Assembly (NCBI GenBank): GCA_016787985.1
Contig: JAEUTC010000043.1
Span: 17,145-81,144 of the forward strand
Direction of reading: 5' to 3'
DNA from: Flavobacteriales bacterium
GTDB lineage: Bacteria > Bacteroidota > Bacteroidia > Flavobacteriales_F > PHOS-HE28
Length of the DNA: 64,000 nt
In this document: in pieces, positions 1 through 64,000 of the stretch
How positions within the stretch are numbered: the first letter of the stretch is position 1
Layout: each line of letters opens with the position of its first letter
Translations under genes and position numbers: made by a program
Notes under the pieces: model-generated
Databases searched by the model: none
What the model was told of the DNA's origin: nothing
What the model saw: the letters and a program-made list of their open reading frames with translations, nothing else

Positions 1-109
1 CTGCTCCACCTCACAGCCATCCACTTCCATCCCCTTCGAGCCACTGTCGGCACCGGATACCGTATGGACAGAGGCGGCGCTAGCAGCGCTGGAACGGTCC
101 CATCAAATA

Positions 110-1774
110 GTGTATGCCGACCAGCGACGCATCACGAACGGACCACAAGGCGACATGTTGGAGGGCGCCAAGCTGGTGAAGCCCGGCCGTGGCTTCTGGT
201 CGGTCTACCACCTGCCGGTTTTGATCAGCGCACCCCAACAGGACTATGCCATCGAAGGGTTCAGTGAAGACGGCAGATACCTAAGGCTGACCCAACGGTC
301 GGGCAGCCTCACGCGTGGCCATGAGAACGCGACCGTGGATCTTCTTTGGGTGGATCTTGAACGTGCCACCTATGCGACCATCAATGTCCGAACGTTCGAC
401 CAGCAATGGGATATGGATGGGGCGGGCACCGATACCAAAGGCCGCATAAGCATCGATTCGGCAGTGGTGACCTGCGCAGGCTCCCATCTATACATCACCC
501 ATGGATGTAAGGTAGATGGTCGTTCAGTGCCGTGCGAAGATCCTGGTGGGGCCTATCTCATCACACCCGAATCGCTGGTGCTCGACACGACCATCTCGGT
601 AGCCCGAACAGACATCGCCGACAATGGACCTCCCGCTCTATTGACCGCGATCGACAGGGCCAGCTTCGTAGAACTGGCGCGCTTATGCCCAGGTGATAGA
701 GGAACACGATCCACATTGGCACCATTGGATGGTGGTGCACGCGAACGACTGCTCCAAGACCATGCCCCTCGTTATGCGAACTGCGCCCTCTCCTACGGCT
801 GGTTGTTGCAGGAAGGACCGCAGACGCGTATCATGCTTCTTTCCGACCGGGATGATGACCATGATCTGCTCTGGTTGGCCTACGACGATGCGGGTAAGCT
901 GGTCGGTTTGGATACCATGGCCTCCCAGTGGGGCGATGGTCAGTTGATCCGTTGGGAATGTGCGGACATTGACCCGTACGGTAACCTCCGAGTAGAAGCG
1001 GTGGAGGAAGAGACTTTGCGCGATGAAGTGGATACCATGGCCTACCGTCGCGACACACTGATCTACACGATCCGGGTCGAAGGCACAGGTCTCTTGGATG
1101 AACAAGGAGAGGTCCGATCGCACTACGCACTTAAGCGACTCCCCGAGGATCTGACGCGATGCTGGGTGGAAAAGCACGCCGCAGCCAATAGACCACCCTA
1201 CCCGTGGAAGTCACTGCGTACGGTGATACCGGAGGATCGGAAGGTGTTCCAACACGTGATAGGCGACTTGAACCGGGATGGTGCGCAGGACCATGTGCTT
1301 GTGTTGACCAACGAAGCGGATGACGGACCTCGCGACCTCCTCATCGCCTTCACCGCGGTCGATCGTGGACAATACGTGCAGCATTCGCTCTTAAAGGCCT
1401 TCCTCCCCGAGAAGACCAGTGGTGGGTTCCATGATCCGATCGGCGAAGAAGGGATCAGCGGGATCTCGATCAACGCAGACACACTGGTGATCACACAATT
1501 CGGTGGTAGTGCCTGGAAGTGGACCAGTACTGACAAATATGTACACGATGGAAGGCGGAACGCATTCTACCTCGTGGAAACCGGTGGACGTAGTTTCCAC
1601 GCGGCCGGAGAAGAAGGCCTGCATGAAGAGCTGAAAGAGCTTGCCATCTTGAAAGCTCGACAAAAGCTCACCCCAGAACAGAGGGTCCGCTACACAGAAC
1701 TGAAGGATCTCGAGGAGAAGGCCACCTGGCGGTCAACACGTTTTGCAGTGGGCCAGAAGCCCATGGCGCGTTGA
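110..1774 (+). CDS. hypothetical protein (554 aa), no recognisable domain
   Basis: Long ORF with consistent GC-rich codon usage. No motif I can assign. True start uncertain. Confidence 0.45.
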   Translation: MYADQRRITNGPQGDMLEGAKLVKPGRGFWSVYHLPVLISAPQQDYAIEGFSEDGRYLRLTQRSGSLTRGHENATVDLLWVDLERATYATINVRTFDQQWDMDGAGTDTKGRISIDSAVVTCAGSHLYITHGCKVDGRSVPCEDPGGAYLITPESLVLDTTISVARTDIADNGPPALLTAIDRASFVELARLCPGDRGTRSTLAPLDGGARERLLQDHAPRYANCALSYGWLLQEGPQTRIMLLSDRDDDHDLLWLAYDDAGKLVGLDTMASQWGDGQLIRWECADIDPYGNLRVEAVEEETLRDEVDTMAYRRDTLIYTIRVEGTGLLDEQGEVRSHYALKRLPEDLTRCWVEKHAAANRPPYPWKSLRTVIPEDRKVFQHVIGDLNRDGAQDHVLVLTNEADDGPRDLLIAFTAVDRGQYVQHSLLKAFLPEKTSGGFHDPIGEEGISGISINADTLVITQFGGSAWKWTSTDKYVHDGRRNAFYLVETGGRSFHAAGEEGLHEELKELAILKARQKLTPEQRVRYTELKDLEEKATWRSTRFAVGQKPMAR

Positions 1775-1827
1775 TCGGATCCGCAGGCTGTCGTCCTTCT
1801 CCTGCATCAAGAGGCACGCATCCTCAT

Positions 1828-2175
1828 CTACGAAGACAATGGCCTTGAACAGCTTCGGGTTTCACCGCTCGTGCGGCTACGGATCGGACTAAGACAGGAC
1901 TTCGCCATCGCAAATGATGCTCGGAACCGTCCGGACTGTGCTGGTTCCGCGAGAAATCCCTTCACCTTCAACCCATCCGAGATATAGGTGATCCGGTACA
2001 CGATCACGGCAGCAAGCAGCCTATCCCCTTCGGGCATGGAAGTGCGCATATCGTCCACGATCTTCTTGGGCCATTCGAAGGGAGTGCCGTCGAGCAAGGT
2101 TCCGTCTTGAGCGAACACTGGAGCTGAGGCTCCTGCCAAGAGGCACTGGAAATGGATGAAGAGCGCGCTACGCAT
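1828..2175 (-). pseudogene. N-terminal fragment of a secreted alpha/beta-hydrolase (dienelactone-hydrolase-like), probably truncated or frameshifted
   Basis: Signal-peptide-like N-terminus, then ...VIVYRITYISDGLKVKGFLAEP..., typical of the DLH/acyl-peptidase fold. Only ~80 aa are sensible before the frame degenerates. No room for the rest of the domain before the neighbouring gene. Confidence 0.3.
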
Positions 2176-2327
2176 GAGTACAAAGTACTAAGGCGATTTT
2201 ACGGCTGGCTCAGAGGATGCACGATGGCCAGAGGCACCTTGACCCGTGTGGTGAATAGCGGACCTATTCTCCGCATATTTGACGGACATTCGCTAGAGCG
2301 GATCCATCATCATCGGAAGAACGCACC

Positions 2328-2906
2328 ATGAACCCCAAAGTCGACTGGTTCTTCGAGAAGGAAGGGCCCTGGCAGAAATGCTATGCCAAGCTGCGCACTT
2401 TGGCACTGGACAGCGGCCTCACCGAGGAACTCAAGTGGGGCCATCCCTGCTACACGCTCAAGGGCAAGAACGTATTCCTCATCCACGGCTTCAACGACTA
2501 TTGCGCGTTGCTCTTCCACAAAGGCGCGTTGTTGAAGGACGACCACGGCCTCCTCGTACAACAGACGGCCAACGTGCAAAGCGCTCGGCAGATCCGCTTC
2601 ACCAGCCTGAAGGAGATCACGAAGCTCGCACCGGTGCTGCGCAGCTACATGCAGCAGGCCATCGCAGTGGAACAAGCCGGCATGAAAGTGCCGATGAAGA
2701 AGACCACGGAGTTCGACATGCCGGAGGAGTTCGCGATGCAGTTGAAGGCAATGCCGGCATTGAAGAAGGCGTTCTTCGCGTTGACACCGGGTCGACAGCG
2801 CGGATACCTCCTGTACTTCGCGAGCGCCAAGCAAAGCAAGACACGTGAAACACGCATCGAGAAGAACGTGGAGCGTATCCTCGCCGGAAAGGGCTTGGAT
2901 GACTAG
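2328..2906 (+). CDS. DUF1801 / YdeI-OmpD-associated family protein
   Basis: C-terminal ...FFALTPGRQRGYLLYFASAKQSKTRETRI... is the YdeI/OmpD-associated signature. The N-terminal part is DUF1801-like. Confidence 0.75.
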   Translation: MNPKVDWFFEKEGPWQKCYAKLRTLALDSGLTEELKWGHPCYTLKGKNVFLIHGFNDYCALLFHKGALLKDDHGLLVQQTANVQSARQIRFTSLKEITKLAPVLRSYMQQAIAVEQAGMKVPMKKTTEFDMPEEFAMQLKAMPALKKAFFALTPGRQRGYLLYFASAKQSKTRETRIEKNVERILAGKGLDD

Positions 2907-3273
2907 AACGACACACATACCCATGCTCACCGCCATCATCCCCAAGCTGCCCATGCGCGACCCGGCGGCTACACGTGCCTACTATGTGGACCAACTCGGT
3001 TTCACGGTGGAAGGGAAATATGAGAACTACCTCATCGTGGAACGCGACGGTGTGGAGTTGCACTTCTTCCTTTTTGAAGACCTCGATCCCAAGGAGAATT
3101 ACGGCCAGGTCTATATCCGGGTGAACGGTATCGATGCGCTACACGACGCATGGTCCGCACAAGGCGTGCGCATCCATCCCAACGGAGCGCTTAGCGACAA
3201 GCCATGGGGACAGCGTGAATTCGCGTTGTTGGACCCGGACCATAACCTGTTGACGTTCGGTGAAGCCCTATGA
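2899..3273 (+). CDS. VOC family protein (glyoxalase/bleomycin-resistance fold)
   Basis: ...IIPKLPMRDPAATRAYYVDQLGFTVEG...VELHFF...DPDHNLLTF... Start taken at internal ATG 2899, which overlaps the upstream stop. The 2845 ATG in the ORF track is less likely. Confidence 0.7.
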   Translation: MTRTTHIPMLTAIIPKLPMRDPAATRAYYVDQLGFTVEGKYENYLIVERDGVELHFFLFEDLDPKENYGQVYIRVNGIDALHDAWSAQGVRIHPNGALSDKPWGQREFALLDPDHNLLTFGEAL

Positions 3274-3710
3274 CCGCGGAGAGGAAGCGGACTTCGCAGC
3301 TACTGACCGGAGGCACGCGCTTCGCAGCCGTTTCCGACCTCCTGGACTTCCTACCTGCCGACGAGCGCGCCCTGACCGAGCGATTACGGGAGCTCATCAT
3401 TTCCGAAGTGCCGGAACTGAAAGAGCGACTTAGCTTCAACGTGCCGTTCTACAAAGGTCGGCGTGACGTATGTTTCCTCTGGCCTGCATCGGTACTATGG
3501 GGAAGGACGAAGACCTACGAGGGGGTGCGCTTCGGGCTGAGCTATGGGAGCCTGGTACCTGGCTGCGAGCCCTACCTGCAACGGGGAGAGCGCAAGCAGG
3601 TGTGCTGGCGGGACCTCCAGGAATTGACCGACCACGACGAACGAAGGATCCGCGCCCTACTGCGCGCAGCTGTCGTCGTGGATCAGGAACGGGCGGGTGG
3701 ACTGCGTTGA
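3270..3710 (+). CDS. DUF1801 domain-containing protein (YdhG-like)
   Basis: ...LKERLSFNVPFYKGRRDVCFLWP... is typical of DUF1801. Start overlaps the upstream stop by 4 nt (ATGA). Confidence 0.65.
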   Translation: MTAERKRTSQLLTGGTRFAAVSDLLDFLPADERALTERLRELIISEVPELKERLSFNVPFYKGRRDVCFLWPASVLWGRTKTYEGVRFGLSYGSLVPGCEPYLQRGERKQVCWRDLQELTDHDERRIRALLRAAVVVDQERAGGLR

Positions 3711-4003
3711 GCGCGACGTGACCGAGACGCACCGCGCGCCATCCCGCTTTCAAAGTCGCATCAGCGGAAGGTTCGGGGCCTCCTCCCCTATGCCGATCCG
3801 CGCGTTATAACGAGCCGCTTTCAGGCTGCTCAGGTCGATCTTCGTTAACCGACCTGGGGTGGCTGGCGGAAGTACTAGATCGGCAGGTCGGGACAAAGAT
3901 CCTCTGTAGACGTAATGTAGCGCGTGAGCCCACACCTCGCCGTAGTGAAGTGGTGTGTTCACATTCGAACAGGGACCTCGATAAGATGGAAACACACCGG
4001 ATC

Positions 4004-5242
4004 ATGAACCGCCCCGCCTACCTCATTATCGGCCTTAGCGCACTGCTCTTCTCCTGCGGCGAGAGTGCCGAGAACACGATGGACCAATACGGCCAAGACC
4101 CCAGGATGAGCGAGTTGGAAGCGCGGATGGCGCAGATCACCGGCCAACCCGCACCAGAAGGCCAGTCAGCCAATGGCTGGGAACAACAGGGGGGTGAAGA
4201 AGGTGGATCAGGCTTCGCTCAACGAACTGCAACAGCAGCAGGCATGCGCACACATACCCTGAACAGTTCATCCTATAACGTTCCCTTCGCGCAGCTGGAT
4301 CTGCCCGCCCATTGGAACGTCCAAGGCATGGAAAGGGGCGACTGGACCGCGACGGCCCCCGGGGCGAACGTCAGGAACACGAAGCCCGCCAGCTTCATGA
4401 TGGTGGGTGGTCAGCTGGGTCAATTCTACCAGGCGAACGGACAGCAGATGCGTGCCCCGGTATCCCCTGAACAGGTGGTGATGCAGGACCTGGCTCCGCG
4501 GATGCGCCAGCAGGGCTACGAACTGGTCGGCCAAGCGCCAGCACCCGGCGTGGAACAGGTCGATCAGCGTGGCATGAACGGCTTGTACGTATCGGGGCAG
4601 GCACAAAAGACCTGCAAGGCCAACCTCAGCGAATGGCGGCGTGGCGACAAGCGGCTTGCCGTAGTGCTGCATTGGTTCAGCATCAGTAGTGCGGACATGG
4701 TGAACTGGGGCTACTACACCACCGAGTTGGAATCCACCGAAGGCACCTACGAACGTGAGAAGAGCGGATTGCTCAGTGGTCTCTCCACGATGCGTTTCAA
4801 TCCCGCCTACTTCGCGGCCCAGCACCGCCAAGCCAGACAGAAGGAGCAGGAGAGCATGGCCGCACACCAGCAGCAAATGATGAACAACCAGCAGAGCTGG
4901 AATGCCCACAACGCCCGCATGCGCAGCAACCAAGCCGCCTTCGATGCCAGCCAGGCCGCACACCGCGACATGGTGAACAGCGTGAACAACTCCATGATGG
5001 GCACCTGGAACAACACCAACGCCACCATGGATCGCATGCAGGATGCGACCATCAACGGTATCCGTGGGGAGCAGAACGCTTGGAACCCACAGACCGGCGA
5101 GCAAGGCAAGGTGGAAGCCGGGTACAACAACTACTGGGTGAACGGCGATGGCCAGTACTTCGGGACCAACGACGTCATGTATGACCCGAACGTGGGAAGT
5201 CAGTCGGGTGAACAATGGCAACAGATGGAGACCGAGCCGTGA
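4004..5242 (+). CDS. lipoprotein with Q/N/M-rich low-complexity C-terminal half
   Basis: Start set at MNRPAYLIIGLSALLFSCG (lipobox LFSC-G). The C-terminal 150 aa are Q/N/M/W-rich and prion-like. Confidence 0.55.
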   Translation: MNRPAYLIIGLSALLFSCGESAENTMDQYGQDPRMSELEARMAQITGQPAPEGQSANGWEQQGGEEGGSGFAQRTATAAGMRTHTLNSSSYNVPFAQLDLPAHWNVQGMERGDWTATAPGANVRNTKPASFMMVGGQLGQFYQANGQQMRAPVSPEQVVMQDLAPRMRQQGYELVGQAPAPGVEQVDQRGMNGLYVSGQAQKTCKANLSEWRRGDKRLAVVLHWFSISSADMVNWGYYTTELESTEGTYEREKSGLLSGLSTMRFNPAYFAAQHRQARQKEQESMAAHQQQMMNNQQSWNAHNARMRSNQAAFDASQAAHRDMVNSVNNSMMGTWNNTNATMDRMQDATINGIRGEQNAWNPQTGEQGKVEAGYNNYWVNGDGQYFGTNDVMYDPNVGSQSGEQWQQMETEP

Positions 5243-5284
5243 TGGCACGCCGTGGAGTGGCTCAGGAGTATCGAACTTCGCCGC

Positions 5285-5977
5285 ATGCCCACGACGCCAT
5301 CGGTCATCATCCCGAAGTCGACCCTCAGCTTCCTCGACGACTTGGAGGCGCACAATGAAAAGCCCTGGTTCGAAGCGAACAAGCCCAGGTACCAGACCGC
5401 CCACGCGAACATGGTGGCCTTCGCCGAAGCGCTGTTGGAACGGATGCGGGTGCATGACAAGCTGAGCACCCCCAGCGGCGCGAAGAGCCTGATGCGCATT
5501 TACACGGATCAGCGTTTCCACAAGGACAAGCCGCCCTACGCGCCGCGTTTCGGAGGTCGCTTGGCACGGGTGAAGCCGGCCCTACGCGGGGGATACTTCT
5601 ACCGGATCCAGCCCGGTGATCGGTCGCACGTCACCTGCGGCTTCATGGGACCCGAACCGGAGGATCTTCGACTGATCCGGCAGGACATCGCCTACGACCA
5701 CGCCTCCTGGCGGAAGATCCTTCGTGGCAAGAACCTTCGCATCCACTTCGGAGAACTTTTCGGTGAGGAAGTGGCCACGGTCCCCCGTGGATATGCGAAG
5801 GACCACCCTGCTGCCGATCTCTTGCGGAAACGCCAATTCCTTCTTCGCCGCACGTTCACGGACAAAGAAGTCCTTTCGCCGGTATTCTTGGATGAAGTGG
5901 TGAAGACCTACCGCTCGGTACGTCCGTGGTTCGATCATATGACCGCTGTGCTGACCACCGACGGCAACGGAGCATAG
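5285..5977 (+). CDS. DUF2461 (TIGR02453) family protein
   Basis: ...FLDDLEAHNEKPWFEANKPRYQ... and ...GGYFYRIQPGDRSHVTCGFMGPEPEDLRLIRQDI... are characteristic of TIGR02453. Confidence 0.7.
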   Translation: MPTTPSVIIPKSTLSFLDDLEAHNEKPWFEANKPRYQTAHANMVAFAEALLERMRVHDKLSTPSGAKSLMRIYTDQRFHKDKPPYAPRFGGRLARVKPALRGGYFYRIQPGDRSHVTCGFMGPEPEDLRLIRQDIAYDHASWRKILRGKNLRIHFGELFGEEVATVPRGYAKDHPAADLLRKRQFLLRRTFTDKEVLSPVFLDEVVKTYRSVRPWFDHMTAVLTTDGNGA

Positions 5978-5978
5978 A

Positions 5979-6692
5979 TCAGGATCGCGTTCGGTCAGAC
6001 CGACCCAGGATGCGCATTTGCAGTACATCCACGAAGAAGGCGAAGGCCATGGAGCCATAGATGAAGCCCTTCGGGATCGGATGACCGGCTCCTTCGGCCA
6101 CCAGCGCCACGCCGATCACCATGAGGAAGCTGAGCGCGAGGATCTTGAAACTGGGGTGCTGGGCGATGAAAGCGGCGATGGGTTTCGCGGCCACGAGCAT
6201 GATCACCACGGTGACCACCACGGCCACGTACATCATCCACAATTCGTCCACCATCCCCACCGCGGTGATGATCGAATCCACCGAGAAGACGAGATCCAAC
6301 AGCAGCACCTGCATCAGCAATTGGTTGAAACCGGCGGCCTTGGTCTGCACGGCTGCGTTCGGTCCTTTCTCCCCGCTCAGGTGGAAGAGTTCGCGCGTGG
6401 CCTTGTACAGCAGAAAAACACCACCTACCAGCAGGATGAGTTCCTTCCCACTCACACCCTGTCCGAAGACCGTGAAGAGATCGGCATCGAGCTTCATGAT
6501 CCATGAGATCACTGCGAGCAGGCCCAGCCGCATGACCATGGCCAGGCCGATACCCAGCTTCCGCAGCTTGTCGCGTTGGGACTCGGGCAGTTTATCCGCC
6601 AGGATCGAGATGAAGATGATGTTATCGATGCCCAGTACCACCTCCAGGGTGATCAGCGTGAGCAGCGCGATCGTGATATCGAGGATCTCCAT
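5979..6692 (-). CDS. terC: TerC family integral membrane protein
   Basis: LGIDNIIFISILADKLP motif and multiple TM helices. Full length ~237 aa. Confidence 0.85.
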   Translation of the reverse strand: MEILDITIALLTLITLEVVLGIDNIIFISILADKLPESQRDKLRKLGIGLAMVMRLGLLAVISWIMKLDADLFTVFGQGVSGKELILLVGGVFLLYKATRELFHLSGEKGPNAAVQTKAAGFNQLLMQVLLLDLVFSVDSIITAVGMVDELWMMYVAVVVTVVIMLVAAKPIAAFIAQHPSFKILALSFLMVIGVALVAEGAGHPIPKGFIYGSMAFAFFVDVLQMRILGRSDRTRS

Positions 6693-6736
6693 GTTTTCGC
6701 ACTGATTCCGTCGGTATGCCCATCAGGGCGGGACGC

Positions 6737-7090
6737 TCAAGCCTTCTTCACGAACTCGCTCTTCAAGGCCATGGCGCCAAAGCCCTCGATGCGGCAATCG
6801 ATGTTGTGTCCCGCAGTACTGCGGGAGCCTTCCACGAGTTTAATGCCGCGCACTTTCGTTCCAGCCTTGAGCGCTTTGGGAGCGCCTTTCACGGCCAGGT
6901 CCTTCACCATCACCACATCATCGCCATCTTTCAGAATGTTGCCATTGGCATCCTTAACCACTGGACCGGCCGCTTCCGCCGCTACTTCCGCCGGGTTCCA
7001 CTCATGGCCGCATTCAGCGCACATCTGAGATGTCCCGGTGGGATAGGTGATCGTAGAGCGACATTCGGGGCAGGGGGTGGTATCGGGCAT
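6737..7090 (-). CDS. phnA: PhnA/YjdC zinc-ribbon protein
   Basis: CPEC...CAECGHEW zinc ribbon, then ...[25 protein letters not shown]...[22 protein letters not shown], near-identical in pattern to E. coli PhnA/YjdC. Confidence 0.85.
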
Positions 7091-7196
7091 GGTGGCCGCG
7101 AAAGTACCGGTCTAGTTCGGATGTGCACCGTTGGAAGGGGGATGGAACGTGCGATCCGGAGCGAACCCTTCTACTGGGTTCGTGGTTCATTGCAGC

Positions 7197-8897
7197 ATGA
7201 ACCATACCCTAGCCTTCGCCTGTTGGTGCTCTTGTGCGCTGCCGGTTCACTCTCAAGAACCCTTGGAACACGTTTGGGCCCGGCGTGTGGGCAGCTCGAA
7301 CGAGAACGAGAAGCTCTGGCGTATGGCCGTGGACGAAGCCGGCAATGTCTTTGTAACAGGCTATTTCCGGGGCACCTTCGCAGAACAAGGTGTTTCGGTC
7401 ACCAGCGTAGGCGGCGCCGATGTACTCCTGCTGAAGTATTCATCACAAGGTGAACTACTGTGGGCCCGGTCGGCTGGTGGCCCACTTGGAGATGGTGCCT
7501 ATGGCATCGATACGGACAAGGATGGGAACGTGTACATTACGGGAACCTTCTCTGGGCTGGCCGTTTTCGGCGATACATTACTCGCTGTGAGCCATCCAGA
7601 GGAGATCGAGTTACCGTTCAGTTTCGTGGCCCGATACTCCTCATCCGGCGAGTTGGCTTGGGTGCGCGCGATGGAGGCAGAAATGGTAGCGGGTAGTTAT
7701 CCCTTTGGACAGAGCTATGCCGTGCGTGTAGGACCCGGTGGCGACCTGATCATTTGCGGCACCTACGCCTCAACTGATGCATCCGCCGGCAACCCTGCGT
7801 TAAGCACGCTCACCTTCGGAGGACAGCCGTTCAGGACATGCGGTCTTCCTTACGAATCGACCTACGTGATGCGAATGGACACCTTGGGCAACACCGAATG
7901 GGTGCACACCGTAGGTGGTCTTAATGGACAAGGGGTCTTCCAAAGCATCGCCTTCGACACGGGGGGTAACATCTGGGTGGGCGGGAACGTCGTTTCCAAC
8001 GCGGGATCCCCGTACGTGGATGGACCGGTGAACCTGGGCACGAGCGCCACGACGACCTACACCGGCGGGGTGATGCGGCTTAGCGGATCCGGTGATCCGA
8101 TCAGCGGCTTCCTGCTTTCGAGCACCAACACCAGCAACGTGGAGGACCTCATCGTTGCTGGGAATGGCGATATCTACCTCAGTGGCTGGCACCGAGGTTC
8201 GCTGTTCGCTTCGCCCTCAGCCACACAAGTGGATGGTTTCCTGATGCGTGTTTCCAACACCGGCTCACCCATCTGGACCAAGCGGCTCACGGGCCCTGGC
8301 AGCGACTTCTTCAGCGGTATAGCCACCACCACTGAACCCAACGAATTGGTAGGTGGCGCTTATTACTTCTTCGATGCGGACCTGGAAGGCGCCGACTTAG
8401 CCGCCAGCCCAGGGAATACGAGTGCGTTGGTCCGCCTCGATACCATGGGCACGGTGCTGGAGGTGGTCCAGCCGGAAGTGCTCTCCGGTTACAGCCTGAT
8501 CGCGGATGTGCAAAGCGACCTCTTCGGGAACTTCTACCTCTGTGGTGATGTCGGTGGTGAGGTGCGCTACGGACCCGACACCATCACATGCCTATCCCAA
8601 GACATGTACGTGGCCAAACTTTCGCCGCAACTATCCACCGGGCTAGAGCTGGTGGAGGTCAACGATCGGTCATTGCTGACCGGTTATCCGAATCCGACGG
8701 ATGGGCTCATCCGCATCAATGGTCCCTCTGCTTCAGGTTCATTCGATCTGTTCGATGCACGTGGCACGTTGGTAAGGCGCTTCACACGACCCGGCCAGGA
8801 CCCCGTACTCGACTTAGGCGGCTTGGCCTCCGGTATCTATGTGCTCTCCGATGGGCAGGGAGCGACCACTCGCATCGCACTGGAAGGAACTGATTAG
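7197..8897 (+). CDS. SBBP-repeat beta-propeller protein with T9SS C-terminal sorting domain
   Basis: Signal peptide at MNHTLAFACW... Repeated ...GNVYVTGYF.G.......GG.D..L.KY...G..LWAR... units (SBBP). C-terminal ...GSFDLFDARGTLVRRF...SGIYVL...TTRIAL is a T9SS type A CTD. Confidence 0.75.
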   Translation: MNHTLAFACWCSCALPVHSQEPLEHVWARRVGSSNENEKLWRMAVDEAGNVFVTGYFRGTFAEQGVSVTSVGGADVLLLKYSSQGELLWARSAGGPLGDGAYGIDTDKDGNVYITGTFSGLAVFGDTLLAVSHPEEIELPFSFVARYSSSGELAWVRAMEAEMVAGSYPFGQSYAVRVGPGGDLIICGTYASTDASAGNPALSTLTFGGQPFRTCGLPYESTYVMRMDTLGNTEWVHTVGGLNGQGVFQSIAFDTGGNIWVGGNVVSNAGSPYVDGPVNLGTSATTTYTGGVMRLSGSGDPISGFLLSSTNTSNVEDLIVAGNGDIYLSGWHRGSLFASPSATQVDGFLMRVSNTGSPIWTKRLTGPGSDFFSGIATTTEPNELVGGAYYFFDADLEGADLAASPGNTSALVRLDTMGTVLEVVQPEVLSGYSLIADVQSDLFGNFYLCGDVGGEVRYGPDTITCLSQDMYVAKLSPQLSTGLELVEVNDRSLLTGYPNPTDGLIRINGPSASGSFDLFDARGTLVRRFTRPGQDPVLDLGGLASGIYVLSDGQGATTRIALEGTD

Positions 8898-8952
8898 AAC
8901 CAACTGGTTGGATCCAGCACAATAGCATGCCTCACCGTGCGTTGGGTGCATC

Positions 8953-9276
8953 GTGCTTCGGTTGACCCAAATCCTTTTCACCACTTCGCTCGTCGCCGGC
9001 TTCTGGTTGTGGTGGGTGTTGGACCACGTGGGACACGGTTACCCTCCGGAAGGCGGCTTCCTGCGCTGGTGGCATGACTTGGAGGGGCAGCCCGAGTTCT
9101 ACCTGCTCTTTGTCCAACTCACCTACCCGCTTTATTGGTGGCTGAGCCGCAACGTCAAATGGTCGGCGTTCTGGCGCACCTGGCGGACGGCCCACATGGC
9201 ATTGGTGCTCCTGCTTCTATTGGCTACGGGTCTTATGTGGCTGGCCACGCCGGACCTTGGTGGTCACTGGGGTTGA
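8953..9276 (+). CDS. small W-rich membrane protein, hypothetical
   Basis: Two to three predicted TM helices. Sits in the gap between two large genes. No homology recognised. Confidence 0.3.
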   Translation: MLRLTQILFTTSLVAGFWLWWVLDHVGHGYPPEGGFLRWWHDLEGQPEFYLLFVQLTYPLYWWLSRNVKWSAFWRTWRTAHMALVLLLLLATGLMWLATPDLGGHWG

Positions 9277-9280
9277 ACCG

Positions 9281-12200
9281 TCAGGGGATCACGAAGCGCA
9301 AGGTCTCCGAGCGGCTTTCTCGGCGTAGAATGGCCACATAGACACCGGAAACACCACCGCTGAAATGCCACTGCCCATCGGTTAGTGGACCTGAAGCGAC
9401 AAGCCTGCCATTGTGATCATGCACATGGACCTCCTCCCACCCAGAACCATGCAGCACGACACCATCCCCGGGGATGGGTTGCGCCCACACCTGGGCCGCT
9501 GCGCGGTGCTCGATCGCCACCGGACCATGGTAGGCCACCGTACCATCAAGATCGACCTGCGCCAGCCGGTAATACGAAAGGCCATTCAGCGGTACGGGAT
9601 CAGTGAGGGAATAGTCGATCACCGCCGCGCTGAAACCCGCTGCCGGTAAGCTGCCGATGGTGATGTAGGCGATGCCATCACTCCCGCGTTCTAGTTCGAA
9701 ATGGCTCGTGTTGTGTTCCGTGGCCGTGGTCCAATCCAGGCGCACTGCAGAGACTTCATCCGTGCCGGTGAACGAAAGCAGTTCCACGGGAAGGATACCC
9801 ACGGACTCCCAAACGTAGTCCTCCGTTTCTCCCAGCGGTGCGGCCATGTACGGGAAGGTCACGGCCATGCTATCCACGGAAAGGCGCAGTCGGATGTAGA
9901 ACAGCCCGAAGGGGTTCGCAAAGGGCGGTACGGTGAAATGCATCAGGTGCGAACCCAAGCCGGTGAACGGGGCCTTCACCACCGTGTTGGACGAACTCTC
10001 CAAGGAATCGAGGAAATCACCGTCGGCGTTCCAGTCCACGAAGGCATGGACGAAACTCGCGTTGGCCGTGTTGTTCGTTGCTCGGATCTGTAGATCGAAA
10101 GCCCCGCCTATACCCGGCCATGGCGCCGTGTAGGGATTGGTGAGCAGCGCGTCCTCCTCGTTGCCATCGCCATCGGCCATTACGCTGTTGTGCGCGATGC
10201 TTTCCGCACTGGGGCCTGAAAGACCTAATACAAGACCATTCAGAAGTGTAGAAGCCGCGGCCGGTGGCTGGTAGTTGATATTCATGTCGTACACCACCGG
10301 CGCATCACCATAGTCGTACTGCACGTTGGCGATATCGATCTGGCAACTCACCGTAGCATCGCAGCCGCTGACGCTGAGCGCGGTGAGGCTGATGGCCACG
10401 AAGCCATTGGCCACATCGAGCGGTGTGGGCACATAGGTGAGCGTTGGGCTCGACACGGTTCCGCCACCGGTGATCGACCCGACCGTCGTGCTCGCCCATT
10501 GCACGGTGGCAGCGCCAGTAACGGAGATCCCCCCCAAGGTGATATTCCCACCTGCGTTGATGGCACCCGGGCATGTGAAGTTCGCGATGACCGGGACGGT
10601 AAGTGCAGTAACGCCGTTGGCGTCGCTGGCCGTGTTGCTCAAGCCGCTCGCGTTGATCCCCGTGTGGATATCGGTCACCTGCACGAAAAGGTTCGTAAGG
10701 GTGCTGCCGATGTTGAGGTCCACTTGGAACGTGCTCACCCCTGGTGGTAGCGACAAAATGGGCAACAGTACGGAACCGGAGTGACCGTTGATGGCGTGGG
10801 GTACGAACGGATAAGCCGGATCAAGGAGGTTGGGTGCGGCGAGGTCCAACCCTGCACTCAGGTTGTACGGTTCACCGACGTAAGTGGCACCGAGCCCGAC
10901 CAGGTTCATGTCAAGATCCGCACCGGTGATAGTGGTGCCACTGGTATTGGTGATGGTGATGGTGGCCTGCGCATAGTTGCCATTGCCACAGCTGCCAACG
11001 GTGGGAATATTCACGCTCACGCTTATCCGATCGCCGGTAGCACAAGGGCTGCCAGCAGCAGGGATGACCGCATTGTCGCTGGTATGCACGGCACCGTTGA
11101 AGCCACTGATATCCACGAAGGTGCCCGCGTTGAAGTGCTGGTCGGGCATGATGAGGGGCGCGGGATCGCCCGGGGTGAACACCGAGGCGGCAAGTCCCAT
11201 GCTCAGGTTGTAGGTTCCCGCACCCAACGCGCTGTAATCGTAGATGTACTGGCGCACGAAGCACTCGCCGGGATAGAGGATACGCGGTAGCTCATGCTCG
11301 CCGAACTTGGCCAGGTAGGCATCGTCGTTGTCATTGTTCACCGTTTGGTGTGCACCCGTAGTGGCCAGATCGACCAAGCTGGCGGTGAGCCCTACCACGT
11401 ACACATCCCCTGCTGGATCAACGGCCACGGCATAATTCTCATCATCATCCTCGCCACCGAAATACGTCCCCCAGAGCAAGACACCGTCGTTGCTGAACTT
11501 CATCGCGAACGCATCGCGGTTGGTGCCATCGATGGACTCCTTGAAGGAGCCGAACGTAGAGATGCCCGATACGCTTTTGGTGAAACCAGCTACCGTGACA
11601 CGACCAACGGCGTCCATGGCCACATCGTTCATCACCTCATCATCTTCGCCACTCACGTAGGTGCTCCAAACAGGCGAACCGGTCGCATCGAACTTCGCCA
11701 AGAACCCATCATCGCCGCCATTGCTGAAGGGCTGGTAAGGAGCGTTGATATCGATCACGTCCGTGCTATTCGTAGTACCGTTCAAGAAGATGTTCCCAGA
11801 CGGATCACAGGCCACCGAGGGGAAAGTCTCAACGCCAGTGCCTCCGAAATAGGTAGCCCACTGGCGCACACCCGCGCCATTGAAACGGACGAGGTATACA
11901 TCGTCACTATTGTTGATCGATTGGAACGCGCCGGCCGTTGCGATACCGGTGGTGCTCAACGTCTGCCCCACCAGATGCACGTTACCGGCAGGATCACACG
12001 CCACGTTGGCCAGGTCCTCCGTATCGCTACCGCCGTAGTAGGTCGCCCACTGACGCACACCCGCACTGTTGAACTTCACCAAGAAGTTGTCCCCCAGCCC
12101 ACCGTTCGCCACTTGATGGGCGCCCACCGTGGCGATGCCCGCCCCACTTTCCGTGGTTCCCACGAGGTACACGTTACCCACGGCATCCGTCGTCACCGAA

Positions 12201-13954
12201 TAACCGATGTCAGCACCGGTTCCGCCGTAGTAGGTGCCCCATTGCCGCACTCCGGCGCTGTTGAATTTCACCAGGAAGGCATCATCGCTGCCCCCCAACG
12301 CGGCTTGGTGTGAACCCACTGTGGAAATGCCGGTCGCGCTCGAAGTGTAGCCCGCGAGGTACACGTTGCCGGCCGCGTCGGTAGCCACCGAAAGCCCGAA
12401 GTCGTTACCGGTTCCGCCGTAGTAGGTGGCCCATTGACGAACACCAGCGTTGTTGAACTTTGCCAAGAAGGCATTGCGTCCACCCGGCGCAGCAACGAGA
12501 TGCGAACCCGCTGTGGAGATCGAGCCAGTGCTGCGCGTAAGACCAGCCAGGTACACATTCCCGGCGGCGTCCGTGGCCACGGCCTGGCCCTCATCCAATA
12601 AGGTACCACCATAGTAGGTAGCCCAGTCAAGATCGGCGGCATAGGTTCCGATCTCGTTCAAATTCGTCACTGGCACTGCGCCTGGCACGGCTATGGGTAA
12701 CGTGGGAACGATGTAGGCAGCCGCATCGCCGGTGTTGCAGATGCTCACATCGTACGGCACAAGGTCATCACAGCCCACGCCCAGGTTGACGATGGTGGCG
12801 GACAAAAGCGCTTGCGGCGGACAGGTCACCGGATCGTTCACACGGTCCCTGCGCGGGCTCACATTGTTGAAGGTGGCCCACTCGTCCGGAGTGAAAGTCT
12901 CGTTTGGTGGCAAGTAGCCTATCGGTGGTGCGTGCCCAGCTATGGCACCGTTGAAGTTGACGATCGCGTATAGTGCAGTTGTGGAAGCCAGCACGCTGCC
13001 CGATAGGTTTCCGCTGATGCTGGCACCTGCCGGTAGTGATACCGTGCCGAGGTGCTGGGTGGTGAGGAAGGCGCTGGTGCTCAACGCGGGATCACCGTTG
13101 TAGAACGAGATCATCAACGGGCCATTGAAGTCCGTAGTCGCGTTGTTCGTCACCGTGTAGCTCGCTTGAAAAGCCGGCGTTCCGGAGATGCAACCCGATG
13201 CGGTGAAGCTGTCGAAGACGATGCTGAGGTCATAGCTCGGGTCAACTCCCACGCTGCATCCCGCGTTGATCATGGCCTGCACCAGCTGCACGTTGGCCTG
13301 CACCAGCTGCGCGTAGGTGGGCGCGCTGAAGTACGCTCCAGGGCTGGCCACTTGACCACCCATGAGCGAGGTGCAGTACGAAGCCGCTTCGATGGCCACC
13401 ACCACGATGGTGACGCCCGCGTTCTTGATCTGCGTCGCCAGCGTGGTCAATCCAGCAGGAACCTGGGAACAATCAGCATCGGTCATCAATACGATGATGG
13501 GCTTGGCGGTGCGCCCAGCGATAGGCGCCTGGCCTATCTGCTGAAAAGCCCTTGTGAGCGCTGTGACCGGATCGGTACCGCCGAGCAGGGCGCGCTGTGC
13601 GTTCTGGTAGGCCAGCACATCGCTCATCTCCGTAGTGTAGCTCGCACCCACAGAGGGGAAGCTGAACTGCTGCCACACGTTGGGGCTATCCCAATCGGCG
13701 ATGGCCATGCGGCTTTCTCCGGCGCCCGTGCCCCAAGGCTGCATGCCCATGAACAAAGCGCTGATGAACTGCCGGCTCTGGGTGTTCTCAAGAGCGCTCA
13801 CCGAGCCGCTCTGGTCGTTGGCCACGAACACATCAAGCGCACAAAGCTGCGCATGGGCCATATTCGTTCGGAGGAGGACAAGGGCGAACAGTACAGCGGC
13901 GGATCTCCACCGCAAGGATCCGTTGGTCGTGGTGGTGGATCCGATCAGTGGCAT
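9281..13954 (-). CDS. giant (1557 aa) secreted adhesin-like protein: N-terminal vWA domain, ~9 SBBP repeats, beta-sandwich domains, T9SS C-terminal sorting domain
   Basis: Signal peptide. vWA with MIDAS DQSGS and IIVLMTDADCS. Repeated ...AAGNVYLAG.T.S..GI.T.G..Q......D.FL.KFN.AGVRQW.TYYGG... (SBBP). C-terminal ...GVYVAILRRESRSETLRFVIP is a T9SS CTD. Confidence 0.8.
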   Translation of the reverse strand: MPLIGSTTTTNGSLRWRSAAVLFALVLLRTNMAHAQLCALDVFVANDQSGSVSALENTQSRQFISALFMGMQPWGTGAGESRMAIADWDSPNVWQQFSFPSVGASYTTEMSDVLAYQNAQRALLGGTDPVTALTRAFQQIGQAPIAGRTAKPIIVLMTDADCSQVPAGLTTLATQIKNAGVTIVVVAIEAASYCTSLMGGQVASPGAYFSAPTYAQLVQANVQLVQAMINAGCSVGVDPSYDLSIVFDSFTASGCISGTPAFQASYTVTNNATTDFNGPLMISFYNGDPALSTSAFLTTQHLGTVSLPAGASISGNLSGSVLASTTALYAIVNFNGAIAGHAPPIGYLPPNETFTPDEWATFNNVSPRRDRVNDPVTCPPQALLSATIVNLGVGCDDLVPYDVSICNTGDAAAYIVPTLPIAVPGAVPVTNLNEIGTYAADLDWATYYGGTLLDEGQAVATDAAGNVYLAGLTRSTGSISTAGSHLVAAPGGRNAFLAKFNNAGVRQWATYYGGTGNDFGLSVATDAAGNVYLAGYTSSATGISTVGSHQAALGGSDDAFLVKFNSAGVRQWGTYYGGTGADIGYSVTTDAVGNVYLVGTTESGAGIATVGAHQVANGGLGDNFLVKFNSAGVRQWATYYGGSDTEDLANVACDPAGNVHLVGQTLSTTGIATAGAFQSINNSDDVYLVRFNGAGVRQWATYFGGTGVETFPSVACDPSGNIFLNGTTNSTDVIDINAPYQPFSNGGDDGFLAKFDATGSPVWSTYVSGEDDEVMNDVAMDAVGRVTVAGFTKSVSGISTFGSFKESIDGTNRDAFAMKFSNDGVLLWGTYFGGEDDDENYAVAVDPAGDVYVVGLTASLVDLATTGAHQTVNNDNDDAYLAKFGEHELPRILYPGECFVRQYIYDYSALGAGTYNLSMGLAASVFTPGDPAPLIMPDQHFNAGTFVDISGFNGAVHTSDNAVIPAAGSPCATGDRISVSVNIPTVGSCGNGNYAQATITITNTSGTTITGADLDMNLVGLGATYVGEPYNLSAGLDLAAPNLLDPAYPFVPHAINGHSGSVLLPILSLPPGVSTFQVDLNIGSTLTNLFVQVTDIHTGINASGLSNTASDANGVTALTVPVIANFTCPGAINAGGNITLGGISVTGAATVQWASTTVGSITGGGTVSSPTLTYVPTPLDVANGFVAISLTALSVSGCDATVSCQIDIANVQYDYGDAPVVYDMNINYQPPAAASTLLNGLVLGLSGPSAESIAHNSVMADGDGNEEDALLTNPYTAPWPGIGGAFDLQIRATNNTANASFVHAFVDWNADGDFLDSLESSSNTVVKAPFTGLGSHLMHFTVPPFANPFGLFYIRLRLSVDSMAVTFPYMAAPLGETEDYVWESVGILPVELLSFTGTDEVSAVRLDWTTATEHNTSHFELERGSDGIAYITIGSLPAAGFSAAVIDYSLTDPVPLNGLSYYRLAQVDLDGTVAYHGPVAIEHRAAAQVWAQPIPGDGVVLHGSGWEEVHVHDHNGRLVASGPLTDGQWHFSGGVSGVYVAILRRESRSETLRFVIP

Positions 13955-14110
13955 GGTGTGGTGGCTTGCGGACCGAAACTATTTCCATGGAATGGACCAT
14001 CATGGGACGAAGCGGACGAAGCGGCAATTGGAGATGCCGAACCGGGCGATCGAAGTATCCGGACCTCACCGGGAAAAGAGCACCCGGCACCCAAGCCCTA
14101 CCTTTCGGAC

Positions 14111-14944
14111 ATGATCCGACCCGGTCGTACCCAGTTGCTCCGCATCCTCCGTCGTAACCGCGAAGGCTTGGTGCTGGGCGATGACGATGCCCTGGAGGTG
14201 GTGCTCCCCTTGAGCGAAGCTCCGCGCGATGGCAGCGAAGACGGGCACCTCAGGGTGTTCGTGGCCCCGAACGCGGATGGCCGATTGACCGCCACCACCC
14301 GTACACCGAAGATCGAGGCTGGCACCTTCGCCAAGTTGCGTGTTCTGGCCATCCGTGGCGCTGGAGCCCACGTGGACTGGGGCATGGATACTCCCCTGCT
14401 CATCCCGCACGACGACCAGAAGAAGCCCATGGAAGATGGGCGGTGGTACGTCATGGGTGCCTACTATGACAAGGAGGCCAAGCGCCTGCACGGTAGCACC
14501 CGCATCGAAGAGTTGCTCGACAACACCGAACTCACCGTAAAGGAGAAGGAAAAGGTGGACCTGCTCGTCTTCGGCAAAAGTGACCTGGGCCTCTCGGTGA
14601 TCGTGAATAACAAGCACCAAGGCCTCGTGCACGCCAACGAGGTGTTCAAGCCCGTCACCGTAGGCGATCGACTCATCGGTTATGTAAAGACCGTTCGACC
14701 GGACAACAAGTTGGACATCGTACTGCAACCCATAGGCTACCGGCAATACATCGATGCCCACACCACCCTGCTGGCGAAGCGGCTCGAGGCCAAGGGTTAC
14801 CTCGCCCTCACCGACAAGAGCTCCGCAGAAGAGATCTACGAAGAGTTCGGCATCAGCAAGAAGGCCTTCAAGAAGGCATTGGGCGCGCTCTACAAGGAGC
14901 GTCTCGTGCGCATCGGCGAGGACGGGGTGGTCTGGATCGGATGA
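14111..14944 (+). CDS. cvfB: S1-like RNA-binding domain protein CvfB/YitL family
   Basis: ...GDRLIGYVKTVRPDNKLDIVLQPIGY... and a C-terminal winged-helix-like ...EEFGISKKAFKKALGALYKERLV... are typical of CvfB. Start set at MIRPGRTQLL (ATG 14111). Upstream part of the 13052 ORF is antisense to the giant gene. Confidence 0.8.
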   Translation: MIRPGRTQLLRILRRNREGLVLGDDDALEVVLPLSEAPRDGSEDGHLRVFVAPNADGRLTATTRTPKIEAGTFAKLRVLAIRGAGAHVDWGMDTPLLIPHDDQKKPMEDGRWYVMGAYYDKEAKRLHGSTRIEELLDNTELTVKEKEKVDLLVFGKSDLGLSVIVNNKHQGLVHANEVFKPVTVGDRLIGYVKTVRPDNKLDIVLQPIGYRQYIDAHTTLLAKRLEAKGYLALTDKSSAEEIYEEFGISKKAFKKALGALYKERLVRIGEDGVVWIG

Positions 14945-15223
14945 CGCATTCATTCTAGGGAATGACCGCTGTTCTCCGATCGAACGAGAACGGAACCAAG
15001 CCCTTACTCATCCGGCGGGTATTCATCCTGATGGCTCCTATCCATAGCCATGCTGCACCAAATTCCAGATGGAGGATACCAAGGTCACACCCGCGTGCCT
15101 TTGAACGGTTGATGCACATCACGGAAGACGACCCGGCGAATTGCTGGTTCAAGCCACCGAGGGATCCTGATAGGACCACCACCCGACATGGAGGTGCTCA
15201 TCACCGCCCAGCGGGCCGAATGA

Positions 15224-15610
15224 TCAACCCATGACCTCCTTGATCCAAGCACGCGCTTCATCGCCATTGCGGAAGATGCGCGTGGGAAAGGTCTGTGGGT
15301 GGTAGGTGTAGTAGATGCTCGACATCGAGGCCCCAAGGTCATCCTGGGTAACGATGGCCAGGGCCGTGATCTGTTCGTTCGCGTTGGTAAGACCGAAATA
15401 ATCCACCTTCATCACGGCAAGGTCTGAAAGCGTCCCGGCTTGAAAGAACCCGATCATGGCACAGCGCGCCGTGGTCAACTCCCTGCGTCGCAGCTGCACC
15501 TCCATCAATCCTTCCACATTCAGATCCAGACCCGCGCGGTAATGCACCTCGATGGTGGTGCCATCTTCAGACAGGACCATATCCGCCAGCTGCGTAGTGA
15601 TGCGTTCCAT
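15224..15610 (-). CDS. SpoIIAA-like/STAS-fold protein (DUF3478-like)
   Basis: ~128 aa, pattern consistent with the SpoIIAA-like family. Weak assignment. Confidence 0.5.
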   Translation of the reverse strand: MERITTQLADMVLSEDGTTIEVHYRAGLDLNVEGLMEVQLRRRELTTARCAMIGFFQAGTLSDLAVMKVDYFGLTNANEQITALAIVTQDDLGASMSSIYYTYHPQTFPTRIFRNGDEARAWIKEVMG

Positions 15611-15672
15611 CGGTGAAGGGTGAAGTTACAGCGCCTTTTCCACAGAACGACCCGAGACCTACCTTTCCTGCC

Positions 15673-16020
15673 ATGGAAGCAACACTGGTGCGGGCAATGG
15701 CCCTGGACATGCCCGGCACGGCAGAGAAGGACCACTTCGGAAAGCCGGCCTTCAGTGTGAAGAAGAAGATCTATTGCACCTGGTGGGTGATGGAAGAGCG
15801 GGCTGTATTGAAGCTCACGCGTGAGCAACAGGCCACCTTGAGCGAAGAACAGCCGGACGCATACCGCCCGCTACCCAACAAATGGGGACTCCATGGCTGG
15901 ACCAACGTGGACTTGGGCACCGTGGGCGAACGCTCCTTCCGCTATGCGTTGGACCTGGCTTGGCGAAACGTTGCACCCAAGTGGTTGATCCCCACGAGGC
16001 TCGCGCCCCCAAAGGGATAA
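15673..16020 (+). CDS. MmcQ/YjbR family DNA-binding protein
   Basis: ...LDMPGTAEKDHFGKPAFSVKKKIYCTW... is the YjbR signature. Start at internal ATG 15673. Confidence 0.7.
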   Translation: MEATLVRAMALDMPGTAEKDHFGKPAFSVKKKIYCTWWVMEERAVLKLTREQQATLSEEQPDAYRPLPNKWGLHGWTNVDLGTVGERSFRYALDLAWRNVAPKWLIPTRLAPPKG

Positions 16021-16080
16021 AGAAGCCTACCGAGGCCACATCGTGCGTTGGTCCCTTGGTATCCCGAGCGATGTGAACGA

Positions 16081-16827
16081 TCAGTGGAAGAACTGCATCA
16101 CCTTGCTCCAGAGCTTCCGGGTCACCAGCAACGGCGGGGCTTGTAGGCCGTTCAATCCCCAAGAGGCGCGCACTTCACGGTTGGCCTTCAGGATGTGTTT
16201 CACGCTACCGTTGCTCATGCCACCCAACCGGAAACGCACCAGCACCTCGCGCAAGTGGACCGTGCGGATCTCGTGTTTGTAGAGCATACGCAGGAGGATC
16301 TCGTAGTCCGCAGCGATACGCAGGTCGGTGTTGAAATGCCCGAAGCGGTCGTATGCGCTTTTCCGGATGAAAGTGCCCACATGCGGTGGCATCCAACCAC
16401 GGCGGAAGTTGTCGCGGTGGTAGGTCCCACTGAGCCACGTCCGGTGCACTTTGTGGATGTCATGCTCGTCCACCATGATGATGTCCCCGTAAACGGCATC
16501 GGCATGGCTCCGCTGGAACGCATCCACCACCTGGGCGATCACCTGGGGGGTCATCAGCAGGTCACCGGCGTTCACGAAACCGATCACCTCGCCGGTGGCC
16601 GCGCGCAGCCCCTTGTTCATGGCATCGTAGATCCCCTTGTCCGGCTCGCTCACATAGTGCGCCAGCCGGTCTCGGTGGCGCTCCACCACCTGTTGGGTGC
16701 CGTCGGTGCTGGCCCCGTCGATCACGATCACCTCGATGTCGGTGTGCGTTTGCGCGAACACGCTTTCCAACGAAGCGCCGATAACAGCGGCCGCGTTACG
16801 ACATACGGTGATGAGGGTGACTTTCAT
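16081..16827 (-). CDS. glycosyltransferase family 2 (WcaE-like)
   Basis: MKVTLITVCRNAA...VIVIDGASTDGT...DKGIYDAMNKG... is the GT2 DxD architecture. Confidence 0.85.
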   Translation of the reverse strand: MKVTLITVCRNAAAVIGASLESVFAQTHTDIEVIVIDGASTDGTQQVVERHRDRLAHYVSEPDKGIYDAMNKGLRAATGEVIGFVNAGDLLMTPQVIAQVVDAFQRSHADAVYGDIIMVDEHDIHKVHRTWLSGTYHRDNFRRGWMPPHVGTFIRKSAYDRFGHFNTDLRIAADYEILLRMLYKHEIRTVHLREVLVRFRLGGMSNGSVKHILKANREVRASWGLNGLQAPPLLVTRKLWSKVMQFFH

Positions 16828-16944
16828 GGATGCTTATCCAGCTCCTACCGTGCGAAGATGAGAAGTCTGCCGAGAAGCCTGAATGCGAACCTCCCACCCC
16901 AACCCGCGAACCAAGACCAACCTGGTGCTGTTCTGGACTACGCC

Positions 16945-17571
16945 ATGGAAAAGCTTCGGATCCTCCAATGTATTCTCTTGCTAGCGGTAACTTCCTCCTC
17001 GGCTCAAGACGTTGAGCATCCATTCCGTATGGGCAGCAACGTCGAGATCTCCGCCGCGCAGCTCCTGATCGCGGGAAGTAACCAATACGCGGACAACATC
17101 CTCGACCGCCAACGCGGCGACGCCACCTTTATCGGTGCCAGCTACCTGCTCGGCGACACCACCGACCAGGGCCGTGGCATCGGGCGTTTCGCCGTAGGGA
17201 TCGGCGCAGGAGCACTGCTATGGGAAGGTATCACCCTGATGCCTGTATTTGGTCAGGTCAACTGGCACCCCTTCGTCCGCCGAGCCCCATGGGCCAGCGT
17301 GCACCTCAGCCGCTTGGGCATCGCCATGCGCTTCGGCGGCATCCTCGGCGCGTGGAAACCCACCACCCGTGGCCAACTCGCCGGGCACACGTACACCGAC
17401 CTGGCCTTCAAGTACCCCGCCCACCTCGGTCGCTTCAACCTGAGCCTCGATGCAGGCCTCGGAATGATCCTTCTACGCGGTCCCTACACCATCGCTGAAG
17501 AAGGCTTGGTGGAGGACAGACGCTTCGCCGAGTTCATCTACCCACGGTTGGGTCTGAGCGTGGGTTTCTGA
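16945..17571 (+). CDS. putative outer-membrane beta-barrel protein
   Basis: Signal peptide MEKLRILQCILLLAVTSSSAQ, alternating amphipathic strands, C-terminal ...LGLSVGF with terminal Phe. The 5' part of the track ORF is antisense to GT2 and was discarded. Confidence 0.5.
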   Translation: MEKLRILQCILLLAVTSSSAQDVEHPFRMGSNVEISAAQLLIAGSNQYADNILDRQRGDATFIGASYLLGDTTDQGRGIGRFAVGIGAGALLWEGITLMPVFGQVNWHPFVRRAPWASVHLSRLGIAMRFGGILGAWKPTTRGQLAGHTYTDLAFKYPAHLGRFNLSLDAGLGMILLRGPYTIAEEGLVEDRRFAEFIYPRLGLSVGF

Positions 17572-17593
17572 GTCGATCACGTTGACCACCCGG

Positions 17594-17932
17594 TCAACGC
17601 GCACTGCGGGCCCTGGCGTTGTAGGACAGGCAAATGCGCATGTAATACTGAAAGTCGTGATCGCGCTGGAGACCTTCAGCGTGGATGTAGCAATAGCCCT
17701 TGTAGGTCTTGCCCTTCATCAGCATGGTGGCGTAGCCCGCGCGCTCAGCCAGCACTTCCTGCAAATCCGGGTCGAAGCGCAGCATCAGGCTATCACCGCG
17801 AACGCATACACAGGTCTTCCCATTGACCATGAAATTGAGCACCCCGAACATCACCTTTTCTTCTACGGAGATGCCAAGGGTGGCGGCCAGGTGCTCACGC
17901 ACCCGGTCCGCCAGCGCTACATCGTACGGCAT
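17594..17932 (-). CDS. TfoX/Sxy N-terminal domain protein
   Basis: MPYDVALADRVREHL...GVLNFMVNGKTCVCVRGDSLMLR... matches the TfoX_N domain. Start at internal ATG (rc at 17930-17932). The upstream part of the track ORF looks non-coding. Confidence 0.7.
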   Translation of the reverse strand: MPYDVALADRVREHLAATLGISVEEKVMFGVLNFMVNGKTCVCVRGDSLMLRFDPDLQEVLAERAGYATMLMKGKTYKGYCYIHAEGLQRDHDFQYYMRICLSYNARARSAR

Positions 17933-17936
17933 CGTT

Positions 17937-18311
17937 TCACCGGCGGGAATGGAGTCCCACGGTGTTCCCTTCCGTATCCTTGAAGATGGAGACGAAGCCG
18001 AACTCGCCGATGGCCATCTTCGGCCGCAGCACTTCGCCTCCTGCACGTACGATGCGCGCCTCCTCGGCCTCACAATCCGCTGTTTCGAAATACACCACCG
18101 TGGCGTTGGATCCGTGTCGCAGTTCAGATGTCTCCACCAAAGCCCCCGAGATGTTCCCACTAGTGGGGTCGAAGGGGAACAAGGCCTGCCTGCCCCATTG
18201 TGCGGGCATGTCCGTGAGTTCGATCTGGAATACGGTTGCATAGAACGCTTTGGCGCGCTCCAGGTCGGCGACGGGGATGTCGAACCAACCTACAGGGTTC
18301 TGGTTTTTCAT
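17937..18311 (-). CDS. VOC family protein (glyoxalase-like)
   Basis: MKNQNPVGWFDIPVADLERAKAFYATVF...VVYF...KDTEGNTVGLH, a VOC fold. 4-nt gap to the downstream TfoX gene. Confidence 0.7.
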   Translation of the reverse strand: MKNQNPVGWFDIPVADLERAKAFYATVFQIELTDMPAQWGRQALFPFDPTSGNISGALVETSELRHGSNATVVYFETADCEAEEARIVRAGGEVLRPKMAIGEFGFVSIFKDTEGNTVGLHSRR

Positions 18312-18440
18312 GTGATGGATCTTCGGTATCGCACCTTGGGTGCCGGGTGCAAAAGTGGATCCACACGGATCGGCGGAATTGTAAAAATGGGACAGTGATC
18401 GGCTGTGATCGATGCGCCTGTTCACGCGCACGGATCAGGC

Positions 18441-19295
18441 TCAAGGCCGATGCACCACGGTGTGCTGGGACATGCGGGCATACTCCATTCCATCGAAGAT
18501 CAACGACATCCGCAAGGCATCGCCGCGAGAGCCCCCCGGGGTCAGGCCCGTGAACGCCTTGAAATCCTTGATGAAGTGTGCCTGGTCGAAAAAGGAGCTC
18601 TCGTAAGCGAGGCCCGTCAGGTCGTTCACCTCATCGAAGAGCATGCGGCGCAGGGCGGACTGGATGCGTACGGTACGCGAATACTGTTTCGGCGATAGGC
18701 CGATGAGCGTGGAGAACTTACGGGCCAGGTGGCGGCGATGCACATGGCTGCGCCGTGACAGTTCATCCACGGTGAGGCTCCCGTTCGTCGTGCGGATGTC
18801 CAAGAGAGTGCGCGCGATCACCGCATCAGCCTGTGGCCGCGTGGCCAAGCGATGGAACAAGAAGCCCTCCACCAGGTCGATCCGTTCTGCGGTGGTGCAC
18901 GCATCCAGGACCCGGCGCCCGATCACATCCCCCTCGAAACCGAACAACCCCTGCAGGGGCACCGCCGTGTTCTCGAACGCCTTCAACGGACCGCCCCAGA
19001 ACGGCTGGAAACCGCCGGGGTGGAAGCGCACCACGAACGACCCCGTGCGCCCCAGCGGACGCACCACGAACGGCTTCGTCAATTGACCGATCAGGAAGCA
19101 GCGCGGCAGATCCACCCACACGCCGGGCCGGGGCTGGTGCAGGTAGGGATCGCCGTAGTGGAAGATCAGCTTCATGGTGCCATCGGGCACGATGGTGTTC
19201 ATCACCGGCGTGTCGTGCGGTTCGCCCACGAGGTTCCAATGGCACATCACGTGCGCATCCAACCCGCGGGAAACTGGGAAGATCTCTGAACGCAT
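18441..19295 (-). CDS. AraC family transcriptional regulator
   Basis: C-terminal dual HTH: ...LTVDELSRRSHVHRRHLARKFSTLIGLSPKQYSRTVRIQSALRRM... Confidence 0.8.
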   Translation of the reverse strand: MRSEIFPVSRGLDAHVMCHWNLVGEPHDTPVMNTIVPDGTMKLIFHYGDPYLHQPRPGVWVDLPRCFLIGQLTKPFVVRPLGRTGSFVVRFHPGGFQPFWGGPLKAFENTAVPLQGLFGFEGDVIGRRVLDACTTAERIDLVEGFLFHRLATRPQADAVIARTLLDIRTTNGSLTVDELSRRSHVHRRHLARKFSTLIGLSPKQYSRTVRIQSALRRMLFDEVNDLTGLAYESSFFDQAHFIKDFKAFTGLTPGGSRGDALRMSLIFDGMEYARMSQHTVVHRP

Positions 19296-19468
19296 GATAC
19301 TCCGTTGGGACCTCCGGTATTCAGGGGGCTAACTATCCGCCACACCGACTTCGGGCAACGCCACGGCAAAACTACATGCCAACGAAGGCTGGCCCTACAA
19401 GCGATGATGCCATGAAGTCCAGCGGCACGAACCAGCTGAGCGACCAAAGGCTGACACAGCGATCCCAA

Positions 19469-20101
19469 CTAGAAGTTGAATCCCACATGCAAACCCGGTT
19501 CGCCGAGGATGAACTTGGACCACTTGTCGTCCAGCTGCTTGAAGCCATCCGGTAACCGTGTGTGGTAGGCCCGGTGCGTGATGGCGATGGACGGTTGGAA
19601 GAAGAAACGGTCCTTGAAGAGCTTGATGTGATAGCCGGCCCGGTAGGTGTTGAAGACCTGGAACCCGCCATCGATCTTGTTCCCTTGGTCGTTCACGAAG
19701 TCCTGCAAGGTGGGCATCACGTTCAGCTCGGCATAGAGGCCCTTCCAAAAGAAGCGTTGATAGGAAAGCGAAAGGCCATACTCGCGCACATACCCTGGGA
19801 ATTTCTCTTCCGGCTTTTCGTAGGCATTGTTGAGGAACGGATGTATACCATTGGGCCAGGCATACTTCCAGGTCTTGGGTTCCACGGTGATCACATCCCG
19901 ACCCGTGAGGCGATAGCCGATGTTGAGTTGAAAGAAATCCGGTGGATTGTCGGTGGGCGCCAGGTTACCCACCAGCACGAAAAGGCTGGTTCCCACGAAC
20001 CAGCGCTTGTAGGTGCTGTCCGTTCTCGAGTATTGTGCTTGGAGGTTGAACGAGCTGGTCATCACCAGCGCAAGAATCACGAGTCCGATGTTCTTCTTCA
20101 T
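19469..20101 (-). CDS. outer-membrane protein, paralog A of a duplicated family (DUF, ends GFNF)
   Basis: Signal peptide MKKNIGLVILALVMTSSFNLQAQ. Shares ...YKRWFVG.SL..LGNL......P.F.QLN.GYRLT..DVI..E.K...YAWP.GI... and a C-terminal ...GLHVGFNF with the next gene. Confidence 0.6.
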   Translation of the reverse strand: MKKNIGLVILALVMTSSFNLQAQYSRTDSTYKRWFVGTSLFVLVGNLAPTDNPPDFFQLNIGYRLTGRDVITVEPKTWKYAWPNGIHPFLNNAYEKPEEKFPGYVREYGLSLSYQRFFWKGLYAELNVMPTLQDFVNDQGNKIDGGFQVFNTYRAGYHIKLFKDRFFFQPSIAITHRAYHTRLPDGFKQLDDKWSKFILGEPGLHVGFNF

Positions 20102-20161
20102 CACTTCTTCTGTTGTTTTCAACGACGGCGCAAAACAAGACCGGCGATGGGCCTCCACTCG

Positions 20162-20175
20162 TTCACTTTGGTGAA
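20162..20175. promoter_or_regulatory. inverted repeat TTCAC-TTTG-GTGAA ~61 nt upstream of OMP paralog A; candidate Crp/Fnr-family operator
   Basis: Perfect 5-bp arms. The same flanking context (CGTTCACTT..GTGAAGGAATGC) recurs upstream of paralog B. Confidence 0.4.
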
Positions 20176-20317
20176 GGAATGCGCCACACGAACGCCTTTT
20201 TCCGGATGCTCCCGAGCCATGCAGGCATCGCCAGCACGCTCGTGCTACGCAGGACCGCATGGAAAATGAACCGACCCGTTGGTCGAGGATGACAGCCTGT
20301 CTGCCGCCCCTGGTCCT

Positions 20318-20935
20318 CTAGAAATTGAACCCGAAGTGAAGGCCTGGCTGGATGAAGTAGTTGGGCCATCTACTTTCCACGGCCTTGAACACTTCAGGAA
20401 CCTTCGTCCGTACCGGCCAATAGCTACAGCCCATGGCTGGCTCGAAGAAGAACCGGTTCTCCCAGAACCTGAACTGATAACCCAGGTGGAAGTTCAGGTA
20501 CAAGGTGTACCCATTGCCGATCTTCTTTTTGTCCTGATCCATGTATTTCTCGAAGGCGTTCAAGGCATAGATGGAAGTATAGACCCCTTTCCACCAGAAG
20601 CGCTGGTAGCCCACGGTTGGCGCCAGTATGCGCGCATGGCCGGGGTAGTTCAGGCCGGGTGCATCGAATGAGGGACCGAATGGAATACCGATCGGCCACG
20701 CGTAGATGGATCGTTTGAACTCGATCGAGATCACATCCTTCGGGGTTAGCCGATAGCCCACGTTCAACTGGACGTACTCAGGTTTGTTGACCCGATCCAG
20801 ATTCCCGAGCAAGTACAGTGAACTCCCAACGTACCACCGCCGATAGGTGCTGTCCTGCAGGGCAGTTGCAGCGCGGAGTTGGAGCGTGCTGGCCATCAAG
20901 ATCACAAAACCAATGAGAGTGCTTTTCTTCTGCAT
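20318..20935 (-). CDS. outer-membrane protein, paralog B of the duplicated family
   Basis: Signal peptide MQKKSTLIGFVILMASTLQLRA. Collinear similarity to paralog A. C-terminal ...GLHFGFNF. Confidence 0.6.
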   Translation of the reverse strand: MQKKSTLIGFVILMASTLQLRAATALQDSTYRRWYVGSSLYLLGNLDRVNKPEYVQLNVGYRLTPKDVISIEFKRSIYAWPIGIPFGPSFDAPGLNYPGHARILAPTVGYQRFWWKGVYTSIYALNAFEKYMDQDKKKIGNGYTLYLNFHLGYQFRFWENRFFFEPAMGCSYWPVRTKVPEVFKAVESRWPNYFIQPGLHFGFNF

Positions 20936-20992
20936 GCTACCCTACGTGTTGATCGAGGCCGCAAAAGAAGACCGGCGGGTCGCCCCACCGCG

Positions 20993-21006
20993 TTCACTTA
21001 AGTGAA
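20993..21006. promoter_or_regulatory. perfect 14-bp palindrome TTCACTTAAGTGAA ~58 nt upstream of OMP paralog B; candidate Crp/Fnr-family operator
   Basis: Perfect palindrome between the Crp/Fnr gene 3' end and the paralog B start. Confidence 0.4.
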
Positions 21007-21013
21007 GGAATGC

Positions 21014-21595
21014 TCAGCCCCTCTCCTTCTCGATGATCCGTGCCCTGAGCCGGCTCAACGATTGGGGGGTGATGCCCAGGAAGCTCGCCAGCTGGTGCTG
21101 TGGCACACGCTGAACGAGGTCCGGACGTGTGCGCAATAGGTTCAAGTACCGCTGTTCGGGTGATGAGGTCTTGAACGCATCGAACTCCACGCGCTCCTTC
21201 GCCAGTAGCTCTTCGGAAAGCACCTTACACAGCGTCTCGAAGCGCGGGAAACGGCTATTCATGTCCACCTCCAGGTCCGCGTCCGAAACGGTCAGGATGG
21301 TGTCTTCCACACAACTGATGGAATACTCGGAGGGCGTTCGGCTCACCACGCACGGTGGTGTCAAGGCCTCCAGCTCGCTATAGAAGGAGGTGGTCCGCTC
21401 CTCGCCATCCACGATGTAGTAGGTGCGGATGCAGCCTTCCAATACGAAGTAGCTGTTCCGCGATCGTTCTCCGGCGTTGAGCAGTATGGTCCCTTTCTTC
21501 ACCGTTCGGAAGATGTCCAAGGAACCGACCACGCTCTTCTCCTCCTCCGTCAAGGTCATGTACTTGGCGATGAAGGCGAAGAGTTTGTTCTGCAT
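21014..21595 (-). CDS. Crp/Fnr family transcriptional regulator
   Basis: cNMP-binding-like N-domain (...GTILLNAGERSRNSYFVLEGCIRTYY...) and C-terminal HTH (...LQRVPQHQLASFLGITPQSLSRLR...). Confidence 0.85.
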   Translation of the reverse strand: MQNKLFAFIAKYMTLTEEEKSVVGSLDIFRTVKKGTILLNAGERSRNSYFVLEGCIRTYYIVDGEERTTSFYSELEALTPPCVVSRTPSEYSISCVEDTILTVSDADLEVDMNSRFPRFETLCKVLSEELLAKERVEFDAFKTSSPEQRYLNLLRTRPDLVQRVPQHQLASFLGITPQSLSRLRARIIEKERG

Positions 21596-21769
21596 GGATC
21601 ACCGGTCCAGTCTTCGACGGTCATGCGCTACACCCCGCTGATCTTCTTGCGCCACAACCGAACAGACAGCAAAGGTACCGACTCAACACGAGGCGTGCTA
21701 AACGTGGGCTACGGACCTAAGGACCGCAAATCCTGGAACACCTGGCCCCAGGAGAAGGCCGGCACCCGA

Positions 21770-23149
21770 TCACTCCTTCAACTTCACACGCACCTTCTCG
21801 CCATCAGCAGTGATCCGGACCAACGCGTAGTTGCTCACGTTCGCGGGAGAGCCCCAATGCCTCACATCCATCGTCGGCGTAGCGGTGCCCGAACCATCGG
21901 GGTACACGGTAACCGTGTAGCCCCCTGTGGGGGTTTGGGTGGTGTGGGTGTACTTGGTCGCCACGAATTGCACGATCACATGGTATTCACCGGGCTTCAG
22001 GTGCTGGAACGAGAAGCCTCCCCGGTCATCGGTGACCTCGGTGAGCAGGGTCTGTTCCTTCACTTCCAACGGCAGCGGGAAACCTGCGCAGCCGTTGAGC
22101 ACCTGGCCAGCCACGATGGTCGGGGGGAATTTGGTGCGGACGGCGGTGTTGAAGGCCAGCCACTCCTTGAAGTACGGCGTTTGGGGAATGAGCATCACGA
22201 TGCTGCCCTTGGGCGCAAGGATCCTCTTGGGCCGATCCAGCAAGGCCCCGGGCATGCCTTCGTCCGTGGTGTACGCCTGGCCTTCGATGCTGGAATTGCC
22301 CGCGCTGATCATCGCCCGGGCCGCGGCCGCATCGAACGGGGTCACGATGGGGTTGCGGTCGGCTTGCGTATCCATGTAGGTCACGCCGAAGGAGCCGGGG
22401 TCCTTGCTCACGAACAGGATCCTCCGCGACTCCTTCTCGATCACGATCTTGTACGTGTTCGTCGCGGTCAACGTATTACGGAGTTCCACCACGAAGACGT
22501 CCACCACCTCGCCGATGGCACACGACGGCATCTTCATCTCCTGCAAGCTCTCGATCTCCCAGCGCATCACCTTCGTGCGGTAGCCGTCATCGAAGGTCAC
22601 CTGCGGGATCAGGGCCCGGTAGCCCGCCTTCAGGGGCAATAGGCTGACCAGGAACTCCAACGAACTCCCCAGGAAGAACGGCTCTTCGAGGGGTTCATCG
22701 AAATGCTCCTTCTCCCCTGTCCTGTACACCTCGATATCGCCCTTCAATGTCTTGCCGCAGACCAGGTCGTACGAGAAGCCCACCGTCTCGGCCTGCGCAC
22801 GGATGGGCCCGAAGGTGCGGGCGTCCAACACGAGTTTCCGTTTCACCACATCCGCACCCTGCTCCGTATACCGCTCTTCGATCACGATCTCGCCCGCCGT
22901 GCGGCTGATGGTCACGAACCGTTGATCCGGCTTCTGGGGTTCTCCGGAAGCGAATAGACCGCCGGTCGGTCGTTCCCACACGAAACTGCCGGTGTGCAAC
23001 AGCGCCGTGTTGAGGCTGGCACTACCGGGCAGCACGATATCGGGCTTTTGCGCCACCACACGGGTGGGAGCCATGAGCAGTACCGCCATTGCGGTCGAGA
23101 GGGCGAAGGAGACGCGGAACACCATTCCAGCTGATAGCATGTTGATCAT
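21770..23149 (-). CDS. hypothetical secreted protein with C-terminal carboxypeptidase-regulatory-like domain
   Basis: Signal peptide. C-terminal ...DDRGGFSFQHLKPGEYHV... resembles a CarbopepD_reg-like beta-sandwich. Confidence 0.5.
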   Translation of the reverse strand: MINMLSAGMVFRVSFALSTAMAVLLMAPTRVVAQKPDIVLPGSASLNTALLHTGSFVWERPTGGLFASGEPQKPDQRFVTISRTAGEIVIEERYTEQGADVVKRKLVLDARTFGPIRAQAETVGFSYDLVCGKTLKGDIEVYRTGEKEHFDEPLEEPFFLGSSLEFLVSLLPLKAGYRALIPQVTFDDGYRTKVMRWEIESLQEMKMPSCAIGEVVDVFVVELRNTLTATNTYKIVIEKESRRILFVSKDPGSFGVTYMDTQADRNPIVTPFDAAAARAMISAGNSSIEGQAYTTDEGMPGALLDRPKRILAPKGSIVMLIPQTPYFKEWLAFNTAVRTKFPPTIVAGQVLNGCAGFPLPLEVKEQTLLTEVTDDRGGFSFQHLKPGEYHVIVQFVATKYTHTTQTPTGGYTVTVYPDGSGTATPTMDVRHWGSPANVSNYALVRITADGEKVRVKLKE

Positions 23150-23548
23150 CGTTCATCGATCCAACGGCACACCACCACGGATAAAGGCGGAAACGCCCCT
23201 AAAAGAACCGTGATACGCGTGGGATCATCGCGGCAAGCGGGAGAAGCGCATCAAGACCGGGAGAGGTCGATCCTTCTTCACCTGAACACCTTTGCCGAGC
23301 GGTGCCAAAAGTATGCCAGTGATCCTATCGCCTTTGGGGAACAGGGCTTCCGCGTTGAACCGCCGGTCACAAAGCCGGGACGCGTTCGGCATAGCATGCC
23401 CCGCCGTTGGCGCACAGTACCTGAGTTGAGCGAAGCTGTTCAGCGCCACTCGAAAAGCGTGACAGGATGTTCGAAGAAACCTACTAACCAAAGAAAGACT
23501 GCTCAGACCTTGAAGCTGTTCTAGGACGTGTCACTCGGGCAATCCTAC

Positions 23549-23938
23549 TCATTCTAATCGTGACTTCCATGCACAAGCCCTAGCCCCCGATCTTAAAACG
23601 CGCATTGGCGATGAGCCGTAGATGAGCAGCGGCACCAATACGACTATGCTTAGGATGGTACATTTAGCCAGCTTTTCGCCTGTGCTGTAGGTGGCGCCTT
23701 TGGTCCACAGTAGAACTACGGATGCCAGCCAGAACACCCCGGCACTGCCGCCGGCAGCGAGCAGGTGACCCAAGCCATCCAGGTAGTCATGTGCCAGGGC
23801 TAGTGAAAGACCGAAAGCAAGGAGCGTTCCGCCGAGAAAGGAAGCCACAATGCCCACGAGCACCCCATTGCTCATGGTGGACCGGTGGAGCCACCGGAGA
23901 CAAAGAACCAGCACGGCAACGTTCAGGAGAACGGACAT
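23549..23938 (-). CDS. small integral membrane protein, hypothetical
   Basis: 3-4 predicted TM helices. No homology recognised. Confidence 0.4.
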   Translation of the reverse strand: MSVLLNVAVLVLCLRWLHRSTMSNGVLVGIVASFLGGTLLAFGLSLALAHDYLDGLGHLLAAGGSAGVFWLASVVLLWTKGATYSTGEKLAKCTILSIVVLVPLLIYGSSPMRVLRSGARACAWKSRLE

Positions 23939-24023
23939 CCGCGTTGTTCAAGGTTGGTTCAGCAAGCTCTTCGTAGCCGCTTCGATGAAGCGGGTCTAGT
24001 TCGTTCGCAGCCGTGGTTCGCGG

Positions 24024-24218
24024 TCAGCCCTCCGTCTTCTCCTCCTTCTTCCCCCGCAGGATCAAGAACAGCGAGAGCCCAAAGCCGAACATATAGACCA
24101 AGGCGAGGGGCAGGTGCCGGAAGCGGAGGGTCTCGAAGTCGAACTCCCTGAAGAGGGAGATGCCGATGATGAGGGTGATGACCTGCATCGGGAAGGACGC
24201 GGCGAGGAGCTTCTTCAT
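24024..24218 (-). CDS. small (64 aa) two-TM membrane protein, hypothetical
   Basis: MKKLL start and two hydrophobic helices. Immediately downstream of direct-repeat copy 1. Confidence 0.35.
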   Translation of the reverse strand: MKKLLAASFPMQVITLIIGISLFREFDFETLRFRHLPLALVYMFGFGLSLFLILRGKKEEKTEG

Positions 24219-24242
24219 GGTGGTGAGACTTAAGCGGTGGGG

Positions 24243-24282
24243 TCCATCACCCGTTCGCGCACGGGCTGGGCGAGGTTGTCTT
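24243..24282. repeat. direct repeat copy 1 (~40 bp) matching the 3' end of the WcaF-like CDS
   Basis: tccatcacccgTtcgcgcacgggctgggcgAggttgTctt. The counterpart at 24820-24859 has 3 mismatches. Confidence 0.6.
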
Positions 24283-24758
24283 CAATTATCGTCGGTACAA
24301 CTTCGGCACCGCTTCATGCTGATGATCTCTCCGTTCCTGAACTCAGCCCTGAAGCCGATGCTTCTCTTCCAAAGCAGTCGTTCGTATGTCTTCGCCGCTA
24401 CAAGAACGAAGTCGTATTTGGTGGTGTCAAGTGGAAAATCAATGACTTGGAACTCCACAATGCCAACAGACCCTTTCAAAAATGCCCAACGCTCATAAGC
24501 CCTGGTGCTTTGCGCGATGAATTCGTCAAACTGAGGAATGTAGCGCGCATAGTCCTGCACGAATGCATTTAAACGGTCAAGTTGTGCCTGGTCAACGTTC
24601 TTCTTCGGCGCCCTGAAATAGACGTCACAAGAGATCGTTTGATGAGGGAATGGCCAAGTGAAATGATAGTTCTCCCTACCAGACCAACTTCGAACGAATG
24701 AGAGGTCATTCCTAACCTGCTCAAGGTTCATAAGTGGAGGTGAGAATTGCTCCATCAC
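24282..24758 (-). CDS. hypothetical protein (158 aa) carried on a low-GC inserted cassette
   Basis: The ORF fills the lower-GC segment between the two direct repeats. No recognisable domain. Confidence 0.5.
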   Translation of the reverse strand: MMEQFSPPLMNLEQVRNDLSFVRSWSGRENYHFTWPFPHQTISCDVYFRAPKKNVDQAQLDRLNAFVQDYARYIPQFDEFIAQSTRAYERWAFLKGSVGIVEFQVIDFPLDTTKYDFVLVAAKTYERLLWKRSIGFRAEFRNGEIISMKRCRSCTDDN

Positions 24759-24815
24759 AGTTCGCTAGATGGGACTAAAGTCTGGTTACCTAGTTGGAGG
24801 GTCAATACTCGTTGG

Positions 24816-25391
24816 TCATTCCATCACCCGCTCGCGCACGGGCTGGGCGGGGTTGCCTTGGTAGATGGTGTAGGGCTCCAGGTCCTTGGTGGCCACGCTT
24901 CCGGCGGCCAACACACTGTGGCTCTTGAGGGTGACGCCCAGGGTGACGATGGCCCCCGCTCCCACCCAGCTGCCATCTTCCAACACCACCGGCTTGGTGT
25001 AGGTGGGGTAATCCACCTTCTTGTAATCGTGGCTACCCTGGATGATCATGGCGCCCTGGCTGATCACCACGTTGTTGCCGATGGTGAGGGTATCGAGGTT
25101 ATCCAACCAGGCACGCTGACCGATCCAGCTGTGGTGGCCGATGCTGAGCTTCCACGGGAACTTGATGTTCACGCTGGGGTGGATGACCACACCTTGCCCC
25201 ACGTGCGCGCCGAACAGCCGCAGCAGACCGGGTTTCGGCGAGCGGAACGGGAAGGCCGGGTTCTGGAAGATGAGGGCGTTGACGAAGAACCACAAGGTGC
25301 GTTTGAACACACCGGCGCCGGGGTGGAAGGTCTTCGAGTTATCGAAGCGGCTGAGGTCTACCTGGGGGCGTGCGGTCATGGTTTTGGCCAT
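24816..25391 (-). CDS. wcaF: WcaF-like hexapeptide-repeat acetyltransferase (colanic acid/EPS acetyltransferase family)
   Basis: ...RLFGAHVGQGVVIHPSVNIKFPWKLSIGHHSWIGQRAWLDNLDTLTIGNNVVISQGAMI... left-handed beta-helix hexapeptide repeats typical of WcaF. Confidence 0.8.
   Translation of the reverse strand: MAKTMTARPQVDLSRFDNSKTFHPGAGVFKRTLWFFVNALIFQNPAFPFRSPKPGLLRLFGAHVGQGVVIHPSVNIKFPWKLSIGHHSWIGQRAWLDNLDTLTIGNNVVISQGAMIIQGSHDYKKVDYPTYTKPVVLEDGSWVGAGAIVTLGVTLKSHSVLAAGSVATKDLEPYTIYQGNPAQPVRERVME
24820..24859. repeat. direct repeat copy 2, the last ~13 codons of the WcaF-like gene
   Basis: tccatcacccgCtcgcgcacgggctgggcgGggttgCctt, encoding ...NPAQPVRERVME-stop on the minus strand. Confidence 0.6.
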
Positions 25392-25639
25392 CCTTCCAAG
25401 AGTATCACATTCACATCACCATCCAAGACCCTGAAGTCCTTATCGGCCGTTAGCAGTGGCACATCCTTGCGCAACGCCGTTGCTGCGATGATGGCGTCAA
25501 CGACCGCCATGTTGTGCTTCCTTCGAATGCCGATGGCCAGGTCTGGCAACCCTGGTCCATATTCAAGGGAACTAGTGCCGACCACGACGCATAGCTTTCT
25601 GTTGTACCACGGGATCACCTTCAAAAGGGATCGTCCCAA
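25376..25639 (-). pseudogene. PIN-domain (VapC-like) toxin gene remnant, C-terminal half only
   Basis: ...NMAVVDAIIAATALRKDVPLLTADKDFRVLDGDVNVILLEGW matches a VapC C-terminus. The N-terminal PIN half is absent in this frame. A 57-aa ORF in another frame starts MIVL.. upstream. Confidence 0.4.
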
Positions 25640-26128
25640 CGAAGCGCGAGACGCTGGCCCCCTTGCGCTGTTTCCGGGCCAACCGCTTCAATGCAGCGGT
25701 AAGTTGGCCCTTCAGCAGTTCTCCTTCGCGCAGTACTATCATGATCGTGATCGGTAGTCTTCAAAGATACCGGTTCCTTGACATCCAAGCCAGCAAGGAG
25801 GGCCTCACCGCGTTGCGTCGGATGCGCGGTATCACACAAGGACTGGACCTGCGCCTTGCCACAACAGGCTGCGGAACTGTGTGTCGGGATCTGCAACACA
25901 CTGTTGTTAGCCACTACCAGAAGAAAGAGCGCGAAGCGCCAGGCAAAGCTCGCCATGCGAGCGATTCCTCTGCGTTCTCTGCGCCTCTGCGTGAGGAAGC
26001 GAGGGACGCTCTCAAGCCCAACCCATCCATGCCCAAGAACTTGCATCGCTTTTGCCGGTCGAAAGGCACTGCGCGGCCCTCTCACACTTCCTTTGCCGCA
26101 AAGCGCGCACGTTATCGCCAACGAACAG

Positions 26129-27271
26129 TCATGGCGCGAACATCCGGAAACTGCGCTCCACCGGAGCGGGATCGTTCAAATATCTGGTTCCCATGGCGTA
26201 GGCACCACGGGCCAGTGCATCGTAGGCGGCTTGGTCCATGTCCACGGCGGTCTGTAAGGCACGCTCGAAAGCGGTCTCGTCGGTGAGGGGCAGGTCCCAG
26301 CCGGCTTGTTGCGCTGCGAGGTCCTTCCACGGTGTGCGGTCGCTGATGAGCAGGGGCCTACCGGCGGTAAGGGCCTCCAGCATGGTATGCCCGAAATTCT
26401 CACCCACGCTGGGCATGTAGAGGAAGTGGGCATCGGCGAGGGCTACGGCCACTTGATCGTTGGGCAACTGGCCACGCCACTCCACCACCACGCTGCTGGG
26501 TAACTGGGCGATGGCCTGCTGGCATTCGGCCCAATAGTCCTGATCGTAGATGGTGCCGTACAATTCGTAGCGGATGCGACCCTTCAAGCGCGTGAGGCGT
26601 TCGATGGCGAAAAGCGTATTCTTCTCTTCCGCGATGCGCGCGAGGCTGATGAGGCGGAGTTCGCCGGCGCATTTCTGCACGGGCAGCGGTTCCTGTTCCG
26701 GCGTTTTGCGCGCGAGGTTCTGCACCAGGTGGATGCGGGTGGCCTTGCCGATCCAGCGTTGGATATCGGCCACCTCTTCGGCGTTGGTGGCCTGGAATTC
26801 CACGCCCTTGAAACAGCCGAGCACCTTCATGCCGAAGAGGAAGAGGCGTTTCTTCAGGCGGCTTTGCTGCATAGGTCCGGCGGCGAGCATGCCACGCACG
26901 GCCACGATGCGCCGCGTGTCGCTGCCGCGCAATAGCCACAGCGGCACGATGGTGGACCATACCGAGAACAACCCGTTGATGTAGACCACATCCCACTGTT
27001 CCTGGTGGATGAGCCGTTGCCACACCTGGCGTGTGCGTTGCGCGGGCGAGGCGTGGTAGACCTGTTCGCCAGCGTCGGCGGTGGTCCACTGGTCGGTGGG
27101 CACCTGCGCTTCGTTGGTGGTGGCGGTGTAGTCGCGGTCGCCGGTGACGATGTGGAAGTGAACGCGGGTGCCGAGGTGCTCCACGAGGTTCACCATGCTG
27201 CGCACGGGACCACCGGCCTTGAAGTACGGTTTGTACCAATCGATGAAGGCGAGTACCCGTGGTGTGCTCAC
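26129..27271 (-). CDS. glycosyltransferase family 4
   Basis: C-terminal ...MPSVGENFGHTMLEALTAGRPLLISDRTPW... is the GT4 EX7E region. Confidence 0.85.
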   Translation of the reverse strand: MSTPRVLAFIDWYKPYFKAGGPVRSMVNLVEHLGTRVHFHIVTGDRDYTATTNEAQVPTDQWTTADAGEQVYHASPAQRTRQVWQRLIHQEQWDVVYINGLFSVWSTIVPLWLLRGSDTRRIVAVRGMLAAGPMQQSRLKKRLFLFGMKVLGCFKGVEFQATNAEEVADIQRWIGKATRIHLVQNLARKTPEQEPLPVQKCAGELRLISLARIAEEKNTLFAIERLTRLKGRIRYELYGTIYDQDYWAECQQAIAQLPSSVVVEWRGQLPNDQVAVALADAHFLYMPSVGENFGHTMLEALTAGRPLLISDRTPWKDLAAQQAGWDLPLTDETAFERALQTAVDMDQAAYDALARGAYAMGTRYLNDPAPVERSFRMFAP

Positions 27272-28365
27272 CGCTTCAGCAGGGTTTGGTCGGCCAATTC
27301 AGCCCAGCGCTCGGGAGTCCAGGTGGCGCCCAGTTCTGCGGAGCGGTCGCCCATGCGCAGGAGCTCGGCGTCGGGGGTGCCGATGATGCGGAGCAGGCAT
27401 TGCTGCAGGTCGGCCTTATCGCCGGCCTTGTGCAGTGCGCCGTTCACGCCGGGTTCCAAGAAGCGTTCGCCCGCGCCCACGGCATCGCTGAGGAGCAGTG
27501 GTAACCCGATGCAGGCGTGCTCCTGCACCACCACGCCCCAAGGTTCGTAGAGGCTGGGCAACACGGAGGCACCGGCTTCGGCCAGCACAGCGGGGATATC
27601 CGTGGCCTGCACGAAGCCACGGTGGACGATGCGCGGGTGTCGGCCGCTGGCGCTGTTCTTCACCTGTTCGTGGAGTTCACCGGTGCCCACGAGGTGCAGC
27701 TCCCAATCGCCCGCGCGGCCATGGTCGCACAGTTCGGCGAAAGCGTCGCAGAGCAGTTGCTGGCCTTTGGTGGGGATGTAGCGCGCCACGTGGATGAAGC
27801 GGTGCGGATAGCGCTGCTGGCGTGCTAGGCGCGCGGCATGGAAAGCCTCGCGGAAGGGCGTGGTATCGGCGGCGTACAGACCGGTGAGGATGCGGCTCGC
27901 GGGCAGGCCTAGCTTGCGTGCATAAGCCACCTGACGCGTACCGGTGGCCCAGATGTGGCTGTAGGTGCGCGGCATCCACAGGCGTGCGAGCGCGGCGGAG
28001 ATCCATTGTTTGGCATCGCCCCGCCAGGCTGTATCGAGGTTCATGCTGGTGGGGATGCCTTGGCGGCGCATGGCGCGGCACACCTTGAGGTAGCCTTTGT
28101 CCACCCAGCCGCTGGCGATCACGAACTGCGGTTGGAGGTCGAGTGCGAAGGCGAGCAAGCATTCGTCGCTGAAGTCGCGGCGGTCGTGCAGGGTGATGCC
28201 GGGGTGTGCGCCGAGGGCGAAGGGGGCTTCGGCATTCACCGGCCAGCGCACGAGTTGGATGCGGGCACCGGTGCGGGCCACGAGGGCATCGAGACAGGCG
28301 AGCACGTAGGGTGCGATCTCGGTATAGAGCACCAGCACCCGGGGTTCGTTGCGCGTAGGTTCCAC
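27268..28365 (-). CDS. glycosyltransferase family 4
   Basis: ...VLPSLYEPWGVVVQEHACIGLPLLLSDAVGAGERFLEPGVNG... GT4 signature. 4-nt overlap with the downstream GT4. Confidence 0.85.
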   Translation of the reverse strand: MEPTRNEPRVLVLYTEIAPYVLACLDALVARTGARIQLVRWPVNAEAPFALGAHPGITLHDRRDFSDECLLAFALDLQPQFVIASGWVDKGYLKVCRAMRRQGIPTSMNLDTAWRGDAKQWISAALARLWMPRTYSHIWATGTRQVAYARKLGLPASRILTGLYAADTTPFREAFHAARLARQQRYPHRFIHVARYIPTKGQQLLCDAFAELCDHGRAGDWELHLVGTGELHEQVKNSASGRHPRIVHRGFVQATDIPAVLAEAGASVLPSLYEPWGVVVQEHACIGLPLLLSDAVGAGERFLEPGVNGALHKAGDKADLQQCLLRIIGTPDAELLRMGDRSAELGATWTPERWAELADQTLLKR

Positions 28366-28568
28366 GGTGGAAGCGAAGGTGCCAAATGTACCGTTGCGGC
28401 GGACAGGCTTGGAGGGCGGGTACCTAACGGTGCTGGGTTGAATGCACTAACCACGGATGGACACGGATCCACACGGAAAATGCCCGGGCTCGTGGTAATG
28501 GGCTAGTCTTCCCTCCTATCCGTGTTGATCCGTGTCCATCCGTGGTTGAACAACCGCTCAACGCACGC

Positions 28569-29270
28569 TCACTTGATGCGCACCTCCACCACGTCGCGGG
28601 CGCGGCGGCCACGGGAGAGCTTCTTGCGGTAGTGGTTCGTCCAAAGGATGATGAGCGGCGTGCCCACCAGCGTAGGCCACAACCACTGTAACCACACCGG
28701 CTTGATGAAGGTGAAGTTGACCGCACTGAAAGCCGAGACCGTGGCGATATAGCCACCGAGGAAGCCGGACATGTGCGCGTAGAGCCACTCGTGCTTCTCG
28801 TGGCTGCGCTTGTAGAACCGTTGCAGGTTGCGCCACACGAGCAAGCTGCCGATAAGGCCGAAGGCGAGGAACAGGATGGTACCACTACCGCGGTTGCCGA
28901 GGAGGATATTCACGAAACCCCAGATGAAGAGGCCGCCGTTCACCACACCGGCGGTGCCTTGTACCACCACGTCCATGGTGTCGGGTTTCTGCCCCTCGTG
29001 CAAGCGCTTGTGGTACAAGGAACGGTAGCCGGAAGCCACCAAGTGGAAACTGAGCACGGCGAGCATGGCGAGGAAGAGGTTGTTCTTCCATACGCCCACC
29101 ACGATGGCCGTGATGGCCACCACCGCCATGGCATAGAAGAAGACCTTGCCCCACAACCGGTGCTGATCGCTTCCCTTGCGCACCACCATGGCGATGGGCG
29201 CCACGAACAACGCGATGAAACCCGCCGCGATATGGATCCACCGGAATATGCCGATCACCTGCTCCTCCAT
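28569..29270 (-). CDS. polytopic membrane protein (DUF2306-like?)
   Basis: ~6 TM helices, 233 aa. The family assignment is tentative. Confidence 0.45.
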   Translation of the reverse strand: MEEQVIGIFRWIHIAAGFIALFVAPIAMVVRKGSDQHRLWGKVFFYAMAVVAITAIVVGVWKNNLFLAMLAVLSFHLVASGYRSLYHKRLHEGQKPDTMDVVVQGTAGVVNGGLFIWGFVNILLGNRGSGTILFLAFGLIGSLLVWRNLQRFYKRSHEKHEWLYAHMSGFLGGYIATVSAFSAVNFTFIKPVWLQWLWPTLVGTPLIILWTNHYRKKLSRGRRARDVVEVRIK

Positions 29271-29276
29271 CGATAG

Positions 29277-30692
29277 CTATCGGATTGAACCTTGGGCTGA
29301 AAGTACGGTGTATGGTCCAACGGGAAGACGGAACCATGACGTACCGTTGCCACAAAGTTCACCTTCGGGAAGCAGACCGGAGAGATCGGCGGTGGTGGTA
29401 TGGGGTGGACACTCCTCGCGCACCACCACCGTCACGCTGGCTTCGCGGCCATCCAAGGCGCTGAGCAACAAGGTCTCGAAGGCCATGGCCCAATGGATAT
29501 GGAGGCCTTGTGCATCGAGTTGCTCAGGGGTAGCGCAAGCCTTGCGGACTTCCTTCGTGTGCAACTCGTCCACCAGCACGCGGATCTTGGCGAGCCGTTC
29601 ACCAGTGGGGCGAGACGCGAAGGATATTCCCCGGAATTGCAGGAAGAGCACGAGGGAGAAGGGGACCAGCACGAGCCAGGCATTGCGGGTAGAAAGGCGC
29701 TCGAACCGCAGCAGCAGGGGCAACGCCACGAAGGCCGCCATCGGCACGAAGTTCTTCTCCATCATCATGGCCGTTTCGCCCGCGTGATAGGTGAGCACAT
29801 GCAAGGCGATGAAGCCCGCCACGCTCACGATGATCCAGGAGAGCTCTAGAAATGCGCGTTGGCGCAAGAGCACGATGAGCAGTGCGAGCAGCGCCACCCA
29901 GAAAGCCACATAGTGTGCGGTGAAGTGAACAGTGTGATCGATGAGGAAGCGCCAGCCCGGTAGCGCGAAGAACGAGGTGATGGAGGCAAGGCCCGTTCCC
30001 GTGGAAGCGTAGAGATCGGCCTCGTAGGCGGTGGGCGGAAAGAGCACGCGGAAGATCAGGGGCCATGCCGCGCTAAGGCCGATGAGCGCGAGCAGCACTT
30101 GCCGGGCGGTGTGGCCGCGCACATACATCAACACCAGCACGAAGACCGCGGCGATGAAGCCAACCGGATGCACCAGCAGTACCAAGAACAACGCAGCCAG
30201 GACCGTTAGGAGCACAAGTGGCTTGCGCGATACCATCAAGGGCCCGGTGACCAGGGCCGCGAGCAGGAAGGGATAGCTGAGCAGGTAGTTCGCCTCCAGC
30301 ACGATGCCATAGAAGGTGAGCCGGGTGCAGAGGACTTGGGCGAGCACAAGGCCCAACGCGATCCACGGCTGCCGCAGCCCATGTGCGATGAGGACGAAGA
30401 GCACATAAGGCACCAGCACATGCGCGAGCGAAGCCACGGTGAGCAGCACCTGGAGCGGCGCACCGGTAGTGGCCACGGCCTTCACCAGCAGCTGCGGCAC
30501 CACCGCCGTGAAGCGATGGGCTTCCACCCCAACGCCCGGCACATGGATCCACTTGAAGATCTGGAAGGCCGAGTCGACGTGCACCACGCGGGTGGGCATG
30601 TGGAGGTAGGCGAGTGCGAAGAGGCCGAAGAAGAGGACATGGCCTAGGAGGAGGTAGGCCCGCAGCACAGGAGCGTTCCGTTCGCTGCTCAT
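29277..30692 (-). CDS. large polytopic membrane protein (~10 TM) with C-terminal soluble domain; possible glycan polymerase/ligase-like role in the glycosylation operon
   Basis: Highly hydrophobic over ~350 aa, then a ~110-aa soluble tail. Co-operonic with two GT4 genes. No specific motif recognised. Confidence 0.5.
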   Translation of the reverse strand: MSSERNAPVLRAYLLLGHVLFFGLFALAYLHMPTRVVHVDSAFQIFKWIHVPGVGVEAHRFTAVVPQLLVKAVATTGAPLQVLLTVASLAHVLVPYVLFVLIAHGLRQPWIALGLVLAQVLCTRLTFYGIVLEANYLLSYPFLLAALVTGPLMVSRKPLVLLTVLAALFLVLLVHPVGFIAAVFVLVLMYVRGHTARQVLLALIGLSAAWPLIFRVLFPPTAYEADLYASTGTGLASITSFFALPGWRFLIDHTVHFTAHYVAFWVALLALLIVLLRQRAFLELSWIIVSVAGFIALHVLTYHAGETAMMMEKNFVPMAAFVALPLLLRFERLSTRNAWLVLVPFSLVLFLQFRGISFASRPTGERLAKIRVLVDELHTKEVRKACATPEQLDAQGLHIHWAMAFETLLLSALDGREASVTVVVREECPPHTTTADLSGLLPEGELCGNGTSWFRLPVGPYTVLSAQGSIR

Positions 30693-32107
30693 TCCGCTGC
30701 GATCACCAAGGGCAACCGTTGGGTACCACCCCGTGCGTCCCGCACTTCAATCACGTAGAGCCCTGCATCCAGGTCCACCGCTACTGGCACACCGGGAAAG
30801 ACCCAAGGCTCGGCCAGGACCAAGCGTCCATCGGTATCGAACACGGACAGCGCACCAGGTGGCACATGGCGCAACGTGAATGTATCCGCACAGGGATTGG
30901 GGAAGATGTTGGCGGGGGGGGCGATGTTCTCTTCGTCGATGTTTACAGGATCGAAGGACTCATTCACACTCTCACTCGCGGTGGTACCATTCTCATCGGT
31001 CCGAACAACGAATAGATCCCGCCCACCTGCTCCGTAGCTATCCGTCCATCCGGCGCAGAGGAAACCGGTATCATCGGCATCAAGGCTCAATGCCACATCA
31101 TCGGCCGCACCACCGAACGTGCGACCAAATACGAAATCACCATTCTCCGCACTCTTCAATAGGAACATATCGCGCTCGCCGCCTCCAGAAGTTTTCGTGT
31201 AGCCTACGGTGACATACTCCCCATTCTGCAATTGCAAGTGATCATAGGACCCCTGATCGTTGATCTGACCCCAGCTTCGGAACCACTGCAGCCCGCCTGA
31301 CGCATCCGTCTTCAAGTGATAACCTTCCTCGAAGTTCGAATAGCTCCGCGTGATACCGACCAAGGAGAATCCGCCATCGCTGGTGTGGACGACATCATAA
31401 GCCACATCAAGGGAATCCCCCCCGTGGGTAACGGACCAGAGCTCGTTCCCTTGCTCGTCCACTCGCAGGAGAAGCGCATCCGTCGCATCACCGATGCCAG
31501 AAGAGCCACCGATAGCAAAGCCATCAGGAGTTACGCAGAGGCTGTAACCATTCTGCTCACCTGCTCCTCCGTACCAACGCTCCTCCATCACCTCTCCGGC
31601 GGCATCTAACCGGATCATCCAAACCTCACCGTCCACGGTTGGTTGATAGGATTGCCCGACGACGATGAGTTCTCCATTCGGCAAAACGGTCAATTCCCGA
31701 AAGAGATCCCAGTCCTGTCCGCCGTAGCTGCGCTGCCAGATGACCTGGCCGAGTGCGTCCGTCTTCACCAAAAGGCCATCGTAGTCGCCGCCATCGTTGC
31801 TGTTGCCCGCTATCATCAGTGAACCATCGCCAAGTACTCGTAGGTCAACCGCTTGTTCCACTGCGGGTGTCCCGATGGTGGTGCTCCAAAGTCGTGTTCC
31901 GGTTCCATCCAAGGCCATCAAATAGATATCCGACGCGCCTGCGCCACCGCTTCCAGTGGATCCGGCGACGACGATCAGATCCTCCCCTGCCCAACGGACG
32001 GCCTGTGCCTCCTCGGAACCATAGGCTCCATAGGCCTTTCGCCAAGTTTGCCCCTCTACGAATAGGGCCAAGCAGGAACAAAGGCAGCTGAAGAGTGTTC
32101 TTGTCAT
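30689..32107 (-). CDS. beta-propeller repeat protein with T9SS C-terminal sorting domain
   Basis: Signal peptide. Repeated ...DG....GG..GDDV..SL..D..G........TDSYGAGG.D..V.. blades. C-terminal ...GLYVIEVRDARGGTQRLPLVIAAE CTD. 4-nt overlap with the upstream membrane protein gene. Confidence 0.65.
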   Translation of the reverse strand: MTRTLFSCLCSCLALFVEGQTWRKAYGAYGSEEAQAVRWAGEDLIVVAGSTGSGGAGASDIYLMALDGTGTRLWSTTIGTPAVEQAVDLRVLGDGSLMIAGNSNDGGDYDGLLVKTDALGQVIWQRSYGGQDWDLFRELTVLPNGELIVVGQSYQPTVDGEVWMIRLDAAGEVMEERWYGGAGEQNGYSLCVTPDGFAIGGSSGIGDATDALLLRVDEQGNELWSVTHGGDSLDVAYDVVHTSDGGFSLVGITRSYSNFEEGYHLKTDASGGLQWFRSWGQINDQGSYDHLQLQNGEYVTVGYTKTSGGGERDMFLLKSAENGDFVFGRTFGGAADDVALSLDADDTGFLCAGWTDSYGAGGRDLFVVRTDENGTTASESVNESFDPVNIDEENIAPPANIFPNPCADTFTLRHVPPGALSVFDTDGRLVLAEPWVFPGVPVAVDLDAGLYVIEVRDARGGTQRLPLVIAAE

Positions 32108-32178
32108 CGTTGGCTGTCGATCTTGTTAAAGATCCCAGTGGTGCAAGATCGCACTTGTCGGCCACCTAGCTTCGTTCC

Positions 32179-33432
32179 ATGTCCCCCGCTGCCCTCCGCA
32201 ACTTCATCCTTTTCCTGGTCCTTCTCGTATTGATCGACCTTTACGCCTACAAGGGTGTGAACACGGCGCTCGCGAACCACTCGCTGGTGTTGCGGCGCAT
32301 CGTCCGTATCCTTTATTGGATCGTGTCCCTTGGCATCATGGCCGTGCTGATCTGGACCATGGTGAGCATGCAGGGCTCGCAAGTACGCCGCGACCATAGC
32401 TACGTGTTCTCGCTGGTGGCGCTCTTCCTGCTGTTCTTCCTGCCCAAGCTGGTGATCGTGATCTTCCATGGCCTTGATGACCTGCTGCACCTAGGACGTT
32501 GGGGCTGGTCCAAACTGCTGCCTGGGAAGCCCGACGGCACGGGAGAATTGCTGGACCGCGCCAACTTTCTAAGCCAATTGGGGTTGATCGTAGCTACTGT
32601 ACCGTTCGCTGGCGTGCTCTACGGGGTCACGAAAGGTCGGCGGAAGTTCAACATCGCACGGGTGCCGATCCATAGCCCGAACCTACCGGATGCGTTCCAT
32701 GGCTTGCGCATCGTGCAGATCAGCGACATGCACTTGGGAAGCTTCGGCGATGATGCATCCATCGTGCAGAACGGTGTGGACCTGATCAATGCCGAATCGC
32801 CCGATCTGGTGCTCTTCACCGGCGATATGGTGAATGACTATGCGGATGAGGCCGAGCGCTTCACGGAGATCTTCGCCCAGGTGGAAGCCAAGATGGGGAA
32901 GTATAGTATTCTAGGGAACCACGACTATAGCGATTACGTGAAGTGGGACAGCACCGACGCCAAACGTGCCAACCTGGACAAGTTGAAGCGCATCCATCAC
33001 GAGATGGGGTTCAAGCTTCTAATGGACGAACACGTAACGCTGAAGAAAGACGAAGCACGGATCGGATTGCTTGGCGTACAGAACTGGGGGCGACGTTTCC
33101 AACAGTACGGTGATCTGTCAAAGGCCATCCATGGTTCGGAGAGCCTACCGTTCCGGATCCTCATGAGCCACGATCCTACGCACTGGGAGGAACAGGTCTT
33201 GGGCACCGGCATCGATCTCACCTTGAGCGGGCACACGCATGGTGCGCAGCTTGGCGTAAAGTTGAATGGGATCGTGTACAGCCCAGCACAATGGGTCTAC
33301 AAGCACTGGGCAGGCTTGTACACCGAAGGGAAACAACACCTCTACGTGAACCGTGGATTCGGCTTCATCGGATTCCCCGGCCGAGTGGGCATGCCACCGG
33401 AGATCACGGTGTTCGAGTTGCACAAGGCCTGA
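32179..33432 (+). CDS. membrane-anchored metallophosphoesterase (calcineurin-like)
   Basis: N-terminal TM helices, then ...LRIVQISDMHLG...FTGDMVND...ILGNHDY...GHTHGAQ..., the canonical MPP motifs. Confidence 0.85.
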   Translation: MSPAALRNFILFLVLLVLIDLYAYKGVNTALANHSLVLRRIVRILYWIVSLGIMAVLIWTMVSMQGSQVRRDHSYVFSLVALFLLFFLPKLVIVIFHGLDDLLHLGRWGWSKLLPGKPDGTGELLDRANFLSQLGLIVATVPFAGVLYGVTKGRRKFNIARVPIHSPNLPDAFHGLRIVQISDMHLGSFGDDASIVQNGVDLINAESPDLVLFTGDMVNDYADEAERFTEIFAQVEAKMGKYSILGNHDYSDYVKWDSTDAKRANLDKLKRIHHEMGFKLLMDEHVTLKKDEARIGLLGVQNWGRRFQQYGDLSKAIHGSESLPFRILMSHDPTHWEEQVLGTGIDLTLSGHTHGAQLGVKLNGIVYSPAQWVYKHWAGLYTEGKQHLYVNRGFGFIGFPGRVGMPPEITVFELHKA

Positions 33433-34293
33433 TCACCCCGGGAACACCCGCCCGGCCAGCGTAACGGAACGCTCCAGGTCCGCGAGGTCCAGCCCTGTGG
33501 TGATGCCTTGCTCCTCCAACGACTGCACGAACAGCTCCATCTGCAGGTTGCCCACCAGATCATCCTCCGCCATGGGGCATCCGCCGTAGCCTTTGATGGC
33601 ACCATCGAATCGGCGGCAACCGGCATCCCAGGCGGCCTGGGTCTTCACCGGCCAGTTCTCGGGGGTGCAATGCAGGTGCGCGCCGAATTCCACATGCGGC
33701 AAGGCGGGGATCAATGCGCTGAACATGCTTCGGATATCCTCGGGTCGTGCCACGCCCACCGTATCGCTTAACGCGATGATCCGCACACCGAGCTCGTTCA
33801 CCAGCCGTTCGGTCCATTGCAGGGCCACCTCGGCGTTCCACGGGTCGCCGTAGGGGTTGCCGAAGGCCATGCTGATGTAGACCACGAGTTCCTTGTTGGC
33901 GGCGTTCGTCAATTCCGCGATGCGGGCGATGCGGCCCCACGAGCCTTCGATGCTTGTATTGGTGTTGCGCTGCTGGAAGGTCTCGCTGATGCTGAACGGG
34001 TAGCCCAGGTAGGTGACGCGTTCCTGCTCCACCGCTTGCTCGGCACCGCGCTCGTTCGCTACGATCACGAGCAACTTCGATGCGGACGGCCCGATCCGCG
34101 CGAGCACGTCAGCCGTGTCCGCGAGCTGTGGAATGGCCTTCGGGCTCACGAAGCTGCCGATGTCGATGGTATCGAAGCCCACGCGCAGCAAGCTGTTCAG
34201 GTATTCCACCTTCAGGTCGGTGGGGATGAACGGCACGATACCCTGCATGGCATCGCGAGGACATTCGATCAGTTTCACTGGCGTATTTTCCAT
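33433..34293 (-). CDS. hydroxymethylglutaryl-CoA lyase
   Basis: ...VKLIECPRDAMQG...DTIDIGSFVSPKAIPQ... HMGL-like TIM barrel with the conserved R-D-G-Q and the Cys in ...GGCPMA... Confidence 0.85.
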   Translation of the reverse strand: MENTPVKLIECPRDAMQGIVPFIPTDLKVEYLNSLLRVGFDTIDIGSFVSPKAIPQLADTADVLARIGPSASKLLVIVANERGAEQAVEQERVTYLGYPFSISETFQQRNTNTSIEGSWGRIARIAELTNAANKELVVYISMAFGNPYGDPWNAEVALQWTERLVNELGVRIIALSDTVGVARPEDIRSMFSALIPALPHVEFGAHLHCTPENWPVKTQAAWDAGCRRFDGAIKGYGGCPMAEDDLVGNLQMELFVQSLEEQGITTGLDLADLERSVTLAGRVFPG

Positions 34294-35297
34294 TGCGCGA
34301 ACTCTTCGTTGATCCGTACGATGAGCTTCGGCCCTTCGTACACCAGACCGGTATAGACTTGAACCAGATCCGCACCGGCTTCCAACTTCTCCAGTGCGGC
34401 TTCCGCGCTGTCGATGCCACCGACGCCGATGATGACCACCGGCTTGGGAAGTCGTGCGCGCAGGTATTTTACTACGGCGGTGCTACGGGCCCGCAGAGGA
34501 GCACCACTTAGCCCTCCTGCACCGATCGTTTCCAATGTGGCCTTGGTCGTGAGCAGTCCATCACGGGCGATGGTCGTGTTCGTGGCGATGACGCCGGCGA
34601 TGCCGCTCTCCTTCACCACGGCCACGATGTCATCCAACTGACCATCGGTGAGGTCGGGCGCGATCTTCAGCAGGATCGGACGGTGTACGGCCTTCGCCGC
34701 ATCGCGTCGCTTCAATTCGTTCAGGATCTCCAGCAGCGGTCCTTTTTCCTGCAAGGCGCGCAATCCGGGCGTGTTGGGGCTGCTCACGTTCACCACGAAG
34801 TAGTCGACGACCGCGTGCAAGGCTTCGAAGCAGATCACATAGTCGTCGATCGCCCGCTCGTTGGGTGTCGCCTTGTTCTTGCCGATGTTGCCGCCTACGA
34901 TGATCCCGGGATTGCGGCGTTTCAACCGTTCCAATGCGGCGGCCACACCACCGTTGTTGAAGCCCATTCGGTTGATCAGCGCGTTGTCGGGCTTCAGCCG
35001 GAAGAGGCGCGGCTTGTCGTTACCCGGTTGTGGGAGCGGTGTCAACGTACCCACTTCGATGAAACCGAAGCCGATGCGCGCGAGGGCGTTCACATGCGCT
35101 GCATCCTTGTCCATGCCTGCAGCGAGCCCGACAGGTCCGGGGAATCGCAGTCCCATCACCTCCACGGCCGCCGTACCAGGAGGTGCCGCACCACCGCTGA
35201 GCGCGGTGGCACCCGGCAATTCCAATAACGAGAAAGTAAGGTGGTGCGCTTTCTCCGGAGAGAGCAGGAAGAGCAGCGGGCGAAGAAGACCGTACAT
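34275..35297 (-). CDS. pyrD: dihydroorotate dehydrogenase (quinone), class 2
   Basis: ...GLRFPGPVGLAAGMDKDA...GFGFIEVGTLTP.PQPGNDKPRLFRL...NRMGFNN.G......NIGKNK...IATNTT... are classic PyrD motifs. Confidence 0.9.
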   Translation of the reverse strand: MYGLLRPLLFLLSPEKAHHLTFSLLELPGATALSGGAAPPGTAAVEVMGLRFPGPVGLAAGMDKDAAHVNALARIGFGFIEVGTLTPLPQPGNDKPRLFRLKPDNALINRMGFNNGGVAAALERLKRRNPGIIVGGNIGKNKATPNERAIDDYVICFEALHAVVDYFVVNVSSPNTPGLRALQEKGPLLEILNELKRRDAAKAVHRPILLKIAPDLTDGQLDDIVAVVKESGIAGVIATNTTIARDGLLTTKATLETIGAGGLSGAPLRARSTAVVKYLRARLPKPVVIIGVGGIDSAEAALEKLEAGADLVQVYTGLVYEGPKLIVRINEEFAQWKIRQ

Positions 35298-35580
35298 GCG
35301 CCGCGAAACTAGCGCAAAGTGTAAGCCGCTTGGTCCACTTCAACCTGTGACCGCAGTTCATCACGGCATGTTGGTCTGGTCCCAGTGTAGGTCGATACAT
35401 TGAAGGGTGGCGTTCTTGGCGTTCTGGGAACCTCACCGGATGCGAACGAACAGGTGCGTTTGACCCTGGAAGGGTCACAGACCGTAGTTCGAAGCGTTCA
35501 GGGATCCTCCGACCCCAGCGGGGTCGCAGGCATGCAGCAGCGAGAGCGGATGGAAAGATGTTCCGGCATGACACCGCTGA

Positions 35581-37845
35581 TCAACCTAGCACCCAACGTA
35601 CACCGATGTAACCCCGCACACCTTGTAATGAGGCGTAGATGTAAGTGGCATCAAAGGTGTAGCCATTCGGATTGGTGGTAGCATCACCTGAGGTGCGATC
35701 GAAAGGATCGAACGGCCGCATGAGCGGATCCGTCGGCCGGAAGTCGAGCAGGTTCTTCACACCGCCATAGACTTCAAGCTGGTCGTGCACGCTCTTCTTC
35801 ACTTGTACGTTGACCAAGGCATAGACCGGCGAATACTCCGGTCGGAAGTCGTTGAGCAAGGTGGGCAAACGCATGGGTCCGTAAGCCTGGCCGGTGAGGT
35901 CCACATTCCATCGCATCGGAAGTTGATAGCTGGCCGTGAAGGTGCCTGACCAGCGCGGTGCGAAGAATTGATCGGCCCGCTCGCCATCGCTCTCGGTGTA
36001 GACTTCCATGTACGTGGCACCGGCCAAGACCCGCAACGGTTCGCCCAGTCGCGCTTCCAAGTTCAGGCTAACCCCTCTGGAAACGGCGGTACCAGAAAGG
36101 TTGCGATAGAGGATCAAGTCGTTGTCGGTGGTGTAGTCGGGCAGGATCCGGTTGCTGAAGTGCGTATAGAACACCGAAGCATCCACACCGAAGAAATGGC
36201 GCTCGCCGGGCCATTTGCGCACCACGTTCAACGTGCCGTTCATGGAACGTTCGGGCTGTAGGTCCTCTTCGATCACCACCGTGCGCGAACCGGTGAGGGC
36301 GGCGTGCTCTTCGGTGAAGAGGTTCACCACGCGGAAGCCGGTGCCGAAGTTGGCGCGCACCGCCCAGCGTCCGTTCGGTGCCCATTTGTAGGCGAGCCGC
36401 GGACTTTGCACGAGGCCATGGTCGCGATCATGGTCGAGGCGATACCCGGCCAACAACTTGTGGACTTCGGTGATGCTCCACTCGTCTTGGACGAACAAGC
36501 CCGGCAAGGGACGTCGTTCAGGGGCATTGCGCAGCACACCGCCACGTTCCTCGGCGGTGGCCACCGTGTTGTCATCGTAGTGCGTGTAGCGATAGGCCAG
36601 TCCGGTGAGGAGGTCGTGCCGCGCTCCGATGCGCTTCGTCCAATAGAGCTGCCCGAATAGGACCTGCTGGTCAGCATCGTAGGGCATGGTGCCGTACCAC
36701 GAGCGCTGCTGGTGCCCGTTGGCGCTCACCTGAAGCATCACCGTGCCCGGCATCGGCAACTGGTACTGACCGATCAGCTCCCAGCGTCGGGTGCCGATGC
36801 TCTCCCCGTAGATGCTGTCGCCACCAGCGAAGGCAGGTGTCCACCCCATCTGCCCCCCCCAGCGATCCTCGTATACGTAACGCCCGGCGAGGTTGGCCAC
36901 GCGGCGATCGCGGCGCTGAACGGCGATCTTGTTGAAGATGGAGATGCGCTGTTGCAGCGTGACATCGGTGAAGCCGTCGCCGTTGCGGTCGCGCGCATCA
37001 TCGTAGTGGAACATGTTCACGCCGAGCAGGTCGTTCACCTTGTCGTGGCGGAATCGTGCGCCCAAGTCGAGCGAATGCTCCTGCCAGCTGGTGGTCATGG
37101 CCTCCACCGACAGGCGCGGGGCCAGCACCGGGTCCTTGGTGATCACGTTGATGATGCCCCCCATGGCCTCGCTGCCGTAGAGGGAAGAGCCCGGCCCCTT
37201 CATCACTTCCACGCGCTCGATCAGGCTGAGGGGTATGCCACTGAGACCGTACACCGTGCTTAGGCCGCTCACGATGGGCATGCCATCGATCAGGATCATC
37301 GTGTAAGGCCCTTCCATGCCGTTGATGTGGATATCGCCCGTGTTGCACACACCACAGTTGATCTGAGGCCGCACTCCGTTCACCATGGCCACGGCATCGA
37401 ACAGCGCCGGGCTGGGATCCTTGCGGAACAACGCCGGGGTGATCACCTCCACCGGGACCGGGCTTTCACTGCGCGAGATGGCCCGCATGGTACCGGTCAC
37501 CACGACCTCGTCCAATTCGGAGGCATCAGCCTGAAGCACCACTTTACCCACATCATGCTGACCTGTCCCGATGGCAGGAACATCAATGGTCCGGGTGCGC
37601 AAGCCGATGGAACGGCACACGAGCCGAAGCGGCGTTCCACACGGTACCACGATCTCGAAGCGCCCGGAGACATTGGTCACGGCGCCGGTCGTCGTGCCTT
37701 CCAACACCACGTGGGCGAACGGGACCGCCCCTTCAGCCGCGCGCAAGAGCCCCACCACCGTGCATTGCCCGATGACACGGACACCGGACACCACCAGCAG
37801 CAAGAGAAGGACCACCGTCCGGAACATGCGGCGAAAGTAATCCAA
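35581..37845 (-). CDS. TonB-dependent receptor with N-terminal carboxypeptidase-regulatory-like domain
   Basis: Signal peptide, CarbopepD_reg-like region, plug (...VVVTGT...), 22-strand barrel ending in an aromatic residue. Confidence 0.85.
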   Translation of the reverse strand: MDYFRRMFRTVVLLLLLVVSGVRVIGQCTVVGLLRAAEGAVPFAHVVLEGTTTGAVTNVSGRFEIVVPCGTPLRLVCRSIGLRTRTIDVPAIGTGQHDVGKVVLQADASELDEVVVTGTMRAISRSESPVPVEVITPALFRKDPSPALFDAVAMVNGVRPQINCGVCNTGDIHINGMEGPYTMILIDGMPIVSGLSTVYGLSGIPLSLIERVEVMKGPGSSLYGSEAMGGIINVITKDPVLAPRLSVEAMTTSWQEHSLDLGARFRHDKVNDLLGVNMFHYDDARDRNGDGFTDVTLQQRISIFNKIAVQRRDRRVANLAGRYVYEDRWGGQMGWTPAFAGGDSIYGESIGTRRWELIGQYQLPMPGTVMLQVSANGHQQRSWYGTMPYDADQQVLFGQLYWTKRIGARHDLLTGLAYRYTHYDDNTVATAEERGGVLRNAPERRPLPGLFVQDEWSITEVHKLLAGYRLDHDRDHGLVQSPRLAYKWAPNGRWAVRANFGTGFRVVNLFTEEHAALTGSRTVVIEEDLQPERSMNGTLNVVRKWPGERHFFGVDASVFYTHFSNRILPDYTTDNDLILYRNLSGTAVSRGVSLNLEARLGEPLRVLAGATYMEVYTESDGERADQFFAPRWSGTFTASYQLPMRWNVDLTGQAYGPMRLPTLLNDFRPEYSPVYALVNVQVKKSVHDQLEVYGGVKNLLDFRPTDPLMRPFDPFDRTSGDATTNPNGYTFDATYIYASLQGVRGYIGVRWVLG

Positions 37846-37892
37846 TTTTTAGCCTCGTCTAATTTATTCGTCTATATTTGCCTCATCATCCC
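37846..37892. promoter_or_regulatory. divergent promoter region with Bacteroidota -7 element TATATTTG and TTAG-N6-CTAA inverted repeat (candidate DtxR/MntR operator)
   Basis: TATATTTG matches TAnnTTTG ~14 nt upstream of the regulator ATG. aTTTTTAGCCTCGTCTAAtTT is an imperfect palindrome resembling half of a DtxR box. Confidence 0.35.
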
Positions 37893-38549
37893 ATGCTCAC
37901 CCGCAGCGAAGAGGACCACTTGAAGGCCGTCTATGCCCTGTTGCTCGATGGCGACAGCGCGCTCACAAAGGACATCGCACACCGCTTGCGGACCAAGGCG
38001 AGCAGCGTCACTGACATGCTGAAGAAGCTGGCGGACAAGGGCCTGCTGAAGCATGAGCCGTATTATGGTGTGAAGTTGACCGCCAAGGGACGCGGACATG
38101 CCGTACAACTCGTCCGTCGGCACCGGTTGTGGGAGACCTTTCTGGTCCAACGCCTTGGCTTCGGATGGGACGAGGTGCACGAGGTGGCCGAGCAGTTGGA
38201 ACATGTGGCCGACGACAAGCTCACCGACCGTCTGGACGACTATTTGGGCAAACCCGCCTTCGATCCGCACGGCGACCCCATCCCCGACCGCAAGGGCCGC
38301 ATTCGACCCCGCAAGACCCAACGCTTGAGCGTATGCCGTGCTCAAGAAAGCGTGCGCATCGCTGCGGTGAGCGAGACCACGGACGGTCTGCTGCGGCTGC
38401 TCGACTCCAAAGGCCTGCGCATCGGCACACAGCTTACGGTATTGGAAGTACACCCCTTCGATGGCAGCATGGATATCAAGCCCAAGAATGGCGCATCCTT
38501 CAGCGTGAGCAAGGAAGTGAGCCATCACTTGCAAGTAGAACCCGCATAA
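37893..38549 (+). CDS. DtxR/MntR family metal-dependent transcriptional regulator with C-terminal FeoA-like domain
   Basis: MLTRSEEDHLKAVYAL...TKDIAHRLRTKASSVTDMLKKLADKGLL...GHAVQLVRRHRLWETFLV... Start at ATG 37893. Confidence 0.85.
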   Translation: MLTRSEEDHLKAVYALLLDGDSALTKDIAHRLRTKASSVTDMLKKLADKGLLKHEPYYGVKLTAKGRGHAVQLVRRHRLWETFLVQRLGFGWDEVHEVAEQLEHVADDKLTDRLDDYLGKPAFDPHGDPIPDRKGRIRPRKTQRLSVCRAQESVRIAAVSETTDGLLRLLDSKGLRIGTQLTVLEVHPFDGSMDIKPKNGASFSVSKEVSHHLQVEPA

Positions 38550-38553
38550 GCCC

Positions 38554-39384
38554 ATGGAGCCTTTCGCCCAGATCGAACGTTACTTCAGCAGCATCGACCC
38601 GGTGCTCGCGGCATTCTTGGCCACCACGTTCACCTGGTTGGTCACCGCGGCCGGCGCCAGCTTGGTCTTCTTCTTCGGCAACGCCTCGCGCAAATGGCTC
38701 GATGGCATGCTCGGCTTCACCGGTGGTGTGATGGTGGCGGCGAGCTTCTGGAGCCTGCTCACTCCGAGCATCGACATGAGCGAGCGCATGGGCAACATCC
38801 CCTGGCTGGCGCCGGCGATCGGTTTCGCGGCCGGTGCGCTTTTCCTGTTCGCCTTGGACAAACTGCTTCCACACCTGCACATCAACTTCGACCCTGCGCA
38901 GTCCGAAGGCCCCAGCACCAAGTGGCACAAGACCACCTTGCTCGTCCTGGCGATCACCCTGCACAACATTCCCGAAGGGCTCGCCGTGGGAGTGCTCTTC
39001 GGCGGCGTGGCCGCAGGTATGCCCGAGGCCAGCATCGGCGGGGCGTTGGCGCTGGCCATCGGCATCGGGCTGCAGAACTTCCCCGAAGGTTTCGCGGTGA
39101 GCATGCCCTTGCGACGCCAGGGTCTCAGTAAATTCAGGAGCTTCTGGTACGGTCAGCTCAGCGCCATCGTGGAACCGGTGGCCGGCGTGGTCGGCGCAGT
39201 GGCCGTGATCCACATGCAGGGCTTCCTCCCCTACGCGCTGGCCTTCGCGGCGGGCGCCATGATCTACGTGGTGGTGGAGGAAGTGATCCCCGAAACGCAG
39301 CAGGACAAGTACACGGATATCGCCACGCTCGGCTTCATCGGCGGCTTCATAGTGATGATGATCCTGGACGTGGCCTTGGGGTGA
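38554..39384 (+). CDS. ZIP family metal (Zn/Fe/Mn) transporter, ZupT-like
   Basis: ...HNIPEGLAVG... and ...GLQNFPEGFAVS... are ZIP signature motifs. 8 TM helices. Confidence 0.9.
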   Translation: MEPFAQIERYFSSIDPVLAAFLATTFTWLVTAAGASLVFFFGNASRKWLDGMLGFTGGVMVAASFWSLLTPSIDMSERMGNIPWLAPAIGFAAGALFLFALDKLLPHLHINFDPAQSEGPSTKWHKTTLLVLAITLHNIPEGLAVGVLFGGVAAGMPEASIGGALALAIGIGLQNFPEGFAVSMPLRRQGLSKFRSFWYGQLSAIVEPVAGVVGAVAVIHMQGFLPYALAFAAGAMIYVVVEEVIPETQQDKYTDIATLGFIGGFIVMMILDVALG

Positions 39385-39401
39385 ATTAGCTTCGCGCTCC
39401 C

Positions 39402-39845
39402 ATGTCCAGTACCATCGAGGTCAAGAACCGCAAGGCGGGGTTCGAATACCACCTGCTCGATACGTTCGAGTGCGGCATGGTGCTCATGGGATCCGAGATA
39501 AAGAGCATCCGCAACAACGGCGCCACCATCGGCGAAGCCTTCTGCCAGTTCGTGGGGAACGACCTGCTGGTGCGCGGAATGCAGATCAACCCATGGGGTT
39601 CCAATCCGCACTATGTGCACGAGCCCAAACGCGATCGGAAATTGCTGCTTCACCACAAAGAGCTGGACAAGTTGCGACGGAAGTTGCGCGACACGGGCAT
39701 GACCATTGTGCCAGTGCGGCTCTTCATCGCACCGAACGGTTTCGCCAAGCTGGAGATTGCACTGGCAAAGGGCAAGAAGACCTTCGACAAGCGCGACAGC
39801 TTGAAGGCCAAGGACGTGCAGCGCGACCTGGACCGCATGGGTTGA
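39402..39845 (+). CDS. smpB: SsrA-binding protein SmpB
   Basis: ...KNRKAGFEYHLLDTFECGMVLMGSEIKSIR...K..R.RKLLLHKKELDKL... is near-universal SmpB sequence. Confidence 0.9.
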   Translation: MSSTIEVKNRKAGFEYHLLDTFECGMVLMGSEIKSIRNNGATIGEAFCQFVGNDLLVRGMQINPWGSNPHYVHEPKRDRKLLLHHKELDKLRRKLRDTGMTIVPVRLFIAPNGFAKLEIALAKGKKTFDKRDSLKAKDVQRDLDRMG

Positions 39846-39849
39846 TCCG

Positions 39850-41823
39850 ATGGAGTGGCGCCGCCATATCGCTCGCTACGGCGATGGCTGGTTCCCTGGC
39901 GAACCGTGGGTGAAGTGGTCTTTCGTCGCGCTCTTCGCCCTAGCGGCCGTGCTCCGCTTTTGGAACCTCCCCGGACTGCCCTTCACCCACGACGAATTGA
40001 GCGCACTGATGCGCATCTACCCCACGCTTGGAGAGACCATCCAACGCGGCGTGATCGAGTTGGATACCCATCCGCCCGGCGTCCAGGTGTTCGAGTGGGC
40101 ATGGACCCGAATCTTCGGCACGTCAGAGGCTGCGGTCAAATCCCCTTTCATCCTGCTGGCGCTCATCGCGCTGTTCCCCCTCTATCGCTTTGCCCTCGCC
40201 TGGTCCTCCGCAGGCACCGCATTGGTGAGCACCGCCCTGCTCGCCACGTTGCAATACACGGTGCTGTATGCGCAGATCGCACGGCCCTATGCCATCGGCT
40301 TCTTCACCATCGCGTTGCTAGCGGATCACATCACACGATACCTCGCGTTCAACCGTCGCACGGATCTGTTCGGCATCGGCTTGGCGGCGGTGCTCAGTGC
40401 GTACACACACCACTTTTCCCTATTGCTGGCGGGCATCATGGTGCTATCCACAGGGCCCCTGCTGCTGCGCGAGCAGCGGAAGCCCTTCCTGGTGATGTGT
40501 GTGGTGAGCGCCGTGGCCTATGCACCGAACCTGGGCATCTTCGCCAAACAACTCGGCCTTGGTGGCTTGGGCAACTGGCTGCCACCGCCCGACGCTCAGT
40601 GGCTGCCGCGCTACCTGCAATGGATCCTGCATTTTTCAGAGCCGTTGATGGTGGTTGTCGGTGGGGCCTTCGTGATCGGTCTTGGCCTTGCGGTGAGGCG
40701 GTCCGGTGAACGAAGTCCGGCACGATGGCTGCTTCCCCTTTGGGGGCTTGCCCCGCTGCTGATCGGGTACGGCTACAGTGTTTGGCGATCACCGGTATTG
40801 CAATACAGCTTGGTCCTGTTCAGCTTCCCCTTTCTGGTCCATTGGGTGTTCATGGGGTTCCGGAATGCACCGAAATGGCTGGTGCTCGGGACCGCAGGCC
40901 TGATCGCCATCACCTCCACCACCACGTTGGTCCTGGAACGCCAGCACTATCGCGTCTTCTCCGATACCCCTTACGCGGCCATGGTGCGTGTGATGATGAA
41001 CCACATCGTTCGCGCAGGTCCGGAGCGCAGCTTCGTGATCTTCGATGCGCCACGGCCACAGGTCGAGTTCCACCTTCGTCGGCACGGGATGGATCCTGAA
41101 CAGGGGATCGTTTGGCCCCGCGAGCGGGAAGCCCAAGGGTTGCAGGAGCAGCTGCAAGATCCACAGTGGACGCATGTGGTACTGGGCACCAGCAACGGCT
41201 GCTTGGAAGAACGCGTGGCTTTGGTGCGTGCACACTTCCCCTATCTGGTGCATCTGGAGGATCATGTGGAAGGCCAAGTGCATGTCTTCGCGCGGCAGCA
41301 GCCGGAGCACTCGATCGCCGATCGTCGGTTGCTTCAGGTGATCAGCCCAAGTAGACGGGCCGGGCATGTGCACGTGGACCAAGAACTGACCATGTGGCAC
41401 GACACCGATGCACGGAGATCTTGTTGGGACTTGGTGGATCATGAGTTCGGTATTGAAGCGAAGTACACCCTTCCTGCGCAACCCGATACACGAGAAGATC
41501 TCTATGAAGTGGAAATGGAAGTGTCGCACATCCCGGTAGGCACGGACCTATCCCTAGTGGTCGAATTGCGCAACGCCCGGAACGAATTGCTGCTGTACCG
41601 CGCCAGTGCTGCACCAGCAACGGCAGGCACCGCGGTGGTGGCGCTATCGCCATCCTGGGTCGATGCCGGAGAGGCTCCGCTGGAAGTGAACATGTACGTG
41701 CAGAACAGGACGAAAGGGCCTGCGCGCATCCATGCGTTGCGCCTGTACCGAAGGGAGCAGAACCCGGTGCGCAATGCCCTGCTGGCACCAGTGCGTAACC
41801 TGGGCCACCTTCCCTTGAAATGA
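39850..41823 (+). CDS. GT39/ArnT-like membrane glycosyltransferase (PMT_2 family)
   Basis: N-terminal ~11 TM with FTHDELSAL (DE motif) and DTHPPG loop typical of ArnT/PMT-like GT-C enzymes. Large C-terminal periplasmic domain. Confidence 0.6.
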   Translation: MEWRRHIARYGDGWFPGEPWVKWSFVALFALAAVLRFWNLPGLPFTHDELSALMRIYPTLGETIQRGVIELDTHPPGVQVFEWAWTRIFGTSEAAVKSPFILLALIALFPLYRFALAWSSAGTALVSTALLATLQYTVLYAQIARPYAIGFFTIALLADHITRYLAFNRRTDLFGIGLAAVLSAYTHHFSLLLAGIMVLSTGPLLLREQRKPFLVMCVVSAVAYAPNLGIFAKQLGLGGLGNWLPPPDAQWLPRYLQWILHFSEPLMVVVGGAFVIGLGLAVRRSGERSPARWLLPLWGLAPLLIGYGYSVWRSPVLQYSLVLFSFPFLVHWVFMGFRNAPKWLVLGTAGLIAITSTTTLVLERQHYRVFSDTPYAAMVRVMMNHIVRAGPERSFVIFDAPRPQVEFHLRRHGMDPEQGIVWPREREAQGLQEQLQDPQWTHVVLGTSNGCLEERVALVRAHFPYLVHLEDHVEGQVHVFARQQPEHSIADRRLLQVISPSRRAGHVHVDQELTMWHDTDARRSCWDLVDHEFGIEAKYTLPAQPDTREDLYEVEMEVSHIPVGTDLSLVVELRNARNELLLYRASAAPATAGTAVVALSPSWVDAGEAPLEVNMYVQNRTKGPARIHALRLYRREQNPVRNALLAPVRNLGHLPLK

Positions 41824-41852
41824 AAGAAGGCCGCATGAAGCGGCCTTCTTGT
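41824..41852. terminator. bidirectional rho-independent terminator hairpin
   Basis: aagaaggccgc-atgaa-gcggccttctt: 11-bp GC-rich stem, 5-nt loop, then ...ttgtt. Sits between convergent genes. Confidence 0.6.
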
Positions 41853-41868
41853 TGAACAAGGCTTGGGA

Positions 41869-42822
41869 TCAGAGCTTGAAGCTGAGACCGATCCCGAGGG
41901 TTTGTTTGAATTGGGTAGCTGGGCCGGTGTACGCCAAGCCGGCATCATCCACCCGTGGAAGTTGGGTGTCGTGGTCATAGATCAGCACCGTGTTCAAGGT
42001 GGCGGCGAACCACTCGTTCACCTTGAAGGTCCACAAGGTCTCCCAGGTCACATCGATGTTCTGAGGGTTACGCAGGTAGTTGCTGAAGAGATCGCCGCGT
42101 GTCAGGAAGGTGATGTTCTTGGCCAGGTCTTTTTTGTACTGCAGACGGAGGTAACCACCCAGTTCGAGTTCGGAGGTGCTTCCGTTCTTCACGCCGTACA
42201 CACGGTCATCCGGCCCGAGTCCTTCGAACAGCAGATCATCGTTCACCACTACCATACGGGCCGTGGCGGGCGAGAAGAACACGGTGAAGTTCTCACTGGG
42301 TCGGTAGTCCAGACCCACACCGAGAAGCGCGTAGCCCGGAGCCATGAAGTTCGAGATGCGGTTGCCCTCAGCGTTGAAGCCCTCGGTGAATTGGGTGCGG
42401 AACTGGAAGACACCAGCGAGGTAGAGACTTTTCTTGAGTTCGTAGCCGTACTTGCTGTTCAGTTCGATACGGTCATCGGTCTTCTGCGGCTCCGTGTTGT
42501 TGTGCACGTGCTGGCCACCGAAGGCGAGGATCAAACTGTTGTCCCAGGCTTTGCGTCCTTTCTTCCAGTTGGCCGTGCCGTTGAACATGGCGATACCGCT
42601 CACCGAGCTGAAACCACCAGCCGCCCAGTTGGTCAGGTTCACCTGGGTCATGTTGATGTTGATGATGCCGCTCTTCTTCCATCCATCAGGAATGGTATCG
42701 GGAGGCACTCCGGTCTGCATGGTCGCTGCGGCGGCGTCGCGTGCACCTTTATCCACGTCGTTCTGCGCGATGGTCGGCAGCACAACGAAGAGGGAGAGCA
42801 AAAGGGTTAACGGTCGGTTCAT
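41869..42822 (-). CDS. DUF3078 domain-containing outer-membrane protein
   Basis: Signal peptide MNRPLTLLLSLFVVLPTIAQ, then ...WKKSGIININMTQVNLTNWAAGGFSSVS..., the DUF3078 signature. Start at internal ATG (rc 42820-42822). Confidence 0.7.
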   Translation of the reverse strand: MNRPLTLLLSLFVVLPTIAQNDVDKGARDAAAATMQTGVPPDTIPDGWKKSGIININMTQVNLTNWAAGGFSSVSGIAMFNGTANWKKGRKAWDNSLILAFGGQHVHNNTEPQKTDDRIELNSKYGYELKKSLYLAGVFQFRTQFTEGFNAEGNRISNFMAPGYALLGVGLDYRPSENFTVFFSPATARMVVVNDDLLFEGLGPDDRVYGVKNGSTSELELGGYLRLQYKKDLAKNITFLTRGDLFSNYLRNPQNIDVTWETLWTFKVNEWFAATLNTVLIYDHDTQLPRVDDAGLAYTGPATQFKQTLGIGLSFKL

Positions 42823-42872
42823 GTTCTTTGTGGGTGGTTTTGGTGTCCTTCCGAGGCGCGAAGGAAAGAAGT

Positions 42873-43715
42873 TCAGGCGTGTTTCGTGGTGACGGTCATA
42901 CTGGGTTTCGGCCCGTTGATACCAGCAGCTTGCAAAGCTGTGATCCCTTGTTCTAGGATGCCGAAGTATACGGTCCAGTAGTCCTTGGGGTCGCACCACG
43001 GGCGCACGGCCAGTTCGATGCCTTCCAGGTTCAGCTTGTTCACCGTAACGCTCGGCGCAGGTTCTTGCAACACCAGGGAATTCGCGTTCATCACGCCTTC
43101 CAAGACCTGCCTCACCTTGTCCAAGGGTTCGCCGTAGGCCACGCCCATGGTCAGGTCCACACGCATCTTGCCATCCGCGCTGTAGTTGATGATGTTGCCG
43201 TTGGCCATGGCGCCATTGGGGATGATCGCCGTTTTGTTCTCCGGGGTGAGTAGGACAGTGGTGAAGATCTGGATCTCCTTCACCGTGCCGAGTATGCCTT
43301 GGGCCTCGATCAGGTCGCCCACCTTGTAGGGTTTGAACAACAGGATGAGGGTGCCTCCGGCGAAATTCGCCAGGGTGCCCTGCAAGGCTAGGCCCACGGC
43401 CAGACCCGCCGCGCCTACGATGGCCACGAAGCTGGTGGTGGCCACACCCATCATCTGGATCACCGTGAGGAACAGCAGCACCCGCAAGGAGATGGTGACC
43501 AGGCTGTGCAGGAAACGCTTCAGCGTGGGTTCCACACCACGGCGGTCCAACACCTTGTTCAGCAAGCTGGCGAGCATTCGGATAAGCAACGAACCGATCC
43601 AGAGTACGATGAGGGCCATGAGCACCTTCGGAGCGTACTCCACGACGAGTTGCATGCCCTTGGCGGTCCAAGTGCTCAGTTGGTTCACGGGTTCGGCGAT
43701 GATCTCAGGTTCCAT
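42873..43715 (-). CDS. mechanosensitive ion channel family protein (MscS-like)
   Basis: ...VGDLIEAQGILGTVKEIQIFTTVLLTPENKTAIIPNG... MscS beta-domain signature. 3 TM helices. Confidence 0.85.
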   Translation of the reverse strand: MEPEIIAEPVNQLSTWTAKGMQLVVEYAPKVLMALIVLWIGSLLIRMLASLLNKVLDRRGVEPTLKRFLHSLVTISLRVLLFLTVIQMMGVATTSFVAIVGAAGLAVGLALQGTLANFAGGTLILLFKPYKVGDLIEAQGILGTVKEIQIFTTVLLTPENKTAIIPNGAMANGNIINYSADGKMRVDLTMGVAYGEPLDKVRQVLEGVMNANSLVLQEPAPSVTVNKLNLEGIELAVRPWCDPKDYWTVYFGILEQGITALQAAGINGPKPSMTVTTKHA

Positions 43716-43738
43716 GGTCTGTGGTGGTTAGTGTCCGT

Positions 43739-44632
43739 TCAGGCGAAAGGGGCCTTGTGGGTGGTAGTGGTCTGGTCGACTCGCTGATCGCCCCGTGATT
43801 CCGCTTTCCGCGGAGCGTCGATCACTTCGATCCGTTCGGTCACGAGCCTCTTGCTGGGGATCATCACCACACGGTCGCTCTTGCGCAGGGTCATGCTCAC
43901 ACTATCGATGCGCTCGATCACCCCTTCATCATCGCCGATGCGGACGTGCATGCCCGGCTTGAACCGCTCGTTGCCGTAGTAGCTGCCCAGGATGTTGCTG
44001 AGCACATCGCGCGCGGCGAATCCATAGGCCACACCGAAGGCGAGCAAGAGCCCACCAAGGATGATCTGGATGTTCGTGGTAATGAGGGTCGTATCCACAC
44101 CGGCCACGTTCAGTGCGGTGATGGATGCGAAAACGATGGTGATCACGGCCAGGATACGCCCGACGATACGGCCGGCGGACAACTCGACCACGTTGCTCAA
44201 TTGGCTCACCAATCGGCTCACTTTATCCGCACCCCAGATACCCAGTACGAAGATGGCCAATGCGGTAAGCAGCGTAGGCAGGAAGGCGAACGCGCGCTGC
44301 ACCGCGAAGCTCACCAGATGGAGCCCCATGAGATCAGCGGCCGAAAGCACGGCAATGAGCACCATCAGCCACCATACCATCGTGGCCACAAGGCGTGCCG
44401 GCGTGAATCCACCGAAACGGGCAATAGCACGATCGACACCTGAACGCTGAGCCAATGGATCCAATGTGCGCTCGCCGATACGTAGGGCGATCCACCGGAG
44501 GCCTCTGGCCAGCAACAAGCCGACCAAGAGTACCAACAGGCCGGTTAGCACCGCCGGTAGCCTATCGATGATGGCGGCGCCATAAGTGTTGAACGCCTGG
44601 GGCAGTCGGTCTTGGAAGAAAGTCATGTCCAT
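43739..44632 (-). CDS. mechanosensitive ion channel family protein (MscS-like), second paralog
   Basis: ...PGMHVRIGDDEGVIERIDSVSMTLRKSDRVVMIPSKRL... MscS signature. Start set at MDMTFFQ to avoid overlap with the upstream small ORF. Confidence 0.75.
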   Translation of the reverse strand: MDMTFFQDRLPQAFNTYGAAIIDRLPAVLTGLLVLLVGLLLARGLRWIALRIGERTLDPLAQRSGVDRAIARFGGFTPARLVATMVWWLMVLIAVLSAADLMGLHLVSFAVQRAFAFLPTLLTALAIFVLGIWGADKVSRLVSQLSNVVELSAGRIVGRILAVITIVFASITALNVAGVDTTLITTNIQIILGGLLLAFGVAYGFAARDVLSNILGSYYGNERFKPGMHVRIGDDEGVIERIDSVSMTLRKSDRVVMIPSKRLVTERIEVIDAPRKAESRGDQRVDQTTTTHKAPFA

Positions 44633-44642
44633 GGTGGAGAGA

Positions 44643-44870
44643 TCAAGTAGTTGGGTCCTTCGGGGGTTCAGCGGTGTTCGACTTCCGTCCTTCACCGGAC
44701 CCACCCACGATACGGATCCGTTCGAAAAGTGCCGCGCTGGGGTCGGCCACGAAGAGTTGCAGCATGCGCATGAGCATCATCACGAATTTCACACTTCCCA
44801 CCACTTCGGCACGCAAGTGCTCGGGCGGTTGGTCGGTGGACCGGATCAGCTTGAACGGATTCTCGCTCAT
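44643..44870 (-). CDS. small protein directly downstream of an ECF sigma factor (4-nt overlap); candidate anti-sigma factor
   Basis: ATGA overlap with the sigma gene stop. 75 aa with one hydrophobic segment. Position is typical of cognate anti-sigma. No motif support. Confidence 0.3.
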   Translation of the reverse strand: MSENPFKLIRSTDQPPEHLRAEVVGSVKFVMMLMRMLQLFVADPSAALFERIRIVGGSGEGRKSNTAEPPKDPTT

Positions 44871-45454
44871 GGCTCTTCCGGGAATAAGACGTGATACTTC
44901 GCCAACGCTCGCTCCCGCGCCCGCATGGAGCGCATCTTCACGGCGCTTTCGGAAAGGGCCAGGACATCCATCATGTCCTTCACGGACAATTCATCCTGGT
45001 ACTTCATCAGCAGAATGCCGCGGTCCGCAGGTTCCAAGACATCAAGAACCTTGGCCAGGCGGTCCGCCCGAAGGGAGAGCAGCTCGGCTTCATAGCGTTC
45101 ATCGGCTCCATCATCGATGCGCTCGTCGTCGTCCAACTCGGAGGTCCGCTGCTTTTGGTCCTTGCGCAGATGGTCAAGGCAATAGTTGTAGGTGATGCTG
45201 TACAACCACGTCCCGAAACGACTGCGGTGGTCGAACTTCGTCAGGTTCACGAACGCCTTCAGGAAGATGTCGTGCGTAAGGTCCTGCGCTAGTTCCTTGT
45301 TCCGCGTCATGCTCACGCATTTCTGGAATACCTTGCTCGAGTAGCGGTCGTACAGGATCCCGAAACGGTCCGCGTCCATGTCCCGCTGAAGCTCCGCCAC
45401 GAGGTCCTCGTCGCTAAGCTGGCTGACCGGCTTGGCCTTCTTCCTGAACAACAC
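44867..45454 (-). CDS. RNA polymerase sigma-70 factor, ECF subfamily
   Basis: Region 2 (...DLTHDIFLKAF...FGTWLYSITYNYCLDHLRK...) and region 4 (...LSVKDMMDVLALSESAVKMRSMRARERL...). Confidence 0.85.
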   Translation of the reverse strand: MLFRKKAKPVSQLSDEDLVAELQRDMDADRFGILYDRYSSKVFQKCVSMTRNKELAQDLTHDIFLKAFVNLTKFDHRSRFGTWLYSITYNYCLDHLRKDQKQRTSELDDDERIDDGADERYEAELLSLRADRLAKVLDVLEPADRGILLMKYQDELSVKDMMDVLALSESAVKMRSMRARERALAKYHVLFPEEP

Positions 45455-46165
45455 TTGGGGAGAGCGTATTCGCCGTTTGGACGTGGAGCGGTGAAAAGGT
45501 CACATACGTCGGATCGGAAGCCTGAAAGAAGGCTGAAGGACGCTGCTTATTGATGAGGATGCCGACCGGTGTGTACCCATGGTGCTACGACGCGAAGCCA
45601 CCTGGGAGAGGCGCTGGCTGATAAAGACACTCAAGCCACCTTGATTGACCCGACTAAAGTCAGTTCACAAAGCACGAGCTTGTTGTGCCTCTTGGCGCGA
45701 AAGTACAGCAGACCACTAAATCGCTGCTACCTTGCAATGAAACGCCATTTTGACATCACAATGCACTACCTACTCACAACTAAGTGGTATCCCAGAGCTC
45801 TAGGTTGCGCCATTATGTCATTTGACCAGCGCTCCAACAGCCTTCCTCTCTACAAGATACGACGTCCTACCCACACCTGAGTTATGAACGACTTGCTGTT
45901 CCATGACAATACCCACTCTTGAATCAAAGAATCCATCATTTGACTGATTATCTGACACTTATATCCTCCTCTACTGCCCACATACAACACAACCGGTCAA
46001 GTTAGTTATTAAGGGGTCCTCATTCTGACACGGTATTTGGATGTAACATTGTGCAGCACACCAGATTGTTGATAACATGTTGACAAGAAAACGCACAGAG
46101 GGTAGATTTGGCAAATATTTGGAGGCGTCCAGCAGAAGGTCTTCGACTAATGAACTCTAAGGCCG

Positions 46166-46396
46166 ATGAATCCAATTGAACTAGCAGACCTCATTAGGCA
46201 GTACTCGACTAATGCCAAGGTCAATCGTGAGAACTACGAGGCTGAGTTGCTTCGCATTGTTCAGGACGAGAATCAATTCAACGAACGCGTAATCAACCTT
46301 CATCGCGAGCGTGAACGAATGGAGGAAGAAGCAGAAGCCAATCGCTCATTCGATCCTGAAGTACTTCGTGTTGTGATATCTTATAAGGCCCGTTGA
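46166..46396 (+). CDS. small charged alpha-helical protein (76 aa), hypothetical; first gene of AT-rich island
   Basis: AT-rich codon usage distinct from the host. Predicted coiled-coil-like E/R-rich sequence. Confidence 0.4.
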   Translation: MNPIELADLIRQYSTNAKVNRENYEAELLRIVQDENQFNERVINLHRERERMEEEAEANRSFDPEVLRVVISYKAR

Positions 46397-46417
46397 GTTC
46401 TACGCTCAACGCTAATA

Positions 46418-48013
46418 ATGACATCAAGTTCTTCCTGGTCTCACTACATCTGCCCAGAAGCTCAGAGTCCAAGTGAGTGGATTCTTGAGACTCTAGTCAA
46501 AATTGCAAGGAAACGCTTTCCCAGCTATAAGTACAAGGACTTAAAGAGAGATGCCCATCTCGGTTACTTCGCGGACTACTTCTCAAGTCAATCTAGGTTC
46601 ATCGCGGCAACAATCATATGTGAGCACGAATATCACAGTGTGAGCTATGCGAGTGACTATTCGAGGTATTATAGTCAAGCGCATCGCAACATTGAGAAGA
46701 AAGTTGCTCGGATTCACTTCTTCTCAGAACGTCTTCCTCGTAAAACTATAATTGATTCGTTAGGTACAGCAAATTTTAAAACGTACGTCGCAGAGAATTA
46801 TCTTGGTCATATAACGCTGAAGCCCATTCTAAACTCACTTGTAGGAGCCTCTATAGTCAAGACATACCCACAAACGAAAGCCAGATTTTTTTCCGTTGTA
46901 CGGAACTATACCGTCAATCTCTTTGGAGAAGACATTAATTTAAAATCACTTGTATTCCAACAACAAGATGGCGCGGTAAGCGCATGTGCCACTGCTGCAC
47001 TATGGATGGCCTTCCACAAAACACATCTTGATTTCAGACATGCACTGCATACACCTCACGAAATCACATCACTAGCAGGCTATGGGGACGGTGTTGGTCG
47101 AAACTTTCCCAGCACAGGACTTGATGTAAACCAAATTATTTCCGCAATAGCTGCCCATGGCCTCGACCCTGAGTTGCGCACTCGAAACAAGTTTAAGACT
47201 ACATATCTGAAAGACGACCAACTCGTCACAGAGTCGGTGCTTGAACCCATTTTCCTAAAACGATTCGCATATTCATACCTATCAGCTCAAATACCAGTGC
47301 TACTTGGCTTCAACTATGGTACTGCGTATCACCTAGTCACACTAAACGGATACCGTTTTGTTGATGACGAGAAAGAAATTATGTCCTTGAATCATGTCAA
47401 AGACGACCATCCAATGATAGCTGATTATTTATGCCGACTTTATTGTCATGATGATCAAATTGGCCCTTTCGCTCGAATTGGTTTTCCTCAGTATTTTCCG
47501 AATGCAATTTCTTTCATGCAGGAAAGCAAAATAGCTTACCCCAGAGTTTTGATTGTGCCTTTGCAAACTAGTATAAGAGTGAATTATAATGACATTAGCG
47601 ATGTAGTGCGATGGACACATCTTCAATATAAAGTGCCGGGGCAGCCAACGCCATATATATGGGATATTAGACTCCTCCGCAGTAATGACTACAAAAGGAC
47701 AGCATGCCGCAATCGAGGAATTTTACCATCGATTCGAGAAAAAATCGTAACCGCCTCATTGCCTAAATATGTTTGGGTTGCCTCCCAATACGCTGCGACA
47801 GATTTGCAACACCCTCTAATGGACATGGTATTTGATTCAACTGGCACTCGTGGTGCCTTCTGTTGTGACATGATTCATTTCTATAGTCCTGCCCAAGCAA
47901 ATCTGGCTCGAAGAGTATTTGAACAGGTACTAGCAAGTAGTAAGGATGACTACCCCGACTTTTATGCAGACATGATCGTCGAGTCCGCAACGAAACACCT
48001 TGCAAACACATGA
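46418..48013 (+). CDS. hypothetical 531-aa protein with central C39/papain-like cysteine peptidase signature
   Basis: ...VFQQQDGAVSACATAALWMAF... (Gln-then-Cys motif resembling C39 Q..DCG.A.L.M) and downstream ...GTAYHLVTLNGYRFVDDE (His then Asp). N- and C-terminal extensions are unrecognised. AT-rich codons. Confidence 0.55.
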   Translation: MTSSSSWSHYICPEAQSPSEWILETLVKIARKRFPSYKYKDLKRDAHLGYFADYFSSQSRFIAATIICEHEYHSVSYASDYSRYYSQAHRNIEKKVARIHFFSERLPRKTIIDSLGTANFKTYVAENYLGHITLKPILNSLVGASIVKTYPQTKARFFSVVRNYTVNLFGEDINLKSLVFQQQDGAVSACATAALWMAFHKTHLDFRHALHTPHEITSLAGYGDGVGRNFPSTGLDVNQIISAIAAHGLDPELRTRNKFKTTYLKDDQLVTESVLEPIFLKRFAYSYLSAQIPVLLGFNYGTAYHLVTLNGYRFVDDEKEIMSLNHVKDDHPMIADYLCRLYCHDDQIGPFARIGFPQYFPNAISFMQESKIAYPRVLIVPLQTSIRVNYNDISDVVRWTHLQYKVPGQPTPYIWDIRLLRSNDYKRTACRNRGILPSIREKIVTASLPKYVWVASQYAATDLQHPLMDMVFDSTGTRGAFCCDMIHFYSPAQANLARRVFEQVLASSKDDYPDFYADMIVESATKHLANT

Positions 48014-48732
48014 ACTACCTGGCAAAATATCAAGGAGCAACCAAATCATGGGTGCATGAGCCCGTATCAAATGAAAGACTAGTTGAAGACCTACCTGAGT
48101 TGCTGAGTAAGGTGAATAGAGACCTCGACTTTGTCTGTATGTTCAATGGTGGTGATTGGAGTGAGCTCAATTTAGTGCTTCAGAATCCAGAGTTTCAAAA
48201 GGAGCTGCATGAAATAAGCAAGAATAAAGTTCTCTTTGTTCATCTCGTTATGAAAGGCCGAAATGATACTGGAGAGCGATTCGGCGATTTGGCACAAATC
48301 GAATTCGGCGATGACAGTAGAGCCGAATTTTGGCGAGCCTTTCTGGCGAAGAATTTTAAAGATCGGGCAGGTTCTTACATAGAGGAAATGTCTGACCTTC
48401 TAAGCAGGCCGTCAATCGCAATTTTTCGATTGTTCCGTAACTTGGATTCTAACGAAGCTCAGAGTATTGAAGATGCATTTGTACAGCCATTAATGCCAGT
48501 TTCGCGGGCAGCATACGAGAGAGACCCACTTAAGGTAGACGACATTTATGAATCCACTCTGGAGTACTTCAAGCTCATTAATGATCAAATCATTAGTGAC
48601 CAGCAACATTGGCAGGACATGAAAAAAAGAGAAGATATGCGCACATGGCTGGAGCCCCTAATCAAGAACACCCCAAAGGGGGTAAGTCTCTCAAAAATAA
48701 TTGTAATGAGCGCTTCTCAGTTCTTTGGATAA
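48010..48732 (+). CDS. hypothetical 240-aa protein, translationally coupled (ATGA overlap) to the peptidase-like gene
   Basis: 4-nt overlap. AT-rich codon usage. No domain recognised. Confidence 0.5.
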   Translation: MNYLAKYQGATKSWVHEPVSNERLVEDLPELLSKVNRDLDFVCMFNGGDWSELNLVLQNPEFQKELHEISKNKVLFVHLVMKGRNDTGERFGDLAQIEFGDDSRAEFWRAFLAKNFKDRAGSYIEEMSDLLSRPSIAIFRLFRNLDSNEAQSIEDAFVQPLMPVSRAAYERDPLKVDDIYESTLEYFKLINDQIISDQQHWQDMKKREDMRTWLEPLIKNTPKGVSLSKIIVMSASQFFG

Positions 48733-48998
48733 ATGTGAGTACAGGCTTCCTCATTTCTTGGCTGTAAACTTCACAAAGGTTCGGCCAAGTGATAGCCGGG
48801 TGGCCGGAGGGTGCCCCGTTAATCCAAGTCTCATTCAAAAAGGGTACTCAAAACACCACTTTGGAAAGAAGAAAGGTTGTCAAAGAACAACTTTGGCTGA
48901 TTCAGGGTGGACAAGAGTAGAACCAATTGCTAGTTAACTCAATTTATGGCTGTGCGATGTACGTTAATGCATGATGCACACACTAAAAGTAATTCATG

Positions 48999-49073
48999 TG
49001 GGCAATGCCGGATTCGAACCAGCGACCCCTACCTTGTCGAGGTAGTGCTCTGAACCAGCTGAGCTAATTGCCC
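48999..49073 (-). tRNA. tRNA-Val (anticodon GAC)
   Basis: rc = GGGCAATTAGCTCAGCTGGTTCAGAGCACTACCTCGACAAGGTAGGGGTCGCTGGTTCGAATCCGGCATTGCCCA. Perfect 7-bp acceptor, D stem GCTC/GAGC, anticodon stem CTACC/GGTAG with loop TCGACAA (GAC), T arm GCTGG-TTCGAAT-CCGGC. Close to E. coli tRNA-Val(GAC). No encoded CCA. Confidence 0.8.
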
Positions 49074-49189
49074 GTTCCCTGCGGAGGGCGGCAAATATAT
49101 GGTTCTGTGCCGGATTTGCGGCCCCTTGGTCCGATTTCTGATGGTCCGTCCGTGCACATCCTGATCGGGATCAGTCAGGTTGTGGTGCG

Positions 49190-49855
49190 TTGGCGCTAGT
49201 TTTGCGCCCGAAAGCCATGCCACCAGCCAAAGCAGCCACCAGCGGTAGGATCTTCCAGAATCCTGTTCTGGAAGCGCTCACCAAGACCCACATCGCCGTT
49301 CCCTTGACCATTTTCTTCGGTCTTGGCGCCGTTTCCGGGTATTTCTCGGTACATGTCATGGGGTTCTCGGTGCTCAACACCGTATCCATGTACTTGGTCG
49401 GTGCGCTTTTCTTCACCTTCATCGAGTACATCGCCCATCGCAAGTTGTACCACATGGGCACCTCAGGTAGTGAGCGGAAAGCCCGCATTCAGTACATCAT
49501 GCATGGCGTGCACCACGATCATCCGCGCGATAAGAAACGCCTGGCCCTCCCGCCCGTCGTTTCCGTGGTGCTGGCCACCCTGTTCATGGGCTTGTTCCGC
49601 TTGGTGCTCGGCCCCAGCGGCATTGCCTTCGGTGGTGGGTTCATGACCGGCTACGCCACCTATTTGATGGTCCACTACGCGGTGCATACCATGAATCCGC
49701 CCAAGAACATCTTCGGCGTGCTCTGGAAGCACCATAACCTGCACCACTATGTGGGCGACAAAGGCGCTTTTGGTGTGAGTTCGCCCCTTTGGGACTACGT
49801 CTTCGGTACCATGCCCGAGGACCCCAAGGCCGGTCGCCGTCCGGTTTCGGCCTGA
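49190..49855 (+). CDS. fatty acid hydroxylase / sterol desaturase superfamily membrane protein
   Basis: Histidine boxes HRKLYH, HGVHHDH, HNLHHY. 4 TM helices. The start could be the second ATG at 49217. Confidence 0.75.
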   Translation: MALVLRPKAMPPAKAATSGRIFQNPVLEALTKTHIAVPLTIFFGLGAVSGYFSVHVMGFSVLNTVSMYLVGALFFTFIEYIAHRKLYHMGTSGSERKARIQYIMHGVHHDHPRDKKRLALPPVVSVVLATLFMGLFRLVLGPSGIAFGGGFMTGYATYLMVHYAVHTMNPPKNIFGVLWKHHNLHHYVGDKGAFGVSSPLWDYVFGTMPEDPKAGRRPVSA

Positions 49856-49862
49856 TCCCGCC

Positions 49863-50678
49863 ATGCAGGCTGCACGCTTCGGGCTTTGGAGCTTGCGACC
49901 TGGAGCACGAGGTTGGTTCTTTCTGGTGCCGCTGTTCGGCCTGATCACGGCGTGCGGCGAACCCGATACCACCGGGATCCTCCTCATCGGCCATGGCGGC
50001 CTAGGGCCCGATGCCCCCCACCCTATGAACAGCCAAGAAGCTTTTGTGGGGGCTTTGGAACAGGGCTTGGACGGCGTGGAGATCGATGTGCAACTGACCA
50101 AGGACTCTCAGCTGGTGGCCCACCATGATCACGCCCTGAGCAGCAACGGCTGTTCGGGTCGCATCCACGACCATACCTGGAAGGAATTACAGATGTGTGA
50201 ACAGTCCGAGCAGGCCGAGGGTGCTTTCCATGGCGTGCAGGTCCCATCGTTGATCGAGGAGCTTCAACGTCGCTTTCCCAAAGCACACTACACCCTGGAT
50301 GTGAAACTGAATAGCGGGGCCGATTGGTGGAGCTACCTGCACACAACCGCCCGCGCCATCGCACGCCTACATGCACAGCTGGGATCTAAGGACAACCTCA
50401 CGGTGGAATGTCGTACGCCGGATCTCCTGCGCGCCATGGCCGAAAGCGCCCCTGGCGTGCCTTACCACTTGATCACCGAGGATGTGTCGAAGGACCTTTC
50501 GACCGCTGTGGCTCTCGGGTGCGCGGGCATTACGGTACAAGCGGATGCAGTGGATGCCGATGAGGCAGCGGCCATCCACGAAGCCGGTCTCGCATTGACG
50601 CTGTATGGAGTGGGATCTCCCTGGAGCTTGAAGCGTGCGATCGCCCTCAAGCCTGAAGCCATCCAAGTGGACCTTTAA
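49863..50678 (+). CDS. glycerophosphodiester phosphodiesterase family lipoprotein
   Basis: Lipobox LITAC-G. ...LLIGHGG...E.D.Q.TKD...V.HD... GDPD catalytic motifs. Confidence 0.8.
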   Translation: MQAARFGLWSLRPGARGWFFLVPLFGLITACGEPDTTGILLIGHGGLGPDAPHPMNSQEAFVGALEQGLDGVEIDVQLTKDSQLVAHHDHALSSNGCSGRIHDHTWKELQMCEQSEQAEGAFHGVQVPSLIEELQRRFPKAHYTLDVKLNSGADWWSYLHTTARAIARLHAQLGSKDNLTVECRTPDLLRAMAESAPGVPYHLITEDVSKDLSTAVALGCAGITVQADAVDADEAAAIHEAGLALTLYGVGSPWSLKRAIALKPEAIQVDL

Positions 50679-50681
50679 CGC

Positions 50682-52454
50682 TCACTGCGCTCGGATGAGG
50701 CGCAGGTCTTCCTGTTCGAGCATGATGGCATACTCGTTCCTGAATCCGTTCTCCGCACCGGTGCGGCTCATTCGGAAACCCATGTGCAACGGCTCCGTGC
50801 GCACCTGGTCGAAATGCTCAGCGAATCCAAGCCCTTCGGAGAGGAGCGCTTTGAGGTAGAAGAAGGTGACATCGAATCCCAGCAACGCGTACTCGTCCAC
50901 ATCGGTCTTGTACCGCTCGCGATAGGCCGTGGTGAAATCGAGCACTCGCGGGTCGGTTGGATCGAAGAAAATTCCGGCCGCGTAGGTGAAGTCCAAGACC
51001 TCAAGGTCCGTGATGGATACCGACGGCATGCCATACCATGACTCCATTCCGACCAAGCGGATCTTGTGTTTGGTGGCCATCCCTTTCAACTTCGTCACCA
51101 GCGCGGTCACGAACTCCACGTCCTCGCTCGGGGCCACGATCACATTGAGTCGGCCGGCGTCCAATTTGCTCATCAGATCCGCGAAATCGCGCTTACCGGG
51201 CTTGGCGACCAACACCGAATCACGCAACCGTTCACTGCGCTGCACCAAGACCTCGTTCAAGGCCACACGCACCTGGTCCTGGGTCTCCTTTTCATTGGCG
51301 ATCTCCGGACGGAGCAGGATCACGTTCGAGGCGGCGTACTTGTTGGCCACATAACGGGCTGCATGCTTCACCAGATCGGAGCGTGTGGGCACCACCTTGC
51401 TCACCGTAGGCATCCCCAGGATCACCTTATTGCTTTGCTGCACCGGACACACGATGTGCGCGCGCTGATTGGTGCGCGCGAGCTGCTCGATGGCAGTGCG
51501 ATGGAATGGGCCGATGAAGAGGTCGTACTCCTGGATCTCGGGCTTGCGGATCACGGTGTTCCAATCCTTCAGACCATCACCCATGTCCACCACGTCCACG
51601 TCGGCGTGCAGGCCGATCTTCCGCAGTGAATCGATGGCCATGCGGGCACCGTTATGGAACTGGATGGCCACACGGGTGGGTTCGTAGTAGGTGGCCTTTT
51701 CGCCGGAGGTCGCTCGGGAGAGCACGCTATCGTTGCGTTGGATGGAGAACGGGAGCAGCATGGCCACCTTGTAGCGCATGTGCTCCTTGATCCGCACCAA
51801 CGGCTCCGCCGGGCTTTCCTCCTCCACCGCGCTGGGTATGATGATCGAGGCACCCGTCTTCAACCCTTCGGGCAATCCTCCGTTGGCTGCGCGGATGGCT
51901 TCGGGGTCAACACCATAGCGCTTGCCCAACCCGAACAAAGTCTCGCCCGGCTGCACCGTGTGGTCGCCACCGGTGCCCGGCGTAGCTGGAAGCAAGGCTT
52001 TCGGCGGCGCACCACCCACCTTCGCCACCGGGATGATCAGTTCCATTCCCTCCTTCAATGTCAACCCCGCCGGATTGCGCTCGAGCAATTGGTTGATATC
52101 CACATTGTACAGCCTGGAGATCCCGAAGAGCGTCTCCTTCTTGCGGACCACGTGCACCAGTTCGCCATCGTTCCGCAGTACCGGCGCCGACTTCAACTCC
52201 TTCTTCACCACGGCATCCAGCGGTATGAGCACTTCCTCTCCGATGCTGAGTCCATCTTGCGCCGAAGGGTTGGAGGCGAGCAACACGTCCACCGGCACCG
52301 CCTTGGCCCGTGCGATCCCGAAAAGCGTTTGACCGGCTTCCACCACATGCACCGCATACTTGCGGCCGTTCAGCACGCGCTGCTCCTGTGCCAGGGATGC
52401 CAAAGCCTGGCAGGCACAGAAAAGAAAGGTCACGATGCGGAAGTTCACTCCCAT
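50682..52454 (-). CDS. LysM-repeat protein fused to periplasmic-binding-protein type 1 domain
   Basis: Signal peptide, then three LysM repeats (...[14 protein letters not shown]..., ...[23 protein letters not shown]..., ...[19 protein letters not shown]...). C-terminal ~370 aa is PBP1/ANF-receptor-like. Start at MGVNF. Confidence 0.7.
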
Positions 52455-54046
52455 TCGATGGTGGCCGGTGGTTTGGAACTGATGTCGTACACGACGCGGT
52501 TTACGCCGCGCACCCGGTTGATGATGCTGTTCGAGATCCGTGCCAGGAATTCGTACGGGAGGTGACACCAATCGGCGGTCATGCCATCGGTGCTGCTCAC
52601 GGCACGCAGGGCCACGGCGTTCTCGTAGGTGCGTTCATCGCCCATCACCCCCACGCTGCGGACCGGAAGCAGGATGGCACCCGCCTGCCACACCTGATCG
52701 TACAACCCCTCGTCGCGCAGGCCTTGGATGAAGATGTGATCCACTTCCTGAAGCAAGGCGACCTTTTCTGGGGTGATCTCGCCCAGGATGCGGATGGCGA
52801 GACCTGGGCCCGGGAAGGGATGCCTGCCGAGGATATTCGGATCAAGGTTCAGCTCCCGCCCTACCCGGCGCACTTCATCCTTAAAAAGTAGGCGCAGGGG
52901 CTCCACCACTTTCAGGTTCATGCGTTCAGGCAATCCACCTACGTTATGGTGGCTCTTGATGGTGACGCTGGGTCCGTTCACGCTCACGCTCTCGATCACA
53001 TCGGGGTAGATCGTGCCTTGGCCCAACCACTTCACGTCCTTGATCCGGTGGGCCTCCCGATCGAACACTTCGATGAAGGTCCTGCCGATGGCTTTGCGCT
53101 TGGCTTCGGGTTCCTCCAGACCTTTAAGGGCCGCATAGAACTCGTTCCGGGCATCCACCCCGGTGATGTTGAGACCCAGGTGCCGGTAGCTCTCGAGCAC
53201 TCTTGTGTATTCATCTTTCCGGAGCAAGCCATTGTCCACGAAAATGCAATGGAGCCTGTCGCCTATGGCCCTATCCAGCAAGAGGGCAGCCACCGAGCTG
53301 TCCACCCCACCGCTCAAGGCCAGCACCACCTGATCTTCGCCGAGCTGGCGTTGCAGGCTGGCCACGGTGCTCTCCACGAACCCGTGGGGGGTCCAATCGC
53401 CGTCGCAGCCGCAGATGCCGATCACGAAATTGTGGAGCAGCTGCAGTCCATCGGTGCTGTGGTACACCTCGGGGTGGAACTGGACGGCATAGGTGGGTGT
53501 TCCGAGCAGCTTGTAGGCGGCCACGGCCACCTCGGGGGTGCTGGCGATCACCTCCATGGCCTCGCTGGGTGCGGTAATGGTATCGCCGTGGCTCATCCAG
53601 ACCTGCGAACCGGCCTCGATGCCATCGAAGAGCTCATTCTGGGCGATGGTGGTGAGGTGGGCACGGCCATATTCCCGCACCTTGCTACGCTCCACCGGAG
53701 CTCCTGCCCGTTTAGCGAGCAATTGAGCCCCGTAACAGACGGCCAGTATCGGCAACCGACCAAGGAAGCCATTGATGTCGGTATCCGGCGCGTTCGGCTC
53801 ATGCACGCTGCTGGGGCTGCCACTGAGGATGACCCCGGCGATGTCCGGATCGTTCGCGAACTGTTGTGCCTTGGAGAAGGGATGGATCTCGCAGTACACA
53901 TTCAGCTCGCGTACACGCCTGGCAATGAGCTGAGTATACTGGGAGCCATGATCGAGGATGAGGATGGAGCGCGGCACCGTGGAGCGGCCCAGGATTGAAC
54001 AGCCCGGGGGGCTAAAAGTAGCCTTCGGCCGGGGTACGCTCCGCAT
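52445..54046 (-). CDS. guaA: GMP synthase (glutamine-hydrolysing)
   Basis: GATase: [20 protein letters not shown]...CYGAQ...H. ATP-PPase: LSGGVDSSV... C-terminal ...KPPATIEWE. The true start is probably an internal GTG near 53977. 10-nt overlap with the downstream gene start. Confidence 0.9.
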
Positions 54047-54271
54047 CGAACAGAATGCGCGATCGATCGTGGAAAACGGGGCGGTCCCGGAGGCATCGAA
54101 GGGGGGCTACTCCACGTCTAAAGGACAGGTACGATAAGGGAGACTGTGGCAACCGGATCGGTGAACGGCACCAATGAAGTCATCAACAGCCGGTTGTTCG
54201 TATCCCGGATCGTGCGATCTTTGCCCATAGATGGTGTCTCCAATGACGCAGGCACCTTGAACGACCAGAAC

Positions 54272-57200
54272 ATGACCATGGGTAGCACCACACGTGCCAT
54301 CTTCCTTTCGGTTCTGTTCGGGCTGGTATCCCTCTCCCTACACGCCCAGCAGTTGCTGGATGATTTCAACCGCGCGGCGGACAACGTCGTAGGTGGAGGT
54401 TGGACGGAAACGGAGACGTCCTCTCCCACAGGCGCGCGCATCAATAGTGCGGGACAGCTGGAAATGGGCAGTACGACCCAAGGACGGGATTATGTGTCCC
54501 AGGACATCACGGGGCTATATGGCACCACGTTCGGTACCAATTCGTGCTTATTGACATGGTCTTTCTTCTTCCGACAAAGTCGAACAGACCCCAGTGGTTA
54601 TGCGCTCGGCGAGTACGCTGCGGCTTTCGTATTGGGTGCCACTACGGCCAATCTCAACACGGTGAGCAACGGCTATGCTGTGGTATTCGGTCAGAGCGGC
54701 TCCACTGACCCGATCCGATTGGTCCGTTTTGCTGGAGGTCTGTCGGGCACCTTGACCAACGTGATAACCGGCACGGGCGCCGGAGCGGATCTTGGGGCAG
54801 GTTACTATGGCGTGCGGGTGACATACGCACCAGCAACGAACACATGGACGTTGTACTTGGCCGTCCTTACGGCCGGAACATTTTCCAGCACCGCGCCAGC
54901 GGCCATTACCACATCGGTCGGATCGGCGGCCAACGCGTTCTACACCGGCACCAACCTTCCCTTTATCGGGGCCTACTGGAACCATGCGACCTCGGGCACT
55001 GATGCTGCCATATTCGACAATATCCACGTTCCTCAGCTCTGCATCCCCACGGTGAACCTCACCTCCACAGCAGGATCGGCAGGCGAGAACGTTGGTACCG
55101 TCACTGTGAATATCAGCATCTTCCCGGCAACGCTTACCGGAGGCAACATCGTGGTCACGGTGACCAATGGAACTGGGGTCGTGTATGGCGCTGGCAACGA
55201 CTACACCACGACCCCCGCCGTGGTCGGTACGGACATCACCATACCGGTCCTGGCCGGTGCTACGACCGCCTCCTTCACGATAGCAGTGAACGACGATGCG
55301 CTCGATGAAGGCAACGAGTTGATCTCCTTCGCCTTGAGCGCCACCACAGGTGACCTCGTTCTTGGATCGACGTTGGACTACGAACAGACCATCATCGACA
55401 ACGATGGTCCTCCGCAGATCAACTTCACCACGCTGAGTCAAACAAGGCTTGAGACTTCTGGAGGTTCGGTGGTGTTCAACCTCAGCATCAGTCCTCCCGC
55501 ACCGTCGGCGGGCAATGTCACGTTCAGTGTGACCCCGGGGATCGGTGCCGTTTGTGGCGTCGGACAGGATTATCAGGTACAAGGGTTCGCGTGTCCGACC
55601 CCCACGTTCACGGTCGCGATCCTTGCAGGGGCCACGAGTTTATCGTTCACCGTGAATTACTACGACGATGTGATGATCGTGGAGCCCACGGAGGATGTCA
55701 CCTTCACCATTACGAACACACCTTGGGGCGTAGGGGGCATCGGGGCGGCCAATTCCGGAGTGCTGTTCATCGCGGATAATGATTCCCCACCAACGGTGCT
55801 TGCTGCAGGAGACATCCTCATCGTAGGTGTGAACGCGAACAACGGAGCATGCCCCGGTGGTTCTACGGGTGAGGATTTCGTCAGCTTCTTCTCATTCAAG
55901 CCCATTCAGTTCGGCACACGGATCATCCTTACGGATAATGGGTATGAACGATGCACGCCTGGCCTATGGGGCAACACCGAAGGAACGGTGGAGATCCGAC
56001 GTACCGGTCCTGCAATACCGGCCGGTCAAGTCGTGACGATTAGGATCACCGGGACCAGTGGCACAGGCAATGTGATCGGCGTGGCGCCGGATGCGAATTG
56101 GACGTGCTCTTCGCTCAATGGAGGGACCTCTCTGGCACTTAATGTCGGTGGCGACCAACTGTTCTTCATGCAGGGTGGAACGTGGAACACGAATACCGTC
56201 GGCGGGAACAACGCCACGTACACGGGAACCGTGGTCTACGGATTCAGCACGAACCCAAGCTTCCCTTGGAGCCAAACGTGTCCTAGCCCAGCCGGCAACC
56301 AACGAAGCAATCTTCCACCTGGGATGAATTGTTTTAGCATGTCCCCCACCCTCGCTTCGGACTTTAACAAGTACATCGGTCCGTTGACGATCGCCTCCCA
56401 GCGCGATTGGATCATACGGCTTGACAATACGGCCAATTGGAGCACCTACGCGAATTGTGGCGCGTACAACAGTGCGTTGCCGAATTGGCTGCTCTCGCCG
56501 ACCCTACCCATCGCTCCAGGAACGCCAACACCTGGGCTGTGGAAGGGAAGCACCGCTCCCACAGGCACCGATTGGTTCGATTGTAAGAACTGGGACGACG
56601 CCACGGTGCCCACCCCAACCACCAACGTAAGGATCGACGAGACCGCGAACAACAACTGCGTCGTTGGTGTGACGGCTGGTGGGAACGCTGTTTGTGCAAG
56701 TTTGGTCCAAACCAACTTCGGCACGGCTCGGAACCTCACCATCCAGAATAACAGCAGTTTGGCGGTCGGGGGCCCCATTACGGTGCAGCGCACCAGCGCC
56801 GGCACTCCGATCTTCCTGACCGTTCTTGGGAACAGCACCCTCACTGCGACGAACTTCACGATACAAGGCACCGCGGCGAATGAGGCTCGCTTCGTGAACG
56901 AAGTTCCAGGGAACACCGTCTCCTTCTCCGGCGACCTCACCATCGGCACGGGTGGTTTCGTGGACCTCGCCGGGGCTGGTGTGGGCGGCACCATCTCCAT
57001 CGCAGGGAACTACAGCAATGCTGGACCCACGGAGGCCACCTTGGATGAGACCTTCGGGACCTTGCGGTTCAACGGACTCGGCTCCCAGAGCATTTCCACC
57101 AGTGGATTCCAGGAGGTGATGACGAACCTTTCGTTGAACAAGGCTGGCGGTAGCCTCACGTTGAATGCTCCGGTAGCGCTGCGCGGCGTGCTCACGCTCA

Positions 57201-58288
57201 CGAACGGCCTGGTCAACACCACGGCCACCGAACTGCTCACCCTGCGTGCTGGCAGCAGCGTATCAGGTGGCAGTGACCTCAGCCATGTGAATGGCCCCAT
57301 GGAGAAGATCGGTAACACGAACTTCACCTTCCCGGTGGGTAAAGGTGGCGACTACCGCCCCTGTGGCGTGAGCAGCATCAGCGGCTCGGTCACCGATGCG
57401 TTCCGGGCGGAGTACTTCCCTCTTTCTGCGGCGGTATGGGGCTCTACTGGAGACCCCACACTACACCATGTGAGCACGTGTGAATATTGGACCATCGACC
57501 GGAGCGTCGGCACACCGAATGCGGTGGTATCCCTCACTTGGGAAGCGCCAGCGAGCTGCGGTGTCACGGACCTGCCGGAGTTGCGCGTGGCCCGGTGGGA
57601 CGATACCGCCTTGCCCGCCCCAGGTACTTGGCGCGATCGCGGGAACGGAGGCGCAGCGGGCACCCTTGCGTCTGGCACCATTCCTACGGCAGCGGTGCAG
57701 AGCTTGTTCAACGCCACCACCACGGCTTGGACCTTGGCGTCCATCACCCAGAGCAACCCACTACCGATCGCACTCCTCGAGTTCAACGCCAAGCCGGAGG
57801 GCAGTGTGGTCCGCGTGGAATGGGCCACGGCCTCCGAGCGGGACAACGCCTTGTTCACGGTGGAACGAAGCCGCGATGGAGTGGCGTTCGAAACGGTGGC
57901 TAATGTGCCCGGTGCAGGTTCGAGCAACACCTTGCAGAGCTACTCGGAGATCGACCCATCACCGATCTCTGGCCTTAGTTACTATCGCCTGCGGCAGACC
58001 GATGTGGACGGTACGAGCACCGTCTCGAACATGGTGGCCGTGATGTTCGGCGCGTTGAGCGAACGACCGTTGGTGGTGTTCGGTGATGGCACGAATTGGA
58101 CCGCAGTGCACGGTTTCTCGGCAGGTAGCACCTATGAGATCGTGGACATGACCGGTAGGCGGATCCTGGGCGGGAACACGCTCATGGATGGTCGCACGGA
58201 CTTCTACGGCTTGGTGCTTTCCCGCGGCGCATATGTCCTGCGCATCACCGATGGTGAGCGCGTGGAAAGCCAGCGCTTCGTGTTTTGA
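54272..58288 (+). CDS. giant secreted protein with two Calx-beta domains, lamin-tail-like and beta-helix-like regions, conserved pre-CTD domain and T9SS C-terminal sorting domain
   Basis: Signal peptide at MTMGSTTRAIFLSVLFGLVSLSLHAQ. Calx-beta pattern ...GNIVVTVTNGTGVVYGAGNDYTTTP....ASFTIAVNDDALDEGNELISFALS... seen twice. C-terminal ...GAYVLRITDGERVESQRFVF CTD. Confidence 0.8.
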   Translation: MTMGSTTRAIFLSVLFGLVSLSLHAQQLLDDFNRAADNVVGGGWTETETSSPTGARINSAGQLEMGSTTQGRDYVSQDITGLYGTTFGTNSCLLTWSFFFRQSRTDPSGYALGEYAAAFVLGATTANLNTVSNGYAVVFGQSGSTDPIRLVRFAGGLSGTLTNVITGTGAGADLGAGYYGVRVTYAPATNTWTLYLAVLTAGTFSSTAPAAITTSVGSAANAFYTGTNLPFIGAYWNHATSGTDAAIFDNIHVPQLCIPTVNLTSTAGSAGENVGTVTVNISIFPATLTGGNIVVTVTNGTGVVYGAGNDYTTTPAVVGTDITIPVLAGATTASFTIAVNDDALDEGNELISFALSATTGDLVLGSTLDYEQTIIDNDGPPQINFTTLSQTRLETSGGSVVFNLSISPPAPSAGNVTFSVTPGIGAVCGVGQDYQVQGFACPTPTFTVAILAGATSLSFTVNYYDDVMIVEPTEDVTFTITNTPWGVGGIGAANSGVLFIADNDSPPTVLAAGDILIVGVNANNGACPGGSTGEDFVSFFSFKPIQFGTRIILTDNGYERCTPGLWGNTEGTVEIRRTGPAIPAGQVVTIRITGTSGTGNVIGVAPDANWTCSSLNGGTSLALNVGGDQLFFMQGGTWNTNTVGGNNATYTGTVVYGFSTNPSFPWSQTCPSPAGNQRSNLPPGMNCFSMSPTLASDFNKYIGPLTIASQRDWIIRLDNTANWSTYANCGAYNSALPNWLLSPTLPIAPGTPTPGLWKGSTAPTGTDWFDCKNWDDATVPTPTTNVRIDETANNNCVVGVTAGGNAVCASLVQTNFGTARNLTIQNNSSLAVGGPITVQRTSAGTPIFLTVLGNSTLTATNFTIQGTAANEARFVNEVPGNTVSFSGDLTIGTGGFVDLAGAGVGGTISIAGNYSNAGPTEATLDETFGTLRFNGLGSQSISTSGFQEVMTNLSLNKAGGSLTLNAPVALRGVLTLTNGLVNTTATELLTLRAGSSVSGGSDLSHVNGPMEKIGNTNFTFPVGKGGDYRPCGVSSISGSVTDAFRAEYFPLSAAVWGSTGDPTLHHVSTCEYWTIDRSVGTPNAVVSLTWEAPASCGVTDLPELRVARWDDTALPAPGTWRDRGNGGAAGTLASGTIPTAAVQSLFNATTTAWTLASITQSNPLPIALLEFNAKPEGSVVRVEWATASERDNALFTVERSRDGVAFETVANVPGAGSSNTLQSYSEIDPSPISGLSYYRLRQTDVDGTSTVSNMVAVMFGALSERPLVVFGDGTNWTAVHGFSAGSTYEIVDMTGRRILGGNTLMDGRTDFYGLVLSRGAYVLRITDGERVESQRFVF

Positions 58289-58297
58289 AGCTGTCGG

Positions 58298-59881
58298 TCA
58301 GCAGACCACCAACTTGAAGGTCGGATCCAACGGATCGAGCGTTCGCATCCAGTTGTCCAACGCTGCGAGGCCTTCGGCCGCGAGCTGGGGAAGGATGTTA
58401 TCCCGCCGCTCTTGCAAACCACCGCTAGGGAAGAGCGCTGTTCGCACAGCGGCCAGGCGCCCAAGCGCCACCGTTTGATCTCGTTTGGCTGCGCGAAGCA
58501 GCCCTTTCTCCAGCCGCTCAAGGCCCCGCAGGGCTTGCATACGGCGCGCTTCCACTGCACCCTTCAATGAAGCATCAGCGCGCAAAGCGGTGGACATCAC
58601 GTCCTGGTAGGCTTGGTCGATGGCTGCCCGCTCCACGACAAGATCGGTGCGGAAGGTCGCATCGCGCTTGGCCACCAGCGCCTGTAGCACGATCGGATCA
58701 GTGAAGAGGTCCTTCGGAGCAAGTCCCAGGTCACTCCATTGCAGCATGTGTTTCGCACTGATCGTAGCCGCGCTCGTTCGCAAGAACAGCACGGGCATGG
58801 GTACACGCAAGGCTTGGAAGAGCCAACGCAACTGGATCCAATAGGCCAACTCCCCTCCACCTCCGATGTAGGCGATATTCGGCAGGATGTGCTCTTGATA
58901 GACCGGCCGCAACACCACGTTCGGCGAGAAGTCCTCCGGACGGGTTTCCACCTGAACGAGCAACTCCTCTAATGTCCAGCGTGGGCCGTCATCCAATACC
59001 TGGTAATGATCACCGTGCCGTTCGATGCGTGAGCGATGGCCCTTACGCAAGTGGAAAAGGTTGATCTCGCGCGCGTGGGCTTGTGGGGCGTACCGTTCGC
59101 GCATTTTCTCATTGGCATAGGCCACGGAACGCTCACCCACCTGGTTCACCAGTTCCTCCACCATAACGGGCGCGAACAGGCGCTTCAAGGCTGCATCATC
59201 ACCATCCAGGATCACCAGTCCGTAGTGGCCGAAGAATGCATGGATGAAGTGCCGGGTGGCTTCCGTCAAGGTGCGACCTTCCGTGTACGCTTCGCGCAGG
59301 GCGCTCGCCACCATGGCGCTTTCTGTTCCCGGCCCGAACGCCGCGATGGCCTCTTCCACCTGCGCGGTGATGCCCGTGAGCTTCATGCGGCCCACTGCAC
59401 CACCGGAAGCGCCTGTCCAACGGATGGTCCGGCCATTGATCACCGCGTGATCGATCTCCGCAGCGTCATGATCCTCCGATGCCATCCAGAACACGGGTAC
59501 CACCGGACGACCCAGCAGGACCTCTGCTTCCCGAGCGAGTCGAATGGTATTGAGGATCTTGTAGGGTACGTAGAGTGGCCCGGAGAACAGGCAGAGTTGA
59601 TGGCCGGTGGTAACGGTCAGACACCGTGGATCACGCAGTTTCCGGAGGTTGGCGCGGACCTCGGAATGCAGTTCGAGCGTGCTGTATTGGGCCTCCAGTG
59701 CGTTACAGAGGATGGTACGGAAGCCCGGATCGAAGGTGCGCGCGGCGGCGGCTTGCCGAAGACCGGACGCATCCGGTGGGAGTTCGAGGAATTGGCGCAC
59801 GAACGCATCACCGCTCAAGTGATCCAGTACCGGGGCCGCGAACCTTCCGGTGTCCGCGTAGGCGATCCGCTCCACAGGCAT
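58298..59881 (-). CDS. bshC: bacillithiol biosynthesis cysteine-adding enzyme BshC-like
   Basis: ~527 aa with ...FSPNVVLRPVYQEHILPNIAYIGGGGELAYWIQLRWLF..., which I recognise as the BshC family core. Assignment from memory of family motifs. Confidence 0.65.
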   Translation of the reverse strand: MPVERIAYADTGRFAAPVLDHLSGDAFVRQFLELPPDASGLRQAAAARTFDPGFRTILCNALEAQYSTLELHSEVRANLRKLRDPRCLTVTTGHQLCLFSGPLYVPYKILNTIRLAREAEVLLGRPVVPVFWMASEDHDAAEIDHAVINGRTIRWTGASGGAVGRMKLTGITAQVEEAIAAFGPGTESAMVASALREAYTEGRTLTEATRHFIHAFFGHYGLVILDGDDAALKRLFAPVMVEELVNQVGERSVAYANEKMRERYAPQAHAREINLFHLRKGHRSRIERHGDHYQVLDDGPRWTLEELLVQVETRPEDFSPNVVLRPVYQEHILPNIAYIGGGGELAYWIQLRWLFQALRVPMPVLFLRTSAATISAKHMLQWSDLGLAPKDLFTDPIVLQALVAKRDATFRTDLVVERAAIDQAYQDVMSTALRADASLKGAVEARRMQALRGLERLEKGLLRAAKRDQTVALGRLAAVRTALFPSGGLQERRDNILPQLAAEGLAALDNWMRTLDPLDPTFKLVVC

Positions 59882-59954
59882 CAGGGCGCAAAGGTAGCCG
59901 TGTTCATCCGGCGCACATGCACGGCCGTCAGGGCAATCGCCTCTTCATTCTCTG

Positions 59955-60113
59955 CGACCCCGCTGGGGTCGAAGACATTGCTTTTTCGATCTTTTCTAAG
60001 CTCTTTGACCCCTCTGGGGTCAGGACGAAAGGACCTTACCTGACCCCAGAGGGGTCACAGAACATAGCTTTCAACAGTAGCAGATAACATTCGACCCGCC
60101 GTACGGCGGGTCG
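59955..60113. repeat. cluster of four GC-rich palindromes (GACCCC-N3-GGGGTC type), REP-like, in a divergent promoter region
   Basis: CGACCCCGCTGGGGTCG (59955-59971). TGACCCCTCTGGGGTCA (60006-60022) and TGACCCCAGAGGGGTCA (60041-60057) together form a perfect 19-bp inverted repeat with a 14-nt spacer. CGACCCGCCGTACGGCGGGTCG (60092-60113). Confidence 0.6.
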
Positions 60114-60212
60114 CAGAGCAGGTCCATCAATTTGCGTTCGAAAGAAGACGCGGGAGCCCTGGCACGACCATCAAGCCACACTTCGTTACATTTCGAGGCC
60201 CTAGTCCCGAAG

Positions 60213-60533
60213 ATGTCCACCGACACTCCGCGTTATACGTCCTTGAAGGAGTTCTTTCCCTTCTACCTGCGCGAGCACCAGCACCCGACCAGTCGGCTTC
60301 TGCACTTCACGGGTACGGCTTTGATCGGTGTGTGGATCGTGCTGGCGTTGGTCACCAGGAACGCTGCATGGCTTTGGATGGTGCCCATCGGAGGTTACGG
60401 CTTCGCTTGGGTGGGCCATGCCTTCTTCGAGCGCAACAAGCCGGCCACCTTCCAATATCCGTTGTACAGTCTGGCGAGTGACTTCATCCTTTTCTGGCGT
60501 CTATTAACGGGGCGCGAACGATTCCGCCCGTGA
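60213..60533 (+). CDS. DUF962 (Mpo1-like) domain protein
   Basis: MSTDTPRYTSLKEFFPFYLREHQHPTSRLLHFTGT... is the DUF962 signature. Start at internal ATG 60213. Confidence 0.7.
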   Translation: MSTDTPRYTSLKEFFPFYLREHQHPTSRLLHFTGTALIGVWIVLALVTRNAAWLWMVPIGGYGFAWVGHAFFERNKPATFQYPLYSLASDFILFWRLLTGRERFRP

Positions 60534-60570
60534 GCGACTTTCCCACCCGAACCATCAACACCCGACCACC

Positions 60571-62181
60571 ATGCCGATCAGAATGACCGACGACCGCAAT
60601 GAGCAGCAACCCAGCCGCCGTTCTACTGGAGGGGGTGGCGGTGGCATGAGTGGAGGCGGCGGAGGCATGGGCTCGTTGTTGCCGATGCTCATCGGGCTGC
60701 TGATGAAGAAACCCAAGTTGATGCTCATCGTGCTCGGCATCGGGGCAGTGTTGTACTTCACCGGAGGCCTGAAGGGCTGCCTTGGCGAAGGCGGCGGTGA
60801 TGTGAGCCAACTGCTCAAACTCGCCACGGGTGGCAACATGGACCCAGCGGTCTACGACAAGGCGGAGGTCTTCGAACCCCTCGCGGACAATGTGAACGCT
60901 CCTTTGCCCGAGCGTCATTCGCTGGAGCAGTACGCCCCCAAGCGCCAGAACCAAGGTCAACAGGGCAGCTGCGTGGCATGGGCCAGCGCTTATGCGGCAC
61001 GCACCATCGTACAAGCGGCAGCCACCAAGCAGGATCCGAACAGCACGGCGTTCAGTCCGGCGTTCATGTACAACCAGATCAAGATCGAGAACAGCGATTG
61101 CCAGGGCAGCTACATCCAGCGCGCCATGGACCAGATGAAAGGTGGTGGCGCCCTCCCCTACAGCCAATTCGGGTACACGGACGAGAGTTGTGCCAAGCTG
61201 CCCACCGAAGAGCAGCGCCGCCAGGCTTCGCAGTTCCGGATCAAAGGTTCCCAGCGGCTTTCGAAGAGCGACGATCCCCGCTCCATGGTGGACATGGTGG
61301 CCATGAAACAGCAACTGGCGCAAGGCAGTCCCATCGTCATCGGCATGATGGTGGGCGGCAGCTTCATGCAGGACATGATGGGCCAGGACAAGTGGCTGCC
61401 CACGCAGAGCGACTACGCGATGCGCGGTTTCGGTGGCCATGCCATGTGCGTGATCGGATACGACGACTACAAGTTCCAGAACGAGTACGAGAAGCCGATG
61501 GGAGGCTTCCAGATCATGAACTCGTGGGGACCGGAATGGGGTAAGAACGGGCTGGCGTGGGTGAGTTATGACGACTTCGCCCACTTCACCAAAGAGGCCT
61601 ACGCCGTGTATCCGCAGGGCGAAGGCGTGGATGTGAAGCCGAGCGCGTTCGACATCCGCTTCGGCCTGCCGATCGTGGATGATGCAGGCAAGCCCACAGG
61701 GGAGTACATCGCCTTGAAGCACATGGGCGGCCGCACGTTCAGAACGGAGAAGCCCATCGCCAAAGGCACGCGCTTCAAGGTGGAGATGACCAACAATACC
61801 GAGTGCTACGCTTATTGCTTCGGGCAGGAAGTGGATGGCAGCACCTACGTATTGTTCCCCAACACGCCGAAACACTCCCCTTACTGCGGCATCACCGGCA
61901 CACGCCAGTTCCCGCGCGACCAGAGCATGACGGCCGATGATGTGGGCACCACCGACGTGATGACCATCCTGGTCTACAACCAGGCCATCGACTTCAACAA
62001 GGTGGACGGAGCGTTGAAGACCTCCACGGCCAAAGGAATGGACGCCAAATTGAGCGCAGTGCTCGGCACCGAACTCGCTGAGGCGAGTCTTTTGAACTAT
62101 ACCCAAGGCAAGACTTTTGGCGCCACAGGACCAGCCACTAAAGCGGCCATGGCAGTGGTCTTGGAGATCGAGAAGCGATGA
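60571..62181 (+). CDS. membrane-anchored C1 (papain) family cysteine peptidase with C-terminal DUF4384-like domain
   Basis: Gly-rich linker and TM helix. Papain catalytic motifs QGQQGSCVAWASAYA (Cys) and ...GGHAMCVIGYDD... (His), ...NSWGPEWGKNG... (Asn/Trp). C-terminal ~180 aa beta-rich domain. Confidence 0.85.
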   Translation: MPIRMTDDRNEQQPSRRSTGGGGGGMSGGGGGMGSLLPMLIGLLMKKPKLMLIVLGIGAVLYFTGGLKGCLGEGGGDVSQLLKLATGGNMDPAVYDKAEVFEPLADNVNAPLPERHSLEQYAPKRQNQGQQGSCVAWASAYAARTIVQAAATKQDPNSTAFSPAFMYNQIKIENSDCQGSYIQRAMDQMKGGGALPYSQFGYTDESCAKLPTEEQRRQASQFRIKGSQRLSKSDDPRSMVDMVAMKQQLAQGSPIVIGMMVGGSFMQDMMGQDKWLPTQSDYAMRGFGGHAMCVIGYDDYKFQNEYEKPMGGFQIMNSWGPEWGKNGLAWVSYDDFAHFTKEAYAVYPQGEGVDVKPSAFDIRFGLPIVDDAGKPTGEYIALKHMGGRTFRTEKPIAKGTRFKVEMTNNTECYAYCFGQEVDGSTYVLFPNTPKHSPYCGITGTRQFPRDQSMTADDVGTTDVMTILVYNQAIDFNKVDGALKTSTAKGMDAKLSAVLGTELAEASLLNYTQGKTFGATGPATKAAMAVVLEIEKR

Positions 62182-62672
62182 AAAAGGTCCTTTGGATATT
62201 GGCTGCGCTCTTGGTGATCGCCCAATTCGTGCAGCCCGACCGCACCGTGGAGGCCAATGCACCGGAACATGACCTCATCGCCGTGACCGAGCCACCTTCG
62301 GAGGTGAAGGACCTTCTGCGCTCGGCCTGCTACGATTGCCACAGCGACCACACGACCTATCCGTGGTACAGCAGGATAACGCCGATCAACTTCTGGTTGC
62401 AAGACCACATCGAGGAAGGCCGGGCGGAATTCGACATGAGCTCGTGGGGTCGCCGGCGCGCCAAGTGGCAGCGGCATAAGGCCGAAGAGAGCGTGGAGTT
62501 GATCGATCAGGAAGAGATGCCACTACATAGCTACACCTGGGTGCATGGTGAGGCACGGCTAAGCCCGGCTCAACGGCAGGTATTGTCCACCTTCTTCGGC
62601 GCTTTGCGCGATGCCATACCCGCCGAGGTCGGTGCAGGAAATGGCACCGGTGGTGGAAAAGGAAGGCACTAA
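62178..62672 (+). CDS. haem-binding domain-containing protein (PF14376-like)
   Basis: Signal peptide. CYDCHS (CxxCH haem motif) in ...LLRSACYDCHSDHTTYPWYSRITPINFWL... is typical of the bacterial haem-binding domain family. 4-nt overlap with the upstream peptidase gene. Confidence 0.75.
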   Translation: MKKVLWILAALLVIAQFVQPDRTVEANAPEHDLIAVTEPPSEVKDLLRSACYDCHSDHTTYPWYSRITPINFWLQDHIEEGRAEFDMSSWGRRRAKWQRHKAEESVELIDQEEMPLHSYTWVHGEARLSPAQRQVLSTFFGALRDAIPAEVGAGNGTGGGKGRH

Positions 62673-63982
62673 GCCACCACGGCGCGCAGGTCGTGTTCGT
62701 TCGCCTCGGTGATCCGCACCGTTGCGAAGTCCCCGATCCGCAAGTGCACATCCGCGCTGAAAGGGATGAGCACTTCGTTATCCACCTCGGGGGAGTCGAA
62801 CTCGGTACGAGCGATCCAGTGGCCGTTCTCAGCCTTGTCCACCAATACCTTGTAGGTCTTGCCCACCTTGGCCTGATTCAGTTCCAAACTGATCCCGCCC
62901 TGCAACTCCATGATCTCCTGCGCGCGCTCCTGCTTCACGGCTTCAGGCACATCATCGGCCATGGTGTGGGCGTGGGTATCCTCTTCATGGCTGTAGGTGA
63001 AGGCACCTAGCCGATCGAAACGCATCCGCTCGATCCAGCGCAAACTGTCATCGTGGTCGGCCTGGGTCTCCCCAGGGAATCCGGCGATGAGCGTGGTGCG
63101 GATGGCGATGCCAGGGACCTTATCGCGGATGGTGGCCACCAGGGCCTCGGTCTTCTCCTGCGTGATGCCCCGCCGCATACGTTTCAGCATTTCGGTGCTG
63201 CCGTGTTGCAGGGGCATATCGAGGTAGTTGCACACGTTGGTCCGATCCCGCATCACGTCAAGCACCTCCATGGGGAAGCCACTTGGGAAGGCATAGTGAA
63301 GACGGATCCAGTCGATACCCTCCACATCGCTGAGGCGCGCCACGAGTTCATCCAGGTTGCGCTTCTTGTAGATATCGAGGCCATAGTAGGTGAGGTCCTG
63401 TGCGATGAGGATGAGTTCCTTGACACCTTGCCGCGCCAGACCCTGCGCGTTGGTGACGAGCTGATCCATCGGTGTGCTCACATGCTTGCCGCGCATCAGC
63501 GGGATGGCGCAGAAGCTGCACTTGCGATCACACCCTTCACTGATCTTGAAATAGGCGTAGTGAGCCGGTGTGGTCAGGAGGCGCTCTCCAACAAGCTCCT
63601 TTTTGTAATCGGCCTTCAGGGTCTTCAAGAGCCGGGGCAGATCGCGGGTGCCGAACCATGCGTCCACCTGGGGGATGCCGTCCTTCAACTCGGGGGCGTA
63701 CCGCTGACTTAGGCAGCCGGTGACGTACACCTTCTCCACCAACCCTTGATCCTTGGCCTTCGCGTAACTCAGGATGGTATCGATGCTCTCCTGCTTGGCG
63801 TTGTCGATGAAGCCGCAGGTGTTGATCACCACCACATTGTGCTCTCCGGAATCCGATTCGTGATCCACAGCGATACCATTGGCCTTGAGCTGGGCCATCA
63901 TCACCTCACTATCGAAGGTGTTCTTCGAACAACCGAGCGTGACAACGTTGACCTTGGTAGGCCTGAGCGTGCGGACTTTCAT
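62669..63982 (-). CDS. rimO: ribosomal protein S12 methylthiotransferase RimO
   Basis: MTTase N-domain Cys (...VVINTCGFI...), radical SAM CxxxCxxC (EGCDRKCSFCAIP), TRAM domain C-terminus. Overall collinear with RimO. Confidence 0.9.
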   Translation of the reverse strand: MKVRTLRPTKVNVVTLGCSKNTFDSEVMMAQLKANGIAVDHESDSGEHNVVVINTCGFIDNAKQESIDTILSYAKAKDQGLVEKVYVTGCLSQRYAPELKDGIPQVDAWFGTRDLPRLLKTLKADYKKELVGERLLTTPAHYAYFKISEGCDRKCSFCAIPLMRGKHVSTPMDQLVTNAQGLARQGVKELILIAQDLTYYGLDIYKKRNLDELVARLSDVEGIDWIRLHYAFPSGFPMEVLDVMRDRTNVCNYLDMPLQHGSTEMLKRMRRGITQEKTEALVATIRDKVPGIAIRTTLIAGFPGETQADHDDSLRWIERMRFDRLGAFTYSHEEDTHAHTMADDVPEAVKQERAQEIMELQGGISLELNQAKVGKTYKVLVDKAENGHWIARTEFDSPEVDNEVLIPFSADVHLRIGDFATVRITEANEHDLRAVVA

Positions 63983-64000
63983 TCAGAGGAGCCCGTGGTG

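Follow-up and report, generated by a model that had tools for sequence, protein, structure and literature searches.

The FNR box reads TTGAT-N4-ATCAA and is centred near -41.5 in class II promoters, and class II activation is also an established mode of action of E. coli CRP, the site of which is TGTGA-N6-TCACA. The closest solved relative of the regulator described here is PDB entry 3DN7, a structural-genomics entry named "cyclic nucleotide binding regulatory protein", for which we know of no published function. To our knowledge, the ligands, operators and targets of many short Bacteroidota Crp/Fnr-like regulators are largely unassigned. In the literature searched, including the 2013 survey of the CRP/FNR superfamily, we found no description of the motif or the system reported below. 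The locus lies in a 64-kb window, by which we mean the whole stretch of DNA analysed, and pairs one such short regulator (crp) with a defined candidate operator, ATTTCTTAACTTAAGTGAACG, and two target promoters, those of omp1 and omp2.

Results

The earlier note had described a Crp/Fnr regulator gene directly upstream, on the same strand, of two adjacent minus-strand genes encoding collinear outer-membrane protein paralogs with signal peptides and a common GFNF end, and all of this was borne out (Table 1). The two paralogs share 38% identity over a collinear alignment (E 5e-55), both carry a Sec-type signal peptide lacking a lipobox Cys and both terminate in G(L)H(F/V)GFNF. The products of 193, 205 and 210 aa are called identically in two independent assemblies, so that an open reading frame extending to 20260 does not represent the true omp2 start.

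Table 1. Coordinates of genes and putative regulatory features of the cassette within the 64-kb window
Feature	Position	Strand	Description
crp, Crp/Fnr-family one-component regulator	21014..21595	-	193 aa, cNMP-binding-like N-terminus and predicted C-terminal HTH
Box 1, proposed operator	20991..21011	-	ATTCCTTCACTTAAGTGAACG; begins 2 nt past the crp stop codon
Perfect palindrome inside box 1	20993-21006	-	TTCACTTAAGTGAA
GC-rich hairpin (7 pairs), then T-run	20973..20990	-	terminator-like match and RNA fold; occupies the spacer that separates box 1 from the -7 box
-7 promoter box of omp1	20962..20969	-	TTCTTTTG, one mismatch to Bacteroidota sigma-A TAnnTTTG; predicted start near 20957
omp1	20318..20935	-	205 aa, secreted, predicted 8-stranded outer-membrane beta-barrel
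Terminator-like hairpin and T-run after omp1	20271..20286	-	terminator search
Weak relic of crp 3' end	20195..20210	-	AGCATCCGGAAAAAGG vs ATCATCGAGAAGGAGA; upstream of box 2
Box 2, proposed second operator	20160..20180	-	ATTCCTTCACCAAAGTGAACG; TTCAC/GTGAA arms at 20162-20175
-7 promoter box of omp2	20131..20138	-	TTGTTTTG, +37 from box 2; predicted start near 20126
omp2	19469..20101	-	210 aa, paralog of omp1

The N-terminal domain of the crp product matches Pfam PF00027 (cNMP_binding) with 33.1 bits against a cut-off of 27.5, and a cNMP-binding domain is also annotated on identical genes elsewhere. The HTH_Crp_2 match reaches 17.5 bits, which is under the cut-off of 27; alignments covering the C-terminal helix region (residues 160-188) were obtained with 3DN7, which is matched over the full length (residues 3-188, E 5e-22), and, less strongly, with FNR structures. 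The recognition helix, ...LGITPQSLSRLRARI, is located in this predicted C-terminal HTH. An N-terminal Fe-S cysteine cluster (CX2CX5C plus a fourth Cys) is absent from the translation, which has Cys only at positions 55, 82, 95 and 123, and the NCBIfam scan of the protein gave no match to a CRP equivalog. By eye, the phosphate-binding cassette appears degenerate (SELEAL...SRTPS vs GELAL...RSA), making binding of cAMP doubtful; we propose that the cNMP-binding-like domain senses some small-molecule ligand.

The crp-omp1-omp2 cassette is found across Bacteroidota orders. At 73 of 76 loci the gene directly preceding omp1 is a crp ortholog (65-74% identity), and at 57 of the 76 a second, omp2-like paralog follows downstream. 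Cultured carriers include Runella salmonicolor, Dyadobacter sp., Larkinella, Chryseolinea lacunae and Lacibacter luteus. A recent tandem duplication was rejected, since omp1 and omp2 each have their own orthologs across orders (at 56-80% identity, and for omp2 at 56-90%); judged by this distribution, the duplication is ancient. With regard to the proposed inclusion of the upstream region in the duplication, the upstream regions of omp1 and omp2 have two conserved blocks in common and a short crp 3' relic precedes box 2; the event is not recent, both lineages being old. Other genomes have much clearer crp relics (...ARILEKKS-stop) ahead of the omp2 box, e.g. at loci L013, L018 and L020, and the duplicated unit appears to have originally contained crp. 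The homology shared with the closest genome begins no more than 2 nt from the crp ATG and ends no more than 2 nt from the stop codon of omp2. A wider conserved neighbourhood was rejected, the adjacent DUF3108, AraC and glyoxalase genes being unlinked to the cassette in other genomes.

Within the 64 kb, TTCAC-N4-GTGAA occurs exactly twice, once upstream of each paralog, compared with 0.09 occurrences expected by chance, and two matches were reached in 0 of 100 shuffles. A weight matrix derived from the orthologous sites gives 33.6 bits for box 1 and 22.5 bits for box 2, the next best site in the 64 kb scoring -4.9. One of the two copies is the perfect 14-bp palindrome that the first reading of the sequence had pointed out. 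The distances of 58 and 61 nt from the last base of the palindrome to the A of the ATG were also given correctly, but these differ by 3 nt; truly equal in both copies is the offset of +37 from the box to a T-rich -7-like element. Autoregulation via a box upstream of crp was rejected, as the window contains none at this position and the 80 loci only one divergent case (L076).

Comparison of the loci reveals the conserved element to be a near-invariant 21-mer, ATTTCTTAACTTAAGTGAACG, present at 126 sites in 80 genome loci. Its usual core is an imperfect palindrome, TTAACTTAAGTGAA, with a left arm that is mostly TTAAC and a consensus of TT(A/C)AC-TTAA-GTGAA; the perfect palindrome of the window is the rarer form, most genomes showing one mismatch. 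In the genome loci (755 kb in all, with 10-kb flanks), 126 boxes with at most 2 mismatches precede the start codon of an omp gene by 48-62 nt and 10 are found elsewhere, several of the latter in front of omp copies that are degraded, or of other genes, in a promoter context. Orthologous boxes upstream of omp2 genes amount to 50 cases. A metagenome scan for TTMACTTAAGTGAACG, blind to gene positions, returned 139 strand-occurrences, 102 of them with a -7 box at the fixed spacing and 91 upstream of an omp1/omp2-family gene, and where promoter-type occurrences have other targets a Crp-like gene ends at the box in 8 of 11. In the metagenome, the box is thus seen almost only in this promoter context.

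In most of the 126 sites, the T of TAnnTTTG is situated at an offset of +37, counted from where the box begins, and 30.5 bp downstream of the box centre, and in the window the omp2 element TTGTTTTG likewise deviates from this consensus by one mismatch. As TAnnTTTG occupies -12 to -5 in flavobacterial promoters (PMC9723704), the box centre would fall near -42.5, which is the position of a class II activator, given that TAnnTTTG is taken as the -7 box. A conserved -33 TTTG element was not present among the 126 promoters. The terminator-like hairpin after omp1, together with a -7 box for each omp gene, suggests that omp1 and omp2 are separate transcription units. The GC-rich hairpin following box 1 is possibly the terminator of crp. 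As a conserved feature, a hairpin in the spacer that leads from the box to the -7 box was rejected, because the signal reflects mostly column composition (634 Watson-Crick cells vs 578 expected) with weak covariation; the window's own spacer hairpin is in a different register from the one compared across genomes.

At the level of sequence, the box tracks the recognition helix of the regulator. Crp paralogs that are ~30% identical overall and encoded beside FAD-monooxygenase genes combine the same helix, LGITPQSLSRIR, with the same box, and distant Crp paralogs with the helix PQSLSR have the same box before other target genes. Neighbouring Crp paralogs with other helices show other sequences after their stop codons, some of them palindromic. 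The right arm GTCAA occurs only with PESLSR regulators (2/2 vs 0/65 for PQSLSR; Fisher p = 0.0028, phylogeny ignored), this pair being found at two loci, one in a Chitinophagales MAG and one in a Flavobacterium. At L018 and L047, the two promoters of one genome have matching box variants, and these could derive from gene conversion between the promoters instead of co-evolution with the protein. A recognition code for the subfamily could be developed from the correspondence of helix and box (Q/E vs G/C at box position 11).

The omp products are predicted to be 8-stranded outer-membrane barrels. Structure prediction, proposed earlier as a check, yielded for omp1 an AF2 model with a helix at residues 2-22 followed by 8 strands (pLDDT 80.7), and the best Foldseek matches of this model, OprF-N, Ail, OmpA-TM, NspA and OmpX, are all outer-membrane barrels, with TM-scores of 0.4-0.6 to small 8-stranded barrels. 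Scans of both paralogs against Pfam and NCBIfam gave no match at E <= 0.01, and a profile of 40 family members found nothing among PDB sequences at E <= 10. The family comprises about 400 clusters at 50% identity, and barrel orthologs are 75-80% identical across orders.

Discussion

We consider it probable that the locus is a conserved Bacteroidota cassette in which the regulator and its boxes switch on omp1 and omp2 in a class II-type activation. In this model, the 193-aa Crp/Fnr-type protein would sense a small-molecule ligand through its cNMP-binding-like domain and, as a dimer, would bind the near-palindromic sequence TT(A/C)ACTTAAGTGAA, present right after the crp stop codon before omp1 and in a second copy before omp2. 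The centre of either box precedes a putative sigma-A -7 box by about 30.5 bp and would thus lie near -42.5, with no conserved -33 element, and the bound regulator would most likely recruit RNA polymerase, resulting in class II-type activation of two genes thought to be separately transcribed, the predicted products being two anciently diverged 8-stranded outer-membrane barrels with conserved loops. Binding by the crp product, the dimer stoichiometry and activation over repression are what we infer from these data. The suggestion that the regulator controls both paralogs via the palindrome is indirectly supported by the gene order and box being conserved across Bacteroidota, by the metagenome scan and by the tracking of helix and box. 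The notion of a local regulon is likewise supported by the comparative data, with the refinement that elsewhere other targets, beside paralogous regulators, are served by this box and helix as well.

The same regulator and boxes might alternatively act in repression, the protein blocking RNA polymerase from -49 to -36 until being released by its ligand. Since Bacteroidota -33 elements are weak, a site at this position could equally serve a repressor; the box abuts the place where a -33 element would be, the -7 box can be the main element of Bacteroidota promoters, which then do not strictly need an activator, and local one-component regulators encoded beside their targets are often repressors. 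We nevertheless regard repression as rather unlikely, as the arrangement, centred near -42.5 and in a fixed helical phase relative to the -7 box, is that of classical Crp/Fnr class II activators, the lack of a conserved -33 TTTG in the 126 promoters suggests that these are intrinsically weak, and the operators of repressors more commonly overlap with the -7 box or with the start site. That the box is instead read by a factor encoded elsewhere, or is a structural or mobile repeat, with the adjacency of crp being inherited gene order, strikes us as very improbable: the same box is present beside distant Crp paralogs with the same recognition helix and unrelated targets, Crp paralogs with other helices have other sequences, a substitution in the helix tracks a substitution in the box, the box keeps a fixed distance to the -7 box and the 5-4-5 dyad fits a Crp/Fnr dimer. 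In favour of such a reading, the box by omp2 has no intact regulator gene next to it, the gene order could persist through inheritance or through transfer of the cassette as a unit, and the limits of homology to the closest genome coincide, to within 2 nt, with the crp ATG and the omp2 stop codon.

We see hardly any likelihood for a function of the palindrome as an RNA hairpin within the crp 3' UTR or an omp leader, be it as terminator, attenuator or processing site. The arms of the window could pair as a 5-bp stem with a TTAA loop and a second GC-rich terminator-like hairpin follows directly after the palindrome, but the TTAAC/GTGAA arms of 115 of the 126 orthologous sites would introduce an A-G mismatch into the stem, with no compensating change, the folds are no stabler than those of shuffles (z = +0.8 and -1.1) and an Rfam search gave no match, on which grounds an RNA-level role was rejected. 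Invariance is moreover as high in the loop and flanks as in the stem, a typical feature of protein contacts, box 2 has no crp transcript upstream of it, and the box precedes the inferred -7 box.

Beyond the activator model, a phylum-wide modular system is conceivable, in which many Crp-like sensors with divergent ligand domains would each be placed before their own operator and a single target. Several sensor lineages that are ~30% identical overall do have an identical recognition helix and operator word, but we judge this extension to be distinctly unlikely. If true, different signals could converge or cross-talk at the same promoters, and omp1/omp2 would be a signal-induced device of the outer membrane with conserved surface loops (e.g. 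an enzyme, small-molecule channel or receptor), not a structural barrel.

As a whole, the cassette is real and probably a conventional local regulatory circuit, and it leaves the current understanding of how Crp/Fnr-like regulators act unchanged. The compact omp family, having no Pfam entry and being unusually conserved for outer-membrane barrels, is a reasonable target for functional work. The omp products resemble the OmpA N-terminal domain, OmpX, Ail, NspA and OprF-N in their signal peptide, eight predicted antiparallel strands and C-terminal aromatic residue, but show no detectable sequence kinship to any Pfam, NCBIfam or PDB family, and their long loops (e.g. WPxGIPF...PG) are strongly conserved, whereas the surface loops of OmpA/OmpX-type barrels are usually variable.

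On the side of the regulator, FNR and FixK share with the cassette the 5-4-5 dyad with a 14-bp core, a centre ~41-43 bp upstream of the inferred start, the superfamily and, by prediction, the C-terminal HTH. The geometry of the FNR box is the same, but the half-sites differ (TTAAC/TTCAC and GTGAA vs TTGAT and ATCAA), the Fe-S Cys cluster of FNR is absent here, the promoter has a sigma-A -7 TAnnTTTG instead of -10/-35 elements, and the regulon appears to be local instead of global. E. coli CRP has the cNMP-binding fold and, as predicted from the sequence, the HTH in common with the crp product, and the GTGAA arm resembles its TGTGA half-site; the cassette differs in a spacer of 4 nt instead of 6 and in a regulator of 193 aa that is not a global one. 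3DN7 has the same 190-aa architecture as the crp product, but its recognition helix reads TPEYLSEIR compared to TPQSLSRLR, so that a different operator is to be expected for it.

Organization of the cassette

The crp-omp1-omp2 cassette lies entirely on the minus strand of the window, and the same three products result from gene calls made independently on two other assemblies. Omp1 and Omp2 are collinear with 38% sequence identity (E 5e-55), confirming the adjacent minus-strand paralogs described in the earlier note. Its further claims that a palindrome precedes each paralog and that the duplication takes in the upstream region hold as well: TTCAC-N4-GTGAA occurs exactly twice in the 64 kb compared to 0.09 expected matches, a number reached in 0/100 shuffles, and the upstream regions of both genes have two blocks in common, the box and a T-rich element, at identical spacing (T at offset +37 from the box start). 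Allowing one mismatch yields 5 matches compared to 1.8 expected, the three additional ones being unremarkable. With a weight matrix derived from orthologous sites, the two boxes score 33.6 and 22.5 bits and the best other position of the window -4.9.

Transcription of crp may end at the hairpin following box 1, whose T-run also serves as the omp1 -7 element. Across genomes this spacer is self-complementary (CGAG...CTCG) with weak covariation, the window hairpin being in a different register. Between -7 box and start codon, where the transcript is predicted to start and its leader to lie, the genome loci have one more conserved block, ATC(A/G)TTTAAC (offsets +49 to +58 relative to the box). It includes the word TTAAC, which resembles a half-site, and is only partly kept in the window.

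Features of the cassette in window coordinates
Feature	Position	Strand	Remarks
crp	21014-21595	-	193 aa; Pfam cNMP_binding 33.1 bits (cut-off 27.5)
Box 1, ATTCCTTCACTTAAGTGAACG	20991-21011	-	begins 2 nt past the crp stop codon
GC-rich hairpin (7 bp) and T-run between box 1 and -7 box	20973-20990	-	terminator-like match
T-rich element/-7 box of omp1, TTCTTTTG	20962-20969	-	
Partly kept ATC(A/G)TTTAAC block, CTCGATCAAC	20948-20957	-	
omp1	20318-20935	-	205 aa
Terminator-like hairpin 3' of omp1	20271-20286	-	
Box 2, second box copy	20160-20180	-	
T-rich element/-7 box of omp2, TTGTTTTG	20131-20138	-	
Partly kept ATC(A/G)TTTAAC block, GTCGTTGAAA	20117-20126	-	
omp2	19469-20101	-	210 aa
AraC-family regulator with N-terminal DUF6597	18441-19295	-	directly 3' of omp2

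Conservation of the box and promoter geometry

A scan with one genome per species resulted in 80 loci, 76 of them informative for gene order. In the 80 loci (755 kb, up to two mismatches allowed), 126 boxes are found 48-62 nt ahead of omp start codons and only 10 elsewhere; a promoter context of the same kind, with a degraded omp copy or another gene behind it, is seen at several of the 10. The orthologous boxes give a logo of 21 positions that hardly vary, ATTTCTTAACTTAAGTGAACG. In the 14-bp core, 115 sites have A at position 2 and 11 have C, and thus the usual core, TTAACTTAAGTGAA, is an imperfect palindrome; the window has the perfect version, which is rarer.

In most of the orthologous sites, TAnnTTTG follows the box start at offset +37. 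This σA -7 box of Bacteroidota spans -12 to -5 in Flavobacterium psychrophilum (PMC9723704) and is described as conserved in Flavobacterium and Bacteroides (PMC7641319). Reckoned from its position, the box centre is predicted near -42.5, and the logo contains no conserved -33 TTTG between box and -7 element. The arrangement would correspond to the geometry of a class II Crp/Fnr-activated promoter, in which the activator binds near -41.5 over the -35 region.

Both promoters of one genome often carry the same rare box variant, e.g. TTAACTAAAGTCAAGG twice in locus L018, and can be near-identical for more than 45 nt upstream (L018 and three further genome loci, L047, L013 and L020). The pattern suggests that the promoters of omp1 and omp2 may undergo gene conversion or evolve in concert.

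The adjacent regulator as predicted reader of the box

Three independent lines of evidence point to the neighbouring regulator as the predicted binder of the box, supporting the local regulon proposed in the earlier note. Searched in an unbiased way for TTMACTTAAGTGAACG, metagenome contigs returned 139 strand-occurrences, 102 of which have a -7 box at fixed spacing and 91 an omp1/omp2-family gene downstream; the remaining 37 have no -7 box, and their contexts are unrelated. Eleven promoter-type occurrences have other targets, among them FAD_binding_3 monooxygenases (L092, L123, L143), Flavodoxin_2 NAD(P)H oxidoreductases (L161, L173), DUF6326 membrane proteins (L098, L119), a small lipoprotein (L131/L065) and a DUF2807 protein (L194), and in 8/11 a Crp-like gene ends at the box. 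L089 combines a FAD_binding_3 monooxygenase with the same Crp paralog, its -7 box having two mismatches and thus placing it outside the 11, and in L184 a similar lipoprotein follows a box with no -7 match. In L076 the box precedes a CPBP-like membrane protease, as read from the sequence, divergent from crp. Usually, the neighbour of such a non-OMP target is a Crp paralog whose recognition helix is the same. The monooxygenase-linked regulators share only ~30% identity with the window protein and keep the helix LGITPQSLSRIR.

Crp paralogs located no more than 5 kb away from the cassette (L009, L019, L050, L074) have other helices, e.g. ITQSSLSRIR or VTPEFLSTIR, and their stop codons are followed by different sequences, some of which are plainly palindromic (e.g. 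TTTGCCAAATGGCAAA, ACCTTAAGGT), suggesting a more general layout of regulator, own operator and target in Bacteroidota. Among the orthologs, the right arm GTCAA occurs only with the helix PESLSR instead of PQSLSR (2/2 versus 0/65; Fisher p = 0.0028). The two cases come from unrelated lineages; the sample is small and the statistic is not phylogenetically corrected. Taken together, these observations link the specificity of the box to the recognition helix of the neighbouring regulator.

Given this link, it is unlikely that the box is read by some other factor or represents a mobile repeat. The box acting as an RNA hairpin is likewise unlikely, as most orthologous sites contain an uncompensated A-G mismatch, the element folds no better than shuffles, it lies upstream of the -7 element and an Rfam search gave no match. 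That the regulator represses instead of activates is a minority option to which we assign a rather low probability. We favor the adjacent regulator acting through the box as a candidate activator.

Regulator and target proteins

The closest solved relative of the crp product is PDB 3DN7, a 'cyclic nucleotide binding regulatory protein' (residues 3-188 aligned, E 5e-22), FNR structures ranking behind (E ~1e-3); the HTH_Crp_2 match in the Pfam scan is sub-threshold. Inspection of the translated sequence revealed no N-terminal Cys cluster, therefore excluding an FNR-type oxygen sensor. An exact -7 box match, TACCTTTG, is located ~70 nt ahead of the crp ATG, and no Crp box is present in this upstream region (21620-21700, minus strand), suggesting that the regulator is probably not autoregulated here.

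The structure prediction envisaged in the earlier note was done for Omp1: the AF2 model (pLDDT 80.7, pTM 0.72) comprises a signal helix followed by eight strands, with long loops at residues 40-54, 79-98 and 178-192. The leading Foldseek matches in the PDB are all outer-membrane barrels, the closest being the small barrels OprF-N, Ail, OmpA-TM, NspA and OmpX (E ~1e-3 to 1e-2, TM-scores 0.4-0.6). In view also of the Sec signal and of ...GFNF at the C-terminus, the protein can fairly be described as an outer-membrane barrel. No sequence relationship to Pfam, NCBIfam or PDB entries was found. The long loops contain invariant motifs (W80-P81-x-G83-I84-P85-F86, P98-G99, R102), and the orthologs are 75-80% identical across orders. 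Such conservation is uncommon among surface-exposed barrels and hints that the proteins have a specific activity or partner.

Distribution and evolution

The database contains 1334 relatives of Omp1 and 1852 of Omp2. The best 120 of each show 70-97% identity to the query, lack any Pfam domain and, where named by the source, are called 'hypothetical protein'; named sources of relatives include Chitinophagaceae, Saprospiraceae, Dyadobacter, Pedobacter, Hymenobacter, Emticicia and Marivirga. Among 1.84 billion representatives only 392 clusters at 50% identity match the family with E <= 0.001, many being fragments. A crp ortholog, mostly 62-74% identical to that of the window, precedes omp1 in 73 of the 76 informative loci, ending a median of 86 nt before it.

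An omp2-like gene follows on the same strand in 57/76 loci and falls into two identity classes compared to window omp2 (at least 68% in 34 loci, 50-67% in 23), and a few genomes (L015, L027, L035) have crp-omp1 and crp-omp2 as separate pairs. The duplication must therefore be ancient, and a recent tandem duplication was rejected. Ahead of the omp2 box, the adjoining DNA of many genomes still resembles the crp end (...ARILEKKS*), with raised identity reaching ~25 nt from the box; the window retains only a faint trace (20195-20210). These relics show that the ancestral duplicated unit comprised crp, box, promoter and omp, the second crp having been lost later. The second paralog is absent from 19/76 loci. 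It is frameshifted in Dyadobacter sp. CY345 (L049, 5820-6447) and reduced to box, promoter and ORF stub in an Agriterribacter MAG (L009, ~5633-5760), and is thus dispensable in some lineages.

The closest genome, a Flavobacteriales MAG (L001, 89-95% nucleotide identity), is syntenic around the cassette (window 16079-27106) but differs in the immediate flanks, the blocks 16870-19470 and 21600-24030 being replaced; the homologous stretch extends, to within 2 nt at either end, from the crp ATG to the omp2 stop codon. Glycosyltransferase and acetyltransferase genes are abundant in the surroundings, which suggests a variable polysaccharide locus. A glyoxalase-fold gene and then a TfoX_N gene lie beyond the AraC/DUF6597 regulator, and a DUF3108 protein gene is another neighbour of the cassette in the window; in other genomes the cassette is not linked to any of these four.

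Comparison with known systems

In the searched literature we found no description of the operator word, of the compact layout of stop codon, box, promoter and target, or of the targets. The cassette is a solid and well-defined locus for experiments. It would work like a local version of the class II activator circuits of FNR/CRP type, with a regulator that belongs to the same Crp/Fnr superfamily, yet is neither FNR proper nor CRP proper.

Follow-up and report, generated by a model that had tools for sequence, protein, structure and literature searches.

The DNA considered here, hereafter the window, is a stretch of 64 kb from a Flavobacteriales bacterium (GCA_016787985.1, contig JAEUTC010000043.1, positions 17,145-81,144), and it harbors a polysaccharide O-acetyltransferase gene, wcaF, in whose last codons a small, single-gene insert is found. 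The features of this locus are collected in Table 1.

Table 1. Features at the 3' end of wcaF, in the order of transcription (positions are those of the window).
Feature	Position	Strand	Description
wcaF, WcaF-family polysaccharide O-acetyltransferase	24816..25379	-	NCBIfam NF007797; hexapeptide repeats; start from five relatives
Proximal repeat copy	24820..24859	-	last 12-13 wcaF codons (...GNPAQPVRERVM); 36-nt core identical to the empty sites of L011 and L095
Insert-supplied wcaF end, E-stop (GAATGA)	stop 24816-24818	-	directly after the proximal repeat
Insert leader, 64 nt	24756..24819	-	from the end of the proximal repeat to the cargo ATG; starts with ATGA, the new wcaF stop
Cargo gene ORF157	24282..24755 (157 aa, ATG) or 24282-24758 (158 aa, GTG)	-	the 157-aa call is used in public assemblies
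ORF157 stop codon	24282-24284	-	abuts the distal repeat
Distal repeat copy	24243..24282	-	displaced native wcaF 3' end, now non-coding; old frame (N)LAQPVRERVM
Native tail of the old wcaF end and 11-nt spacer	24219..24242	-	D-P-T-A-stop, TAA at 24230-24232; matches the empty sites
Small membrane protein gene, 64 aa	24024..24218	-	directly after wcaF in genomes without the insert

An initial, sequence-only reading of the window had described a low-GC, single-gene segment bracketed by direct repeats of the wcaF 3' end. The repeat is exactly as it was claimed to be: the two copies are identical at 37 of 40 positions at a spacing of 577, and the similarity between them breaks off abruptly at either edge. 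The extent of the repeat has to be qualified, however, as the certain duplication encompasses 36 nt (CAACC...GATGGA) rather than 40; the outer four bases (AAGG versus AAGA) match at three positions and may represent microhomology at the joint. A 28-nt core of the repeat occurs twice in the window, as this pair and nowhere else, and matches of this kind arose by chance in none of 100 shuffles. Between the copies lie 537-541 bp (about 0.54 kb) with ORF157 as the single gene, in the same orientation as wcaF, and the low GC that had been noted is borne out. GC is 0.479 in the insert against 0.624 in wcaF and 0.595 in the small membrane protein gene, with GC3 values of 0.56, 0.88 and 0.97, respectively, and in 200-nt windows it runs at 0.465-0.485 within the insert and at around 0.60-0.65 outside it. 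The same repeat and insert structure is present in independent assemblies, and the insert is therefore not an assembly artefact.

At the left junction (GATGGA/ATGA) there is no TTRRRY motif, and at the right junction (TGAAGA/CAACC) the cargo stop codon meets the gene-end segment, with AAG as 3 nt of microhomology. The insert ends carry no terminal inverted repeats, the only inverted repeat between positions 23000 and 26500 being located inside wcaF, and no transposase is found among the ORFs of the insert or of the window; these two findings rule against an insertion sequence or transposon. Neither strand of either repeat copy folds better than its shuffles (z 0.08, 0.07, 0.00 and -0.14). A search for a cognate recombinase, which had been proposed as a check, found none among the ORFs scanned in the 64-kb window: the tyrosine-recombinase box II motif is absent from all window ORFs of at least 150 aa, a recombinase Pfam domain is absent from the ten mid-size window ORFs scanned, 20 kb of Pfam-annotated neighbours hold no recombinase, and no recombinase signature occurs in the 537-bp insert, whose sole ORF is of 157 aa.

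The target gene is a clear member of its family, as wcaF matches NF007797 over residues 10-190 with an E value of 2e-63 and 213.3 bits (cut-off 192). Its start, taken from five relatives, is likely at 25379 (ATGACC, overlapping the stop codon of the upstream gene) and not at 25391 as called by the ORF finder. That the insert is a true insertion is borne out by a precise empty site in five related assemblies, comprising the close relatives L011, L093, L094 and L095 together with the more distant L030. In these, wcaF ends in ...RERVMD(P/T/A)TA-stop some 10 nt ahead of the small membrane protein gene, which thus directly follows wcaF in genomes without the insert, just as had been surmised. The tail is DPTA-stop in L093 and L094, DATA-stop in L095 and DTTA-stop in L011, and the 36-nt core is either identical to that of the window or one base off. 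On the strength of the empty sites, the distal copy, with its DPTA-stop tail and spacer, is the old end of wcaF, displaced by the insert and still joined to the small membrane protein gene. The tail and spacer alleles of the window resemble those of L093.

The proximal copy, in turn, runs wcaF into a new end supplied by the insert, ...VME-stop, in keeping with the earlier proposal that the insert regenerates the gene end. Many relatives, L049 among them, have this new end with its ATGA (ATGAAGGTC in L002) as their natural wcaF/GT2 junction. The genome of L002 is itself related to that of the window and carries an insert at the same site with identical boundaries, its distal tail and spacer resembling those of L095. 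Beyond the first 9 nt, a likeness of the L002 leader to the GT2 gene is unconvincing by eye. Within wcaF, no site is common to both cassette-bearing genomes as against all of the empty-site genomes; a donor tract is not visible, and the crossover must fall within the repeat or at its edge. A second copy of the gene's own 3' end within 6 kb downstream was found at none of 80 related wcaF loci.

By its sequence, ORF157 is a real gene: in comparison with its homologue at the same site in L002 (79%), dN/dS is 0.31, with a dS of 0.35 and a dN of 0.11. The dS values of the flanking genes in the same comparison are similar (0.24 and 0.41), and a single old insertion followed by loss or allele exchange would fit equally well as repeated integration. 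The leader is weakly alignable between the window and L002 (P = 0.02). ORF157 is probably expressed by read-through from the promoter of the wcaF operon; a scan for terminators and for promoters of the sigma-70 type, as distinct from the Bacteroidota type, gives no match between wcaF and the small membrane protein gene.

ORF157 belongs to a small, unannotated family of the Flavobacteriales, with 26 representative homologues at E values up to 0.001. Other members come from low-GC Flavobacteriales, namely Flavivirga, Chryseobacterium, Flavobacterium and Fluviicola, and this distribution, along with the atypical GC and GC3, marks the gene as foreign in origin. Its fold is confidently predicted (AlphaFold model with pLDDT 92.5), with no match among the PDB and BFVD structures searched: Foldseek returned nothing at E<=0.001 (best 0.14 and 0.014, respectively), with query-normalised TM-scores of <=0.35. 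Pfam gives no family-level match, as 13 families were each matched by one of 28 members at E values of about 0.008 or weaker, while NCBIfam and PHROGs give none; PADLOC returned one line at the level of chance (E 0.03), and a profile search against PDB sequences gave nothing better than E 0.019, likewise at chance level. Similarity to a known immunity-protein family, the candidate kind of cargo named in the initial reading, was absent from Pfam, NCBIfam, PHROG, PADLOC, PDB and BFVD, and no toxin gene is adjacent to a family member in any context seen. Two family members have no tblastn match among plasmid records, and family-based scans of JGI metagenome and IMG/VR contigs yielded no relatives.

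Four distant members of the family are integron cassettes flanked by attC sites: P0030 in L092, P0029 in L105, P0021 in L106 and P0004 in L109, the host of the last being Flavivirga rizhaonensis. The L105 and L106 attC sites, taken as positive controls, have folding z values of -2.9 and -2.2 and complementary GTTRRRY/RYYYAAC cores. The two long attC sites of L092 do not fold significantly (z -0.8 and +0.3) and are recognised by their repeats and cores; Rfam found nothing on three related loci, including these L092 sites, which are known from other evidence. No attC site follows ORF157 in the window, where the stop codon runs straight into the wcaF-derived repeat, and the wcaF-end repeats contain no R''/R' inverse cores. 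The repeat is thus rejected as an attC site for want of both excess folding and cores. Likewise rejected is a G/TT insertion (attI, attC or attG) without target duplication, as 36-40 nt of the target are duplicated. An integron-integrase route, whether by attC x attG or by R'' cleavage, predicts a retained attC and no duplication and is rejected on that account; the only likeness is a weak one, in that the ...ACAAC of the right junction resembles, over 5 nt only, the R'' core CACAAC of three of the four attC sites of the family.

The sequence-only reading had also suggested a search for other cargo ORFs between the same repeats; the architecture recurs with copies of other gene ends. The closest ORF157 homologue outside the wcaF site, P0003 (51%), is found behind recG (RecG E 5e-26), with a copy of the last 19 recG codons on either side; the two copies are 82% identical over 50 nt at a spacing of 566. 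These copies have 14 nucleotide differences, mostly silent, and retain 15 of 19 residues and the stop codon; under random decay the probability of this pattern is 6e-5, 0.002 or 0.13 if the relic took all 14, 11 or 7 of the changes, respectively. The pair is about 25% diverged and its longest identical run is of about 17 nt. At both the wcaF and recG sites the joint lies within 0-3 nt of the cargo stop codon. The leaders of the two sites are not alignable and reveal no conserved element end. At the 5' end of wcaF, L022 and L023 carry different toxin-antitoxin cassettes of 0.76-0.79 kb (DUF6364 with PIN_3, and an antitoxin with PIN) between duplications of the first wcaF codons of 50 and 53 nt. 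The differences between the L023 copies are mostly silent (P = 0.013); the two differences in L022 are non-synonymous changes in the relic and look like decay. The window and L002 copies, with 2-3 differences, are compatible with random decay after exact duplication. As the differences in the recG and L023 pairs are mostly silent, in at least these two other cases the gene-end allele seems to have come in with the cassette, as it would in a Campbell insert. No convincing core sequence is common to the wcaF 3', wcaF 5' and recG repeats, and a decayed wcaF 5' relic upstream of a toxin-antitoxin module in L002 is not significant (P = 0.94). Scanning about 1 Mb of related loci for self-similarity produced 34 candidates; those examined beyond the cases given here are paralogues, internal protein repeats, attC arrays or REP elements.

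The explanation that we prefer, and to which we give about an even chance, is a Campbell-type, single-crossover integration of a small circle that bore the cassette together with a gene-end copy. In this view the cassette, acquired horizontally, promoterless, of around 541 bp and made up of the 64-nt leader and a single gene, ORF157, would have entered the last codons of wcaF as part of a small circular DNA also carrying a short copy of the wcaF 3' end. A single crossover between the circle and the chromosomal wcaF end would then leave the segment duplicated on both sides of the cassette, and the joint between cargo stop and gene-end segment, with its AAG microhomology, would be the one at which the circle had been closed. 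Later recombination between the copies could remove the cassette precisely, restoring the empty site and releasing the same circle, and such loop-out would account for why the cassette is found in some closely related genomes and not in others. For the crossover itself, the host's own homologous or short-homology recombination would seem somewhat likelier than a dedicated integrase supplied in trans. In E. coli, single crossovers of circles that contain part of a target duplicate the homologous segment (PMC3240628). The att-type integration originally proposed is upheld in its topology, which fits best, but not in its machinery, as neither a recombinase nor an att-like structure nor repeat folding was found.

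Several observations weigh against the Campbell-type explanation. The searches gave no circular form, donor locus or recombinase, and 36 nt is short for RecA-dependent recombination. The near-identity of the window copies means that the wcaF case alone also fits a duplication made at insertion. A circle closed at random does not explain joints lying so close to the cargo stops, and the unalignable leaders at wcaF and recG are a further difficulty, as are the lack of a visible donor tract in wcaF and the dS values, with which a single old insertion accords as well as repeated integration does.

Among the alternatives, site-specific integration of a non-autonomous cassette by a tyrosine or serine recombinase in trans, possibly an integron integrase, with the gene end as attachment site, is rather unlikely, although its topology would be identical to that of the Campbell-type event. 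Integrases that rebuild a gene end typically have repeats of 36-57 nt, and the run of identity in the recG pair, too short for RecA, is adequate for a recombinase core; the 5' boundary in wcaF has been used by two different toxin-antitoxin cassettes, and in the circle the gene-end segment would occupy the position, between stop codon and leader, that attC holds in the true cassettes of the family. The repeats, however, lack the excess folding of the L105 and L106 attC sites as well as their inverse cores, and share no convincing core among the three targets, and no recombinase was seen among the window ORFs scanned or in the 20 kb of Pfam-annotated neighbours. A transposition-like or break-repair insertion that makes a long (36-57 bp) target-site duplication, which later decays, is very improbable. 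The almost perfect window and L002 copies accord with it, as do the L002 distal copy, which agrees with the empty sites at 36 of 36 positions so that the original duplication may have been exact, the non-synonymous relic changes in L022, and joints that have short microhomology only. Against it, the recG and L023 copies keep frame and stop and differ at silent positions as alleles do, in line with the initial view that this is not a transposase target-site duplication, and the repeat edge coincides with the end of gene homology (the recG stop codon, or the point at which two types of wcaF locus diverge), quite apart from the missing inverted repeats and transposase. No prokaryotic transposon family is known to create duplications of 36-57 bp.

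That the cassette is the remnant of a larger prophage or ICE at the wcaF 3' end, reduced to one gene, had been offered as one possibility, and the 3' ends of genes are indeed frequent targets of integrases, which bring a replacement end with them, as with e14 and icd. This is nevertheless extremely improbable: homologous cargo sits behind recG in the same geometry and in a unit of near-equal total size (566 versus 577 bp), the toxin-antitoxin cassettes are likewise small, the L002 boundaries are identical to those of the window, and no large occupant is seen in the 6 kb downstream of the 80 related wcaF loci. The chance that the distal copy is instead a degenerate paralogous acetyltransferase fragment, or a fortuitous similarity, is negligible. 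Some related MAGs do carry two wcaF loci, but the window holds only one, the shuffles gave no such match, and the reading is refuted by the empty sites, where distal copy, tail and spacer are collinear with a single wcaF end in all five assemblies. Thus neither arrangement that had been set against an insertion, host-like GC without an empty site or a paralogue fragment, is what is found. Finally, a linear donor of wcaF, leader and ORF157 could have been taken up by homology-facilitated illegitimate recombination, its far end joined at AAG, 36 nt upstream of the end of homology, though we regard this as quite improbable. It would suit the 2-3 nt of microhomology beside the stop codon and a new wcaF end that resembles the natural wcaF/GT2 junction of another locus type, and the same mechanism has been put forward to explain orphan immunity genes and displaced 3' ends at T6SS and Rhs loci (PMC5361080). 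In E. coli, however, one-ended illegitimate recombination generally gives deletions of recipient DNA rather than duplications (PMC3240628), whereas four independent cases here all have duplications of 36-57 nt; moreover, no donor-derived tract is visible in wcaF, and the recG copies are too different for an efficient homologous anchor.

Outside integrons there is little documentation of how very small accessory genes get into packed operons when they have no transposase or integrase themselves, and the wcaF insert represents a clean natural example with both occupied and empty alleles. The pattern that marks it, two copies of a gene end enclosing a cassette, is met again in three further settings, including homologous cargo behind the unrelated recG, and the wcaF and recG arrangement points to a little-described way for very small cassettes to enter operons. 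As other members of the cargo family are attC cassettes, this gene-end route is linked to the integron cassette pool. A bolder proposal, distinctly unlikely on present evidence, is that of a new class of minimal mobile cassettes in the Flavobacteriales, in which a gene-end copy (36-57 nt) would serve as the recombination site instead of attC and a recombinase in trans may catalyse the reaction. Such cassettes would be promoterless, with a cargo of one gene or two (ORFans or toxin-antitoxin pairs) taken from the integron cassette pool, and would enter and leave at operon junctions (wcaF 5' and 3', recG 3') with the interrupted gene always restored. If a defined mechanism lies behind the recurring pattern, this would be a second, attC-independent route of cassette spread, and further cases could be searched for by a simple signature, 0.5-0.8 kb of foreign DNA between two copies of a gene end. 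If it reflects only the occasional Campbell recombination of circularised fragments, the locus is a tidy but modest example of the diversification of polysaccharide loci.

Cassettes are documented outside integrons, and SALINs, defined by an attC site that accompanies a CDS, are isolated cassettes at genomic attG sites (Loot et al., bioRxiv 10.1101/2022.09.11.507474). Like these and integron cassettes, the wcaF insert is small, promoterless, of a single ORF and of foreign composition, and lies in the orientation of host transcription; the attC-flanked context of the four cargo relatives is a further likeness, although one that concerns the relatives and not the window copy. Unlike them, the insert has no attC, its stop codon abuts the duplicated gene end and the repeat does not fold; it also duplicates the target segment, which integrase-mediated insertion does not do. 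With integrase-bearing elements such as prophages, ICEs and IMEs it has in common attL/attR-type direct repeats that contain a gene end, along with an empty attB in relatives, but it holds no integrase or recombinase gene. The prophage e14 of E. coli K-12 has on one side icd, the 3' end of which reaches into the prophage, and on the other the displaced C-terminal pseudogene icdC; excision of e14 rejoins icd with the displaced end (PMC13626634). The wcaF insert similarly enters a gene 3' end and supplies a near-synonymous replacement, the native end being left on the far side as a C-terminal relic. However, e14 is of 15 kb, with prophage site-specific recombination systems invoked for its excision, whereas the wcaF insert measures 0.54 kb, has a single small gene and lacks a recombinase, and its homologous cargo is found at unrelated target genes.

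At Rhs, CDI and T6SS effector-immunity loci, too, newly arrived DNA with its anchor in a conserved gene pushes the resident 3' end downstream, where an orphan remnant is left, for which one-ended illegitimate recombination has been proposed (PMC5361080). What is displaced there is a variable toxin domain with its immunity gene, whereas wcaF just regains its end, with no exchange of polymorphic sequence, and the gene added is an unrelated small ORF. The nearest parallel to the Campbell-type explanation comes from E. coli conjugation assays, in which single-crossover events, at 56 of 60 clones, were far commoner than true one-ended illegitimate events (PMC3240628). Those laboratory duplications, obtained with an engineered plasmid, are of 109-950 bp as against 36-57 nt here, but in both situations the insert is flanked by a direct duplication of the homologous segment (PMC3240628).

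The minus strand is the coding strand for every gene in the stretch around wcaF (NF007797, E 2e-63, above the cut-off), and the 3' end of this gene is found there in two copies, as a 40-nt direct repeat. The proximal copy forms the last codons of the gene (...GNPAQPVRERVM), the similarity stops abruptly at both edges, and the 28-nt core of the repeat occurs in the window only in these two copies, with 0 of 100 shuffles giving a match. The 537 bp between the copies have a GC content of 0.479, as against 0.624 for wcaF and 0.588 for the whole window, and harbor a single ORF, the cargo, of 157 aa (ATG 24755) or 158 aa (GTG 24758), the stop codon of which is in contact with the distal copy. The GC3 is 0.56 in the cargo, 0.88 in wcaF, and 0.97 in the small membrane gene. 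The sequence-only reading, which had described a duplicated wcaF end bracketing a low-GC, one-ORF segment, is confirmed by the 37/40 repeat and by the GC of the insert. The first bases of the insert, ATGA, provide a new wcaF end, ...VME and stop, after the proximal copy, and the exact arrangement is also found in independent public assemblies. The start of wcaF is set at 25391 (MAKTMTARPQ) by the ORF finder and in public gene calls; judged by the relatives, the likely true start is ATGACC, at 25379, which overlaps the stop of the upstream gene.

Set against related loci, the window cassette is a real insertion with clear polarity. A WcaF scan of species-representative genomes gave 80 related loci, and in L011 (WcaF 95% identical) and the more distant L030 a homologue of the 64-aa membrane gene lies directly after wcaF. 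Three further empty sites (L093, L094, and L095) came from a DNA-pattern scan of JGI metagenomes, so that the earlier expectation of a membrane gene otherwise abutting wcaF is borne out in all of these assemblies. In these empty sites wcaF ends in ...RERVMD(P/T/A)TA and stop (MTSAN and stop in L030), and the ATG of the membrane gene follows 6-12 nt past this end. The distal copy in the window, with GAC CCC ACC GCT TAA and the spacer, corresponds to this native wcaF end, severed from its gene. The window proximal copy, the distal copy of L002 (a second genome with the cassette), and the L011 and L095 empty sites have an identical 36-nt core (CAACC...GATGGA); as this core is shared and the window has one wcaF, the distal copy is ruled out as a fragment of a paralogous acetyltransferase.

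The cargo of L002, P0002 (79% identity), is the only close homologue among 5.8 billion protein clusters, and it occupies the same site, with identical boundaries and a repeat that matches at 38/40. Between the two cargo genes dS is 0.35 and dN 0.11, and the ratio of 0.31 indicates a gene under purifying selection; the flanking genes are similarly diverged (wcaF dS 0.24, membrane gene dS 0.41). Since the L002 wcaF is nearer to those of the empty-site L095 (0.11) and L093 (0.14) than to that of the window, and since the distal tails match different empty-site alleles (L093 for the window, L095 for L002), occupancy is patchy among close lineages. This patchiness fits precise loss via the repeats, allele exchange through flanking homology, or repeated integration. 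No wcaF sites are common to both occupied genomes as against all empty ones, and upstream of the repeat no donor tract can be seen when wcaF of the window and L002 is compared with the empty-site genomes.

The cargo has no match among Pfam, NCBIfam, and PHROG models, and a single PADLOC line (E 0.03) is at chance level. An exhaustive HMMER search of 1.84 billion representatives gave 26 proteins at E up to 0.001, all of about 121-163 aa and the best 51% identical. Named hosts include Flavivirga rizhaonensis, Chryseobacterium lacus, Flavobacterium sp., and Fluviicola sp.; the genes of these named members have a GC of 0.27-0.29, which suggests that the window cargo was imported from low-GC Flavobacteriales and has in part adjusted to its host. 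A confident AlphaFold model (28-sequence alignment, pLDDT 92.5, pTM 0.86) predicts an N-terminal helix, three strands, a long and a short helix, and four long strands, for which Foldseek against PDB and BFVD gave nothing at E up to 0.001, with query-normalised TM-scores of at most 0.35.

The same architecture is found at recG. P0003 (51% identity), the closest cargo homologue after P0002 and assembled independently from two runs (L096, L097), is encoded 42 nt 3' of recG (RecG models E 5e-26, alignment at the C-terminal end), and the final 19 codons of recG recur in a second copy that overlaps its stop codon (50-nt repeat, 82% identity, spacing 566). The copies translate as KHHLIKEMKDRPNWARVS and KHHQKKGMKDRPEWARVS, each followed by a stop; of 57 nt, 14 differ, although both copies retain the stop codon and agree at 15 of 19 residues, with serine encoded by AGT in one and TCT in the other. 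Because random decay of a relic would give this pattern with P = 6e-5 (14 relic changes), 0.002 (11), or 0.13 (7), the two copies most likely diverged while serving as functional gene ends in separate lineages, and the recG-site cassette appears to come with an allele of its own for the target end. The second copy is followed by a hairpin and a convergent gene, as expected for a native recG end.

A self-similarity scan of about 1 Mb of fetched loci gave two further gene-end duplications (L022, L023), both at the wcaF 5' end. In each, the upstream copy is a relic that retains the ATGA overlap with the preceding gene, and 3 of 4 changed codons in the L023 copies are silent (P = 0.013). Other candidates examined in the scan were paralogues, internal protein repeats, attC arrays, or a REP/RAYT pair. 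As the toxin-antitoxin cassettes of L022 and L023 show the same duplicated-end architecture, a cassette between two gene-end copies is a recurring outcome in these genomes, not tied to one cargo. The L023-type module at the GT4/wcaF junction also occurs in the window, L002, and L095, is intact in the latter two, and is missing in L011, L093, and L094; in these three the GT4 stop codon runs into the wcaF start (CCATGACC). In L002, the only genome so checked, the module has left no significant wcaF 5' relic.

The wcaF junctions are a hot spot. In most relatives the GT2 gene start overlaps the wcaF stop (GAATGAAGGTC...), and in L030 the gene order is only wcaF-smp-GT2, smp being the small membrane gene. 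The new wcaF end equals this natural wcaF/GT2 junction (e.g. L049), with GGAATGA in the window and especially GGAATGAAGGTC in L002, which points to a wcaF-GT2-type locus as the origin of the gene end carried by the cassette; past the 9 junction nt, the leader has no convincing similarity to GT2. A string recurring at several of these loci, GGAATGAAGG(T/A)C, may be a coincidence or a shared recombination core.

Locations of the insertions and neighboring features (window positions unless a related locus is named)
Feature	Location	Strand	Description
Distal / proximal repeat copies	24243-24282 / 24820-24859		37 matches, spacing 577
Cargo	24282-24755	minus	inside insert
Leader	24756-24819		64 nt, proximal repeat to cargo ATG
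Small membrane gene	24024-24218	minus	64 aa
wcaF	24816-25379	minus	polysaccharide O-acetyltransferase
Degraded toxin-antitoxin module	25376-25742	minus	between second GT4 gene and wcaF; 55-aa antitoxin intact, truncated PIN toxin keeps residues 66-128 only
Further small insertion at GT4/wcaF junction	25743-26128		~390 bp, GT4 stop to antitoxin gene; no counterpart in L002, L095, L011
GT2 gene	16084-16827	minus	8 kb downstream of wcaF
Genes that look like material built up at wcaF/GT2 junction	16828-24023		DUF3108, cNMP-binding, two paralogous outer-membrane-like proteins, AraC, glyoxalase, TfoX_N, others
Tandem small outer-membrane-like proteins	19469-20935; L002:10512-11996	minus (window)	adjacent paralogues, 205-263 aa, signal peptides, both ending ...PGLHFGFNF; kept in relatives
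Direct repeat, presumably internal protein repeat	12022-12086 / 12406-12470		65 nt, 83% identity, spacing 384, in 1557-aa ORF 9281-13954
Toxin-antitoxin cassette	L022:5213-6056		GT4b-ATGA, relic of first 16 wcaF codons, DUF6364 + PIN_3 pair, functional wcaF; repeat 50 nt, 96% identity, spacing 794
Toxin-antitoxin cassette	L023:2210-3025		different small antitoxin + PIN pair between two copies of first 17 wcaF codons; repeat 53 nt, 91%, spacing 763
Probable REP/RAYT pair	L083:10404-11094		147-aa ORF with HYHIVF motif (IS200-like/RAYT transposases) between two 29-nt GC-rich hairpin repeats
GGAATGAAGG(T/A)C	L002:3699-3712; L096:646-660; L049:6562-6580		cassette left edge; recG repeat middle; one of many wcaF/GT2 junctions
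attC-flanked single-gene cassette arrays	L092:2300-8700; L109:4760-8100		Flavobacteriales-type DNA; L092 attC sites unusually long, ~240 nt
Integron-type cargo relatives	L092; L105; L106; L109 (F. rizhaonensis genome)		P0030; P0029; P0021; P0004

Four distant members of the cargo family are genuine integron-type cassettes. GTTRRRY-like cores precede each of their ORFs, and 3' of each is a complementary RYYYAAC core with an imperfect inverted repeat, at the stop or a short way past it (roughly 20 nt in L105 and L109); all four ORFs belong to arrays in which similar units recur about every 640-740 nt. Folding of the attC hairpins gave z scores of -2.9 in L105 and -2.2 in L106. As no integrase was called in the fetched flanks of L092 or L109, these look like attC clusters that lack an integrase (CALIN-like). 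The cargo relatives of L107 and L108 are flanked by a different repeat of about 110 nt, and those of L091 and L098 by no obvious repeats.

The window element itself was rejected as an attC cassette, in that neither strand of either copy outfolds shuffles, inverse cores are missing, and the target is duplicated. It was also rejected as a transposon, being without terminal inverted repeats and transposase, and as an autonomous integrative element, the integrase being absent from it. The tyrosine-recombinase-type motif H..RH[TS] is found in no window ORF of at least 150 aa, ten mid-size window ORFs have unrelated Pfam domains or none and no recombinase, and the Pfam-annotated 20 kb around the site contain no recombinase. 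The wcaF-site cassette has a leader that does not align with that of the recG-site cassette and, the ORF apart, these cassettes have no conserved element end. Of the att-type integration proposed earlier, the topology and the non-autonomous cassette hold, whereas the searches of the window gave no recombinase that would support a dedicated att/recombinase system; the alternative of a remnant of a larger element is judged unlikely.

A single crossover between a circle and the chromosome leaves as its signature an insert flanked by direct copies of a segment common to the incoming DNA and the target, and integrases that target gene ends yield the same topology. In E. coli conjugation assays aimed at one-ended illegitimate recombination, 56 of 60 clones were single crossovers, in which the circles carried part of the target and the duplications spanned 109-950 bp; deletions are the general outcome of one-ended illegitimate recombination (PMC3240628). 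The e14 prophage has icd, the 3' end of which runs into the prophage, on one side and a displaced icdC pseudogene on the other, and these two recombine when e14 is excised (PMC13626634). On account of this signature and these precedents we favor Campbell-type integration of a small circle, to which we give about an even chance. The circle would comprise the cargo, the leader, and a gene-end copy, and would first have been closed at a joint by the stop codon (between TGAAGA and CAACC in the window, and between TAA and AACAT at recG). A single crossover with the chromosomal gene end would then place the cassette between duplicated ends, and later recombination between the copies would regenerate both circle and empty site. 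Within Campbell-type integration, short-homology recombination by the host is somewhat more likely than a site-specific recombinase acting in trans, which as a separate explanation is rather unlikely.

Linear one-ended illegitimate recombination, proposed for displaced 3' ends at T6SS and Rhs loci (PMC5361080), would account for microhomology but leaves the duplication in every case unexplained, and we regard it as improbable. A long target-site duplication is compatible with the window taken alone but not with the allele-like copies at recG and L023, and we consider it very unlikely. The favored circle integration does not account for the joint lying 0-3 nt from the natural stop codon in both cases from the cargo family (wcaF and recG). 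The same position is the start of the attC R'' core in two of the four integron cassettes (L092, L106). The window joint reads ...ACAAC, and CACAAC is found in three of the four family attC sites; the match may go back to an ancestor that had an attC, or it may be chance.

The most fitting place for the window element, a single-gene cassette of 0.54 kb, is among Campbell-type, gene-end-restoring insertions. The family of its cargo is otherwise carried in attC arrays, and its architecture repeats at recG and, with toxin-antitoxin cargo, at the wcaF 5' end. Close analogues are integrative elements that restore the end of their target gene, such as e14 at icd, the displacement of 3' ends at toxin loci, and isolated integron cassettes at attG sites (bioRxiv 10.1101/2022.09.11.507474), from which the window element differs in having no attC.

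Follow-up and report, generated by a model that had tools for sequence, protein, structure and literature searches.

The window, by which we mean the whole stretch of 64,000 nucleotides analysed, contains an AT-rich island of three genes between a tRNA-Val(GAC) gene and a gene for an ECF sigma factor (Table 1). Windowed GC content falls from 0.57–0.63 outside to 0.39–0.47 within approximately 45600–48950, and the island mean of 0.435 compares with 0.598 ± 0.013 for equal-sized windows elsewhere in the stretch. GC3 is 0.39–0.46 in the three island genes versus 0.68–0.81 in six flanking genes, and both contrasts confirm the original prediction that this DNA is of foreign composition.

Table 1. 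Features of the island and its borders, in window coordinates.
Feature	Coordinates	Strand	Remarks
ECF sigma gene	44867-45454	-	flanks the island on the left
Native sigma upstream region	45455-45619		conserved in L085, the closest relative
Inserted island	45663..48997	none	~3.3 kb, 43.5% GC; left edge uncertain by ~40 bp (45620-45662)
Non-coding leader of the island	45663..46165	+	~500 bp
Small partner gene	46166-46396	+	76 aa; upstream of the peptidase gene
Tail motif of the partner	46349..46384	+	F62-D-P-E-V-L-R-V-V-I-S-Y73, then the 3-residue extension K-A-R
Peptidase gene	46418-48013	+	531 aa; middle of the three-gene cassette
Codon Q183	46964-46966	+	key peptidase residue
Codon C190	46985-46987	+	key peptidase residue
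Codon H305	47330-47332	+	key peptidase residue
Codons D345-D346	47450-47455	+	key peptidase residues
Third gene	48010-48732	+	240 aa; ATGA overlap with the peptidase gene, translationally coupled
Non-coding right end of the island	48733..48997	none	43% GC
tRNA-Val(GAC)	48998-49073	-	intact, 3' end is the insertion point; ARAGORN; Rfam RF00005, 64.6 bits

The island is foreign DNA inserted at the 3' end of the tRNA-Val gene. Synteny with L085 (84% nucleotide identity) breaks at 48998, coinciding with the last base of the tRNA, and picks up again at approximately 45619–45662, the two syntenic blocks in L085 being separated by only 42 bp where the window has the island. Nineteen related loci without the island bear out the insertion site that had been proposed: the distance between the tRNA-Val(GAC) and this ECF sigma gene is 124–645 bp in them and 3543 bp in the window. 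The left boundary was originally placed at 45455, directly beside the sigma gene, but moves to the interval given in Table 1 since the intervening segment is conserved in L085. Because this segment is the native sigma upstream region, the leader belonging to the island itself is about 500 bp long, and not the approximately 700 bp of non-coding sequence first described. The sigma gene was also considered as an island gene and rejected, relatives without the island carrying it too.

The non-coding ends of the island contain no convincing RNA genes, and the leader has neither an ORF of at least 60 aa wholly inside it nor a match in Rfam. A sigma-70-like promoter match (TTGACA-17-TAGATT, 46080–46108) is one of five such matches, a count no higher than expected by chance. 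Right at the left junction, the tRNA 3' end may be repeated in degenerate form (45663–45677), a weak resemblance (10/15 identical) that is not significant alone, and a repeat finder reported no att repeats in the island ends. The island has only three ORFs of at least 60 aa, none with a recombinase match, and it is, as originally noted, devoid of an integrase; the locus is a clean case of DNA inserted at the 3' end of a tRNA gene without an integrase of its own.

The three ORFs have the coordinates and the translational coupling first described, and the order of small gene, peptidase gene and coupled gene of about 240 codons recurs in all seven members of the clade to which the window belongs. 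None of the three window proteins has a credible match in Pfam, NCBIfam, PADLOC or PHROGs; PADLOC-DB v2.0.0 likewise has none for ten proteins from related loci, and the literature on C39-like, papain-like and PF13529 defence or toxin-antitoxin systems yielded no description of such a system, in agreement with the earlier view that the cassette matches no named system. No signal peptide or transmembrane segment was seen in the cassette proteins, and the module is therefore taken to act in the cytoplasm.

The peptidase and the third gene

In an AlphaFold model the 531-aa protein has a papain fold, with an N-terminal helix bearing the nucleophile Cys packed on a β-sheet lobe that carries the His, and its top structural neighbour is staphopain (C47). 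Residues Q183, C190, H305 and D345/D346 do not vary among 54 database homologs and are conserved in 81–82 of 82 loci, the search pattern itself having included H-D-D. Residues Y72, R98, H100 and Y128 make up a further invariant surface. The Cys and His were correctly numbered in the original prediction and are invariant in both the homologs and the loci, and the papain-like Cys-His enzyme that it proposed is recovered in both the modelled fold and the conserved catalytic residues. The acidic pair, previously read as the DD at 317–318 beside the His, is instead D345-D346, within a conserved H-D-D-Q-I-G-P motif. The enzyme is thus predicted to be a clan CA papain-fold Cys peptidase with an intact Gln-Cys-His-Asp set, to which are added an N-terminal domain (approximately residues 1–180) and a C-terminal domain (approximately 370–531) without recognised folds.

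The deposited NCBI gene model for this protein is 457 aa long; the annotation is corrected to the 531-aa start, which is backed by the alignment of homologs as well as by the AlphaFold model. The longer product has a maximum 19-residue hydropathy of 1.24 and its N-terminus is not hydrophobic. A PDB sequence-profile search with it found no related chain, and the BFVD viral structure library gave no significant match. The peptidase family with its two new flanking domains is newly defined here.

The suggestion that this is a C39-type bacteriocin-processing peptidase is correct as to fold and clan but no further. The window peptidase has no Pfam C39 match at E ≤ 1 (PF03412, PF13529), and the island encodes neither an ABC transporter nor a double-glycine peptide, two absences that had been remarked upon from the start. 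Four of the 54 relatives match PF13529 weakly (best E 0.0028), and one distant plasmid relative scores 24.7 bits against a C39-type Pfam profile with a cut-off of 24.

The 240-aa protein finds only itself in word-indexed and exhaustive phmmer searches of 5.8 billion and 1.84 billion sequences. Its gene has a coding-like base pattern (GC1 > GC3 > GC2), and the single-sequence AlphaFold model of the protein is unusable (pLDDT 39). A coupled third gene of 221–259 codons, hyperdivergent in sequence, is found in 7/7 members of the window's clade. BLAST, phmmer and jackhmmer comparisons among these downstream genes link only L001 with L172 and L011 with L174, plus the window weakly with L171; the latter two proteins have a pairwise E value of 3e-4 and weak collinear similarity, and hhalign of the third proteins also gives a weak collinear signal (P 0.001–0.02 versus 0.04–0.9 for controls). 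The coupled partner described earlier is confirmed throughout the clade, but the 240-aa protein is clade-specific and lies outside the universal core. Components caught up in arms races typically show hypervariability of this kind.

The small partner and its C-terminal tail

The 76-aa protein is acidic, has no transmembrane segment and is probably helical, judging from its sequence. It had been regarded as a generic helical protein and is instead a conserved partner with a C-terminal tail motif. At nearly every locus a gene of 50–90 codons lies 0–30 nt upstream of the peptidase gene (one was picked at 74 of 82); the median gap is approximately 15 nt, 56 of 64 do not exceed 36 nt, and the gene is present even in the distant 720-aa relatives on plasmids. 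The small gene encodes the obligate partner of the peptidase family, a protein of approximately 55–75 aa. The partner family, now defined, is often missed by gene callers or labelled hypothetical.

The window partner can be aligned to 57 of its counterparts at other loci. The partners have one conserved feature only, a 12-residue tail, normally at the free C-terminus and closing with hydrophobic-x-hydrophobic-COOH, for which the family consensus is [IV]-[DS]-x-[ED]-x-L-x-x-x-hydrophobic-[TS]-hydrophobic-COOH. In most partners the motif finishes at the stop codon, usually with nothing after it, and the last residues are Ile, Val, Leu or Arg. When a position matrix built on the last 14 residues was applied with leave-one-out scoring against a background of 3775 other ORF C-termini, 53 of 72 partners exceeded the 99th percentile of the background, with the window partner scoring 8.5 against a threshold of 4.1. 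The window partner carries three residues beyond the motif, and its nearest relative, L171, ends in ...IKISY followed by RLDS; these three to four extra residues past ...I-S-Y are a hint that the partner might be trimmed by its peptidase.

Basic partner tails co-vary with acidic residues in the peptidase, at positions 236 and 336 (p 2e-6 to 2e-4), a correlation that is confounded by phylogeny and serves as a lead only.

Profile libraries contain no family matching the window partner, and neither it nor 58 partners match the HTH, RHH or AbrB families. A profile search with 58 partner sequences against 5.8 billion sequences returned only two matches, because proteins this short cannot reach significance in a collection of that size. 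We found no natural partner-peptidase fusions or stop-codon read-through, and the relative reading frames of the two genes (26/21/17) show no bias to a shared frame. No Gly-Gly occurs in the partner proteins.

Distribution and proposed function

The peptidase family occurs patchily in at least 241 species from many bacterial phyla and archaea; it is carried on four plasmids, and phage genomes contain essentially no members. The 145 immediate neighbours from 80 loci are heterogeneous apart from recurrent genes of conflict or mobility, namely caspase C14 (7/145), CHAT (2), integrases, restriction-modification genes, HamB-like helicases and transposases, with Bub operons seen twice. Enrichment of defence genes among the neighbours is modest and many of them are housekeeping genes. 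No ABC transporter was found in the island or among the 25 commonest Pfam families of these neighbours, and a tRNA or tmRNA lies within approximately 500 bp at 5 of 60 other loci. Heterogeneous neighbours are as expected for an autonomous cassette.

We infer from architecture and context a defence or toxin-immunity function, with physical interaction, inhibition, toxicity and a defence role all putative, and our tentative preference, held at somewhat less than an even chance, is that the island is a horizontally mobile conflict module in which the peptidase is controlled via the C-terminal tail of its partner. The effector would be the cytoplasmic multi-domain Cys peptidase. We conjecture that the tail docks in it as an extended strand, which might plug the substrate groove like a product or occupy a pocket for a free C-terminus, and that docking would hold the enzyme inactive in the manner of an antitoxin, or would direct it. 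The peptidase would then be released by some trigger, for instance phage infection or the disappearance of its labile partner, and would cut proteins of the cell or of the virus, and in the window's clade the third protein may be a specificity, sensor or immunity component. A bolder and more doubtful version is that the family is a widespread new immune or addiction system, found in bacteria as well as archaea, in which the peptidase is gated by the free tail of its partner and a hypervariable third subunit senses the invader or sets specificity.

The peptidase could instead cleave an anti-sigma-like or adaptor protein, either the small partner or a neighbour, and thereby free a transcription factor, the outcome being a stress or immune programme rather than toxicity. 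This is prompted by one clade (L009, L012, L013, L019, L050, L025 and probably L173) that has an ECF-like sigma gene (176–186 aa) and a gene of about 96 codons directly upstream of the partner-peptidase pair. The best NCBIfam match of this clade's sigma protein is NF041236 (type III-E CRISPR-associated RpoE-like sigma), with an E value of 2.7e-5, and TIGR02937 is matched at 4.6e-5, although both matches are below the curated cut-offs. At least in that clade, the linkage points to regulation rather than killing. However, it is limited to about seven of approximately 90 loci, and the window island itself carries no sigma gene, the adjacent one being native and present in relatives lacking the island; as an account of the family we consider this unlikely.

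It is similarly improbable, in our estimation, that the enzyme is an accessory peptidase of ordinary physiology, involved in protein turnover, the envelope or nutrient processing and transferred by chance, with the small gene encoding a chaperone or assembly factor. The many housekeeping neighbours in other genomes and the failure of the PADLOC defence models to match would fit such a role, but the patchy phyletic pattern, the plasmid carriage, the island location, the hypervariable third gene and the movement of the cassette as a unit speak against it, and envelope or extracellular roles are unlikely because an export signal is absent.

Peptide maturation of the RiPP or bacteriocin type would cast the small protein as a precursor that the C39-like enzyme processes, a very unlikely arrangement given that ABC transporters, modification enzymes and immunity genes are missing from the island and the other loci, that all the proteins are without export signals, and that the partners contain no Gly-Gly. 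Moreover, conservation at the extreme C-terminus leaves nothing to release in most partners, and their variable N-terminal part is charged and helical, unlike a core peptide. Least credible of all is a tagging or de-tagging system, with the small protein as a ubiquitin- or Pup-like modifier working by way of its free C-terminus and the papain-fold enzyme as ligase, transpeptidase or hydrolase, since neither an E1 nor an ATP-dependent ligase belongs to the module and Bub genes are missing at most loci, the partner ends in none of Gly, Gln or Glu and is a predicted charged helical peptide rather than a β-grasp, and a free carboxylate cannot form the acyl-enzyme for transpeptidation.

If the preferred reading of a tail-controlled conflict module is correct, a protease-based module joins the list of prokaryotic conflict systems. 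The bolder version would amount to a new protease-control logic in such systems and a new trio of gene families without a Pfam, NCBIfam or PADLOC profile. We know of no described counterpart in defence or toxin-antitoxin biology for a small protein acting via its free C-terminus on a papain-fold enzyme. The family is broad and unannotated, and travels as a cassette of just two or three genes.

Comparison with known systems

Proteases of ubiquitin-like proteins (ZUFSP/Mug105, UfSP1/2, Josephin, ATG4) differ in that the partner here is not a β-grasp protein and has no Gly-Gly end, and conjugation machinery is missing from the module. C39 domains such as those of PCAT1 and ComA, and the C39-like domain of HlyB (PF03412, PF13529), act on a double-glycine leader and its cargo, whereas the partner described here is conserved at its own C-terminus and the peptidase has no ABC transporter, either fused or encoded alongside. 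The window enzyme also adds an N-terminal domain of about 180 aa and a C-terminal domain of about 160 aa of unknown fold, and it differs in its Gln-Cys spacing (x6) and in the position of the Asp, 40 residues past the His.

Staphopains are secreted pro-enzymes of approximately 390 aa, and their staphostatin inhibitors are β-barrels of about 105–110 aa encoded downstream of the protease. The partner of the window peptidase is by contrast encoded upstream, has a length of 50–90 aa in the family, and is charged and predicted to be helical, ending in a C-terminal tail. Export signals are lacking here, and the two peptidases share no sequence similarity.

Islands that target tRNA genes resemble this one in their presence or absence at a tRNA 3' end and in their foreign GC content, and differ in that an integrase is absent here. 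The likeness to type II toxin-antitoxin and abortive-infection systems lies in the compact mobile cassette of co-oriented, tightly spaced genes, with the small gene first and 0–30 nt from or overlapping the larger one, and in the patchy distribution and the plasmid and island locations. Type II antitoxins usually carry a DNA-binding domain, whereas the small partner has none that is recognisable, and to our knowledge no papain-fold peptidase of 500–700 aa is found among the known toxins of such systems.

The CalpL-CalpT-CalpS and Craspase-Csx30-Csx31-RpoE switches, in which type III CRISPR systems control a sigma factor by means of a protease, differ in employing a Lon or CHAT protease rather than a papain fold; the modules of this family have no CRISPR or cyclic-oligonucleotide sensor domains, and a sigma gene is missing from the window island and from most family loci. 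The likeness to these switches is that one clade of the family combines an ECF-like sigma factor with a protein of about 96 aa, and that elsewhere the family most often has caspase and CHAT proteases as neighbours.

A mobile, AT-rich cassette at a tRNA-Val gene

Windowed GC content falls from 0.57-0.63 to 0.39-0.47 between ~45600 and ~48950. The island (45663-48997) has a GC content of 0.435 versus 0.598 +/- 0.013 in equal-sized windows elsewhere, ~12 SD lower than the mean, and GC3 is 0.39-0.46 in its three genes as against 0.68-0.81 in six flanking genes, in full agreement with the sharp drop noted in the original prediction. ORF calls recover the same genes as that prediction, including the ATGA overlap, and also as predicted there is no integrase among the ORFs examined; neither convincing repeats nor an Rfam match were found within the island. 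Because the tRNA gene is on the minus strand, its 3' end faces the island.

Coordinates of the island genes, their flanking features, and comparable features at other loci
Feature	Location	Strand	Basis
tRNA-Val(GAC), intact, single	48998-49073	-	ARAGORN + Rfam
Small partner, 76 aa	46166-46396		ORF
Peptidase, 531 aa	46418-48013		ORF
Third gene, 240 aa	48010-48732		ORF, ATGA overlap with peptidase gene
ECF sigma gene	44867-45454	-	ORF
tRNA/tmRNA near module	L025:7697-7992, L028:3882-4237, L032:5242-5418, L067:5178-5262, L027:885-959		
ECF-like sigma + ~96-aa gene pair	L009:4778-5609, L012:4771-5624, L019:4800-5633, L050:4818-5663, L025:3303-4264, L173:2734-3613		

Relatives of the locus were gathered by metagenome search using the neighbouring ECF sigma protein as the query. 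The sigma gene is preceded on its own strand by a tRNA-Val(GAC) gene at a distance of 124-645 bp in 19 related loci with 64-93% protein identity; the gap in the window is 3543 bp. The closest relative, L085, has ~84% DNA identity and is collinear on both flanks, with one aligned block stopping exactly at the final tRNA base, 48998, and the other restarting at ~45619; just 42 bp separate the two blocks in L085, and fine alignment hints at residual similarity up to ~45662. Because the synteny blocks end at 48998 and ~45619-45662, we place the island at ~45663-48997. The tRNA spacing and the break at 48998 thus bear out the proposed insertion at the tRNA-Val 3' end, but not the proposed start at 45455, since 45455 to ~45620 is the native sigma promoter region. 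The ECF sigma gene was considered as part of the element and rejected, as it too is native. At the far junction itself, the minus-strand sequence of 45663-45677 (TCGTGCTTTGTGAAC) shares 10 of 15 positions with the tRNA-Val 3' end (TCCGGCATTGCCCAC), which is not significant; this may be an eroded att repeat.

The reverse complement of 49090-49102, CCATATATTTGCC, includes TATATTTG, which fits the Bacteroidota -7 promoter box, TAnnTTTG; it precedes the tRNA-Val 5' end by ~20 nt. A near copy, GGCAAATATTTGG, precedes the small gene at 46110-46122.

An intact cysteine peptidase with an obligate small partner

The 531-aa protein has no match among Pfam, NCBIfam, PADLOC or PHROGs models and no sequence match in the PDB, and its 76 homologs (23-41% identity) are nearly all unnamed, although one relative is labelled 'C39' by two sources. 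PF13529 matches weakly in 4 of 54 relatives, and a 726-aa plasmid relative barely clears its gathering score. An alignment of 54 sequences has invariant Y72, R98, H100, F102, Y128, G130, G143, G170, Q183, D184, C190, P293, H305, G311, D345, D346, G349, and D473, and these positions are likewise conserved across 80-82 of 82 independent loci, with the HDD conservation being biased because that motif formed part of the search pattern. The AlphaFold2 model built on this alignment is confident (pLDDT 90.9, pTM 0.92), and its structural matches are Staphopain C (score 13.3), a double-glycine C39 protease (11.9), PCAT1 (11.8), ComA (11.7), Alr0975 (11.4), ZUFSP (11.1), the C39-like 3erv (10.8), UfSP2 (10.6), and Streptopain (10.6), each limited to 120-190 of the 531 residues; Foldseek concurs, with weak E-values. 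The parts on either side (~1-180, with five invariant aromatic/basic residues, and ~370-531) have no recognisable structural relatives. The protein is therefore a clan-CA peptidase, catalytically intact by its conserved residues and fold, in a new multi-domain frame and with a distant kinship to the C39-like/staphopain group.

The deposited annotation of the identical protein, JNN32_02285, is 457 aa long and starts 74 codons downstream. The omitted codons (46418-46639) lie within the confident part of the model (pLDDT 91-97 at residues 11-50), and homolog alignments and the modelled N-terminus support the longer form, whose ORF begins 21 nt past the stop codon of the partner gene.

In nearly all loci (80 retrieved, and others) the peptidase gene is preceded, at a distance of 0-30 nt (median gap ~15 nt), by a small ORF of 48-95 aa; our partner-picking rule succeeded in 74 of 82 loci, and four missed partners were recovered later. 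In Pseudomonas aeruginosa and Shewanella baltica, annotated plasmid loci carry the same small CDS. The partners match no known family, a profile search of 5.8 billion proteins having low power at such short length. Their N-terminal parts are variable and charged, many with the sub-motif W-x-x-S-x-E-G, and the last 12 residues conform to [IV]-[DST]-x-[ED]-x-L-x-x-x-[FIVL]-[TSN]-[ILV], followed directly by the stop codon in most. With a leave-one-out position matrix and a background of 3775 C-termini of other ORFs, 53 of 72 partners score above the 99th percentile, and the top 'background' scorers proved to be overlooked partners. The partner is obligate, and its free C-terminal tail is strongly constrained. 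The window tail (F62-DPEVLRVVIS-Y73) aligns with the motif and continues for three residues, KAR; in its nearest relative, L171, IKISY is followed by RLDS.

In Aequorivita antarctica (L053:5575-5760, minus strand) the ORF with the best tail motif (...VEESVLKRKFSV) closely precedes the peptidase gene but on the other strand; it is the sole divergently oriented partner seen. At peptidase residues 236 and 336 (47124-47126 and 47424-47426), both adjoining nearly invariant catalytic-domain motifs, Asp/Glu accompanies basic partner tails (…R-A-R-L, …R-A-G-R; Fisher p 2e-6 to 2e-4, confounded by phylogeny), and a contact site could lie here.

A clade-specific third gene and a scattered distribution

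The 240-aa protein has no relative among 5.8 billion sequences or 1.84 billion representatives, and single-sequence structure prediction gave no usable model. We consider the gene real because it shows the coding-type pattern GC1 > GC3 > GC2 and is coupled by ATGA. Over the peptidase family as a whole the downstream gene is not conserved; the third gene is hypervariable and specific to one clade. In a neighbour-joining peptidase tree the window groups with L171, L001, L172, L174, L011, and L014, and in each of the seven the peptidase stop codon is overlapped, or followed a few nucleotides later, by a third gene of 221-259 aa. These proteins are barely alignable overall, with likeness seen within pairs (L011 and L174; L001 and L172); a 29-residue motif occupies the same place in the window and L171 proteins (pairwise E 3e-4). 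Across groups, hhalign gives long collinear alignments with P 0.0013-0.018 versus 0.04-0.9 in unrelated controls. Homology is likely by these alignments, and we read the third genes as a single positional family under extremely rapid evolution.

When one genome per species was scanned, the peptidase family was found in 241 species, including Bacteroidota, Acidobacteriota, Planctomycetota, Pseudomonadota, Nitrospirota, Zixibacteria, Armatimonadota, methanogens, and Thermoplasmatales. Four copies of the module are on plasmids, GenBank phages yielded none, and IMG/VR has it on 4 of 2.9 million contigs; conjugation genes and transposases occur in the vicinity of module loci. A tRNA or tmRNA lies within ~500 bp in 5 of 60 other loci with no integrase in view, and the cassette therefore seems to be repeatedly located at tRNA-type hot spots. 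None of the four libraries (Pfam, NCBIfam, PADLOC, PHROGs) contains a profile for the family, for either extra domain, for the tail-bearing partner or for the three-gene architecture of the clade, and the literature searched, with incomplete coverage, yielded no published description of family or cassette; the peptidase fold is already known.

Possible roles of the cassette

The module is cytoplasmic, with no TM or signal-like segments in any of the three proteins. Its immediate neighbours are heterogeneous (118 Pfam families over 145 proteins), and recurrence is limited to caspase C14 (7), CHAT (2), integrase (2), N6 methylase/type IIG RM (2), and HamB-like DEAD helicase-caspase fusions in Hymenobacter. 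Our leading, albeit tentative, reading is a conflict module of toxin-antitoxin-like or abortive infection type.

In Hymenobacter (L003:3745-5526 and 7690-10746; also L073 and L084) the flanking genes encode a 593-aa caspase-like (C14) protein and a ~1017-aa protein in which a caspase domain is fused to a DEAD/Hachiman-HamB-like helicase, an unusual combination per se. Complete Bub-type (ubiquitination-like) operons (Multi_ubiq, ThiF E1, E2-like, BubE/DUF6527) adjoin the module in two unrelated loci, on P. aeruginosa plasmid p4782_002 (L165:1788-4136) and at L173:137-2589, which could reflect defence-island clustering or a functional link.

In one clade an ECF-like sigma factor (176-186 aa), which matches the type III-E CRISPR-associated RpoE-like sigma best but scores below the cut-off, and a ~96-aa protein assigned to no family are encoded directly upstream of the partner. 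This suggests a protease/anti-sigma/sigma circuit in that clade; we think it unlikely that the cassette is a proteolytic transcription switch, and equally doubtful that the peptidase is an ordinary accessory enzyme. The original prediction of a C39-type peptidase stands as to distant kinship and conserved catalytic residues, but the profile match, ABC exporter, and double-glycine substrate that define bacteriocin-processing C39 peptidases are absent, and a peptide-maturation system is highly improbable. A tagging system is more improbable still.

For a conflict module, we propose that the partner tail binds the peptidase, either in a carboxylate-binding pocket made by the invariant Tyr/Arg/His or, in the manner of a cleavage product, in the substrate groove, and that in both modes the enzyme would stay off until a trigger removes the tail. 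The KAR and RLDS extensions hint that the partner may undergo self-trimming. A tail lying in the groove would be comparable in principle to inhibition by staphostatins or pro-peptides, and to leader recognition by C39 domains.
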